The translations under genes and the position numbers were made by a program. From contig OZ024741.1 in NCBI GenBank assembly GCA_964016885.1, forward strand, positions 225,618,001 to 225,682,000: DNA of 64,000 nt, given 5' to 3'. The notes under the pieces were generated by a model. That model was not told the origin of the DNA. It saw only the letters and a program-made list of their open reading frames with translations, and did not search any database. This document shows positions 1-64,000 of this stretch, one piece after another. How positions within the stretch are numbered: position 1 is the stretch's first letter; every line of letters starts with the position of its first letter. This DNA is from Eledone cirrhosa. Its lineage: Eukaryota.

Positions 1-399
1 AATCCCTGTAAACTACATCCATGTCAAATCACTGTAAACAATGCTTTAAACTGAATCTTTGAGAATGGAATTCGGAACATGTAAAGTTGAATGATTTGTA
101 GAATAACAAAACTTTGAAACAACGATTTTTGCAAAGACTGTATAAATTATACTTCAAAATTATTACAAAATTCTGTGAGAACTTTGTAGAAACAGACATT
201 GAAACCAGCTGCCGTGTGTTGTTGCTCGAAGATTATCAGCCTAGATTGAAGATATATAAAAGGAATTTTGATTTAAAAAACCGAAATGACTAAATAAAAT
301 TAAAATACTCATTTAAGAAATGATAAAGTAGTACAGACATATATTCATGTGATGATTTGTCGTGGAAGTGATAAAGTTCAAGCGGAATCTACAACTTAC

Positions 400-524
400 C
401 TGAATATGATCTGGACGGCCAGTACTTTCCATTCGACTCGCAACGTTTACAGTGTTGCCCCATATATCATATTGGGGTTTTCTGGCGCCGATTACCCCCG
501 CTACAACAGGGCCCACATTGACTC
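400..524 (-). CDS. ADCY: Adenylate cyclase exon (C2 catalytic C-terminal part: [42 protein letters not shown])
   Basis: Class III cyclase C2 signature with D of QYDIWG and N/R of TVNVASRM. Acceptor ttttacactag (525-527) and donor gtaagt (394-399); phase matches the exon at 5889-6006. Confidence 0.97.
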
Positions 525-610
525 CTAGTGTAAAAAAAAACAACATCTGAGTAATTATAACGCAACAACAACAACAACAACAATAATGATACTAGCAATA
601 ATAATAATAA

Positions 611-817
611 TTGTTTCTACTTTAGGCACAAGGCCAGCAATTGGAAGCGGGAGGGGAAAGTCTATTGAATCGACCTCAGTGCATTACGGGTACTTTATTT
701 TATTGACCACATAAGGATGACAGGCAAAGCTAACCTCGGCAGGATTTGAAATCAGAACGTAAAGGGCCGTAACTATATGCTGCAAAGCAGGGTTTCCGGC
801 GCTCTACCGATACTGCC

Positions 818-820
<3 letters not shown>
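611..820 (-). mobile_element. tRNA-derived SINE, family A (Octopus OK-like)
   Basis: Reverse complement of the consensus ggattggcagtatcggtagag...gttcaaatcc.gccgagg...gcctttcatcctt...gctggccttgtgcc.aaagtagaaac, repeated more than 14 times in the window. Confidence 0.85.
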
Positions 821-844
<24 letters not shown>

Positions 845-848
<4 letters not shown>

Positions 849-1152
849 CGGAGACTGAAGGACTGATTATATCAGCACAAGATCAGTGTCTGCCAACAAA
901 ATATTACCAAGCCTACATAATAAAAAATGGATGCAGACCATTATGCCGTATGTAAATAACAACCAGAGACCATTGACCATATAATTTCAATGTGCAGTCC
1001 TATAGCTCCAACCGAATACCTAAACAGGCATGACAGAGCTGCACAATACATACATTGGATAATGTGTAAGCAATTTGACCTGCCCCATCAACAGAATTGG
1101 TGGGAGCTTCACCCACCTCCCATACTTGAAAAAGATCCCATCTCAATCCATT
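845..1152 (+). mobile_element. Dong/R4-clade (RLE) non-LTR retrotransposon fragment
   Basis: Translates to KSETEGLIISAQDQCL..CR.C...CSPIAPTEYLNRHDRAAQYIHW (Zn knuckle + RHD helix); abuts an (AAT)n tract. Confidence 0.8.
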
Positions 1153-4100
1153 ACACCCGACCACCAGTTACTCTATGTTACCCCCACACTACACCCGACC
1201 ACCAGTTACTCTATGTTACCTCTACACTACACCCGATCACCAGTTACTCTATGTTATCTCTACACTACACCCGATCACCAGTTACTCTATGTTATCTCTA
1301 CACTACACCCGACCACCAGTTACTCTATGTTACCTCTACACTACACCCGACCACCAGTTACTCTATGTTATCTCTACACTACACCCGATCACCAGTTACT
1401 CTATGTTACCTCTACACTACACCCGACCACCAGTTACGCTATGTTACCTCTACACTACACCCGACCACCAGTTACTCTATGTTATCTCTACACTACACCC
1501 GACCACCAGTTACTCTATGTTATCTCTACACTACACCCGACCACCAGTTACTCTATGTTATCTCTACACTACACCCGACCACCAGTTACTCTATGTTATC
1601 TCTACACTACACCCGACCACCAGTTACTCTATGTTATCTCTACACTACACCCGACCACCAGTTACTCTATGTTATCTCTACACTACACCCGACCACCAGT
1701 TACTCTATGTTATCTCTACACTACACCCGACCACCAGTTACTCTATGTTACCTCTACACTACACCCGACCACCAGTTACTCTATGTTACCCCCACACTAC
1801 ACCCGACCACCAGTTACTCTATGTTACCCCCACACTACACCCGACCACCAGTTACTCTATGTTACCCCTACACTACACCCGACCACCAGTTACTCTATGT
1901 TACCCCCACACTACACCCGACCACCAGTTACTCTATGTTACCTCTACACTACACCCGACCACCAGTTACTCTATGTTATCTCTACACTACACCCGACCAC
2001 CAGTTACTCTATGTTATCTCTACACTACACCCGACCACCAGTTACTCTATGTTATCTCTACACTACACCCGACCACCAGTTACTCTATGTTACCTCTACA
2101 CTACACCCGACCACCAGTTACTCTATGTTACCCCCACACTACACCCGACCACCAGTTACTCTATGTTACCCCCACACTACACCCGACCACCAGTTACTCT
2201 ATGTTACCCCTACACTACACCCGACCACCAGTTACTCTATGTTACCCCCACACTACACCCGACCACCAGTTACTCTATGTTACCTCTACACTACACCCGA
2301 CCACCAGTTACTCTATGTTATCTCTACACTACACCCGACCACCAGTTACTCTATGTTACCCCTACACTACACCCGACCACCAGTTACTCTATGTTACCCC
2401 CACACTACACCCGACCACCAGTTACTCTATGTTACCCCTACACTACACCCGACCACCAGTTACTCTATGTTACCCCCACACTACACCCGACCACCAGTTA
2501 CGCTATGTTACCTCTACACTACACCCGACCACCAGTTACGCTATGTTATCTCTACACTACACCCGACCACCAGTTACTCTATGTTATCTCTACACTACAC
2601 CCGACCACCAGTTACTCTATGTTACCCCCACACTACACCCGACCACCCGTTACTCTATGTTATCTCTACACTACACCCGACCACCAGTTACTCTATGTTA
2701 TCTCTACACTACACCCGACCACCAGTTACTCTATGTTACCCCCACACTACACCCGACCACCAGTTACGCTATGTTACCCCTACACTACACCCGACCACCA
2801 GTTACTCTATGTTACCCCTACACTACACCCGACCACCAGTTACTCTATGTTATCTCTACACTACACCCGACCACCAGTTACTCTATGTTACCTCTACACT
2901 ACACCCGACCACCAGTTACTCTATGTTATCTCTACACTACACCCGACCACCAATTACTCTATGTTATCTCTACACTACACCCGACCACCAGTTACTCTAT
3001 GTTACCCCCACACTACACCCGACCACCAGTTACGCTATGTTATCTCTACACTACACCCGACCACCAGTTACTCTATGTTACCCCTACACTACACCCGACC
3101 ACCAATTACTCTATGTTATCTCTACACTACACCCGACCACCAGTTACTCTATGTTATCTCTACACTACACCCGACCACCAGTTACTCTATGTTACCCCCA
3201 CACTACACCCGACCACCAGTTACGCTATGTTATCTCTACACTACACCCGACCACCAGTTACTCTATGTTACCTCTACACTACACCCGACCACCAGTTACT
3301 CTATGTTATCTCTACACTACACCCGACCACCAGTTACTCTATGTTACCCCTACACTACACCCGACCACCAGTTACTCTATGTTACCCCCACACTACACCC
3401 GACCACCAGTTACGCTATGTTATCTCTACACTACACCCGACCACCAGTTACTCTATGTTACCCCCACACTACACCCGACCACCAGTTACTCTATGTTACC
3501 CCTACACTACACCCGACCACCAGTTACTCTATGTTACCCCCACACTACACCCGACCACCAGTTACGCTATGTTACCTCTACACTACACCCGACCACCAGT
3601 TACGCTATGTTATCTCTACACTACACCCGACCACCAGTTACTCTATGTTACCTCTACACTACACCCGACCACCAATTACTCTATGTTACCCCCACACTAC
3701 ACCCGACCACCCGTTACTCTATGTTATCTCTACACTACACCCGACCACCAGTTACTCTATGTTACCTCTACACTACACCCGACCACCAGTTACTCTATGT
3801 TACCCCTACACTACACCCGACCACCAGTTACTCTATGTTATCTCTACACTACACCCGACCACCAGTTACTCTATGTTATCTCTACACTACACCCGACCAC
3901 CAGTTACTCTATGTTACCCCTACACTACACCCGACCACCAGTTACTCTATGTTATCTCTACACTACACCCGACCACCAGTTACTCTATGTTACCTCTACA
4001 CTACACCCGACCACCAGTTACTCTATGTTATCTCTACACTACACCCGACCACCAATTACTCTATGTTACCTCTACACTACACCCGACCACCAGTTACTCT

Positions 4101-5430
4101 ATGTTATCTCTACACTACACCCGACCACCAGTTACTCTATGTTACCCCTACACTACACCCGACCACCAGTTACTCTATGTTATCTCTACACTACACCCGA
4201 CCACCAGTTACTCTATGTTACCTCTACACTACACCCGACCACCAGTTACTCTATGTTATCTCTACACTACACCCGACCACCAATTACTCTATGTTACCTC
4301 TACACTACACCCGACCACCAGTTACTCTATGTTATCTCTACACTACACCCGACCACCCGTTACTCTATGTTATCTCTACACTACACCCGACGACCCGTTG
4401 CAGTATGTTATCTCTACACTACACCCGACCACCAGTTACGCTATGTTACCTCTACACTACACCCGACCACCAGTTACGCTATGTTACCTCTACACTACAC
4501 CCGACCACCAGTTACTCTATGTTACCCCCACACTACACCCGACCACCAGTTACGCTATGTTACCTCTACACTACACCCGACCACCAGTTACTCTATGTTA
4601 CCCCCACACTACACCCGACCACCAGTTACGCTATGTTACCTCTACACTACACCCGACCACCAATTACTCTATGTTACCCCCACACTACACCCGACCACCC
4701 GTTACTCTATGTTATCTCTACACTACACCCGACCACCAGTTACTCTATGTTACCCCCACACTACACCCGACCACCAGTTACGCTATGTTACCCCTACACT
4801 ACACCCGACCACAAATTACTCTATGTTACCCCCACACTACACCCGACCACCAGTTACGCTATGTTACCTCTACACTACACCCGACCACCAATTACTCTAT
4901 GTTACCTCTACACTACACCCGACCACCAGTTGATCTATGTTACCTCTACACTACACCCGACCACCCGTTGCAGTATGTTATCTCTACACTACACCCGACC
5001 ACCAGTTACGCTATGTTACCTCTACACTACACCCGACCAACAGTTACGCTATGTTATCTCTCCTTTACAACCAACCACCCGTTACTGCATCCCATCTCAA
5101 CGTTACACCCGACCACCTATTACTACATGGTTTCTGAACGTTACACCCACCCATTTGTTATTACATACTATCTCACCCTTACACCCAACCATACATTACT
5201 CCATCTCATCCTCACGTTACATCCGACTCTACATTAATGCTTTATCTTCCCGTTCCAGCCTTCCAGCAATTGCTCTATGTCATTTCAACGTTACACCTGA
5301 CCAGCCGTTGGTGTATGTTACCTCTACACTACACTCGACCAGCCGTTGGTGTATGTTACCTCTACACTACACTCGACCAGCCGTTGGTGTATGTTACCTC
5401 TACACTACACTCGACCAGCCGCTGCTGTAT
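1153..5430. repeat. 38-bp minisatellite, ~103 well-conserved units (to ~5060) plus degenerate units to ~5430
   Basis: Unit acacccgaccaccagttactctatgtta(t/c)c(t/c)c(t/c)acact; the 38 period is visible at e.g. 1501/1539. Confidence 0.98.
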
Positions 5431-5500
5431 GTTATGTCCTCGTTCCCCATCAGCCCAATGCTCCTACCCATGCATCTTGTGTTTCGTCTCCTCATATATC

Positions 5501-5718
5501 GATTTTCAACTTAGGCACAAGGCCAGCAAAATCGGGGGATGGGTAAAATTGATGAAATCAACCCAGTACAAAACTGGTACTTTATTTTATCGACTCCAAG
5601 AGAATGAAAGGCAGAGTTAACCTACGCGGGATTTGAAGTCAGAATGTAAAGAGCCAGAATAAATACCGAAATAATATTTTATCCGACGCTCCACCAATTC
5701 TGCCAATCCACAACCCCC
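5501..5718 (-). mobile_element. SINE family A, diverged
   Basis: ggcacaaggccagcaa...ggtactttattttatcgac...gaaaggca.agttaacct...ctgccaatccac. Confidence 0.75.
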
Positions 5719-5888
5719 GTCTCCTCATATATTGTGATATCAGCATTTTGATAGATGTATGGTGCACCAGCTCTAACTGTCGTCTCACCTCGTCACCAGT
5801 TTAAAAACAACAACAACAACAACAATAACACATGACTGAACTAAACACATTTTATATATTTCAACATAATTTGCAATTAATAACTTAC

Positions 5889-6006
5889 CGATTTTCAGCA
5901 TGAAATTGTTGTAAGAATTTTCATTTATGTTCTTCAGCTTCTCTTTCATACCCATAATAAATTCAATCAAAATTGATAGGTAGTGTGTCACAGAGGCGTC
6001 CGTATC
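5889..6006 (-). CDS. ADCY: Adenylate cyclase exon (DTDASVTHYLSILIEFIMGMKEKLKNINENSYNNFMLKIG)
   Basis: INENSYNNFMLKIG matches the C2 motif IN.HSFNNF.LRIG. cag acceptor 6007-6009 and gtaagt donor 5883-5888; 118 bp, joins the next exon as G|GA. Confidence 0.95.
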
Positions 6007-6196
6007 CTGAGTAGATTATAGAAATATTGAGAGAAATTTCACGTCATGGATTCGATGTTGCAAATATATTAGATTATTAATATAATTTATAATTTATATA
6101 TATAGCACTTTATAGGGAGGGGAAAGTCGATTATATCGATGCCAGTACTTGACTGGTACATTATTTTACTGGTATATTATTATGACTGCTATAATG

Positions 6197-6411
6197 GTTT
6201 CTTATATAGGCACAAGGCCAGCAATTTTGGGGAGGTGAAAGTCGATTAAATTGACTCCAGTGCGTGACTGGTACTTTATTTTATCGACCGCGTCAGGATG
6301 AAAGGCAAAGTTAACTTCGGCGGGATTTGAATTCAGATCATAAAGGGCCGTAACTCTATGCTCAAAAGCACGGTGTCTGACGCTCTACCGATTCTGCCAA
6401 TCTACCGCCCT
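6197..6411 (-). mobile_element. SINE family A
   Basis: Full-length match to the family A consensus. Confidence 0.85.
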
Positions 6412-6863
6412 TATAACTGCTATAATACAACGTATCACTGTACAACCGAAGATCAATGTTGAATGTTGTATTCAATTTATGGTAATTTACATAAATTTCA
6501 TGATAATTTCCCTTGTTTTTCTTCCTCATAATCAATTATTAAGATTAGGATTTGTCATTAACGTGAAGGGCGTAATCTTAATTAAAAATTTCTAGGCTCA
6601 CCACAAGCGTTTATTTGATTATATGTCTTTACTGTAGCAATCGTCTCTGGGTATTAACCCCGCACCTGTTAATCTTTTAAAGATTTCAAATATTCCCCAT
6701 ATAATGCAGATTGAAATAAAGATGTAATCCCTCTAATAATCTCCACTTCTTCACTGCTGTTTCTGTTTTACACACACATGAATGCAGGAAAAAGTAGGAA
6801 TTAAACTGGGGCGAGTTTTAAAATCCTGCACGTAAACAGTCATCATTATATAACCATATTATA

Positions 6864-7375
6864 CGGGGTCGATAAAATAAAGTACCAGTAATGCACTGGG
6901 TAATTGCTGGCCTTGTGCGTGAAGTAGAAACAATTATATAACCATATTGAGGATAGTAGATTGGCAGTATCGGTAGAGCGTCGGACAACATGCCTTGTGG
7001 CATAGAGTTACGGCCATTTACGTTCTGTGTTCAAATCCCGCCGAGGTTAGCTTTGCGTTTCATCCTTATGCTTATGGGGTCAATAAAATAGAGCACCAGT
7101 AATGCACTGGGGTCAATTTAATCGACTTTCCCCTCTCGCCAAATTGCTGGCCTTGTGTCCCAAAGTAGAAATCATTATATAACCATATTGAGGATAGTGG
7201 ATTGGCAGATTCTTTAGAGAATCGGACAAGATGCTTTGCGACATTTAATCCAAGATTTTACGTTCTGCGTTCAAATCACACTAAAGTCAAATTTGGCTTT
7301 CACAATCCTGAGGTCAATGTAATTGACCATCACCCCACAATTTGTTAGCCTTGTGCCTCAATTAGAACTCATTAC
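6864..7375 (+). mobile_element. Head-to-tail cluster of three family A SINE units (3' piece, full copy, diverged copy)
   Basis: Units are separated by the repeated spacer attatataaccatatt(gaggatagt). Confidence 0.8.
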
Positions 7376-8139
7376 ATAACCGGATTGTAATTAGTCCACC
7401 GCTCTATCTATTTTGCAGGTCACTTCGCTTTAACTGATCCACCTATTTATGAACTTAACCTAAATCCCACAGATATTATGTAAGGGGTTTAGAATTAATT
7501 TAATGAATCCCACTAGTGCTATATTTTTCAATCCTAAGCGTATTTGAAACGCTCACAATGCGAAAGGGATGAATTTAAATGCTGCAACGTGATATATTTT
7601 CGAAGTCACCATATCGATTCTTACGTTAGGCGTCCTTGTATGTGACATAACATGATTTACGTTGTTCCTATTTAGTATTTTGTCATCAGAATTTTTATTA
7701 TTCTTTTAAGAATTTCAATAATTGAATTTCGATTCTACTGGGGCGTTGCTTTCATGGATTTTAATCAACCATATGGCAAAACATTCCTCTTTTGCGCGAT
7801 AAGAAACATTTAAATAAAAGTCAACTAATGACAAGCTTCGCCCAAATATATGTTCAAAACATATGCTTTCTTTTGTGAGACTCTTATTCGCATTCAAATT
7901 ATGGGGTTTCTCAATTGAACCAAAGAAACATTTGAAGGATATCCTAGCCAATGTATGTAAGTATGTGCCTTTCAAGGCAAAAGGCGAGGGAAGGGGACAC
8001 ACTGAGTTAATGTTTCATACTAATGCATGCATCAGTGCAACTTGAGTGACAGTCAGAAGCATTGATAGACATTTACCCCTGACTAGCTGTCACCTTGGTA
8101 GGTGGACCAATGCAAGACACCGTTCATATTACCATCGCT

Positions 8140-8455
8140 CTAACGCTTATCCTCATTATCATTGTTGTCATCATCCTCATAAGCCTCATTATCTTCATAA
8201 TAATCATGTTCCTCATCGTCATCGTCATCATCATCATCGCCATCATTATCATCATCATCATCATCATTATCATCATCATTGCCATCATCATCATCATTTT
8301 CATCGTCGTTATTGTCAGTGTTGTCATTACCGTCGCCATCATCACCATCCACCTTCTACATTATCGTACATTATTATCAACCCTATCGTTATTATAAACA
8401 CCACCACCACCACCACCACCACCATCATTATCATCATCATCCACATCATCATACA
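8140..8455. repeat. Degenerate (ATC/CAT)n and (ACC)n trinucleotide tract
   Basis: Directly visible; produces the poly-His/Ile/Asp/Met ORFs. Confidence 0.9.
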
Positions 8456-8785
8456 CGTCACACATTTCATTATCTTTAGGAATGTAGGATGTTTATCACA
8501 TGTTAATTAACAGAATGTTATCAACAATGTATTAGGATATCAACCATTCAGATCGTATTATATAATATATTAAAGAATTATCAATCTATAATCTGAGAAG
8601 ATTATATAACTACAACTACTGTTTTAATTACGTTCTTTTAACGAACAGTTCTCATAGTTATACCATTCCGATATTCCCTCATTTCCCTGTGGACTTTGAA
8701 TCTTTAATCCGTGATGTTCAGCTTTATTTCTATAAACAGGATTGGAAATATCGAAGAGAGAGAGAGAGGTAGAGAGAGTAAGGGA

Positions 8786-8834
<49 letters not shown>

Positions 8835-9025
8835 TAGAGAGATAGAGAGAAAGAGAGCGCGGGAAAGAGAGAAAAAAGATTACAAACCTTATTAATATTT
8901 TTAATTAATTTTGGAAAGTAATTTATAGTATTTAGTTTAAATCGATGATTATTTGAAAACAAAAATCTGTCAAAATTAATGAATTACATTCCTCCAATTT
9001 CTTTCTTCCTTTCTTTATATATAAT

Positions 9026-9082
<57 letters not shown>

Positions 9083-9227
9083 TTAAAATAATATAATATA
9101 TATTTAATATATATGCTGTACATGTATGTATATATATATTACATTAATATACACGTTATACATGTATGTATATATATATACATACATATATATGTATGTA
9201 TATATGTAAAACAAGAAAATTTCACTC

Positions 9228-9711
9228 TACATGGCCGAATACAATAAATGTAATCTGAGTGTTTCGAATATTAATAATAACATTCGATTCGTTTGCAATA
9301 TTGCAAACAAGCCTCAATTTTATAGCCATGTCAGTAGAATGAAAATTTCATTATTGCTCTTGTGTTGGCAAATCTGGCTAATTAGAGATCTGCTAAATTG
9401 CAGATCTGACTGGTCAGCTAGTCTTCTAATATGCAAATCAGGCCGATCAGTCACTGTGTATTTTTGAAAATAACATATTTTCACTAGCTCTGACAGATTG
9501 GCAGGTGAACAGTGAGCTGTACTGATGAAGGATCACTCATAAATATTAGTGTCTGCAGTTCTGTTCGCATGCCAGCACAAGAGCAAGAATGAAGTGTTCA
9601 TTCTACTGACATGGCTATAAAATTGAGGCTTGTTTGCAAAATTGCAAATGAATCGAATGTTATTATTAATATTCGAAAAACTCATTACATTTCTGTATAT
9701 ACCGGTATGTA
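9228..9711. mobile_element. MITE/fold-back element with ~140-bp terminal inverted repeats
   Basis: 9228-9370 is the near reverse complement of 9570-9711 (tttgcaatattgcaaacaagcctcaattttatagccatgtcagtagaatgaa...); TA-rich flanks. Confidence 0.8.
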
Positions 9712-9729
9712 TATATATATATATAGTTA

Positions 9730-12319
9730 GAGAAGCAAAAAAATTGCTTATTGTGATCCAGTTCTTGGTTAAGAAAGCCAGTTTCATGGATGGTTTCAAC
9801 GTACGGTTAGGGGTAACTCCATAAGTTTGTAAGAATTGCGTTCAATCTTGGAGTATAAAGTATAAAAGAGAAAACACAGGTAAGCATTAAGAGAAGGATT
9901 TTATCCAGGTATTTACGACCGTTTCATTGGTAAGTGCAACCTTATATTGCTATACTGCAAATAGCAGCCACTCAATTATAATTGTTGTTCACAGTCCAAA
10001 TTTTCAAAATAGTGAGTAAGTTACTCTTGAAATAATTCTTAATATATAGAGAAAAACATTTATTTGGAATTGTATTTACTAGTATAGAGAGAGAGGAATC
10101 AGGAGGTGAGGGGACAAACGGAATAGTATAGAGAGAGAGGAAGGGGGAAGAGGTAGGAAGTAGAGTGACAAACTGAGATGGAGGGAGGGGTAGAGGTGGA
10201 AGGATTCCTTGGTCAGTTTTGATAGCAGACTTCATGTCGTGGAATGTAGTGAGTTAAAGAGAATTAAATTGATCATAGTGGGAGTGATGGATAGAGAGGG
10301 AGAGAGGGGGGGGGGGGGATATAAAGAGATAAATATATATATATATATATATGATAAAGATAAAGATAATAATGACAAAAATAAAAGCAAAGAAGGGGGT
10401 GAGAAAGAAGAAAAGAATAGATAGCCAAGAAGGGGAGGGAATGAAGGAAGAAAACGAAGAAATAGAAGAGGAATGAGGGAGAAGAGGGGGATATATGTAT
10501 TGGTTTTGTAGGTAATTAAAAGAGTTTAGATACAACAAGTCTAAATATATCCAGTGGATAAAGCCTTAGCATTCACCAAAGCCAATTCTGACATAACAGA
10601 CGACGGGATAAAAATCATATTAGCTGCTAGGAAAACAATAATTAAATTTGAAAACGCCTATTGGGAACGTAAGGATAGATTAAATAACTTTGACATCACG
10701 ATGGGGGCTAACAACTCGGCTCAAGTCACAGATTTAGTAGGTATTTACATAGCCCATAGTTTACAAAGTGAGTTTAGCGACCTTCACGGTGGAATCTACA
10801 GAGACGACGCCCTTCTCCTAGTTAAGAACCTAAATAACCAGAGCATAGAAAGACTCCGTAAGAATATTAGAAAGACTCTCGGAAAACTAGGCCTTAGCAT
10901 AACGTATGAGTATAGCACTAAAACAGTTAACTTTCTAGACGCGACGCTTAACCTAAATACGGGACCTATAAAACCTTTTCACAAAATTAATGAAAACTTA
11001 GCATACATCAACTGTAACTCAAACCACCCACTATCCATAATTAAATCCATTCCATGCAGCATATCCTTTAGGATCTCCCGCCTCTCGTCTAACCGACAAA
11101 TCTTCGAAGAACATGCAGAATACTACAATACCGCATTAGACAAGGCAGGCCACTTAGATAGAGTAGAATATATAGATGAAAGCCTCCGTGAAGCGCACAC
11201 GAACACGCATAACACAAACTCCGGTAACACACGCACACACGCACTTACGCATAGAACTGCAAAGTATACGGCAAATAGAAATACAGCATCGAAATCAAAC
11301 AAGTCACGCAGTAGAAAATATATTTTGTATAACGCCATATTTAACACCTCTATTAGTACTAACCTACCCTCTACCTTCTTTAGAATAATAAATAAGCACT
11401 TTCCAGATTCACATAGATACAGCAAAATCCTTAACACTAAATTTATTAGATTATCTTACTCCACGGCACCAAATATAGAGGCACACATTAAGATGCTTAA
11501 CGCTAAAAAATACATAACAACACCAAAACACAAATTTACAACAATAAAAATACAATCATCACCGAACACAACAGAATATCTAATACACAACCACCCACTA
11601 ATAAGCAAACAAAGCGTAACACACTTGTACAGGCATCGCAGCCCACCAATAATGCCAAAGTTGCCCATGACAAGAATTGTAACTGCCACCTACCTGAAAT
11701 CTGTCCATTACATAATGAATGTATGCAGTCTAACCTGGTTTACCAATGCACAGTGGAATAAGACAACCAGAAATGGTATTACATCGGAGCGACTGGGAAT
11801 ACATTTAAAGCCCGTTGGTATACACACCATTACGCAATGAAACATTCCCAGCATCGTATGTAACTACCCTTGCAAGCAAGACCTGGCAACTGAGGGAAAG
11901 TAACCATCAATACACCCTGAAGTGGAACAAATTATCGAACGCGCCCCCATATCGGAGTGGTATGAGAAGCTGTCGATTATGCGACCTTGAGCTATTCCAC
12001 ATCTTGAGTTCGAAGAATAAGTTACTCAACAATAAAATCGAAAGATCAATTTATTGTAAACATAGACTCAAAGAGAAGTTTTCGCACTACAAATCGAAGC
12101 CTTAACCTCTTACTACTAACTGACAAACTTTATACCATCTTGTTGTATCTAAACCCTTTTAATTACCAACAAAACCAATACATATATCCCCCTCTTCTCC
12201 CTCATTTCTCTTCTATTTCTTCGTTTTCTTCCTTCATTCCCTCCCCTTCTTGGCTATCTATTCTTTTCTTCTTTCTCACCCCCTTCTTTGCTTTTATTTT
12301 TTCTCATTATCTTTATCTT

Positions 12320-12385
<66 letters not shown>

Positions 12386-12855
12386 TTATCTCTTTATATC
12401 TCCCCCTCTCTCACTCCCTCTCTATCCATCCCTCCCACTATGATCAATTTAATTCTCTTTAACTCACTACATTCCACGACATGAAGTCTGCTATCAAAAC
12501 TGACCAAGGAATCCTTCCACCTCTACCCCTCCCTCCATCTCAGTTTGTCACTCTACTTCCTACCTCTTCCCCCTTCCTCTCTCTCTATACTATTCCGTTT
12601 GTCCCCTCTCCTTCTGATTCCTCTCTCTCTATACTAGTAAATACAATTCCAAATAAATGTGTTACTCTATGTATTAAGAATTATTTCAAGAGTAACTTAC
12701 TCACTATTTTGAAAATTTGGACTGTGAACAACAATTATAATTGAGTGGCTGCTATTTGCAGTATAGCAATATAAGGTTGCACTTACCAATGAAACGGTCG
12801 TAAATACCTGGATAAAATCCTTCTCTTAATGCTTACCTGTGTTTTCTCTTTTATA
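9730..12855 (+). mobile_element. Penelope-like element, 5'-truncated RT + GIY-YIG, flanked by ~0.7-kb inverted copies of its 3' end
   Basis: ORF 10554-11840 has FDITMGA..AQVTDLVG, GGIYRDD, VNFLD and SNHP; frameshifted CNC..CP...C, YIGATGNTFKAR and C..C endonuclease to 12105. 9861-10539 is the inverse of 12139-12855. Confidence 0.92.
12705..12806 (+). ncRNA. Type I hammerhead-like motif, U3-A8 core variant, long stem II (inverted copy at 9910-10011, - strand)
   Basis: TATT-TTGAAAA-tTTGG...CCAAt-GAAA-CGGTCG-T-A-AATA. Confidence 0.55.
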
Positions 12856-12947
12856 TATATATATATATATATATATGAACACACACACACACGCACACAC
12901 ACACACGCACACACACACACACACACATATAAATATATATATATATT

Positions 12948-15900
12948 TATATATGCAAAAGTTTTATTGAAAATTGTTGGGTTACAACGAGTAAATATTT
13001 TATAACTGATATAAAAGCACTCAACACTCAAATATAAAAGCACTCAACTTTTAATATGATATCCCAGAAATATATATAATGAAATAAATATGGTTTTATA
13101 AATATAGTTTCCATTTGTTTAATATCGTAAATCTACTCCAAAACTTGTTGAGTGCTTTTATATCAGTTATAAAATATTTACTCGTCGTAACCCAACAATT
13201 TTTAAATAAAACTTTTGCATATATTTTTCTCCAATACTGTTGAGCGCTTTATATTATAACTGAAAAAAAATGGAATTCTTTAAGATCTCTTCTTCTCTAA
13301 AAGACATACCTCTACCTAGAAACAAGGACTTTATTAAACAATTAATAGATAAATCAGACTCTTTTATAAGGAGAATCAGGTGGCGTGCATTCCACTTTGA
13401 TAAATCTAATATAAATGAAAATGTCTCAGACTTAGACAAAGTTTTCAAATCTAAAAAAAATCCACCCTCCAACAAACTTTTAATTGATTTTGAAAACGAT
13501 ATAATTTCTATCATACAAGGAGTCAAATTCAAGAGAAACTTCAAAGGCCAGGAATATCTGAAAAGCATTAAGGATAATATTGTGAGCTTAGAGAGAACAG
13601 AGAAGATCTTTGTGAAATCGGACAAAACCAACAACCTCTATGGAGTGGAAAAAGACATGTATAATGGCCTCATACTGAAAGAACTAAGGAAAAAGTACAA
13701 GGTAGCAGATAAGGCTGAACTTGAGAAAATGAATGTTGAGGCATCTTGTATAATGCATGAGTTGGAAATTGAGAACAAAACACAACCTTTCGTGCCCAGG
13801 AAACCCAAGATCAATATGAAAGATCACAAAAGAAATTTTGAAAATGACTTGCCAGTCAGATTGATTGCACCATCAAAATCTGACCTGGGTAAACTTAGCA
13901 AAAACATTCTAGACAGGGTGATACAGCAAATTAAAAAACTTGAATTGTTTACCTAACTTGAGCTTGTGGAAGGGAACTGGAGAGGTCATTGAGTGGTTTA
14001 AAGAAATTAAATATAACAATAATAATAAATTTATTCAACTAGATATTGCTAACTACTATTCATCTATTACCCCTAATCTACTAAATAAGGCACTAAATTA
14101 CGCATTCAAACATACAGACCTAACTAGCAAGGAAATGCACATTATATTATCGGCAAGGAAAACATTGATAGAATTTAATAACCAACTATGGACTAGGGCA
14201 GATAGAGATAATAATTTTGACATTACTATGGGATCATCAGACTCAGCTCAGGTAACGGACCTTGTGGGCCTATTTATAATTAATTCGCTGCATAGGAAAA
14301 TACCCGGTGTTACCGGAGGATTATATCGAGATGACATGCTTTTACTTATTGAAAATAATAACTCTGAACTAAATAGAAAAAGAAAACAAATTATACAATT
14401 TTTTAATTACCTTAATCTAAAAATAGAAATTGAGAATAACCATAGAATAGTCAATTTCCTAGATGTAACATTAAATCTCAACACATGTCTTCACTATCCA
14501 TTTCACAAGTTAAATGAAAACTTGAATTATGTAAGTTTTAGCTCTAATCACCCCCAGATCTGTCAAAAATACTATAGTGAACTCTGTTCAAAAACGTATT
14601 TCTAGAATCTCATCTAATAAAAATATTTTCGACGAAAAAGCCCAGTATTACAATGAAGCGTTAGCTAGAGCAGGATATAGTGATAAAATTATGTACATCG
14701 ATAATAGACAAACTAACCAAAATAACAACAATTTTAATTACGGTAACAACTTTAACAACTATAATAGAAAGCATTACAATAATTCCAAAAACCAGAAAAG
14801 AAATAGAACTAGAAATATAATATGGTTTGCTCCCCCCCCCCCCCCCCCCTTTCTCACTAAACATTAAAACCCACATCGCTAAACTATTTTTTAATGCTCT
14901 TGACAAACGCTTCCCTAGAACACATAAGTATCACTCAATTTTCAATAGACATACTATAAAATTAACATACTCGTCCACCAAAAATTTAGCACAAAATATT
15001 AATAGAATAAATAATAGGAATCTAAAACCTAGCCAAAATACCGAAAATAGCCTAAACAATATTCAAGTAAACAACTGTAACTGTAGAGATAGATCTAAAT
15101 GTACGCTAAATAACAATTGCTTAGTTAAAAATATAATATACAACTGTAATGTTAAAACTGACTTAAATTCTTTTAATTACGTTGGTTCCACCTCGACAGA
15201 ATTTAAACTTCGCTATAATAATCACAAGAATTCTTTCACGGATCCAAATAAAAAATCTTCAACATCACTATCAGGCTTACTCTGGCAACTTAAACATGAT
15301 AACGTTGGATATTCGATGGTTTGGAATATAGTCTCAAAAGGGATTCCTTTTAATTCCTCTTCTGAGACATGTGACCTCTGCGCGGAGGAGATATTTTTTA
15401 TACTAAAATCTAAAAATTCCCTTAATTTACGGACCAATTTATTCAGCTGCTGCAGACATAGATTGAACTCAACTTTTAAATATAAATATAAATTTAAAAT
15501 GTAGTATATTTACTTAAGATATTTAACTATTTATGAAACTTGGCGATAAATCTTTCGATTCCTTCAAATTTTTAAAACCTTCTTCATGAGTATATAATTA
15601 ATGAGATTAATTAAACTACCCTAAAATGGGGATGCTCCCAATCTATTGAATAAATTTTTAAGATAGATAAACATTTATAATAAATATAAGAGCATTTGTA
15701 GAACAACTGGGTATCCATAAATTTTTTTGAATGATTTCTGCTAAATAAGTTTTGTTGAATAATTTTGGTTTTGTTTGCTTTTGATTCTGATTGCTTCTAA
15801 TGAACTTGACAATATATTGTCAAATAAATTGGAAGGGTGGTTTTCTGTGGTTGATATGCGCGGCATACTATGTTTTCTTACGTCCCTAGATACTCTGGGG

Positions 15901-16616
15901 AGTGATGAAAATATTCTTGGCGTTTTTAATATATTGATATCTGTTGTCTATTCTATGCTTGAACGATAATCATGTAAGTGAGGGCAAGAATATTATTATT
16001 AATATTAATGTATATTTTATGTTTATATATATATGTATGTACATATATGTATGGTGGAATCTTTTGTAACGCAATGAAGATTTTCATGAAAAATAAGAAT
16101 TTACAGAGCCGATCACGTAAATTCACATGTGTGTCTATAATTGTCAACTTGAATTTGAGATAACCTTCTCTTTTCTCTTTTTTTTTTCATGAAAATACAT
16201 ATATACTTATGTATTTCAGTATTTTTGAAGTTTTATCTCAGATTTTGATTATAAACCTAAGAATTTTTAAACTAAACATAGGGTCATTATTTTTTCATTT
16301 TTTCACACATTATTGATATGTGTCTCATTCATGAATATTGATATTTACATTATAATACCTAATTCATATGAATTGATAATTCAAATGGATGAAACATAAT
16401 ATTTTAAATCTATCATCTTTCTTTCTGAATATATCTATTTCTTCTCCTCTTCCCTCTACACTTGACGGGATTTATGTATCGGCTGATTTAACTGTATCTC
16501 TCCCACCTCGTATGATAGATATTACTCGATCTACCTCTTCTCTCCCACCACCTATATCTCTCTCTACCTCTCTGTATTTTTATTTTTATTTCTCTCCGTA
16601 TCCTTAACACTATAAC

Positions 16617-16649
<33 letters not shown>

Positions 16650-17122
16650 ACAGTACCCCCTTCCCTCCTTAATCTCTCATTTGTACGTTGTTCATCTGTG
16701 CCCAAGCTGCCTATCATTTTTCACTTCCTCAATATATTTCTCTCTCCCATATCTCTTTCTCTCTCTATCTCGCTCTGTTGTTTTTTCTTTACATACATCT
16801 CTTCAGCTCTTCGTCTTCATCTCTAACTGTCCTTAGCACTATACACTTTCTTTCTTCTTATCTTCGTCCTTAGCACTATACACTTTCCTTCTTTTTTCTC
16901 TTCGTCTTTCTTTCTAAGTGTCCTTAACATTTTCACTACCAAATCAACTTTTTAAATGGAAGTTGTAATGTTTAAGGTATGTCAAATTTATTTATAAAAC
17001 GGTTTATATATTGTATTTTGTCTGAGGAAGGCATACCATATTTTTAATATGATATCCCTGAAATATATATAATGAAATAAATATGGTTTTATAAATATAG
17101 TTTCCATTTGTTTAATATCGTA
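12948..17122 (+). mobile_element. Near full-length Penelope-like element (RT + C-terminal GIY-YIG, 3 frameshifts) with direct pLTR and 5' inversion
   Basis: ORFs 13270-15504: SLKDIPLP..RWRAFHF, PVRLI, FIQLDIANYYSSI, GGLYRDD, CNCRDRSKC, IIYNC..YVGST..FKLRYNNH. 13049-13129 repeats at 17042-17122; 12948-13025 is the inverse of 13147-13224. Confidence 0.95.
17013..17079 (+). ncRNA. Minimal type I hammerhead ribozyme in the 3' pLTR of the PLE
   Basis: TATTTTGT-CTGAGGA-AGG..catat/atatg..CCT-GAAA-TATATA-T-A-ATGAAATA; palindromic stem III. Confidence 0.75.
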
Positions 17123-17228
17123 TATATATTTATATATACATATATATAAAAAAACAAAATTTGTTTTCGTTCTTAACGTGGTGGATACTTAAATGTATTA
17201 ATATATTGGTGAGTGAATAATAATAATT

Positions 17229-17416
17229 ATTTCTATTTTTGGCACAAGGCCAGCAATTATGCCAGTGTATTACTGGTACTTCATTTTATCGACCCCGTAA
17301 GGATGAAAGGCAAAGTTAACCTCGGCGGGATTTGAACTCAGACCATAAAGGGCCGTAACTCTTTGCTGCTAAGCATGGCGTCCGATCCTCTACCGATACT
17401 GCCAATCCACTACCCT
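17229..17416 (-). mobile_element. SINE family A
   Basis: Consensus match. Confidence 0.85.
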
Positions 17417-17611
17417 CGTGAATAATAATAATAATAATATCTTTATATTATCATAATATCATTAACATTCTGATTGTTTTCAAGTAAACATTCTCATCAA
17501 ACACCACGTAGTACATGAACAACGTCATCCTTTTGTTCCAGCGGTAACTGAGAGAAAACAATCGACAATAGACAATTATTTCGGAGTGTCTTGCTCTTGG
17601 TCAATATTGTG

Positions 17612-17793
17612 TGTGGATTGGCAGTATCGGTAGAGGGTCGGACGCCATGCTTTCCAGCATACTTACGTCCCTTTACAATCTGAGTTCAAATCCCGCCGAG
17701 GTTGACTTTGCCTCTCATCCTTACGGGGTCGATAAAATAAAGTACCAGTAATGAACTGGGTTATTGCTGGCCTTGTGCCTAAAGTAGAAACAA
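17612..17793 (+). mobile_element. SINE family A
   Basis: Consensus match with A box (tggcagtatcgg) and B box (gagttcaaatcc). Confidence 0.88.
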
Positions 17794-18307
17794 ATATTGT
17801 GTACTCTGCTCGTTAACTACCCTCTGGAACGGCTGAGAATATACATAGTATTCTCAAATGTATACATCGGTTGATTAGTTTCATTTGCATACCGAGCGAT
17901 TTTACGGCTGATTTTGCCGAAAATTAAAAAGCAAAATTTGATATTTTTGTTTTGAAGTTGGTTAGCAGGAACGTTGTTATGGGGTGCCATGTTGTGTTGG
18001 TGTTGCTTTCGATTGTAGCAATTTTCCAGTCCCATATCAGTATGTTGTTATTTCTTCTTGTTTTGTTTTGTGTTATTTGTATTTTCATATCGAATAGCTA
18101 TCCATGGATAACTCTGTGGTTTCTATTAACATTTTAACTTTCGTTTTAGTATCAAAGCTGAGTTAGCCCCTCTGAAGACGGTTAAAGAAATGGCCGTTGG
18201 GGTGCTCTCTCTTGCTAAGGACCAGTGGTGAAATTCACCAATTCTAAAATCCAAGGCTCTAAAAGATGTTTATTTCCATGAACATTTCATATATCCAATT
18301 CCAGTCT

Positions 18308-18600
<293 letters not shown>

Positions 18601-18887
18601 GTGTTATTCTCGTTATGGCTGCTAAAAATCAACAGAATTTTGTCATATTAAATCAAGCATTGAGTAGTAAACACCAGAAATACCTCATCAACGAACCACA
18701 TTGTCATTCAAATACACACACACACTCACACAACAACCACACACAACCACACACATACACATACACGCGCGCACAAACTCTTTCTTTCTTTATCTGTGTC
18801 TCTCTCTCACCCACACACGCACACAACCTTTCTCTCTCTCTCCCTCTCTCACACACACAGAGCATATATTTACTTTGATATTCTTAC

Positions 18888-18986
18888 CTCAATCATTAGT
18901 GTGGGCATTAAACCAACGGCGCCCATATATATACTTCCAATAGTTTTTATTTTGTCTATGGCACAAAACCGGGGTTCTGTCAGGAG
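18888..18986 (-). CDS. ADCY: Adenylate cyclase exon (LLTEPRFCAIDKIKTIGSIYMGAVGLMPTLMIE), not in the ORF track
   Basis: Manual reverse translation gives the KIKTIGS.YM motif with the adenine-specifying Lys. tattttgcag acceptor and gtaaga donor; 99 bp, phase 0/0. Confidence 0.96.
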
Positions 18987-19100
18987 CTGCAAAATATGAA
19001 ACAAAAATAATATGGTCCATAAGAACAAATTTCAAATATTCATTTTTAATTTAGGCACAAGGCCAGCAAATGTCAGGGCAATGTAAAGTTAGTAATTTAA

Positions 19101-19320
19101 CCCTTTAGCATTTACATTACTCTATGTTTACTATTATATTTCCACAGTAAAGTTTTTACCTCTCATAATTATCTCACATCATACCAAATCTATGAACTTC
19201 GATATTATTTATTTTGAGAAAAATACCTCAACATCAGTATGAGCGGCCGGTTACGAACGGTTTGGACAGAAAGAGGTAAGAGAATTCTGGTCAGATACGG
19301 CCGGTTTAAATGGCAAAAGA
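19101..19320. mobile_element. piggyBac-like MITE inserted in a degenerate family A SINE (19045-19452)
   Basis: TTAA-ccctttagcattta ... taaatggcaaaaga-TTAA (right TIR degenerate); the SINE halves resume on both sides. Confidence 0.55.
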
Positions 19321-20015
19321 TTAACTCTAATATTTGACTGCTACTCCCCTTTATCGACCTCGGTAGGATAAAAGGCAAGGTTGATCTCGGTGGGCTTTGT
19401 ATTCAGAATATAAAAAGCCAGAACATATACCACAATAGCGTTTTATCCGACACTTTCTTACTAAAGAACACACGTGGATAGGGTGTTTAGAATTTGGCAA
19501 GTAACATGTCACTCTTAGTTGGCAGCTTTCTGTGATTTCGACAGGGAAATATATAATCTAAGGTCCCTTAGCAGGCGATTGTTCTTAAGTTATTAACAAG
19601 TTTTGATTCAAATAAAACGACATGGTCCTGTCGATTTTGATTTAACTCGGAGCTCACTCAACAGCAAACATCTACCATCGCCGACGCTGCCATCACCACC
19701 TCTGTCAATGAGTGAGTTACTTTTCGCTGCGTTTAACCGTGGCTGTCATCGAGCTCATACAAAACTGGTACAGTCCCTAGCCAAAGGTGAACTGTAAGCC
19801 CCTAAAGCTGGTAATAGGCCCAGGACAGATGAAAAGTATTGTCCCGAAAAGCTCTAGTTAAAAGTGAAATGTATGGCCTCCTCAAAGTTGCTAATAGACC
19901 GAGGCCAGACGTAAAATGCAAGCGCTAATTTAATCTGATCCTTATGCATTTTAGTAATCAGCGATAAATACATATAACGTATGTGTGGGTTACGGTTGTA
20001 TACATGTACATATAA

Positions 20016-20440
20016 TTGTTTCTACTTTTGGCACAAGGCCATCAATTACCTCAGTAAATTACTGGTACTTTATTTTATCGGACCCGGTAAGGATGAAAGG
20101 CAAAGTTAACCTTGGCGGGATTTGAGCTCAGAATGTAAAGGGCCATAACTCTGTGCTACAAAGCATGGTGTCTGATACTCTACCGATACTGCCAATCCAT
20201 CGTGTATTTACAAGTGAGAGAACAGAATAAAAGAACCACAACTTAAGGGAGATTATGCCCCACTTAAAAATAATTGTTTCTACTTTTGGCACAAGGCCAG
20301 CAATTATTCCAATGCATTACTGGTGCTTTATTTTATCGACCTCGTAAGGATGAAAAGCAAAGTTAACCTCGGCGGGATTTGAACTCATACAGTAAAGGAC
20401 CTTAACTCTATGTTGCAAAGCATGGCGCCCGACTCTCTGA
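20016..20440 (-). mobile_element. Two family A SINE copies (20016-20200, 20274-20440)
   Basis: Consensus matches. Confidence 0.85.
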
Positions 20441-21169
20441 AGCCTCTATCCACCTACCCCGTCTGTCCCTGTCATTGCCATTTCTTGTCAAGCCTGGTGG
20501 TTGTCGTCGGAAGGTGTACTCTACCTAAACAGAGTATATTAGCAGGTCAGCCATGTTTCATAAAATAGATTCCCCAACTGCTCTTGAAAGCACAGAAGAC
20601 GAAAGACTAATCCATTTCATTTAGAAGTTAAATAAGTAATCTTTGCGTTATGAGATTTACACGTTGCCAGAAACACTCAGAAATGAAATTATCAAACAAT
20701 AGCATTTGATGTAATGAAATCACAAGAATTTGACGAGACAAGTCTTCTTATGTTTGTGTGCTTTGGTTTGTTTGTTAATATTCGTTTGTATGACATATGT
20801 CTTTGTAGATCTGTGTGTTTGCGTCTTTATTTGTCGGCATTTATGTGCTAACTCTGTGTGTGTCTTTGTGTCTGTGTGTATATATGAATGTCTGTCTTGG
20901 CGTGTGTTTATGTGTGTGTGTTTGGTATGTGTGCATAAGTGCGTATAGTTGTGTGTCAATCTACGTGCGAGTATATATGTGTATTTACGTTATGTGCGCG
21001 TCTGTGTGTTTATGTTTGTGTGAACAAAATTAAATTCAATGACAACAAAGAGTAGACACTAATAAATGAGATATGTTAGTCTGCAATGGAAATAAATATT
21101 TAAGAAACGTCTTAACAGAGTAAACAGAGAGAAGGTAGACTAGTAATATATTTATGTCTGCCGCCACTT

Positions 21170-21580
21170 ATCTTTTATTCTACTTTCAGATGACGGTCAC
21201 TGTCAGAAACGTTAGAAAATATATATAAGATATAACAATAGTCTCTAAATATTGACTGTCTCTTCTTATCTAATATTCTACTCTTTTTAAATATCCGTCG
21301 TTGATGAAGGCCTTTATCATAGGAAAGGTCTGACATTAGTTTATAAATATATATTTATTGAATCTCTCTTCACCATATCTTTTATTCTCCTTTTTCTATT
21401 CAAGTTTGATAAAGGCTTCTGTCAGAAACATTGGAAGTGAGACGAGAGAGAGATAGAGGGGGGAGGGAGAGATAATGTACATTGTAAATATATATTTTAC
21501 TTATCTCTTGTTAAGTATTATTTTATTTGTTCTATTTTACGGTGACAAAGGACACTGTGAGAAAAGTTAGAAGAGAGAGA
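21170..21580 (+). repeat. Degenerate ~115-125-bp tandem units carrying hammerhead-like boxes (continues at 24030-24195)
   Basis: Recurrent (c/t)tgatgaagg...ctgtcagaaacgttagaa in 4 units here and 2 units at 24030-24195. Confidence 0.5.
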
Positions 21581-21583
21581 AGA

Positions 21584-21652
<69 letters not shown>

Positions 21653-21653
21653 C

Positions 21654-21689
<36 letters not shown>

Positions 21690-21691
21690 TA

Positions 21692-22631
21692 CTAGCAGTG
21701 GTACCCGGAGTTGCACGGGAAAAGGTATTTTGGAACGCGGGCCGCCAACAGACCTAATCGTGGAAAAATTGCATGCCTGGACAATATGTAAAGAAAATAA
21801 ACCGAATACTCTGATGGCTGGATAATCTTTAAGATTTTACTCGATGAAGCAGGAACAATGCAGGTTTTCACCTAATGCGGGTCCTAGGGGATCAAGATAA
21901 TGAATTTTTTTATGTGCATAATATGCCTTGAAATTTCGGGAAAAAACGGCTAGAAAAAAACGGCCTCAAAAAAGCCCTAAAAAGCTGAAAGAATGAAGTT
22001 TTTAACCTAATGCGGGCCTTAGGCCATAAAAAAGTTGGATTTTCTTTGCTCACGGTATGAAGAAGAGACTGACTAATACATAGTTACAATTTCAAGGAAA
22101 TCGCTCTGACGTAACGACTAAAAAAACCCCTAAAAAGCTTAAAAACGCAGTTTTTAACTTAATGCGGGCCCTAGGAGTTCAAAAAGTTGAATTCTTTATG
22201 TGCATAACACTCCCTGAAACATAAGTAATACACATGTAAAGTTTTTAAAAAGTCGGTTGGGTACTTCTCGAGTTTTAGGGATTCAAACTCACAAACACAC
22301 ACAGACAGACAGACAGACATCCTCAGGGAAGTGACGTAATGCAGACAGCTAGACATACAGACAGATATTATAAGGGCGCGACGTTATATGTATGTGTCTA
22401 TCTAAAAAGAGAAAGACTTAGAATTATAGAGAGGAGATCGTTGAATCGCCTAATGCGGTTCCTAAGGCATTGGAAATTTGAAACTGTTTTGGGTCACAAC
22501 ACTCCCTGAAACATAAGTACTACATGTGTACAGTTTGAAAACAGTCGGTTTTGTGTTTCTCGAGTTTTAGGGATTCAAACTCACACACACACACACACAC
22601 AGGCATACATCCTCAGTTTTATATATATAGA
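21692..22631 (-). mobile_element. Non-autonomous Helitron
   Basis: Minus strand: 5' TCTATATATATAAAA, 3' hairpin CCCG(tgcaactc)CGGG then CTAG, inserted between A and T; internal repeats taatgcgggtcctagg x4. Confidence 0.85.
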
Positions 22632-22647
22632 TTATATATATACATAT

Positions 22648-22851
22648 AACAAAGAACAAAAAGGGTGTGATAAGATACCAGGTGGACCATAACGCACCAG
22701 AGTACTCAATATTTAGGGTAGTAGAGTGGGTAATAGGAAAGAGTCAGGACCCCGACGGCTGGGCTCCGGCCGTTTCGACAGCTAGATCCGAACCGTTCGG
22801 ATCTACCTGTCGAAACGGCCGGAGCCCAGCCTTCGGGGTCCTGACACTTTT

Positions 22852-22856
<5 letters not shown>
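22648..22856 (-). mobile_element. Short fold-back element (hairpin 22733-22856 + tail) carrying the 3' half of a hammerhead
   Basis: ~60-bp inverted arms; GAAACGGC..GCCGTC-GGGGTC; homologous to 59101-59296; next to (TA)n. Confidence 0.75.
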
Positions 22857-22925
<69 letters not shown>

Positions 22926-22928
<3 letters not shown>

Positions 22929-23132
22929 TATTCTATTCTAAAGCGGGTAAAATTCCCGAGATCCATGGACGAGTTCTCTCCAGCGGTCTCTGTCCCTCAT
23001 TATCGCTGCCATGTCTTGCGTCTCCAACAGACCAGTGTCGGTCCTTAGGGCATCAACATACGTTAACCTTGGTCTTCCTCTTCTAGTGTGTCCATGTAGC
23101 GGCTCCCAAAGGAGCACTGAGTGCAATGTCAA
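22926..23132 (-). mobile_element. RTE-X-like LINE 3' fragment with (TAGAA)n tail
   Basis: VLLWEPLHGHTRRGRPRLTYVDAL..DTGL...MRDRDRWRELV, a typical RTE C-terminus. Confidence 0.75.
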
Positions 23133-23370
23133 CTATATATATAATTCACAATGTCAATTATATATATAATTCACTTAATCAAAGGTTCCACCGGGTAGAA
23201 TGCTAGTAAAGCCAACAAATACAAGAGAGCTTCACTCCCATCTAGTTTCTAACTGCCGTCTCTAAAATCAAGAAATAATATTGACCATCTTAATATATTA
23301 AGGCAAACAATATTGGAAGAAGATTCTTTCATCAGACGGTTTCTTTGGAAGTATAAGCAAATAAATAATG

Positions 23371-23586
23371 ATTTCTTATATAGGCACAAGGTCAGCAATT
23401 TTGGGGAAGGGGAAAGTCGATTAAATCGACCCCAGTGCGTGACTGGTAATTTATTTTATCGACCCCGTAAGGATGAAAGGTAAAGTTAACCCCGGCGGGA
23501 TTTGAACTCAGATCATAAAGGGCCGTAACTCTATGCTACAGAGCATGGCATCCGACCCTCTATCGATACTGTCAATCCACCGCCCT
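23371..23586 (-). mobile_element. SINE family A
   Basis: Full-length consensus match. Confidence 0.88.
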
Positions 23587-23631
23587 ATAAACAAATAAAT
23601 AATATTTACCTGTTAGTAAACAGAATCATTA

Positions 23632-23733
<102 letters not shown>

Positions 23734-24675
23734 TATTACACTATAGATGTATTCACATTTTGCGTCCCCGTGACCTTTACTCTTGTTTTTAACTGAAGAA
23801 CCAATGCATTTATTCTCATTTAAACAATGACTATATTTTCTTTTGGGGGCATCTTGAAGGGGGATAGGCTTCGCCAGGTTTAAAATGTCAAAGAAACGCC
23901 GTATGTCAATATGGTACCTCTACGCCTCTATAAGGAGTTACGGGACCACACCATACATACCATTACCATATCATATATATTTAACACATAATTATTTACT
24001 ATATTGATTTTCTATCCTATCTAGTACTCTCTTTTCTATATTTTCCGCTGATGAAGTCTTCTTTCAGAAACGATATAGAAAAGAAAGACCGTATACTTTA
24101 AATATATATTTATCAACCCGCTTTACTTCTCTATGACTCTATTTGTGTTTTTTATCGGCTGATGAAGACCTTTCTTTCAGAAACGTTCGAAAAACATTTG
24201 TCTTCATCGAGAATCTGACAACAGAGTTAAATGTTTGTTTCTGCTTTTCATTCAAATACATCTGAGAATTATTAATGATTAGTGAGAAATTGTCACGGAC
24301 ACACATTGATTATGGTTGTCACACAGTAAAAGGTTTTCCAGTTAAATATAACAACTCCGTCATCACAAAAAATAATAAAATAAATGAAAAGCAAAAACAA
24401 AAGTCAATGATTTTTGGCAGCGGTTGGAGAATAAAAATAAATTAAAAATACAAAGATCTAAAGAAAAAATAAAGAAGTAAATATGATAAAATAAAAAGCC
24501 AAAATGCTATGAAATTGCAGTTGATTCATAGAATTAATTAGAACACATTACGAAACATTAACACAATTCTGTTCGGTTTCAACGTTGAAGAAAACAAGAA
24601 AGAACATGTACATTGCGGAATCTTTTCCCCAGCAAAATTGGTTCTATATATATATATATATATGTTTGTGTGTGT

Positions 24676-24714
<39 letters not shown>

Positions 24715-24804
24715 TGCGTGTGTGCGTGCGTGCGTGTGCGTGCGTGTGCGTGCGTGCGTGTGTGTGTGTATATATATGTACGCACGTAGTCATGTGTATA
24801 GTGT

Positions 24805-25260
24805 GAAGGCGCCTGGCTTAGTGGTTAGAGTGTTTGGCGCACGATCGTGAGGTTGTGAGTTCGATTCCCATGGAGGTGTTTTTTTTATTGTGCATGACAT
24901 ATTTCGATATATTACTCAGCTGTTTACTCAGCTGACAAAAATGAGATATACTTGTAATTTAAAGGGCCAGTCATACATACACGCATACACACATATATGT
25001 ACATATATTTACACACACACACATATATATATATATATATGTGGCTGTGTATGAAGACATGAGGCTTAGTGGTGAGAGAATTGATTTCAAAATCATGAGG
25101 TTCTGAGTTCGATTCTCGGGCCGGGTGATGTGTTGTGTCCTTGAGCTAGACACTTAATTTCACATTGCTCCAGTTCACAGAGCTGTAGAAACGAGTTGAA
25201 GCTGCATTTGACTTTCTCTTGGACAACATAGGTGGCTCAGAGAGTTGAAACTGGTATAGA
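24805..25260 (+). mobile_element. Two tRNA-derived SINEs, family B (24805-24970, 25052-25260)
   Basis: tggcttagtggttagag A box, gagttcgattcc B box, and a cttgagc.agacactt.atttcac.ttgctcc central domain. Confidence 0.7.
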
Positions 25261-25796
25261 TATGCACTCTCGTGCCTATGAATCTTCGAGAAATGGTCGT
25301 AGTAGTCTTTATCTATCTGTATACAAATACTAGACCACCCGTGACCCTTTGGGTCATGTTCACTTCAAAATATAAAAAAAAAAAATCATGTTCACTTAAA
25401 AATAATTTTTGAATAACTAAAATATACACAGACATGTATATAATGTGAAATTAAACAGGACGGCCCATACATATATACGTGAGTGTATGAATATATATAA
25501 ATGTGTGTGTTTGTATATATATATATATATGAAGTAAGAATATTTTCGAAACAGCGAGCGAGTTTGAAATTAGAAATATAAGCTATCGCCGTATTTTGAC
25601 TAAAGAAATTACTTAGCCTGATAGTGGGGTTAAGAACCCTCGGAGAAATGGAAAAAGAGGAGTATTGACGTACATGTACGTCAATACTCATTTCTTTAGT
25701 CAAAATACGGCGATAGTATATATATATATATATGTATGTGTGTGTATATGTATATATATATATGTGGGTGTCTGTGATCTATATACACTGGTCATA

Positions 25797-25863
<67 letters not shown>

Positions 25864-26379
25864 ACTCATATATATAAACGCAACAACACCACCATCTCTC
25901 TCTCTTTCATTCTCCTTCTCTGTCTCTTCTCCCTCTCTCTATGTCTCTCTTCCAATCAACCCACTCACAACCACCATCTCTTTCTCTCTATCCTTCTCTC
26001 TCTCTCTGTTTATGAAGGTACACAGAAAACCCCATATCTCGGGAACCCTTGCTTCGATTTACGAGAAACTTGTTTTATTCCATTTGTATTCCCATTTCAG
26101 GGGCAAGTTCCTTTCAAAATATTTTCCATTATGCGCCCTTTTGACTGTATTTCTTTACAGACAAGCAAGCAAGCAAACAATCACAGAATGTTAGTATTAT
26201 ATATACAGATATACTCAAGATAATGTATTAAGTGCTATTTTCTTTACTTTGAACACACTCTCGAATACCCATCCTTACACTACTTTCATGTCTCCCCTTT
26301 TTACATAGTATCCACTATTCTTTTTTTTTTGCCTGCATTCCCTTGTTTTTTGTTTTCACCTCGTACCTTATTCTTTTCT

Positions 26380-26418
26380 TTCAGTTCAGATGAAGGACTA
26401 ATGTCCGAAACGCAAAAC
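26380..26418 (+). ncRNA. Solo degenerate minimal hammerhead-like motif
   Basis: CAGATGA-a-GGAC taat GTCC-GAAAC-gc; U4 is changed to A and stem I is unclear. Confidence 0.4.
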
Positions 26419-26692
26419 ACAATCATATATTTCCTTCAAGCGTTGAAGTAATAAAATTTATCGTTTGTTCTACTTTTTAGTATTTTATGATTGTTGTTGA
26501 CTTTCACCAGACACGTGCATACACGCAGGCGCACAGGCATGCACATTCACATACAGACACATATATTCAGGTGTTGTTTATCTGCCTCTGTCTGTCACAC
26601 ACACACACACACACACACACACTCTCTCTCTCTCTTTCTCTCTCTCTCTCTATATATATATATTATATATATATATAATATATATATAATAT

Positions 26693-26762
<70 letters not shown>

Positions 26763-27175
26763 CATACACATATAAATAGGTGCATAGAAGTAACAGAAAT
26801 GACAGCTGTAGTAATATTTCCTTGTCTTCCTGGTTAATTGAATGATGAGATAGAAAATTACAAGATTCTATTCAGAGACAGAAACATTTTGATGTATATT
26901 TTTAGCCCACTGTGATAGCTAAAATAAATAAGGTAATATTATTGGAATCAATTCAATTGACTGTGCTCCTCTGAAACAAAATTGGCTTTGAGCCCAGTGA
27001 AAAGAAATTATCATTTACTAATAATCATGTCATGTTGCTGCCGACATATTTTTTTTAATTCACATATGCCACACTCTTGGTAACAACACCAGCCAATTTC
27101 TTCCACTAGAATATTCTTTAAATGGAGTTTAGGCCTCTCGGCGAGGCGTCAACGATAATAAAGCTTTGTTATTAC

Positions 27176-27322
27176 CTCATCAAAGTCAAAAATTATTTCG
27201 TTCAAAACACGTAGACATTCTACTCCTTGGTTGTTGGCATCAAGTTCCATATAGAATTCGGAGAAATTAGACACCGAGGCAAAAAACACACCCACTCTAT
27301 TGTATTGCTGACTATACAATTC
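27176..27322 (-). CDS. ADCY: Adenylate cyclase exon ([49 protein letters not shown])
   Basis: Canonical C2 start ELY..Y..VGV.FAS..NF.EFY.E...N..G.ECLR.LNEII.DFDE. ttttgcag acceptor and gtaat donor; 147 bp. Confidence 0.97.
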
Positions 27323-27829
27323 CTGCAAAATAGTAGTAAAGGAAGGATAAAGAGAAACGAATAAAGATTTAGATTTGGATAAAATCATTTATCTTTTGAA
27401 ATAATTCATGTATCAATTGAAGTAAAATAAGAAAGAAATTAAAAAAAAAACGAGAAAAAAAAACGAAACTGGTTTTGTTATAAGCAATATAGTAGAAACC
27501 TTCTAGATTCACTTTCTCATGTTATGAAAGGGGCTATGTAACAGTGACATTCTATAAGTGGGAAATACAACAATATACTATATGAATATCATTCATGAAT
27601 GTGTTTCGTATTTTTCTTTAAGTTTTAGTTACTCGTTTATTGTTCATTATATTGTTAGATTATCTGTCTTTATAAAACGGACAATAAAGATTGCAGGATG
27701 ATATAATGCAGCTAATGATAGGGTTGTGACATGTAAAGTGCCTTTGAAAAGTATATATACATGATGAATATCATCATCGCTTTTACTTATGATACTGGAA
27801 TTTTGTCATCTTATCTACTAACTGTGGTC

Positions 27830-28010
27830 TGATAATATTACTCTGAGGTCCCTTCGATTCTAGGCTTTGTTTCAACATCTTGAATCGTTTTTCTAGATCC
27901 ACCACAGATTCAACAATAAGTATTAAGTATTTAGAAAACAGAATATTCCAGAGATAACTGTTCTTAAACTCTACGATAATGCACCCTGGGAAGCACTGTC
28001 TATCGATACA
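27830..28010 (-). mobile_element. Decayed RTE-type RT fragment
   Basis: EFKNSYLWNILFSKYLILIVESVVDLEKRFKMLKQSLESKG resembles the (P)WELLYADDLVLIAES..EL..R...WK..LESKG motif. Confidence 0.5.
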
Positions 28011-28016
28011 GCAACC

Positions 28017-29130
28017 TTGATAGTGAAATCTCACTTAGGATTAGGAAAGCAAGTGATGCTTTCGGAAAGCTGGAAAGGAGACTCTGGAGTGGGCGAGACA
28101 TATGCAAGAAGACAAAGGTATAGGTATACAAGGCATGTGTGCTCTCTTTTCTTCTTTATGCCTGCGAGACCTGGGTCACATATTGACACCACCTTAAGCA
28201 ATTGGAGCGTTTCCATCAGATGTGTCTCAGACGGATCCATGGCGTTCACTGGAGGGTCCATATCAGTGATGTCGAGATTTTGGAAAGATCTATGTGTGAC
28301 AGTATAGAAGCTCTTGTGCTTAAGCAACGGCTCCGTTGGAGTGGTCACATTGCCAGGATGAAGGATTCTAGAATACCAAAACAACTCTTTTATGGAGAGT
28401 TAGTTAAAGGAAAACGACCGCCAAATAAACCAAAAAAGAGCTATAAGGATTCCTTGAAAGCCTCTTTGAAAGACGCTAACATCTCTGCTGATATATGGGA
28501 AAATATTGCTGCTGTTCGTAATAGATGGAGAAAGACTGTATATGAGGGAAAAGTTGCTTTGAGGCATCTCGAATCGCATACGAGAAAGTAAAGCGGGATG
28601 TGAGGAAGGGCATTGCTGTTGCACTTCCAGACGGCGAGGGTCCTCCTATGGTGCTGACATGCAGCATCTGTGCGGGACACTGCCTAAGCAAAGCTAGACT
28701 CGAAAGTCATGTTCGCAGTCATAAAGTAAGACCAGTGGTTGACTACCAGGCTGCTGTTGGAGATGTTACTCATCATGCTTGCCAAGCATGTGGTAGAGAA
28801 TGTAAATCTGCAGGAGGGCTCAAACGACATACAAAAGTACATGAACTCCAACCACAGCCGGCTATTCCCAGCGAATGTTTTGGTTGCCGACTCTGTGCAA
28901 GAAATTTTAGATCATTGGCTGGGCTAAAAAGCCACATTCGATTGCAGCGCTGTTAACTGCTATCGTGTGTGTGTGTATAGATATGTTTATGTGTGTGCGT
29001 GTGTGTGTATATATATATATATGTATATTATTATTTTTGTAATTATTATTATTATTGTTATTAATATATATATATATATTTTTTTTTCTCGTGCAATGGC
29101 AATACTCGATAACGACGGGGCAGCCATCAT
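28017..29130 (+). mobile_element. RTE (BovB-like) LINE 3' part with three C2H2 zinc fingers and an (ATGT)n tail
   Basis: LLYACETW, LERFHQMCLRRI, RLRWSGHIARM.DSRIPKQLFYGEL, then C..C..H..H x3 (third imperfect); 3' end gcaatactcgataacgacggggcagccatc-(atgt)n. Confidence 0.9.
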
Positions 29131-29257
29131 GTATGTATGTATGTTTGTATGTATGTATGTATGTATGTATGTATGTATGTATGTATGTATGTATGTATGT
29201 ATGTATGCATGTATGTATGTATTATTATATGTATGTATGCATTATGTATGTATGTAT

Positions 29258-30920
29258 GTTCTTCTGGTTTTATAATTTCACAAAATTTTACCAATAGATA
29301 GAGAGAGTCGGTTTCTAACATAGACACAAGACTCTCTCATTGGAATTTACACAACATCAACTAGGTAGATATGTATGCATGCATGTGTAGATGTGGATGT
29401 TATTGTATGTGTGGATGTGTATGTTTTGAGTTGTATGTGTGCATGTGTATATGCTTTGTATCTGTACATGTGTATATGCAGATAATATATGCAACATTTT
29501 TGGAATGTTTTACATATTTTTACTGTTCCATTAATGGATTGTACTTGTAATTTCCTAACTAGTTGTGTTCTTTCTGTTCCTATGAAGCCTAGCTTCTCAA
29601 GATTTGTATTGAGGCAGTTATTAACACACCCCAGTGCCCCAATAATCAAGGGCATACATCTGAAGGTGTTATCAGCGTGGAGTATATGCAGGTTTCTCAT
29701 CAGTTCTGCATAAATATTCTCCTTTTCACTAATCTTTGATATTATATTGGCATCTGCTGGGCAGCTAATTTCCACTACTGTGCATGCTTTCTTCTCCTTG
29801 TCCTATATCATAATATCTGGTCTGTTATGCCTGCATTTTATGGGTTTTTTTACTGGAACATTCCACCAGTACTCTTTCATATTATGTACATGGATGTCTT
29901 CCACATTGCTGTAGCTTTTAATGTGTTTATTATCGGGGCTATCTTTTTTACGAACTGCATTGCACAGTGCTTTGGCCACTACATCATGCCTCATAGGTAG
30001 ATAGTACCGCGATGACATCTTTGGGCAGCTGCTGATCACATGGATGATATCCCCGATGTTAGTTCTGCAGAGTCTGCACTTGCTATCACATCTAGGTGTT
30101 TTGCCTGCATCCCTATCTCTTTTGTGAATCAGGTATTTCGTGCTAATCTCCTGTTCTTGGATTGCAAAAGCGTATCCTTCAAAGTGGGAGCCAATATAAT
30201 GCGTGTTGGTCCAAGATAGACTACTTTCCTTATCTATATTACTCTCACTCTGGACTTCCTGGCAACATATCCATGCATGATTTTTTGCTGATAGGCATGC
30301 AGTTTTTCATCCATGGATTCGCTGTCATACTGCTTAGATACTTCCCTGGGTGTGAGATTTTGATTATCACACAGGGAATATCTCACGAGGACTTGCTTCC
30401 CAACTCTCATGATCTTATCTGTTTCATGCAGATAGACTTCCTCGAGAGACGGGCTCCTACGCTTCGAGATTCGGAGATGTTATCGGAGACATATGATGCG
30501 ACATTCAAATGCTGTCTGGACTGATGTTAGGCCTCTGCCTCCCTGTTTACGTTTCAAGTAAAGGCGGTCTATGTCACTGTTGATGTGGAAGTTTCCGGTA
30601 TTTAATATTTTTCGAGTTCCAACATCAATTGCTCGGATTTCGTCTATCGTCCAATCAAGTATTCCAAACGTCGGTGTTAGGACAGGCATATCAAACACAT
30701 TGTGAGCCACTGTTTTGTTTTGCGCAGAGAGTTCCGATGACCAAATCTTTCTTAATCGGGTATAGTATTCCCTGGTTACGCGTTCCTCATTACAGATACC
30801 ATTATAGGATATGTTCTCATCTATCCCAGGTATCTGTAGTAGTCCTCATCAGATATCGGTGAAACAGTTAGACCATTGATGACAATGTTGCTAGATTGGG
30901 TTGTTGTTTTTCCCCGCTTT
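29258..30920 (-). mobile_element. Dong/R4-clade LINE, 5'-truncated and disrupted
   Basis: RLYLKRKQGGRGL, FEGYAFAIQEQEI, CRLC..IIHVISSCP..RHD, NRPDI..VEISCP (PD-(D/E)xK RLE); (TATG)n on both sides. Confidence 0.9.
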
Positions 30921-30984
30921 TATGTATGTATGTATTATGTATGTATGTATGTATGTATGTATGTATGTATGTATGTATGTATGT

Positions 30985-31410
30985 AGAGGGAGACCCCGGG
31001 AGAGATGACCCCTTAGCCTTTGTCAAGGCAGAATTCTAGGAGCAGGAAAACTCTGATATAACACCTGCAACCCTGATGGTATCCAATGATGTTGAATTGT
31101 TCTTCTTTTTGGTAAATATCATCTAGGTTAAGAGAGTGGGACTGGCTTTGTGCAGTGCCTTTGCTCACTATAAAAGCTTCACGGCACAGGCATTGCTTTA
31201 TATCTGTAAATCTCTCTGCACTTGTCGTCACATGGTACCATGGGCCCAGCACTATGTGTCAATAATTGTCACAAGTGTAGTGTTTGTACCAGAGTTTTCA
31301 AGTCGCTGGCTGGACTAAAAAGTCATACTCGTTCAGCGCATCGGTAGGGGTTCTCCTACACGGATATAAAGTAGTGGCCGTACTCGAAAACGAGTTGGCA
31401 GCCACCATGT
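30985..31410 (+). mobile_element. Non-autonomous RTE derivative
   Basis: Highly similar to 43797-44131; ends in HKCSVCTRVFKSLAGLKSH and an RTE-type 3' end gcagccaccatgtatgt. Confidence 0.75.
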
Positions 31411-31736
31411 ATGTATGTATGCACGTATGTATGCACGTATGTATGTATGCACATATGTATGTATGCATGTATATATGTCAAGTCGCTCTCGACTGCTACT
31501 GGTAACACGTAACCCAGTACAACCTGCCTCATGCTCGGGTCGCCGACGACCTGACCATGGAACAGGTCGTACTGGGTTACATGTTACAGCATCATGTGGC
31601 TGGCCGTAGCATAAACTCTATAATCTGACAAGCGATTGCAATACTCCAGCAGAGTTTGCAGCCATCATGTATGTAAGTAGGTACACGGTGTATATGCATG
31701 TGTGTATTTACCATCATGATGAATAAGTGTACTTAC

Positions 31737-31856
31737 CATATGTGTGTTATTTTGGTGATCAATAAAATGAACCGCGACGTGAGCCGGTAAAAGATTGCAT
31801 AATATTTGGCGGTTATTTGTTTGTAGTTCTGTCATCTCTATTTTTTCCTCCGTTGC
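31737..31856 (-). CDS. ADCY: Adenylate cyclase exon (ATEEKIEMTELQTNNRQILCNLLPAHVAVHFIDHQNNTHM), not in the ORF track
   Basis: Helical linker with the N.LP.HVA.HF motif. ttatttttgtag acceptor and gtaagt donor; 120 bp, phase 0/0. Confidence 0.96.
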
Positions 31857-32083
31857 CTACAAAAATAACAGACAGAAAGTTTCAATAGTGACAGCCAATG
31901 TAAATATTTTGGTTTCTTTTTTTTGTGATTTAATCGGTAACTTTTGCAGTAGCTGCGGTGATATATTGCAAGGAAAGGTGGTGAAACAAGGGCGAAACGT
32001 ACATTTCAATGAACACACACTCACACATATATCTATATTGTTACCACAATATATGTATATATATTTCTTACTACAATATATAT

Positions 32084-32189
<106 letters not shown>

Positions 32190-32218
32190 TACCACAATAT
32201 ATATATATATTTAATACC

Positions 32219-32286
<68 letters not shown>

Positions 32287-32639
32287 TACAACCACACGCA
32301 CATATATATATTCACCAGATTTTCAAAATGTTTCAAGTATTAAACAGAATGTCCATCCTTTAACTATTGTCTGCCATGCAGTTGGCGCCTGAATATATTT
32401 AAATGTTGGAATAATTGTCTCTTTCTTCCTATCTATCTCACCCATATCTCAACGTCAACAAATATACAACTCTGTATATTTACATAAGAATTTCATTGCT
32501 AACAATCGGCGCATGCGTCAAAGTTATATTTCCACTAAAGATACCAAAAACAAGGTTGACACTGTCGAATTTATCAATTCATATGTTTTAAGCCTTTCAG
32601 GAATTTAACTAATCCTAGTAACTGCTACACAATTTTACC

Positions 32640-33380
32640 TCGTCACCAAATAGCGAAATGCCAAGGCAGCAGCACGTAAAAGAACAAACAGGACACGTGC
32701 CCCCTAAGGAGACCATTTGCTACCGAAAGCTGCCACATTTCAATGAGGAGACGACAGCTGCCATCAGACAAGCCATCCGGCCGGAAGGACTGAATATACA
32801 ACTGGCATATTCGGGACCCTTTTTGAGGAAACAGTTTCACAGACACCAACCTACATTCAGTGATTTATGCACACTTCCTAATTGTACCATCAACAACTTA
32901 AACATGTGCATGAGTGCATATGTAGTCAATAAGATCACGTGCAAAAATGTATCGCCTCATACGTAAGAAGTACCATAAGGTGACTACTCATACGGATCAA
33001 AGAACATGACAATGAGAGCCTCTTTCGTCACATAAAAAAAAATGACTTGACAAATGCCGCAACCAAGACATTGAGGTCACCATAGAAGTGAGTGATAGTA
33101 ATACGGGAAGTTAAAGAGTTAAGGTAGCCATTTTAATTAGCCGATTGAAGCCATAAATAAATCATAGGTCAGAAAGGTATGAGGCGGTATGGCTACTATA
33201 GGAGCCCAACGCATGCGCCTACATTTTCCAACTCATAGGACCAGTTACAGAAGAAAGCTCAAATCGTTCATTTGTTTCATCTTGGACTGTTTCAGCTCCG
33301 TAGCTGAACAGAGGGTGATAGCCCTGAAACATCATGCCATAATACACTGGGTAAAACATTACTTTGATTGATTGTTTCAT
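32640..33380 (+). mobile_element. Decayed PLE 3' fragment (GIY-YIG) with a degenerate hammerhead at ~33300-33340
   Basis: C.LPNC.I...C....VV.KITCK, ...IRIKEH remnant; ctgaacag-AGGG tgatag CCCT-gaaac. Confidence 0.6.
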
Positions 33381-34232
33381 TCACCATCATTTGCTCTTCG
33401 TATTTTTTATCGCATTGTACCAGTTTAAAAAAAAAAAAACTTATCGGTCGTTTACTACATATCTCAAAATGCTTGTTATTATCTGCAGTAATATATATAT
33501 ATATATCCAAAGACCCTGTTGAAAACGATATATAATTCTCCTCATCACCAAGCGATTAAAAAAAAAACTTATCCGAAGATTGAAGCGAAGGAAACAGGTG
33601 ATTTATCACTCTCTTGGATGTTTGCCTCTATAAGAATTGCTGCGTGTTGAATCGATAGGGATTCCGCCTATAACATAAGACAAATAGTATTTGTTCCGTC
33701 ACCAGCACCGAGGTATGTCCATAGCCAAGAAACGTTATATTTTAGTTATGTACTCTTAGTTGTAAATATCTATAAATAGGGACTGGAAGGAATTTCAATC
33801 TACTTCGTTTGAAATAAATATAATGGGATTGTATAGACCAATTAACTGTGAACAATTACCATGCGGAAGTACTGTTTGACTACATTAAAATTCTCTTTGT
33901 TATAAATAGGTAGCATGACAAAGTACGAATCATTAATATAATACTGAAAATAAGGCTGAAGAATGTAACCGCACAAACACATGCGGAGAATAGTTATTTT
34001 AATGAACGCCCATGTCGTTATAATTCTCCTTTCTAAGAGTGTTTACATTTTTAACATAGTTATTTTAGGGAACACCCATATCCTTAAAATGCTTATATAA
34101 AGGAATACGAAGATAGTTAAAATAGTTATTTTATGAGCGGCTCAATATACGTTTAAAGATTCCAACACTAGGAGGAATATAACTACTCTAAAGTAAACTA
34201 TATATAAAACATAGTATTATTTAATGAGTATT

Positions 34233-34420
34233 GGGCGGTGGATTGGCAGTATCGGTAGAGGGTCGGACGCCATGCTTTCCAGCATAGTTACGTCCCTTTA
34301 CGATCTGAGTTCAAATCCCGCCGAGGTTGACTTTGCCTTTCATCCTTACGGGTCGATAAAATAAAGTACCAGTAATGCACTGGGTAATTGCTGGCCTTGT
34401 GCCTAAAGTAGAAACAATTA
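34233..34420 (+). mobile_element. SINE family A (young copy)
   Basis: Nearly identical to 58687-58872 and 17612-17793. Confidence 0.9.
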
Positions 34421-34711
34421 TTTAATGAGTATTTGGCGTAAGTTATAGTGCGGAAGCCAAATCCAATAATAATTGTAATTTTTTCTTACATAAGGCCAGT
34501 AACTTAAGAGAGGGAAATGTTGACTGTATCGACCTCAGTACATAACTGGTACTTTACTGAAATTAGAATATAAAGAGCCGTAACTTAATACTACAAAGGA
34601 TTTTGTCCAATGCTCTAATAACTCTGCCAATCAACTACTTAAGTCACGCAATAACAACAACAATAATAATAACAACAACAATAATAATAACAGCAACAAT
34701 AATAATAATAA

Positions 34712-34897
34712 TGTTTCTACTTTTGACACAACGCCAACAATTACCTCAGTGCATTACTGGTACTTTAATTTATCGACCCCGTAAGGATGAAAGGCAACGT
34801 TAACCTCGGCGGGATTTGGTCTCAGAACGTAAAGGCCATAAGTCTATGCTGCAAAGCATGTTGTCTGACGCTCTACCGATACTGCCAATCCACCGCC
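34712..34897 (-). mobile_element. SINE family A
   Basis: Consensus match. Confidence 0.85.
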
Positions 34898-34931
<34 letters not shown>

Positions 34932-34933
34932 GC

Positions 34934-35002
<69 letters not shown>

Positions 35003-35020
35003 AATAATAATAATAATAAT
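34898..35020. repeat. (AAC)n(AAT)n tract at the 3' end of the Tx1 LINE
   Basis: Directly visible. Confidence 0.95.
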
Positions 35021-38000
35021 GTTTTCTTTATTAACCACAAGGGTTTACATAAAGTAGACATTAAGGACAGTACAGGACAACACAGGACGGTACAAATGGG
35101 CATTTCTGCGTGTAAAAGAAAACAGAGGATGTAATAAAAAATAACAATGAAAAATTCCCCAATAGGGGGGAGACTTCGGAGGGACATTTGTGGAGAAAGC
35201 CCAGTAAAAGGCCACCAAGGCAAGTGCCCTCTCCCAGTTTTCCACCTTTAATTTACAGACACATACTCAGAGTAGGCCCATTCACTCGTGCCATACTTGC
35301 TTCTCTCACCCATCTTTCAACAAAATGCTGGGAAGAGAGCACTTCCCTCTCTACCCTGATTTTCCTTTTCAAATGAAATTTGAAAAAGTTAATCAGGGCA
35401 TCACCGAAGAGGTAAGTGCTCGTCTTCAGCCCTTTCAAGCGTGTCCACCATACTATCTCTTTCGCCATGGTCACCAGACAGATAAAAACTGCCTGCCCTT
35501 CCCGGCTAAAGGAAGAGGGCGGGGCAATCCCCACAATGGACTCAGCTGATAGCTGGATCCGTCCTACACGTGACAGCAGGTGTTCGACATAAACCCACAA
35601 GTCAGCAATGCTCGGACACTGGATGAGTGCGTGCAGGACGGTTTCGTCGCCCTGCGCACATCTCGGACATGCCCGGCTGACGGCACCTCCATGCCTGTTG
35701 GGTTTATCCCGAACTGGCAAAGCTCCTCGGTAGCACTGCCAGGCCAGGGATTTCTGGAAGTTGTCCATAGGCCCCGGCCCGAAAGTCCTTCCGAAGAGAT
35801 TGGCTAGTTGATTTTCGTCGACGCCTAGATTTTCTCCAAGTACGCCGTCGCTCTTCTCCTCCACTAATCCTCTATAGAACGCCAAGGTGGAGTTTCCACC
35901 GATCACATTGCCCGATTGGTCGAGGGCTGTGAGCGCCTGAAGACATTCCAGTCTCCAAGCGCTCCCTCTCGGTCTTCGCATGACGCAGGACTGCAGCTCC
36001 GTCAAGGAGACGAGCTGGGAAAAGACGTGTCTAGCAAACGGCGACCACAGCTGATCACCGTCGAGGAAGAGGTGGAGATGTAGCCTGAGCGTGTGTCTGC
36101 GCATCATCAGCCACGGCATGCCCAGCCCTCCACGTAGCGGGTGTTGACAACAGATGGACCGCCTGACCATCGGAGCGCGTCCCTTCCACAAAAAGCGAAA
36201 GAGCAAACGCTCCAGCGCAGTCAGGCGGGGCTTAGGACAAGGTACGACGGTCAGGCGGTAGTAGATGACGGACGCGATGTACGCGTTAGCCACCTCCGCT
36301 CGACATTTCAGGGATAGCTTCCTCTACGCCCATTTCTGGGGGAAAGAAGCCACCCTGCTCGTCACCTCGTCCCAGTTTTTGTCCGGGAGGTCCGGACCGA
36401 ACCAGACCCTAAGCAATTTAACCGGTCCGTCCCTCCAGCGCCCGACGACGCTGTTGGACGGCATGGACCTGCCTCTCCAGGTAACGAGCTGCAGGCCCAC
36501 TGACTTTTCCTGGTTGATCATTGCTCCTGTCACCGCTTCGTATTCTCTTAGTGTAGTGCCGATCGCCTCGATGTGTTTGGCGTTCGACACCACTACGGTG
36601 ACATCGTCCGCATATGCTGACACGGATCTTCCGCATCCTAGTTCGCGCGGGACGCTCCTCAACGTCTCCAGTTTGTGCAGTAATGGATCGAGAGTCAATA
36701 CGTACAAGAGCGACGAGAGGGGGACATCCTTGGCGGACCGAGCGCATGATGTTGACGGTTCCGAAAGGTGACGGTTCACTCTCACCACAGAGAAGATGTC
36801 GCTGTGCATGGCAGCGATCCAGCCTCTGAAGACGGGCCCAAAGCCAGCCGCCCTCAGGACTGCCGCTAGGTAACGATGGTCGACCCTATCGAAAGCTTTC
36901 GACTGATCTAAATTGATCAAGGACCCACCCGTGCCAGGTTCCCTAGCTACCCTCTCTACGATGTATCGCATGAGGTGGAGGTTGTCGTGGATGGATCTGT
37001 CGGGAATGACGCATGTCTGCGCCTCTCCCACCAGACCACCAACTACAAGCGCCAACCTCTTGGCTAGCACCTTGGCCAAAATCTTGAACTCTGTGTTTAA
37101 CAAAGTTATGGTCCTAAAATTATCTATGTTATCCCCCTTGTTCCGATCCTTTCTCAGCAGCGCCACAGCTCCTCGGCTCACAGAGCTGGGAATTCTCCCG
37201 CACTGTTGCCAGTTGCAGTAGACGTCCGCCAAGAGGCCTCCGAACAAGTCTGGAATCTGTACGTAAAGTTCATAGGGCAGACCATCCAAACCAGGCGATT
37301 TACCCATTGTGCAGCCAGTCATTGCCTCCCGTACTTCAACGGCTGTTATCGGCATTTCGCAACACTCCGCCTCAGTGGCCGAGAGCCGCGGCAGTCCGTC
37401 GAGGTAGACACTAAAGTCTATCCCTCGACCCGGCCCGCGGCTGCCCCCAAACAGCTGTGCGAAGTGTCGCTGAAAAGCTTCACACATTTGCTTGGGATCA
37501 AGTAGCATGCGCCCGTCGTGGTCCACCAAAGACCGGATCGTGGCTTTGTTGCCACGACGCGCCTCCGCCACTCGGGCCCATTGAACGGCTTTCGTCCCCC
37601 CGTGTCTGAGAGCACGCACCCTAGCTCTGACAAGGCAGCCTACGTGCTTAGCATTGAAGAATTGGTCAAGGGCCAATTTCGCCGCAAGTACGTCGGTCGT
37701 GATGCCTTTGCTAAGCGCCTGGTCTAATTTTCTAACTAGTTCTTCCTCTGCTCTATTTTTCTCTATTGCTAAAGCCTTACTAAAACTAATGGATTCTATT
37801 CTAATCGCTCTTTTCAGAGCAAACCACCACTTGTTGTTGACGATGGCCCCCGTCAACACCCGCTTAACTATTTCGCTAATCCGGTCTCTGTAGGCCTTGC
37901 GCGCTGGTAAGGACGCGTTTAGCTCCAGTAGCCGGGTCCTCGTCTATGAAGCCTATCTAAGTCAAGCACACAGATCACGAATTTGTGGTCCGTGTAGCTG

Positions 38001-38040
38001 ACTATCTTGAATTGTGGACAGCCTATGCTAGACCTACCTA
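35021..38040 (-). mobile_element. Tx1/L1-clade LINE ORF2 (RT + C-terminal Cys motif), frameshifted and 5'-truncated
   Basis: KSPGLDGLPYE, NFRTITLLNTEFKI, LDQSKAFDRV, RSVRQGCP, AYADD, CPRC...ETVLHALIQC; aataaa before the tail. Confidence 0.93.
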
Positions 38041-38433
38041 TTTTTCCTAGCCATGTTTTTTTTTTGTTTAAAATAAATATTGGGCACAAAACTCCAATAA
38101 GCGGTTATTTAACCCCGAAGGGCCAAATAACGGGCAGAAAGACCCCTCTCCCGAGGAGGAGGGTGTTTTTGTCTACAAGTTGGTTAAAGTTTTAAACAAT
38201 TTACAATTGTTATAGCGGTCAAAATTTACAATACCTTACAGAGTCGAGCATCCGTCAACCATGGCATTCAATAATAATAATAATAATAATGATGATGATG
38301 GTGATGATGATAATGATGATGATGATGATAATGATCATAATGATGATGATGATAATGATGATGATGATAACAACAGTAAGAGCATAACAGATATGTAAAG
38401 ATACAAGTATGAAGAAAGTATAAATGTAGTTAC

Positions 38434-38554
38434 TTGAGTTTTCCAAAGAAAATCTAGTCTGTAGGTCCATTCCTGCTTTCTGCCATGTACGTAAAATGTG
38501 ATAATGAAGATAAGGAGGGAAACTATGCCAACTACGTCCGTTGGAATCACAGAA
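38434..38554 (-). CDS. ADCY: Adenylate cyclase exon (last TM helix + EWTYRLDFLWKTQ)
   Basis: Hydrophobic helix followed by E.T.RLDFLW. tttcttgcag acceptor and gtaact donor; 121 bp, phase 2 start matches the exon at 42605. Confidence 0.95.
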
Positions 38555-38639
38555 CTGCAAGAAATCAAGAACGTCATCATCATCATTATAAACAATAACA
38601 ACAATTGCAACAACAGATACAACAATGAATTATCCTCCG

Positions 38640-39360
38640 CTGTATTTGGAAAGGTTCGGGGCTCACCACAGCTTATATTAAACATCATGTTGACAAAACG
38701 ATAAAATCACCATTATGTAGCATGTGGGAAACAAAAGGAGAAATGGTCAGCCATATTCTAAGCCAATGTGTTAAGTTGGAACAACGAAAGTACAAACGAC
38801 GGCATCGTAATGTTGCCAGATATATCCATTTGATGATATCAGTGAAATGTGGGTTTGTCAGAGCAACTAAATGATACGAGCAGAGACCAGAAGGGGTTTT
38901 AGAAAATGACAAATTTAAGCTTTTGTTGGACTTCACCATTCAATGAGATAGGAGGATTGAGATAAGATGGCTAGACATTTTAGTTGTGAATAATAATTTA
39001 AAAAAAAGGTCCAAGTTATTTATATCTCTATCCCAGGTAATAGTAGAGTGAAGGATAAAGGGCATGAAAAGATGGAGAAGTAATTTCCACTGAAGGAGGA
39101 GGCTGGAAAGGTTTGTGGTTTGAAGAAGGTTTTAATGATTCCAGTGGTGATAGAGCATTGGGATGTATATCGGACAGTTTTGAAGACTGTGTAAATAGAA
39201 TCGGAATTGATGCAAGGTTACAGGTCATGCAGAAGACAGCACTTCTTGGTACAGCAGGGATTTTATGGACATTTTAAGGATGTAGTGAGGGACCTTTGTC
39301 AACTTGTTGTTGACTGCTACCTAGCTAAAATACCCAGATCGTTTAACATCAATGTGTCTG
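38640..39360 (+). mobile_element. Decayed Dong/R4 LINE 3' fragment
   Basis: C.KLEQRKYKRRH.NVA.YIH, PEGVLENDKFKLLLDFTIQ, MQKTALLGTAGIL remnants. Confidence 0.75.
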
Positions 39361-39399
39361 ATATTTAGTTGAATGAACCAGGTTCTGTCACCTCACGGG

Positions 39400-41560
39400 C
39401 ACTAAAAGTGCCCTCTCCCGGATTCTTTCATCCTGCTTAGAAAAGCATTGTCAGAGTAGGCATATTCAACTTCGTCAGACTCACCGCTCTCACCAATGTT
39501 TCATAAAACACATTAGAAGGCAGCACTCTCCTTAAGTGATACTCGAAAACTTTTATGAGGGCATGGCCGTAGAGAAAAATTCCTGTCCTCATAGTTTTTA
39601 GACATGTTCACCATACAGCTTCCTTCACCATATCTACCAGGCTGCCCTCTAAAAGAAGTCTGATAGTCGGATCTGTCCTTCACAACACAAGCCCACAGGT
39701 ATGCAATACACAGACATTCGAGGATAGCATGCAGGACGGTTTTCGGCTATTGGCACTTCCATGCCAGTAAAGCTTATCTCGAACTGGTAGTGTCTATCTG
39801 TGGTAATGACATGCCAGGGAGATCTGGAAATCGTCCACAATCCTCGACTTGAAAGTCCACCGAAAGAGTCCACCTCGACGTGAAGTATCCACCAAAATAA
39901 AAAATGTAATAATGAAAATTCCCCAGTAGGGGGTGTAACATCCAGGGGAACCTACCAATCTTAAACCACCCTACCCTCCAACAGTATCCTAGGAGGGCAA
40001 GCCTCTCCCCATAAACTATCCAGTCTAATGGCGCATATTCGGAGTACGCCTATTAACATTTTAAGAAATGTACCGAGGGACAGCATTTCCCTCTTTATCA
40101 TCACCTTCCTTTCCAAGTTGAACCTGAAGACGTTGATCTGGGCTTGGCCGAAGACGAAAGTGCTAATGCCAAATATCCCCCTCTTCCTCAATCCCTTTAC
40201 TTCGTGATATGAGGGTTATCAGTTTTTTGTTGGCCCCTTTAACTCGCCCGAAGTTTTCTGTATGTGGTGTTTCTTTTGTGTGTTCGTTTATTTTCCTTTG
40301 ACTGTGGTTGTGGTATGGTTGATGGTGGTGCCGATGGTGGTTGTGTTGCCAGTTAGAGTGATTATGGAGATGGTGTTGTTTTAGATGTGCTTATGTTTGG
40401 TGTGGGTGTGTGTTTTGTGTTTTCTGGAATGAATATTGTATCACTGTTTATGTGTGAGCCTTAACATTTTTGTTTGTTTTATATTTCCTCTTCTCCTTCA
40501 CTGGGAAAGAAGAAGATGCGTGTGTCTGATAATGGTGGGGGTGCAATTATATTTGTGGCTTTGTGTGTGTGTGTTTAGAGTGGGTGGAGAGAAAGAGAGA
40601 GAGGGAGAAATTCTCTCATGGACGCCCTGGGTGGTTTTGGTGGAGTTTCTTGTTATTGGTGGTCATGGTCGTTTGGTTGTTGGTGTTGGTTTTCTTCCTA
40701 TAGCTGTTGCTTGTGGTGGTATGTTATTGATGTTGTTTTTATTGGTGTTTGTACTGCCACTGCAGTTTTTGGTTTTGCTGTTGAAGCCGATGCTGTTGCC
40801 AGGTTTGGACTGCTCTTCTTGTTCTTGCGGTTTTGGGACCCTTGAGTATCGGGGTCATCTGGTTCCCTGTTTTGTATTGAAGGCAAAAGCCTTTAAGTGG
40901 CCACTTTGCTCACACAAATGACAACGGTTCGTTAGTCCTCAACTAAAAATACAAGTCCACTCCTCCTGGCAGGCGAATGAGGTCTAGGATCTTGTGGATG
41001 TTACCTTGATATAGGTAGTGCCTCAACACTGATCCCAGACCAATTATCTCTTCGAGATCGTTTTATCCTCAGGAGAGTCTAACCTCTCTCTACGACTATG
41101 CAGGCCAATTGCTACCCGTTGTTTACTCCTGGTGGGATTCCAGAAATGTTTACCCCTACAGTCCTTCTTCCGAGATAGGAGGGCGTACTATATATACTTG
41201 TTGCTCTGGCAGGGAGCCACGAAGTGTTTTTTGGCCAGAGCATCGCTTTTAAAGAGCATTAGAATGCTCGCAAACTGCCTTGACACGACGGTGGGTTGTA
41301 CGTTGGGCGTTATTTTTTTTCAGTGCTCTTTCGATCCCTGCCTGATTTGTTGGCTTCGGGTGTCTCATGTTCTTGGATAAGCATTTGTACGTGACCGTCG
41401 TTTTTGGCCTTTCTCACAACACCTCGGGCGTGGGGCACGATAACCCAGGATCTTATCAGTTTGTATGCTTGGGCCAAACATGTGTCCTTTTCAGCGATGT
41501 ACATAAAGAACAGTTAAAGGCCTTTGGTAGCTGTTGCTGCAAATGTATTGTTTTTGTTGC
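39400..41560 (-). mobile_element. Decayed Tx1-like pieces (two ORF2 3' ends and an ORF1 remnant with a CCHC-like knuckle)
   Basis: 39400-39960 and 39960-40200 resemble 35150-35800; RCHLCEQSGHL at ~40895-40930. Confidence 0.6.
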
Positions 41561-41849
41561 TATTATTGTTGCAGTTATTATAGTTTGTGTTGTCGCTGTT
41601 GTCTGTGTTTGTATTATTTTTGTTAATTGTTTCAGCCGTTACAGTGGTGGTGGCGGTAGTGCTTTCTGGAGGCGACCAGGTTAAATGCCGCAAATATTGG
41701 CAGAAGTGAAAGGTCTATTTCCTTTACGGCTACTGCACGAGATAATGAGTTTAGGTTGCTGTTCATGCTGTTGTAACTGTTACTGTTGTTGTTGTTTTGT
41801 TGTTGTTGTTGTTGCTGTTGTTTTTGCTGTTGATGCTGCTGCGTGTGAT

Positions 41850-42500
41850 CATATTGTTTTCAGAATTGAAATTGAAAAAATGCAGCACCTCAAAGCCGTT
41901 ACAATACCTGTGATTGTGGGAGCACTGGGAATGATCAAGAAAGGAACAGAACAGTATTTGAGAAATGATCCCTGGTTTACCCTCTCTGTAAGAGGTGCCA
42001 AACATTGTTTTGACTGGTACTGCATACGTATTGAGAAGAGCACTATCTCTGTAAGAATGATATCCGCCCTTTTATGTATGTGCGGATGTGTGTAAGCGTG
42101 CGTGCGTGCATGGATATATTTTATTTATCTTATTTATATATGTATGTGTATGTATGTGTATATATGTACATGGGCATGTGTATGTATTTGTATCTGTGTG
42201 TTTGTATGTATATATATATATGTATATCTATATATGTGTGTGTATGTTGTGTGTATGTGTATATGTGTGTGTGTATGTTTGTGTGTGTGTATATATGTAT
42301 GTGTACATATGTGTGTATACACACGCACACATATATATATTTATATATGTATATATATTCTAAGCTGTAAATTATAATCAATGTGGTGTGTTAGCTGTCT
42401 TACCAATGTATAGAGTGAGTTTATCTGCCCCAGGTGTCAGGAAGACACTCGGCATATAACAGAAACATTACTGAAGGAAACGGAAAAACAATGATAATAA
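41850..42500 (+). mobile_element. Dong/R4 LINE 3' end with (TAA)n tail
   Basis: RIEIEKM.HLK...IPVIVGALGMIKKGT; tail aatgataataataat. Confidence 0.7.
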
Positions 42501-42604
42501 TAATAATGGTATTAATAATAGTAGTAGTAGTAGCAGTAGTAGTAGTAGTAGTAGTAGTAGTTGAAGCTATAACCACAATTCTGTATGAATAATGGATCAC
42601 TTAC

Positions 42605-42888
42605 TGATGCAAATAGTCATATTGCTGGAAAAGAGGTCGATGAGTGTACTCCATGAGTACAATGCACACGGTAGCCATTGCTAACATCATGAAAAGTTTG
42701 AGCATGGCTGAGAGTCGCAGGAAAATAGACACGCAAATAAAGCTAATGATACAGCTCATGTATATATACTGCGGTAGTTCGCATCTCAAGTGACTTTCTC
42801 CAGTGAAACTTGTATTATCTTCACTCAGCTGGAAGGTGGGAAATTTCGAAAGCGTGTAGTTAAGGATCAAACTTGGTTGGCAGCAAAA
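42605..42888 (-). CDS. ADCY: Adenylate cyclase exon (M2 extracellular loop and TM helices; FCCQPSLILNYT...CELPQY...FLRLSAMLKL...YDYLH)
   Basis: C..P.Y and FL.L....KL motifs of AC M2, with candidate N-glycosylation sequons NYT and NTS. ctatttttccag acceptor and gtaagt donor; 284 bp. Confidence 0.92.
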
Positions 42889-42989
42889 CTGGAAAAATAG
42901 AGACATAGATAGATAATTACAATCTTAATTAATTAAATCGATACAAATAGGTGCACACACATATATATATATATATAAAAGTCTAAGTC

Positions 42990-43235
42990 TGTCTTAAGCC
43001 AGAAGGCTAATCCCGGTTTCATCGACTGAGAGTACAAAACTCCCTCCTGGACAGGATGTCAGTCCATCGCAGGGTTAGATCCCCTGCTATTGCTGATACT
43101 CATTTTCAGCTGAATATATTGGAGTAATGTGAAATGAAGTGTTTTGCTCAAGATCATAATACGCAACCCAGGAATCGAACCCACGACATTATAATCGTAA
43201 GTCCAATACCCTTACTACTAGGCCACGTGCCTCCA
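42990..43235 (-). mobile_element. SINE family B
   Basis: ggaggcacgtggcctagtagtaagg...gggttcgattcctgg...cttgagcaaaacacttcatttcac. Confidence 0.7.
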
Positions 43236-43533
43236 CTATGTGTATGTGTGTATATATATATCTTGTAGTGTGTACTTAATAGTAATTGTCTCAATACAAA
43301 ATCAGATTTTTTTAATCTTTGTTCCCACGGTTCTAAGTACGTGTTACGTAACTAAAGGACCCAGACTAATTTAAACCAGAGTGAACTAAATTGTCTCCCT
43401 TGTCACCGTCCATACTCACAGACAGGTTACCTCATATGTTCTTCCGTTTTTCAGTACAATCTCACTCGAATTGAAAATCAATTGGATGAAACGCTCGTGC
43501 TCGAGTATAGTTTACTAATTTGTTGTGGAACTA

Positions 43534-43596
<63 letters not shown>

Positions 43597-43621
43597 ATGT
43601 GTATATATATATATATATATA

Positions 43622-44131
43622 TGTCAGGTCACCAGTTGGTGCTACTGGTAACATGTATCCCAGTACAACCTGTCTCAAGGTCGGATCGTTGGCGACTAAA
43701 CTGGCAACCCCACCAAGGTTTCTTGGGGAGGAGGGTGACATTGGACATCCTGCAGGACTAAACACAAAACCTGTCAAAGGGCAAAGGAGCTCTTAACCGG
43801 GAGAGATGACCCCTTAGCCTTTGTCAAGGCAGAATTCTAGGAGAAGGAAAACTCTGATATAACACCTGCAACCCTGATAGTGTCCAATGATGTTGACTTG
43901 TTCTTTTTGGTAAATATCATCTTGGTTAAGAAAGTGGGACTGGCTTTGTGCAGTGCCTTTGCTCACTATAAAAGCTTCACGGCACAGGCATTGCTTTATA
44001 TCTGGAGATCTCTTTGCACTTGTCATCACATGGTACCATGGGCCCAGCACTATGTGTCAATAATTGTCACAAGTGTAGTGTTTGTACCAGAGTTTTCAAG
44101 TCGCTGGCTGGACTAAAAGTTGGCAGCCACC
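43622..44131 (+). mobile_element. Non-autonomous RTE derivative (longer 5' end than the 30985 copy)
   Basis: Shares ~320 bp with 30997-31320; 5' segment ctactggtaacatgtatcccagtacaacctg also occurs at 31496. Confidence 0.75.
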
Positions 44132-44137
44132 ATATAT

Positions 44138-44225
<88 letters not shown>

Positions 44226-44432
44226 TATAGTATATTTGGCAATATACCGTATGTTTAATTAAAAACATTTTGGAGACCCTACGCTATCATTCTTAAAGTA
44301 GTCACTATGTCAGCATTTTCTTTTCCTTTTGCTAATATATTTATATATATATATATATATATGTGTATACATTTATATACATACATATATATATACACAT
44401 ATATATATATATATATGTATACATTTATATAT

Positions 44433-44553
<121 letters not shown>

Positions 44554-44554
44554 T

Positions 44555-44603
<49 letters not shown>

Positions 44604-44739
44604 TATGCAAGAAATGATTAAGATTATCCTGAATGCAGTAATGGTTAATTACTACCCTAGATAGAGTCGACGTACGATGAGGGGTCACTCAACGAGTTAT
44701 GGAAGAATAGTTAAAGAAACACAGTTCCTTCTTCTTCTG

Positions 44740-45046
44740 TAATCTTGAGTGTAGATAAAGAATGAATAATAAAACAGGTAGACATCATAAAAAGGTAATT
44801 TATTCCGAGTGCTTACAAATGTTTCAACAGTAGTTACACAGCGTAGTCATGCTATGTACAAATTGGTAGTTATTTATTTGCAGATATTCAATTTTCAAAT
44901 ACTTCTTCTCCTAACGTGTCTTCAGAGCAGAATGGTTAAAATGTAAATTCCCTTGTATTTCTTAAAGGAAGTTATTGGGGAAGATAGAGTAGAAAAAGGA
45001 AGAGAGAAAGAAGGGGAGAGAGAGATAGATAGATAGAGAGAGATAG

Positions 45047-45098
<52 letters not shown>

Positions 45099-45320
45099 AT
45101 AGAGAGAGATGTAGGTGTCTGAGAAATGGGAGAGAGTGGTTTGAAGAATACAGATAGCTTAATCTATATGTTGTGATAGGGATCCAACAGGTGGTTTTAT
45201 TATACTGCTTACTCTCTAAGTGACAACTTAGCCAACCACTTGTTGGACCTCCATCACAACGTTTAGATTAAGCTATCTGTATTCTTCAAACCTCTCTCTA
45301 CCATTTCTCCGACCCATACA

Positions 45321-45330
<10 letters not shown>
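44740..45330 (-). mobile_element. PLE-like terminal fragment with a hammerhead-like motif (44810-44929) and a fold-back (45100-45330)
   Basis: Minus strand: TGCT-CTGAAGA-c...t-GAAA-CATTTG-T-A-AGCA; arms tttgaagaatacagatagcttaatcta / tagattaagctatctgtattcttcaaa. Confidence 0.6.
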
Positions 45331-45351
<21 letters not shown>

Positions 45352-45614
45352 ATTTTATTATTCATTTTATATATATATATATGTGTGTGTGTATATATAT
45401 ATGTGTGTGCGTATATATATATATGTGTGTGTATATATATGTGTGTATTTATATATATGTATATATATGTATATATTAGAAAGTGAGGTTTTTTTTACAA
45501 AATGAAAAATAACCGAGGTGTCCTACACGAGTGAAAGTATAAAGAAAAAGAGATGAAATCGAAAATGCAACTGGAGTCTTATTTAAAAAAAAATATATAT
45601 ATATTTATTTGGTT

Positions 45615-45652
45615 CCTTTACCGGTTTCGCAGTTCTTCTGCTTTTCAAAAGG
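45615..45652 (-). ncRNA. Minimal type I hammerhead ribozyme, U3-A8 core variant
   Basis: CCTT-TTGAAAA-GCAG aagaa CTGC-GAAA-CCGG-T-A-AAGG; all three stems close. Confidence 0.75.
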
Positions 45653-45895
45653 TGAGTTGAGATGGAGGGTCTGTGGTTTTTCTCATATATATATATATAT
45701 TGTTATATTTGGGGAGGGTCATATTTGTGTAATATTGCCAGAATTAATAACAGAACACACTCACTGTTTGCTTTTCGCTTCTGTGTCTTTTATATCGGTT
45801 AATTTAATTTATTCTGTCCTCAATGTTGCCATTGACTGACCAACGGTCAAAAATAATACAGATACAATATAGACTCAAACACATATATATAGTTT

Positions 45896-45937
45896 ATCGA
45901 AGTTCTTTCGTTGCACATCTGCAACATCGTCAGTGGT
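45896..45937 (-). ncRNA. Hammerhead-like motif with an extra nucleotide after A9
   Basis: CTGACGA-t-GTTGCA gatg TGCAAC-GAAA-GAAC-T-T; stem I weak. Confidence 0.55.
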
Positions 45938-46089
45938 GCTATTATGTTTCCTCCCGTTACATTGGATGTCTACGCCATCTTTATTTGTTTCGACACACGA
46001 TTTCATATAAAAAACCTCGCAAAACTAATTCATCGCCGTTATATATATATATATATATATAGCTTTTTACATTCATTTGATTTATTGAT

Positions 46090-46296
46090 TTATTGATATT
46101 TTATCTGAGTGACCCGAATCTTCCAGATCGTAATTTTTCGGTCGTATGGTTGATTTTAGATATGATCTATGTGTGTTGGTATTTTAACGATAGTTATAGC
46201 TCTGATTTATCTGAATTATTGAGCCCTCTGCCACTCATTTCGAATTTTGTTTATCGTGAACTCGTGCGCCGATTTTTCGATACTCGATTATTCTAC

Positions 46297-46297
<1 letters not shown>
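46090..46297. repeat. Unclassified ~200-bp interspersed repeat (second copy ~55480-55675)
   Basis: Shared gacccgaat...gtgtgttggt.ttt.aacgatagttatag.tctg.tttat...attgagccct.tgccac.catttcgaa. Confidence 0.65.
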
Positions 46298-46386
<89 letters not shown>

Positions 46387-46557
46387 TTTATTATTATTAC
46401 TATATATATAAATATATATATATATATACACATTTATTATTATTACTATATATATATTTAAGGAACGATCGACTTTCGTCAAATCGGACCGAGGGAACAA
46501 TGTTTCCGTTGGTCTTTCCAATTGCTAATACTATCTATCGGTCGCAACTCCAGGTAG

Positions 46558-46678
46558 AAGGAGCAACGTGAAATAAAGTGTCTTGCTCAAGGACATAACG
46601 CATCGCCTGGTCCAGGAATCGAACTCACAACCTTACGATTGCGAATCCAATTCTCTAACCACTCAGCCACACGCCTTC
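46558..46678 (-). mobile_element. SINE family B, 5' part
   Basis: gaaggcgtgtggctgagtggttagag...gagttcgattcctgg...cttgagcaagacacttta. Confidence 0.75.
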
Positions 46679-46698
46679 ACTATATATCTATATACATG

Positions 46699-46895
<197 letters not shown>

Positions 46896-46925
46896 ATAGA
46901 TATGGATATATATATGTATATATAA

Positions 46926-47017
<92 letters not shown>

Positions 47018-47145
47018 ATAATAATAAATTTGAAGACTAAAACCCAAAGAGGGCTCGTTAGATAGACTTTGTTAGTTTCAGAAGATCCCGTTAAGGGTGA
47101 AAGCAGCGTTTCTTTGCTTAAACTTTAATCTGTTATTTTAATATA

Positions 47146-47229
<84 letters not shown>

Positions 47230-47259
47230 AAAGAATAGAGGTGTAACACACAAGTTATG

Positions 47260-47783
47260 ATATATTGGTAAACGGAAAAGAAAATGCTGACAAATTGTTC
47301 ACAGTGAAAATTAGTTTAATTAGGAATAAGTGGGAATTAGTAATAGTATAGGTTAGTATTCAGTTTTGGTTTTAAGTTTTACCGGTTGCGCATTTCTAAT
47401 GCTTTTCAAAAATAATTTTGAGATAGAGCGTCCGTGATGTTTGCTCTGATCTGATTAGTTTTGGGAATTCTAGCTGTTTTTATGTTCAAAAAGTGGCTCC
47501 AGCGGTATTAAAATAAGTTTTGCGCCAATTCGTGTTGCAAAAATTCTTGTGGTCAAAACAATTTTGATTGGTCGGTAGAGGTCATGTGAATGTTAAAAAT
47601 TGATTTTGCGCCAAATGTAGGTTTGTGTCGGCTGATTGAGAAGTCACTGAGAAATAAGTCTTTCAAAACAAATATGTGTGCGTGTGTGTGAAGTAGTAGT
47701 AAAGAGGTTCGTTGTTGTGATAATGGTCAGCAGGGATGTGTGTGCGAACCGCAGCCTGTTGACAGTTCAAATGCCTATTAAGA

Positions 47784-47822
<39 letters not shown>

Positions 47823-48575
47823 CAGAGTAATTCGTGGTAGAGGGATGGTCAGTAGGAATGTGTCTGTTTGTGTGTGGGGGTTATTTTAACATGTTAAAAG
47901 ATGTTTTTCAGCTCTTGTCTTATACGGAGAAGTGTGTGTGTGTGTGTGTGTCTCTTTGTATGTTAATGTACGCGTGTGTATGTGTGTGTGTATATATGTG
48001 CGTGTGTTCGCATACACGTGTGTGTGTGTGTGAGAATGTGTGTGTGTGTGTGGGTGGACCAGTAATTATTTTTGTGGTACTGGTGAGATGGTGTACATTA
48101 TTCGATATTTTCAGTAAAAACGATTCTCTCAATAGAACATCAAAAACCTTAATAATAAAAGGTGTGAAATGATATATAGTATTGGCATAATACCAAGGTG
48201 TGTGTGAGTGTGTCCAGATTGTACGTACTGCAAGGGGAATCCAAAAGGTCTTGCCGTATTGGAATACCTGTGCACAAATATGTATCTGGAGTGTGTCCAG
48301 AAATTGTATACCTGTGCACAAATTGTATACCTGTGCACAAATTGTATACTTGTGTACAACATAAAAACAGGTAGAATTCCCAAAACTAATCAGATCAGAG
48401 CAAACATCACGGACGCTCTATCTCAAAATTATTTTTGAAAAGCATTAGAAATGCGCAACCAGTAAAACTTAAAACCAAAACTGAATACTAACCAATACTA
48501 TTACTAATTCTCATTTATTCCTAATTAAACTATTTTTCACTGTGAACAATTTGTCAGCATTTTCTTTTCCGTTTA

Positions 48576-48583
<8 letters not shown>
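47260..48583. mobile_element. Fold-back element with ~225-bp inverted arms (47260-47486 / 48357-48583) carrying a decayed U3-A8 hammerhead
   Basis: Arms read directly; TTT-TTGAAAA-GCATT aga AATGC-GCAA-CC(G/A)G-T-A-AAA; (TA)n flanks. Confidence 0.8.
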
Positions 48584-48607
<24 letters not shown>

Positions 48608-48609
<2 letters not shown>

Positions 48610-48762
48610 AAGGTAAGGCGACATAAACAAGAGATGGAAAGTTCCCTTCGTCAGTTGTCTACTACGGGTCACGGATGATAATGCGCCGAAATATCCATGT
48701 CCCGAGGTAGACAACTGACGAAGGGAAACTGTCCATCTCTTGTTTGCGTCGCTTTACCTTCT
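48608..48762. repeat. ~155-bp hairpin (55-bp arms) containing CTGACGAAGG
   Basis: agaaggtaaggcgac..aaacaagagatgga.agtt.ccttcgtcagttgtctac and its reverse complement. Confidence 0.8.
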
Positions 48763-49039
48763 AACACTAGCTCCATCAATCCATATATATATATATGAAA
48801 ATTGTGTGCGAAGATCTGACCGTAAATTTAAATAAAAATAATGGGGCGTATAAACCCACTGAACGGCAGCAGAATTGCTTATAGGCCCGGTTATTATTAG
48901 ACGATTTTATTTTGTCAAAGTAACGGCGAGATTTAATTCAATTTTCAAATTTCGCTTGCCATTTAAAAACATACATGCTTTGACAGACATACACACATGA
49001 TTATGATAGTGATGACGATGGCAATGATGATGGTGATGG

Positions 49040-49074
<35 letters not shown>

Positions 49075-49245
49075 GATGATGAATGGACAAAATAAGTGCA
49101 AATATTTGACTTCTTGCCCTGAATTGTATATGGAACTGAGGAATTGTTAAGTGTTCAGGGCAATAATTTAATGTATAACCGATGATGTTATAGGTTTGGA
49201 AAGAGGATATCTCGGGGGTGAAAGAAAGAAAGAAAGAGGAGAGAA

Positions 49246-49332
<87 letters not shown>

Positions 49333-49363
49333 TATATGTATATATATATGTATATATATATTC

Positions 49364-49442
49364 CTCTACTGAGGAACGATTCCAACCGTGACCAATCCCA
49401 CTGAAAAGTTTCGTGAAATAGTCTTTTTAAGACTATATAGAG
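49364..49442 (+). ncRNA. Complete type I hammerhead ribozyme
   Basis: CTCTA-CTGAGGA-ACGA..TCGT-GAAA-TAGTCTT ttt AAGACTA-T-A-TAGAG; predicted cleavage after A49437. Confidence 0.8.
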
Positions 49443-49711
49443 CATTTGTAGTTTTTCCAAATTGAAGGATGAGTATTTAAACTTTATTTTATTCTGAGTT
49501 AAGGCTCGATTGATTTTTCCCTGGATTTCACAAAATCTGTGGATAAAATCTCTGTCTTGATTTTTTAAAATTGAGTTTGAATTATTTTCCCATATCTTAC
49601 GTTAATTATTTTCCATTTTGACATTATAGTCACTTATATATTATGAAATACTGTTGGCTTCTTGCTCACATTAATTTCTCTATTTTCATTTATATATATA
49701 TGGAGAGAGAG

Positions 49712-49754
<43 letters not shown>

Positions 49755-49859
49755 TATATTTGTATGTATACATATATATATATGTATACATATATATATA
49801 TATGTGTATGTATACATATATATATATTGAGAATATAGATAGCACATCTGAAACTCTAT

Positions 49860-52050
49860 ATGCTAACGGTTGTAATTGTAGAATAAAAGATAATTGCCCC
49901 CCCCCCCCCCCATGGAAATTGCTTAATTAATAATATAGTATATAAATGTGTAATCACCACTTATGACTCTAATCAATCCTATATTGGATCCACTTCTAAT
50001 CCATTTAAATTGAGATTTTATGCACATACCCACAGTTTCCGAAACACAAATTTAGCTAATACCACTTCTTTAGCAGAAGCAGTTAATAATTGTAAAAGGA
50101 GGAATGTTAAATATAACCTAACTTGGAAGGTTATTAAGAGAGCTATTTCTTATCAGGGCAATAGAAGGGAGTGTGGATTGTGTTCCCAAGAAATTTTTGA
50201 AATTACTAAATCGAAAGACACTCTACTAAATAAAAGACAAGAATTAATTATAGTATGTAACCTTAAAATTAGAAGGATATTTCAAATATTATAAATACAA
50301 CTAAACAAATATAGAAAATGATATAGGAGAAAAAATGTGTGAGTATATGTGTGTGTGTAAATATGTATATCTGTGTGTGTGTATGTATGTGTATGCATAA
50401 GTGTATGTCTATATATATACATGTGTGTGAGTACATGTATATGTGTGTGTGTATATAGTATGTGTTTGTGTATGTGCATGTATATATATATGTATGTATG
50501 TGTGTGTATATACGTGTGTGTATATATATGTGTGTATGTATATGCGTGTGTATATATATATATCTCTCTCTCTATATATATATATTTAATACATTAGCAG
50601 AGAAAGCTTTAAGCGATGCTCTGACCAACTCCATCTCACTCAACATACATTAGGATATACCTAAGTATAATCCGACTTAAGTGTTTGGGGTGCTAACTAT
50701 ATAGTATTCCGTGGAAAGTTGGTTGGATTATTTTTTATGAGACATAATTAAATAAATCTCTCTTTCTTTCCATACGATCGTTTCGTTATAAGATTTCTAC
50801 AAGTTGGGATAAATAATGTCTACGTTATGTAGAAACTTGTATATAATCCATATATATACACACAAGCGGGCCCTTATAACTCATCAGTGGATGCCCATGC
50901 AATATCGATATAAAAAATTACATCGATATTAATAATTAGTGATGGTCTCCGTCAGTGCTAGAAGGACAGATAAATTTGAAAAGCCTTCAAAAAGAAAATT
51001 CACACTGTCCCCAAAAGAGAAAGGGGAGGTCATCGTAAAATATATAATAATATACACGCTGGTCATTGAAGCCTGTTAGGTATTTTAACCACGTGTTTAA
51101 GAACTCAATTGGATATTAAAAATATATATATATATATTTTCTGCTATTAGAATTAATACATGGATTAAATCCTATATCCCATCCCTATAACTGTTTTAAG
51201 TGATTAACTATAACTTAGCACTATATATTATATTATTTTCAATAATCTAACAAAATGTTTAACTGATATCCATTTAAACCTCTTTTTTAAAAAAAACAAA
51301 ACAACCAGATTATCAATGTAGATTCTTATTCGAAAATATAATCCCTACAGGGGAAACCTCATTCTAACCACTCTAACACAATACAATACTTACACTAACT
51401 TTAGTATTTTCTTACCTATATAATATTTTATCTATATTTTATCTAAATTTTACTTCCATTTGGCTTCATTTATATTCCTCTACTTATTATATTATATATT
51501 TTTAGAACAAATTATTCCTCACAACAAAGAAATAACAAACATTTTAAGATTGTTCTATACCATTCTACTTGATGTAACACACTAATCTCAGTACCCTTTA
51601 TCCTCCAACAGTAATCTTCATTGACCATCAACACTTTTATATACAATATGTCTAAATTCATTTACACTAGCAACTTTCATTTCTTTTCTTAAAGGTCATT
51701 TGATACCTCATCCCCTGACGGCTTATTTATTCATCTACTACTATCTACTTATGGATCTATACTGCCCCTTCCTATTCTTACTATTGGTCACCCTCAACCT
51801 GGTTATAAAACGTTACTTATTCATATGTATGTGTTTTTTTGTATTCTTCAATAAACAAAACTCATTATTTCTGAAGAGGGCGGGTAGTGAAGACGTATGT
51901 ATATATTTCTTACTATGATATTTTGTAATATATTTTACATAGATCAATAATTGAATGGATATACGGGGAACTACCCCCCAGAAACGATCGTAAAATAAAG
52001 AGTTTTACTATGAATTAACCGTTTTTTGTTTAATTTCATTGTTTTAATAT
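49860..52050 (+). mobile_element. 5'-truncated PLE (GIY-YIG remnant, long 3' region, terminal hammerhead-like motif at 51865-51998)
   Basis: GCNCRIKDNC..CLINNIVYKC..SYIGSTSNPFKLRFYAH..CGLC; TTATTT-CTGAAGA-ggg.gggtagt...actaccccc.a-GAAA-CGATCG-T-A-AAATAA. Continuity of the middle part is not verified. Confidence 0.7.
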
Positions 52051-52230
52051 ATATATATTTATATATGTGTATCCCGGGTTCAATCGGGGGTAACCACAGT
52101 AAGTAAGGTACTAAATACATAGCAGATTATAAATATTTAATACAGAAATGGATTTTACATGATTAGAACTGTTTTCCTGATGGTTTTTTTCGAATGAAAC
52201 AGTTCTAGTCCAGTAGATGCGATTTCTATA

Positions 52231-53098
52231 TCTCCTTATAATATATAACCAGCAATTTCTCTGTCTGTCTGTCCGTCAGTGGAAACACGTGCGCGCGTGG
52301 TTGCTATATCTCTCTCTCTCTCTCCAGCTATCCCTCTCTTTTAGTCTGTCTGTTTCTCTCACTCTCACTCTTTCTCTTTGTAACACACTAACATTCCTCC
52401 CCTCTATCGCTGTGACGAAAGGGGAGATGGAGGAGGAGGAGGAGAGAGTCACTTCGTCACTTCACCTCTGCCTTTCTTTCTCTCCCCTCTCACTCCCTCA
52501 TTACGTACAGACATTAGGGCGGTGGATTGGCAGAATCTGTAGAGAGTCGGACACCATGCTTCATAGCATGGAGTTACGTCCCTTTACGGTATGAGTCATA
52601 TACCGCCGAGGTTAACTTTGCCTTTCATCTCCTTATAATATATAACCAGCAATTTCTCTGTCTGTCTGTCCGACAGTGGAAACACGTGCGCGCGTGGTTG
52701 CTATCTCTCTCTCTCTCCAGCTATCCCTCTCTTTTAGTCTGTCTGTTTCTCTCACTCTCACTCTTTCTCTTTGTAACACACTAACGCTCCTCCTCTCTAT
52801 AGCTGCGACGAATGGGGAGATGGAGGAGGAGGAGGAGAGAGTCACTTCGTCACTTCACCTCTGCCTTTCTTTCTCTCCCCTCTCACTCCCTCATTACGTA
52901 CAGACATTAGGGCGGTGGATTGGCAGAATCTGTAGAGAGTCGGACACCATGCTTCATAGCATGGAGTTACGTCCCTTTACGGTCTGAGTTCAAATACCGC
53001 CAAGGTTAACTTTGCCTTTCATCCTCACGGAGTCGATAAAATAAAGTACAAGTAATGTACTGGGAAATAGCTGGCCTTGTGCCAAAAGTAGAAACAAT
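52231..53098 (+). repeat. ~397-bp tandem duplication (units start at 52231 and 52628) of a Helitron-like 5' segment + family A SINE
   Basis: Both units start tctccttataatatataaccagc; the first SINE is cut at ctttca|tc, the second is complete. Confidence 0.85.
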
Positions 53099-53220
53099 TA
53101 TTAGAAACATTGCTTCATTTTTACATATCTAAGCATTAGTAAAATAACTAATAATTTCAAAAGTAATTTTTCAATTCCAATTGTTATGAACAGCAAAACA
53201 TTAATAATAATTTTGTTCTA

Positions 53221-53530
53221 AGAAATATATATACATTTCTGTGTGTGTAATATATATATATATATACACACACAGAAATATATATATATACACACAGAAA
53301 TATATATACATTTCTGTGTGTGTAATATATATATATATACACACAGAAATATATATACATTTCTGTGTGTGTAATATATATATATATACACACACAGAAA
53401 TATATATATATACACACAGAAATATATATACATTTCTGTGTGTGTAATATATATATATATATATACACACACAGAAATATATATACATTTCTGTGTGTGT
53501 AATATATATATATACACACACAGAAATATA
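53221..53530. repeat. Compound palindromic minisatellite (cacagaaat atatatac atttctgtgtgtgt aatatata...) ~5 units
   Basis: Directly visible. Confidence 0.85.
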
Positions 53531-54066
53531 TGGGCATTTTTCTGTTTGTCTGTCTGTCTGTCCTTCCCTAAAACTCAAATGTAGGTGCTACAGAAATATT
53601 ACCTTCCCCTTCCTTTCTCCACTTTGGTACTACCAAGAGATACACAGTCGCTATAGAAACATTACCTTCCCCTCTCCACTGACTTTGGTCACTGAGGCCG
53701 AGGGAATCGCTGGTTGCTATAGAGACACCTTGCACAAGCCAGAAGTAACCAGTTCGAGGCGGTTCCGACTTGACACCATGCTAAGGACCATTTGAAGATA
53801 TATTTCCATTGTTATATCATAACGTTTATGTATCATAACGTTTATATTTCCGTCACTAATCTCTTTTTCTCCTTTTTCGTTTTAACATATATTTATTTCA
53901 AAGATTTCACCGTATAGATAACATATATATTTATACATGCATAAAAGACACACCGAGAGACGGTGAACATGTGGTGCGAAAACATTTCTCATCCAAATCT
54001 CAACAATATAAGTATATACACTAGATTTGCTAGCAGAAAACCGCCCACCGGGTGGTTTTCTGCTAG

Positions 54067-55230
54067 TCTATATATATAAAACAGAGGATGTCTGTCTGAG
54101 TAAATCCCTAAAACTCAAGAAGTACCCGACCGATTATTTTCAAACTTTACACATGCGTTACTTATATTTCTTGAAGTGCAATGGGTTCAAACATTTTAAA
54201 ATATTTCAGCCCGAGGGCTCGCATTAGGCGAAAAACCGTATTTGTTAGGCATTTTTAGGCTTTTTTGAGGCGTAACTTAAAGATAATCCCGCCGATTTCC
54301 TCGAGATTTACAGCACACATTATTTAGTCCCCTCGCATTGCTGTGGACAAATTCTGATTCCAATAATGGTTTCTTGGAAATTTACGAATTTGCATTGGGC
54401 ATTATATGCCATTTTGATTTTCAATATAAACGCTACTTAAACATCGTAAGTAACGTATAATATTTCGGTAAAAGTTTGGTTTATTTAACAGAGGATACAA
54501 CACTTAATTACTTTTAAGCAGGACCATTTTCGAGGGATTGAGGAAATGAGGAGGACCTTAAAACTTTTGTCGGCGCCCTGTTGACGCTTCGTGCTTTCAT
54601 CACGCGCAAATCCGGGCCCTGTGTACGTTGCCGTGTTATTGACACCGTAAAACTCACGTCTGTGCTACTTCTACTAAGACCCTTTTTGTTACACCTACAC
54701 CGCAGTATGAACGCCCTGCGCAAGTACGCCGAACAGCGGTTGCGCTAATTCCGCGGTGACTCCTTTTGTCGCACCTTTGTTGCTGTGTAAACGCAGTGCA
54801 ACCAGTGCCGCCCAGCGTTTGTGCTAATTGCACTATGACTCCCTTCTGATGCAGCTGCGTTTCCACGGTGATTTCGTCATCTCAATATCCTTACTTAAAC
54901 GTACATAACTACTTGGTTTTCACACAATTGACTATGTCACTCCTTCAGACTGACGTGTGTTCCCCATCAGTGACCTAATTCGTGAATAGCTTTACGACAT
55001 ACATTGCCCCACAAGACATACTTACTTCTTTCGCATACAGGATTTCCGCAATCTGCCCACTGACACTGCTACTACTGGATTCGGCCTGCTGGTGTTCTAC
55101 GTTTCCAGTAGATGAACAATAATTCCCTGAGAATAAGGGGATTCAAAAAGTACGCAGATACATTCCTCAATCTTTGCATACGCGTGTTGCTATTTCACGT
55201 TTCCTACCCCGTGCAACGCTGGGTATATAT
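54067..55230 (+). mobile_element. Non-autonomous Helitron related to 21692-22631, with a different interior
   Basis: 5' TCTATATATATAAAACAGAGGATG..ccctaaaactc.agaagtacc; 3' CCCGTGCAACGCTGGG hairpin; terminal CTAG decayed. Confidence 0.75.
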
Positions 55231-55234
55231 AATT

Positions 55235-55282
<48 letters not shown>

Positions 55283-55849
55283 TTAATAACGGGTTCTTCT
55301 GTATATTCGAACGAAATGCCTGTTGAGAAAGTGGTTTTCCTCGTTCATCTTTCTGCCAGAAGCCGAATATTTTTTATGTAAGCTGACGCTAACTGATTTA
55401 GGAACCGCAGAAACCCAAAAGCTGGAATTTACCATCATTCTAGCGGGTCCGGGTAAAGATTTTTCATTCATTTATATTATTATTTGTCTGACCCGAATTT
55501 TCCTGGTCGTTTTTTTCGGCTGTGCGAGTGATTTTAAGCATTGTCTCTGTGTGTTGGTTTTTAAACGATAGTTATAGATCTGGTTTATCCCTACTATTGA
55601 GCCCTTTGCCACACATTTCGAAGATTGTGTTTCGTTATTTTGTGGGCCGAAATTCCGATTCTCGATAATTTATTTATATATGGCCTCAGCCGGATGGCTG
55701 AAACAGGTAAAAGAGTAAAAGAGTATATATACATATTCCCAACATGAACTCATAGACAGACATACACAGACATTCTCCCTGTCGCGCTCTCTCTCTCTCA
55801 TATATATAAACGTACATAAATAACCACACTGTATATCTATCTATCGCTG

Positions 55850-57816
55850 ATAGTAGACGTGTGTTACTTCGGCTGCAGCCTTTTTTGGATTTGTATTACG
55901 TTTTGGACTGTGAGTTTGTTTTTCATTTGCTTTATTTGTGTGACCTAACCTCCCGCCTGGACTTGCAGACGGGTGGTTATTTTATGTTTACCCCTTTTTT
56001 GGGGTAAAACCTACTTTGAAAATTTGTATACCAACTTACAATAATGGACACCATACATGAAAACACAACTGCCACGCCCCCCAGGGAAAGTGATAAAGAG
56101 CAACAAGTAACTCAACCTACTGAAGCTTCCCTTCTCTCACTTTCGCATGCGAGTATGGAAGTGGATTTGGCGAACAATTCTAAAAACTTGGGTAATAACC
56201 CAAACAATGGAAACACCAAATTGAAAGAATGTATAAATTATACTGACACCAACAACACCAATACAAATAACAAAGAAAATATATCAAACACACACAAAAG
56301 CGAAAACAGCAGCAACAATGACAAAGAAAACAACATAAATGTGAACTCGAAACCCGAAAAAATGGGTGAAAACCCAAAAGACTGTACCGCAAACGACAAC
56401 AACCAAAACGCAAACACCCAAGAAAACAAGAACAACAAGAACGAAACACACAAAAAAGACCCCACTACACGAATATCCTTTGCCCAGGTCGTTAAGGAGA
56501 CCGAAACTTTCACCCCAGTTGACATCAGTAATGCAGCGGAATTGCTAAAAGAGGGGAGAAAACAGGTGAGCTTTGGTGAAAACGGTGAATTCACCATAAT
56601 CTCCCCTAAGGAGATTAAAAGAGACACGGTCCTAAGGACAATTAATTTTAGAACTATATCAAATGCGTCGAAAAAACCAGCTCAAATATCGCATAGCGAA
56701 ATTGAGCTGGAGTTAAACGACGCGTTGAAGGACATGATTTTTATTGAGATAGGGAAGTTATATGGGAGTCTGACAATTTTGATGAAGGACCAATTGGTGG
56801 CCCAAAAATTTAGTGGCCCAAAAATTGTTGGCCCAACAATTGGTGGCCCAACAATTTTCCTGGGGACGTGCCCCCCCCCCCCGTGTAAAACGAATGGAGT
56901 CCTCTTGAAAAAAATTCTCCCCCCCCCCAGACACCCACACCACACCAAACACCCCAACCCCACCACACTCTGATGTCCCCACACCACCACAAACCACCAC
57001 TCCGCCCACCAAACCCTCCCCCACCCCCATGGAAATTGTGCGACCTGGTCCCCGGGACGCAGAGAGGTAGGTGCCTCCTTTTTCTCTTTACTACCAACAT
57101 GGCTGTATTGAGAGTGGCTTGTCTAAATTAGCGTTGCCTGGGCTCATATTGGAAGCAAGCAAAACTTCTAAATGACCTCAGGTCACGCTGTATAAATGTG
57201 ATGGTCATTTGCGAGGCCCGGATCAGCAGCGTGCGCCAGCAAGCCCCCACCTCTGACGACTTTGAGATGCACGCATCTCTCTGTCAGTCCGGAGGTGGGA
57301 GTGGAGTTGTCGTTCTCCTGCAAAGACATCTGGGACTCGCCGCACAGACGGTACACCTGGACCCGGAGGGTCGACTGGTGGTTTTAGACGTTGGCAGTTG
57401 TGAAGGCGGAGCCTTTAGGCTGGTCGCCGCCTACGCCCCTTTTGGGTCGCACGGCCGGACTTCTTCCAACGTCTGGAGACTTTTATAGGGACGTCTCGCT
57501 CCTTGCTTTTCGTGGAGGACTAGAATGGTATCCTAGATGCACGTTGGGACAATGTAGGGGCATGTCCTGATAGATGGGGCTGTAACAGCCTCAAGTGGTT
57601 AATCGGCCGATTCGACCTGGCCGATAGATATCGACTAAATTTTCCGACTGTGCCAACCTGGACTTGGACAAAGCACATCGGTCAATCTAGATCGTACCTA
57701 GATAGGTTCTTAGTTAGAAATAAGTATAGGGACATTTTAAGTTGTCCAGAAATGCTCATGGTTGGCTATTCAGACCACAAGTTAGTGACCTCCATGGTCA
57801 ACTTTGATAGAACGGA
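55850..57816 (+). mobile_element. Tx1/L1-like LINE 5' part: ORF1 (56044-56973) and a disrupted APE endonuclease (~57098-57816)
   Basis: ISFAQVVK ORF1 motif; MAVLRVACLN, SGVVVLL, DPEGRLVVLDV, RLVAAYAP, SRSYLDRFLV, GYSDHKLV. Confidence 0.8.
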
Positions 57817-58530
57817 TAGCTAACAGTGTTTCATCCATACCACATGGCAGGAATCATCAGGGACTATAAACAAGAGTATATCAATATTTGCATGCTCCAT
57901 CGAGCTGCGTCACCAGAACAAGGTTAAAGGACCAGCAGGGGGGTCCCGAGGCCAGCGCTATATGGAAAAAGACAGATTACAGGCTTTTTGTTCCTTTATT
58001 GTTTTGTATTTTTATATTTATCTCTTTTGTTATCTTTGTTTTTTTGTACTTTTTTATTATTTTTTTAATTGTTTCTGATCATGCTGAGTAATACCTTCAA
58101 TCATCCCTTGATACCCTCTCCCAACCTCTTTATCATCTATTGCACCATTTAAGTGATACATTTTTGGTGTAATTTTTTAAGGCCTTTTATAACATTATGT
58201 GCATCATGTATTCTGTCTTTTTCCATATAGTGCTGGCCTCGGGACCCCCTGCTGGTACTTTAACCTTGTTCTGGTGTCGCAGCTCGATGGAGCATGCGAA
58301 TATTGATATACTCTTGTTTATAGTCTCTGATGATTCCTGCCATGTGGTATGGATGAAACACTGTTAGCTAATAAAACAATGTATTTCTAAGCACTCTTTG
58401 GTTATTCCTATAACTAGAACGGCTCTGTAGTATACTAGTTATCCTACATTGAGCTAAAACCACACTGTCATACCAAGGGCAATATATCTGCGTGTCTGGG
58501 CATATTGATATATTTGTCAACGAAACTTTA
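57817..58530 (+). mobile_element. Fold-back PLE-like terminal element with ~165-bp inverted arms and a hammerhead-like motif
   Basis: 57817-57981 is the inverse of 58207-58370; CTGATGA-tTCC..GGAt-GAAA-CACTG-T-T-AGCTA at 58327-58370. Confidence 0.75.
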
Positions 58531-58549
58531 TATATATATATATATATAC

Positions 58550-58667
<118 letters not shown>

Positions 58668-58686
58668 TATTATATATATATATAAA

Positions 58687-58872
58687 GGGCGGTGGATTGG
58701 CAGTATCGGTAGAGGGTCGGAGGCCATGCTTTCCAGCATAGTTACGTCCCTTTACGATCTGAGTTCAAATCCCGCCGAGCTTGATTTTGCCTTTCATCCT
58801 TACGGGGTCGATAAAATAAAGTACCAGTAATGCACTGGGTAATTGCTGGCCTTGTGCCAAAAAGTAGAAACA
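58687..58872 (+). mobile_element. SINE family A (young copy)
   Basis: Consensus match. Confidence 0.9.
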
Positions 58873-59052
58873 TATATATATATATGTATATATTATTATT
58901 CCAAGAACTGCTTACCTAGGAATTGTGTTGAATCTGCTACCCGAACAGGAGGAAACTTCTTGTTGAATCAAACAACGCCGAACGTTAAAAATATCCTCAA
59001 TAGAGAGTACTCATAACCTTTACTTGGATTGCCTTAAACGATTCTACGTTAA

Positions 59053-59100
<48 letters not shown>

Positions 59101-59103
<3 letters not shown>

Positions 59104-59293
59104 GAACCAGTAAGACCCCGACGGCTGAGCTCAAGCCGTTTCGACGGCTAATTCTGGACTCAGAATTAGCCGTCGAAACGGCTTGAGCTCAGCCGTCGGG
59201 GTCTTACTGGTTCCTATTACCCACTCTACTACCCCAAGTATTGAGTACTTTGGTGCGTTACGGTCCACCTGGTTCCTTACCACATTTCCTTCG

Positions 59294-59296
<3 letters not shown>
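59101..59296 (+). mobile_element. Short fold-back element (perfect 54-bp arms, 4-nt loop) with a half hammerhead
   Basis: 59103-59156 is the exact inverse of 59161-59214; GAAA-CGGCT..AGCCG-T-C-GGGGTC; in (TA)n. Confidence 0.85.
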
Positions 59297-59339
<43 letters not shown>

Positions 59340-59773
59340 GCGGGGAACAGTTAATAGTCGCTTCATTCTAGACGTGATCCTCGCAACTCTACATATGTAT
59401 TGAGTTCAATCTGTCGCTTCGAAATGGTAGTATCTAGTACACATTATTTACACCACTATTTTTGCCCTCCACCTTGTGTGTGGTGCGCGCGATAGATTTA
59501 TATCTATATACGTATATATATATAGTGCAGAGTTAACTTAATATATAGCTACATACACATTATGAGAGATAGGTTGAGAGAAATAGAGGGGGAAACAGAG
59601 AAAGAGAGAGGAAGAGAAAGGTCTATTCTATATAGGCCCAATCAAATCGATAAAACATTGATGATCGAAACTTGTTCCTGCCAAACAGCACAATCTATCT
59701 TTGGATTTCGCTCTGTGTTTTTAAGGGTGTCGTATCGCCATCCTTTTTAGAATGAAAACTTAACTTCTAAAGA

Positions 59774-59817
<44 letters not shown>

Positions 59818-59959
59818 AAGTAACGAAGATCTCTGGTATTATGTCATGGTTCTTCGCCCAACCTCTAGCTCACTCAATGAATCTGCCGAAGTGCAGTTAT
59901 GCAGCAGCAATCAGCTGTTTAGAGTGTACACATCTAATTAATAGCAGATACGGTGGATA

Positions 59960-60372
59960 TATATATATATTGTTATATTTCGGGATGTTCATGGAAGGTG
60001 ATGTTGCCAATATTGCCAATAAAAAGAAACCGACGCATCATACAATTTTCCATTTATCTTTATCTTTATTTCGCGTTATTCACTCCTTTTTCAAAGTTCT
60101 TTCGTCATTCAGTTTGTGACCTCCTCAACGAAAATCTGTTCTCTTTTGTGCCTCCTATTCTACTTGATCACAGAATGTGCAACAAAAGAATTTTGGCGAA
60201 CTAACGAATAACTAGGAACAAATATAAAGTGAAAACGTGAAAATCATGTGACGTTTATGCCTCTCCCCACTGGCAATATCAACAACTTTACTATCCATAA
60301 ACATAATATCGACTTCAACAATCGGTTCCACATCAAGAACCTTGCAAAAAAAAATCTATATCTATACACACA

Positions 60373-60451
<79 letters not shown>

Positions 60452-62160
60452 TTCGTTTCTGAATTTGCTTAGCAAGATCCTTTATCTGAAAACGTGTGTT
60501 GAAACCGATATTGTCATGCTTTGGGAGGGTCATGTTGCCAATAAGAAACACACTCCAATTTATTATAAATTAAATATATAAATTTATAAATTTCCGGTTG
60601 GTTGTTTCCACAACCGGACTGTTGTTAATATATTGTCAAAGTTCTTTCGTCTCACATTCTGTGACCTCTTCAGTGACTGGGGATTCTTTTGTTTGTTTTT
60701 GTGGCTCTGTCCTACGCCATCTTGTTTTTGTGTTGTGTGGTTAGTTTGCGCATGTGTTACATCCAGGTGGCTGTGTGTGTTTATATTTGTTTATATATTT
60801 GTTTATTTACATGTTACTGGTTGGTTCTTTGTTCTATATGTGTGTTTTTATTTTATCCTTAATTGTAAGTTGGGATGTTGCTATTCCATTCATGTTTTCT
60901 ATTTAATTTTGGTTGGAGTTCATTTATGTTTATTGCCTCTGTGATTTGTCTAAACATTGCGTCTTTTCTGTGTGTAGGTTCTATTTTTATTTCTATGCTC
61001 TCTAATTTACCCTTATGTTCTATTTTAGCATGTTGGTGGAGTACAGCAGATTATTTTCTATCTTGAAGCTCTCGCCAGTGTTCATTTATCCGTTCTCCTA
61101 TACTACGAGCTGTACACTATATTCTTATCTCTACATTGTCCTTCAGTACATCTTATGCTATATCCTACATTTCTAGTTTTACAGTTAATATGGGGCTTAG
61201 TTTACAGATTATACATTTATTATCTATACAGTGAGGTCTTTGAAAAGGGTATGTATTACTAATAAGTGTTTTATGGAGGTACCTGGTCTTTCTACTATCT
61301 TAATATTGAGTTTATGTTTATCTAGGGCCCTTCTAAATTCGTAAGCTAATTCATCCCTAGGGGTTGTATTGATGAACAATGGTAGTTGTTGCTATCATAC
61401 CATGAGTTTATTCTATTAACCTTATTCCTAGTTCATTCTATTCTATTCCAAAATTTGCTCCTATACAAGGGGCAGGTCCCATTTGTATCATTATTTACCA
61501 TTTTTTCCCATTTGGTTCTGGCTCCTCTATATACTCTGATTTTATCTCTCTGATTGTAACCAGAGAACTGCATACGGTGGATGAAGTGCTGTAAGTGTCT
61601 CTCTAGTTCTTTGGGGTTGCACATGCGGGACACGTTTCTCATCACCCGTACCAAATCCGCAATCAGTATGTTGATTTTGGTGTGATCCGAAACAGCTGAG
61701 TTTTGGTGGATCAGGTATTTGGAAGTCATGGGTTTGGCATAATGGGAATGGAGGATTTGTTTTTTGTTATTAATGGTTTCTAACCAGAGCTCTGTGTCTA
61801 GTACAGGTAATCGATGGTTGGGGTGTTTGCTTGGGTAGTCTATAGTAACTCTAATACTCTGGTGGATGGAGTTAGCTATTTGCTGGATGCTTCCCATGGT
61901 GTTTTTCTCTAATTCCTGACTGTTCTCTAGTGGGGGTGTTTTTACTACGATGTTTATATCATCAACGTAGCGGGAGTACATTATCAGGGTTAAGAGGTTG
62001 CTGTCTTCTAATTGTTCTTTAAGTTTAAGTTTAAGTCTATTGTCCCACCATACCATGAATAGGTTGGCTATGTCACCTGCAATGCTAACACCAATGGCTG
62101 CTCCCTCCTCTTGGGCATATGTTTGTCCATTAAATTTGAACATATGTTCCTTAAGGGTTA
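59960..62160 (-). mobile_element. PLE of a second lineage: RT fragment, decayed GIY-YIG, and duplicated terminal repeats with hammerhead motifs (60635-60677, 60087-60134)
   Basis: ORF 61433-62143: QEEGAAIG, YSRYVDD, LPVLD, HYAKPM; ARSIGERINEH at ~61060-61110; GTCA-CTGAAGA-g-GTC..GAC-GAAA-GAAC-T-T-TGAC. Confidence 0.8.
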
Positions 62161-62266
62161 ATTTTATATATATATATAAGAAAAAGGATATTTAATTTGT
62201 TTTTAATTCAACAAATATATATATTTATAACTGATTCGAAGCATTCTACAGGTTTTCTGGAGTATA

Positions 62267-62365
62267 ATATCAATGATATTAATAAATGGAAACTATATTT
62301 ATAAAACCATATTTATTCTATATAAATATGGTTTTATAAATATAGTTTCCATTTATTAATATCAT

Positions 62366-62371
<6 letters not shown>
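62267..62371. repeat. Perfect 50-bp-arm hairpin made of the 3' tip of the 13-17 kb PLE pLTR
   Basis: ataaatatggttttataaatatagtttccattt matches 17077-17110. Confidence 0.85.
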
Positions 62372-62414
<43 letters not shown>

Positions 62415-62553
62415 CAAAGATTAATATGGTTCATTGATTACTCAATGAATATAGTTTTACAATAGATTATAAGCACTCTGCAAAGAAGTTTTCTGGAGTT
62501 ATTAATATTATTCAGAATATTAATAAATGAAGACATTCACATAATCAAAATAT

Positions 62554-62620
62554 ATATTTTATTATATATATTTCGAAGGTACTGTGCTGTTTTTCAGTAC
62601 GTCCTCGTCAGATAAAATAC
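62554..62620 (-). ncRNA. Minimal type I hammerhead ribozyme
   Basis: TATTTTAT-CTGACGA-GGAcGTACTG..CAGTACcTTC-GAAA-TATATA-T-A-ATAAAATA. Confidence 0.8.
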
Positions 62621-62889
62621 ATGAATTGATATATGACATACCTCAACGTTCTTGATGGTTCATTTCTAGTATTAGCAGTGATTTATTAAAAACAAATTTC
62701 AACATTTATATACCACAAATAATAACATGATTAACTTAAATTCAATGAAGAAGAGTATGTGGAGTGAGAAATAGATATAAGGGGGGGGGGGGGGTGAATG
62801 TGAGGAAATGCAAGAGGAAAATAAATAAATACATAATATTTAAATGCGTAAATATACTTATTAGGGAAGAAAGGGGGGGATAGAAGAGA

Positions 62890-62982
62890 GAAGAAAGAAA
62901 AAGAAAAAGAAGAAAAAGAAAAAGAAAAAGAAAAAGAAAAAGAAAAAGAAAAAGAAAAAGAAAAAGAAAAAGAAAAAGAAAG
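62890..62982. repeat. (GAAAAA)n hexamer tract
   Basis: Directly visible. Confidence 0.9.
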
Positions 62983-63344
62983 AAATAACAGCAAAAAATA
63001 AAGAAAGAGAAATAATGTGTGACCGTTGCTTCCAAATATTAAGTCAAATAGAAGCGTCCAATTAAATACCATGAAATGTTTTAATATCTTTTGTATTTGG
63101 TTATGTTTAAGCTATTTATACTAATATATTATATCAAAATTAACAATATAAAAATAATTTCTATAGCAATCAGAATCATAGTTTAATTAACTAATCTTTT
63201 CACTAAATATTTTGTTACAATATTCAAAAAACATTTTTATCTTTAAAGCAAGTTTAAATACCTATTAAATATGTATAAAGATATTTACTAAAACCCATGC
63301 ATATATCACAATCAGTATATATATTTTATAGTATGTTAAGCCAT

Positions 63345-63432
63345 TTGTGAATTAGGGAGCCTCGCTCTTTGTCCGCAAATCCAAGTTCAGTCATACTTTG
63401 GTCCAAGCAGGTTGGTATATAACCCGTAGCTG
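63345..63432 (-). mobile_element. Small Dong/R4-like fragment abutting (TATG)n
   Basis: ATGYIPTCLDQSMTELGFADKERGSLIHK aligns by eye with ALGCVNNCLNTNLEKLGFIGTERTQLVRK of the 29.3-30.9 kb element. Confidence 0.5.
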
Positions 63433-64000
63433 TATGTATGTATGTATGTATGTATGTATGTATGTATGTATGCATGTATGTGTGTGTGTATGTGTATGTA
63501 TGTGTGTGTGTGAGAGTGTATTTGTGTGTGTGTGTGTGTGTGTGTGTGTATACATGTGTATGAAACAAATTCTAGCAGCTAGGAATATCTTTAACTTTTA
63601 ATAATTTCACTCTCATATCAGCTAATCTGTACGATTCAACTTTTAGAATTCCAGTATCTTAACATAGTTTTATAAAAGATATATTCTTTATTTGTAGATC
63701 TTTATAGCTATTTTTATTTCTATGTATAAATATATTATTCCAATTTATCTCCCCTTAATTCCATTAGCTTGCTACAGATGGTTATTTCCACTAAAATCCG
63801 ATTCAGTTCAGTCTCCAGGCGATTATATGTTATTTTTAGCCTTCTGTATATTCCCAATTAAACACGAATGTATTTTTTTAATATATTTTCAAATATCTCT
63901 TTATATAAGCATAAAATCGGTCGAATGTTTTTTAAGATGTCCCTCATTTATTTATATCCCAGTAAGACAATATTTGATTAATACCTTCACAAAATAATTC

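Follow-up and report, generated by a model that had tools for sequence, protein, structure and literature searches.

Hammerhead ribozymes in which the pair between core positions 3 and 8 has covaried to U3-A8 are known from nature, as is a U10.1-U11.1 mismatch, and the U3-A8 variant is active in vitro (Perreault 2011, PMC3088659). In Penelope-like retroelements (PLEs) this core occurs in minimal hammerheads, for which Cervera and De la Pena (2014, PMC4209133) used a descriptor of its own and obtained about 1,300 hits in Schistosoma mansoni; Fig. S3 of that paper includes a PLE-associated motif with a UUGAAAA core. According to the same report, minimal PLE hammerheads show no cleavage as monomers and low cleavage as dimers, and one PLE hammerhead was described as active only together with its protein (PMC11167929). 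The U3-A8 class in PLEs is thus already published and counted, and is not novel. An initial annotation of the DNA studied here had suggested a large uncounted class, invisible to CUGANGA-based searches. More than 30,000 copies are indeed missed by such searches in this genome, but the class itself had been counted in 2014.

The window (the whole stretch of DNA that was analysed, 64,000 nucleotides of the Eledone cirrhosa contig OZ024741.1, positions 225,618,001 to 225,682,000) contains five U3-A8 motifs. These belong to three insertions, two of which are inverted pairs, and not to several unrelated elements as first assumed; the insertions represent two lineages, one of Neptune type (the sister families A and C) and one of Hydra type (family B):

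45615-45652, minus strand: family A minimal type I hammerhead motif with U3-A8 core, 4-bp stem I, 4-bp stem II and palindromic CCGG stem III
45476-45685, minus strand: 3' tail of the Neptune-type PLE family A, 5'-truncated, about 210 nt, between (TA)n runs
9861-12855, plus strand: family B insertion, a 5'-truncated Hydra-type PLE with an RT-EN remnant (10545-12087) and a 3' tail reaching to 12855
12705-12806, plus strand: family B hammerhead motif with U3-A8 core, U10.1-U11.1 mismatch, long stem-loop II and CGGUCG stem III
9910-10011, minus strand: inverted copy of the family B motif within the same insertion, sense to the host pre-mRNA
47260-48584, no single strand: family C insertion, in which a Neptune-type PLE 3' tail is accompanied by an inverted copy (227 nt) of its own end; the arms are 97% complementary
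47377-47412, minus strand: family C hammerhead-like motif of the left arm with U3-A8 and A13C (GCAA), sense to the host pre-mRNA
48432-48467, plus strand: family C motif of the right arm, in which a further change (CCAG) breaks the palindrome

In the family A motif all parts of a minimal type I hammerhead with a UUGAAAA core were found in place, as the initial annotation had stated. Read on the minus strand it starts with stem I CCUU (45652-45649) and the core UUGAAAA (45648-45642), followed in order by stem II GCAG/CUGC with a 5-nt loop, GAAA, CCGG, UA and AAGG; the cut site is predicted between 45619 and 45618. A descriptor leaving positions 3, 7 and 8 free gave 7 matches in the window, with this motif as the sole U3A8 among them. 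The heptamer UUGAAAA occurs 40 times in the window and the monomer folds no better than shuffles (z = -0.66; 49 of 200 shuffles fold as well), so that folding energies by themselves do not distinguish the motif and significance was sought in genome counts. For family A a homodimer fold is predicted in which stem III pairs across two copies. Since stem III needs a second copy to form, a single motif is predicted to remain uncut. The CCGG of family A (45621-45624, minus strand) is also present in the left arm of family C (47382-47385, minus strand), and with this common palindrome and the sense orientation of both motifs to the host pre-mRNA a mixed dimer is conceivable; the two motifs lie 1.76 kb apart. 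A splice-donor-like word adjoins the family A motif on the opposite strand (45653-45658). Among contigs from sequencing runs, three sets matched the family A tail, at 45480-45578 and thus outside the motif.

The core UUGAAAA of family B, likewise reported at first, was found at 12709 (plus) and, in the inverted copy, at 10007 (minus). The motif 12705-12806 does have the equivalent core, but the description needs correction for the U-U mismatch at 10.1-11.1, a stem-loop II of 75 nt and a palindrome (CGGUCG) that pairs by wobble. U-U at 10.1-11.1 also occurs in other C3-G8 families; the mismatch is therefore not tied to U3-A8. A further C3-G8 family (L110, L124, L134, L149) has a C-A mismatch at these positions and an 8-nt palindrome. 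The Hydra-type remnant is preceded by an inverted copy of the family's 3' end (9861-10539), and splice-donor-like words adjoin the motif on the opposite strand at 12695-12704, 12806-12812 and 12832-12842.

The UUGAAAA cores of family C lie at 47409 (minus) and 48435 (plus). The initial annotation had assigned this core to both arms of 47260-48583, which holds, but the arms are not complete hammerheads: GCAA replaces GAAA in both, stem I has only 3-4 bp (U-A), and the right arm carries CCAG. GAAA (G12-A13-A14-A15.1), which belongs to a minimal type I hammerhead, was found in families A and B and is lacking in family C, so we regard the latter as a hammerhead-derived motif and do not count it as a hammerhead. 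The palindromic stem III followed by U16.1-H17 is CCGG-UA in family A and in the left arm of family C, CGGUCG-UA (wobble) in family B, and broken in the right arm of family C. The paired variant U3-A8 at positions 3 and 8 is common to all three families.

Pfam matches, translations and an exon scan place several exons of one membrane adenylate cyclase, including its second cyclase domain, on the minus strand of the window:

27176-27322, minus strand: host adenylate cyclase exon, within a Pfam Guanylate_cyc match at 27152-27388
31737-31856, 18888-18986 and about 400-531, minus strand: further adenylate cyclase exons from translations and exon scan, with a Pfam Guanylate_cyc match at 316-591
42605-42707, minus strand: candidate membrane-domain exon of the adenylate cyclase from the exon scan

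The family B pair lies between these exons, which bears out its earlier description as intronic. For families A and C, both located upstream of the last identified exon, an intronic position would follow from the domain order of such cyclases. Three of the motifs (45648, 47409 and 10007) have the same orientation as the adenylate cyclase pre-mRNA. The window also contains a minisatellite (997-5300, about 106 copies of a 38-nt unit) and other retroelement remnants at 35253-37943 (minus), 27927-28956 (plus), 29347-30845 (minus) and 61433-62191 (minus), comprising Pfam matches to RT and zf-RVT, a LINE-like piece that ends in C2H2, and additional fragments of RT. Canonical C3-G8 hammerhead-like motifs were seen at 17014-17079 (plus), 62611 (minus), 50887 (minus) and 49369 (plus); the one at 50887 comes after a region with a Hydra-like EN remnant that lies on the opposite strand.

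The motifs are assigned to the 3' tails of PLEs, those of families A and C to Neptune-type and those of family B to Hydra-type elements. A 3' repeat downstream of an ORF with RT and GIY-YIG was found for all three, in the case of family A via the EN end only. The distance from the GIY-YIG end down to the motif is about 0.4-1.2 kb at most U3A8 Neptune loci and about 0.6-1.0 kb at family B loci. The RT-EN ORF of family C was detected about 1.0-1.15 kb upstream of the motif (L289, L290, L291), and L291 has near-intact ORFs of 654 aa plus 134 aa. Family C and a further U3A8 group, F (1,700 matches including relatives; RT 71% identical to that of family C), carry the clade motifs DKG and CX4CxxC, matching the Neptune definition in PMC8557442; with the CX2-5CxxC linker, the C-terminal GIY-YIG and CCHH-type residues this motif-based assignment covers C and F. 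Family A is placed in Neptune by EN and tail homology. Its copies are dispersed and variably truncated at the 5' end; many form head-to-head pairs, and (TA)n runs flank them. Longer ones (L032/L296) extend to a C-terminal GIY-YIG located about 1,050 nt upstream from the core, and this EN end, the only part of the ORF recovered, is 52% identical to the EN of family C. The tails of A and C are identical at 90 of 123 nt (73%, E 6e-17), in an alignment that takes in about 85 nt before the core. A and C are thus sister families, and their common core would most simply be inherited.

For family B we found RWK, DKT, CxCX5C, a C-terminal EN and a (TA)n target, as in Hydra. The longer copy L285 contains the RWK, DKT and CxCX5C motifs, and the translation of L282 was likewise used for this call. 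A Pfam search gave no match for five Hydra-type ORF pieces nor for L285, so the clade names rest on motifs. The RT of family B is 24% identical to that of family C. Next to family B the window contains a second element of this type:

13264-17148, plus strand: second Hydra-type PLE, near full-length, with a frameshifted ORF (13264-15504) and a canonical C3-G8 motif (17014-17079) in its tail

This element shows 44-53% protein identity to family B, and the same linkage of ORF and motif was found in L099 and L136. Both core states thus occur within Hydra, C3-G8 (17022) and U3-A8 (family B). The distance between the RTs and the unalignable stems suggest that U3-A8 may have arisen independently in Neptune and Hydra.

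Three other carriers were considered and rejected. A and C as non-autonomous elements of fixed length proved to be an artefact of cutting at microsatellites, since longer copies lead to ORFs. A Naiad-clade host (N-terminal GIY-YIG, DKA) was ruled out by the C-terminal EN in B, C and F. Non-LTR retrozymes are short non-coding tandem repeats with the hammerhead at their boundaries, whereas copies of A, B and C are dispersed, 5'-truncated and lead back to ORFs. Elsewhere, L143 (281-3381, minus) carries 11 canonical hammerheads in tandem, about 310 nt apart, an arrangement that would fit a non-LTR retrozyme.

The genome counts (3.0 Gb searched) were made with a pattern requiring a pyrimidine at position 3, a purine at position 8 and a CCGG stem III; stems were not enforced and the reversed pattern served as control. 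This pattern gave 20,798 matches compared to 44 for the control. C3G8 accounts for 13 of them (control 6), U3G8 for 131 (control 9) and C3A8 for 147 (control 12), leaving about 20,507 for U3A8 by subtraction. U3-A8 is therefore the family consensus and not a sporadic product of decay, and the unpaired cores, each with 0.6-0.7% of the CCGG matches, are far from being as frequent; a sporadic product of decay or equally frequent unpaired cores would have spoken against the initial proposal. Family B yielded 983 matches (control 0), with U3A8 in 98 of the 100 matches listed. The pooled U3A8 class comprises more than 30,000 pattern matches in the genome. The initial annotation had also attributed the double change in elements with different stems to selection on an active fold, for which an excess of paired cores was to count as support. 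The copy counts do not prove this: each copy takes over its core from one of a few masters, and the counts are for that reason not independent evidence of selection.

An unbiased sample of 1.2 Mb, drawn from fixed positions as 120 stretches of 10 kb each and searched with a descriptor free at positions 3, 7, 8 and 13, gave 123 matches compared to 11 in the reversed sequence. Among the 123 cores there were 97 C3G8 (17 of them from one family in two loci), 14 U3A8 (6 of these with GCAA), 2 U3G8, 2 C3A8 and 8 others. U3A8 is thus a substantial minority of the minimal hammerhead motifs in this genome, about a tenth of the sample, and not the rule. Of the 12 clusters with at least 2 members, 9 were C3G8, 3 were U3A8 (families A, B and C) and none was unpaired. 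In L115 (minus, near 3181) there is another U3-A8 motif, whose stems differ and whose palindrome is CAAUUG; it is single in the sample and possibly represents a third lineage.

Both stems covary among the subfamilies, stem I as CUU/AAG, UUU/AAA and CAA/UUG, stem II as GCAG/CUGC, GCAU/AUGC and GAUG/CAUC. Stem I is weak in some of them: in several U3A8 subfamilies no more than 1-2 of the 3 positions of stem I adjacent to the core are paired, which speaks against strict constraint. Position 7 is A, U or C across the Neptune subfamilies while 3 and 8 stay the same, a conservation of the core that is inflated by having picked these loci by the core pattern. Of the 13 C3G8 matches to the CCGG pattern about 6 (L063, L065, L066, L067, L069, L071) are relatives of U3A8 families by their flanks, compared to 1.1 expected from independent single changes; the remaining ones are 3 rearranged family A copies and 4 unlinked matches.

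A small subfamily of the Neptune group has one extra base before UGA (L338-L349, e.g. L340, L341 and L345). A hand tally of 50 matches gave 21 U..A, 14 C..G, 11 U..G, 1 C..A and 3 other combinations (Fisher p = 1.5e-4), although these matches represent a few haplotypes and not independent events, and in some of them both bases could pair into stem I. The tally looks like a path at positions 3 and 8 from U-A over U-G to C-G, and in this subfamily the pair may switch between U-A and C-G through U-G beside the one-base insertion. Read without the insertion, the matches have mostly a purine at position 3, and 29 of 85 are purine-purine by hand tally; the register is ambiguous. The amplified haplotypes with a purine before UGA are evidence against the explanation preferred below.

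Taken together, these data show minimal type I hammerhead motifs in PLE 3' repeats; U3-A8, the consensus of the Neptune-type group (A, C and relatives) and of the Hydra-type family B, was probably fixed once in each lineage and then inherited by the copies. Most probably U3-A8 is a tolerated isosteric swap, and the 3-8 pair would be kept by selection in the master elements. Two motifs are predicted to pair through the palindromic stem III and thereby to allow slow self-cleavage of a tandem PLE precursor RNA; A and B would cut as dimers or with the PLE RT-EN protein, processing this RNA, and lone intronic copies such as 45615 would be inert passengers. A scan of pairwise mutants of one hammerhead, in which the 3-8 pair was rescued only by a G-C swap (PMC9901934), argues against this explanation.

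Less probable, though to be taken seriously, is that the tails retain the hammerhead shape as an element for binding by the RT-EN protein or for folding, or else as a slowly eroding vestige; amplification would then not need cleavage, and U3-A8 and A13C would be tolerated and not compensatory for catalysis. The weak stem I of several subfamilies would fit, as would the fixation of A13C in family C (GAAA in 44 of 11,263 matches) next to the near-intact ORFs of L291. Mutants of a PLE hammerhead had no effect on insertion in vitro and no reads ending at the cut site are reported in PMC11167929, the former result, like the amplification of family C with A13C, also weighing against the cleavage explanation, and Naiad PLEs are described as amplifying without canonical hammerheads (PMC8557442). 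On the other hand, A, E, F, G/H and B all retain positions 4, 5, 6 and 9, GAAA, the palindrome and UH, whereas their loops and position 7 are variable. This is the pattern of catalysis, although it was also largely the criterion by which these loci had been selected. The clusters of the sample were picked without fixing 3 or 8, and none of the 12 has an unpaired consensus.

The absence of an unpaired family consensus also speaks against the view that U3-A8 is a product of AT-biased drift, originating in one or two masters and spread by hitch-hiking with successful families, in which case its abundance would be silent on selection for the pair. C to U and G to A are the changes favoured by an AT-biased genome, which argues against the preferred explanation. 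All CCGG-type U3A8 families examined belong to one Neptune-type group, so that about 30,000 copies reflect about two events, and unpaired cores of 0.6-0.7% correspond to the level expected from neutral decay of dead copies. We nevertheless hold drift to be improbable, as the paired state recurs in the Hydra family, in the singleton with different stems and in the Cercyon PLEs of Schistosoma (PMC4209133), and relatives of U3A8 families are found among the C3G8 matches more often than expected. That UUGAAAA is simply a common word of AT-rich DNA and the hammerhead a chance fit might be suspected from the frequency of the heptamer in the window and from the shuffled monomers; in an Rfam scan of the window (E up to 5), moreover, the best 150 of 240 matches were microsatellite-driven miRNA and snoRNA-like noise with no hammerhead. 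This reading has practically no likelihood left and is already refuted by the controls: the descriptor matches of the sample exceed those in reversed sequence by 123 to 11, 111 of the 123 fall into the two paired classes, and the motifs have a fixed position in PLE tails and covarying stems.

Family C is the lead worth keeping. It gave 11,263 genome matches (control 0), with GCAA in 97 of the 100 matches listed, and 29 copies had a median identity of 94% to their majority sequence. Among 36 copies, many of them selected by the motif, none of 31 motif columns was diagnostic for subfamilies compared to 25 of 251 flank columns (p = 0.089). The A13C family demonstrates that amplification is possible with a non-canonical core. 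Its cleavage is predicted to be impaired, and either the core would still cut or amplification could do without cutting. A limited literature search gave no match for A13C in hammerheads. It is unlikely, in our view, that family C has an undescribed, still active core (U3-A8 plus A13C) amplified about 11,000-fold by an autonomous Neptune-type PLE. If so, C and its sister family A, in which A13 is kept, would be a natural pair to test the tolerance of A13C, for which the U3-A8 background or the PLE protein are candidate causes, the alternative being retrotransposition without cleavage. Whether PLE hammerhead cleavage is needed for retrotransposition is the question touched by this family, and its about 11,000 copies with altered GAAA offer a direct test.

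Compared to the U3-A8 subtype of minimal hammerheads in the Cercyon PLEs of Schistosoma mansoni, as described in PMC4209133, the motifs of Eledone cirrhosa are likewise of type I with a 4-bp stem I and a palindromic stem III requiring a dimer, and they share the location in PLE terminal repeats, the mostly single truncated copies and the inverted pairs. They differ in number (more than 30,000 matches compared to about 1,300), in their Neptune-type and Hydra-type hosts, in the lack of an extra base after A9 in A and C, and in A13C of family C. The natural core variants in section 8 of PMC3088659 comprise A6C, A6a, U13a and U15.1-A16.1; neither A13C nor an insertion adjacent to position 3 is among those given there. 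With the Neptune-clade PLEs of Craig et al. (2021, PMC8557442) our Neptune-type families have DKG, CX2-5CxxC, a C-terminal GIY-YIG, (TA)n targets and inverted 5'-truncated copies in common, but all subfamilies sampled here have the U3-A8 core, whereas the descriptors of that paper use cuganga. Family B agrees with the Hydra clade (section 11 of the same paper) in RWK, DKT, CxCX5C, the C-terminal EN and (TA)n targets; the hammerheads described for that clade are canonical, whereas here one Hydra-type family has C3-G8 (17022) and another U3-A8 (B). Descriptors restricted to cuganga thus overlook whole PLE groups. What the Eledone cirrhosa genome adds to these systems is scale, with its more than 30,000 U3-A8 pattern matches, and the occurrence of U3-A8 in two PLE clades that are far apart from each other, alongside a C3-G8 control family inside one window.
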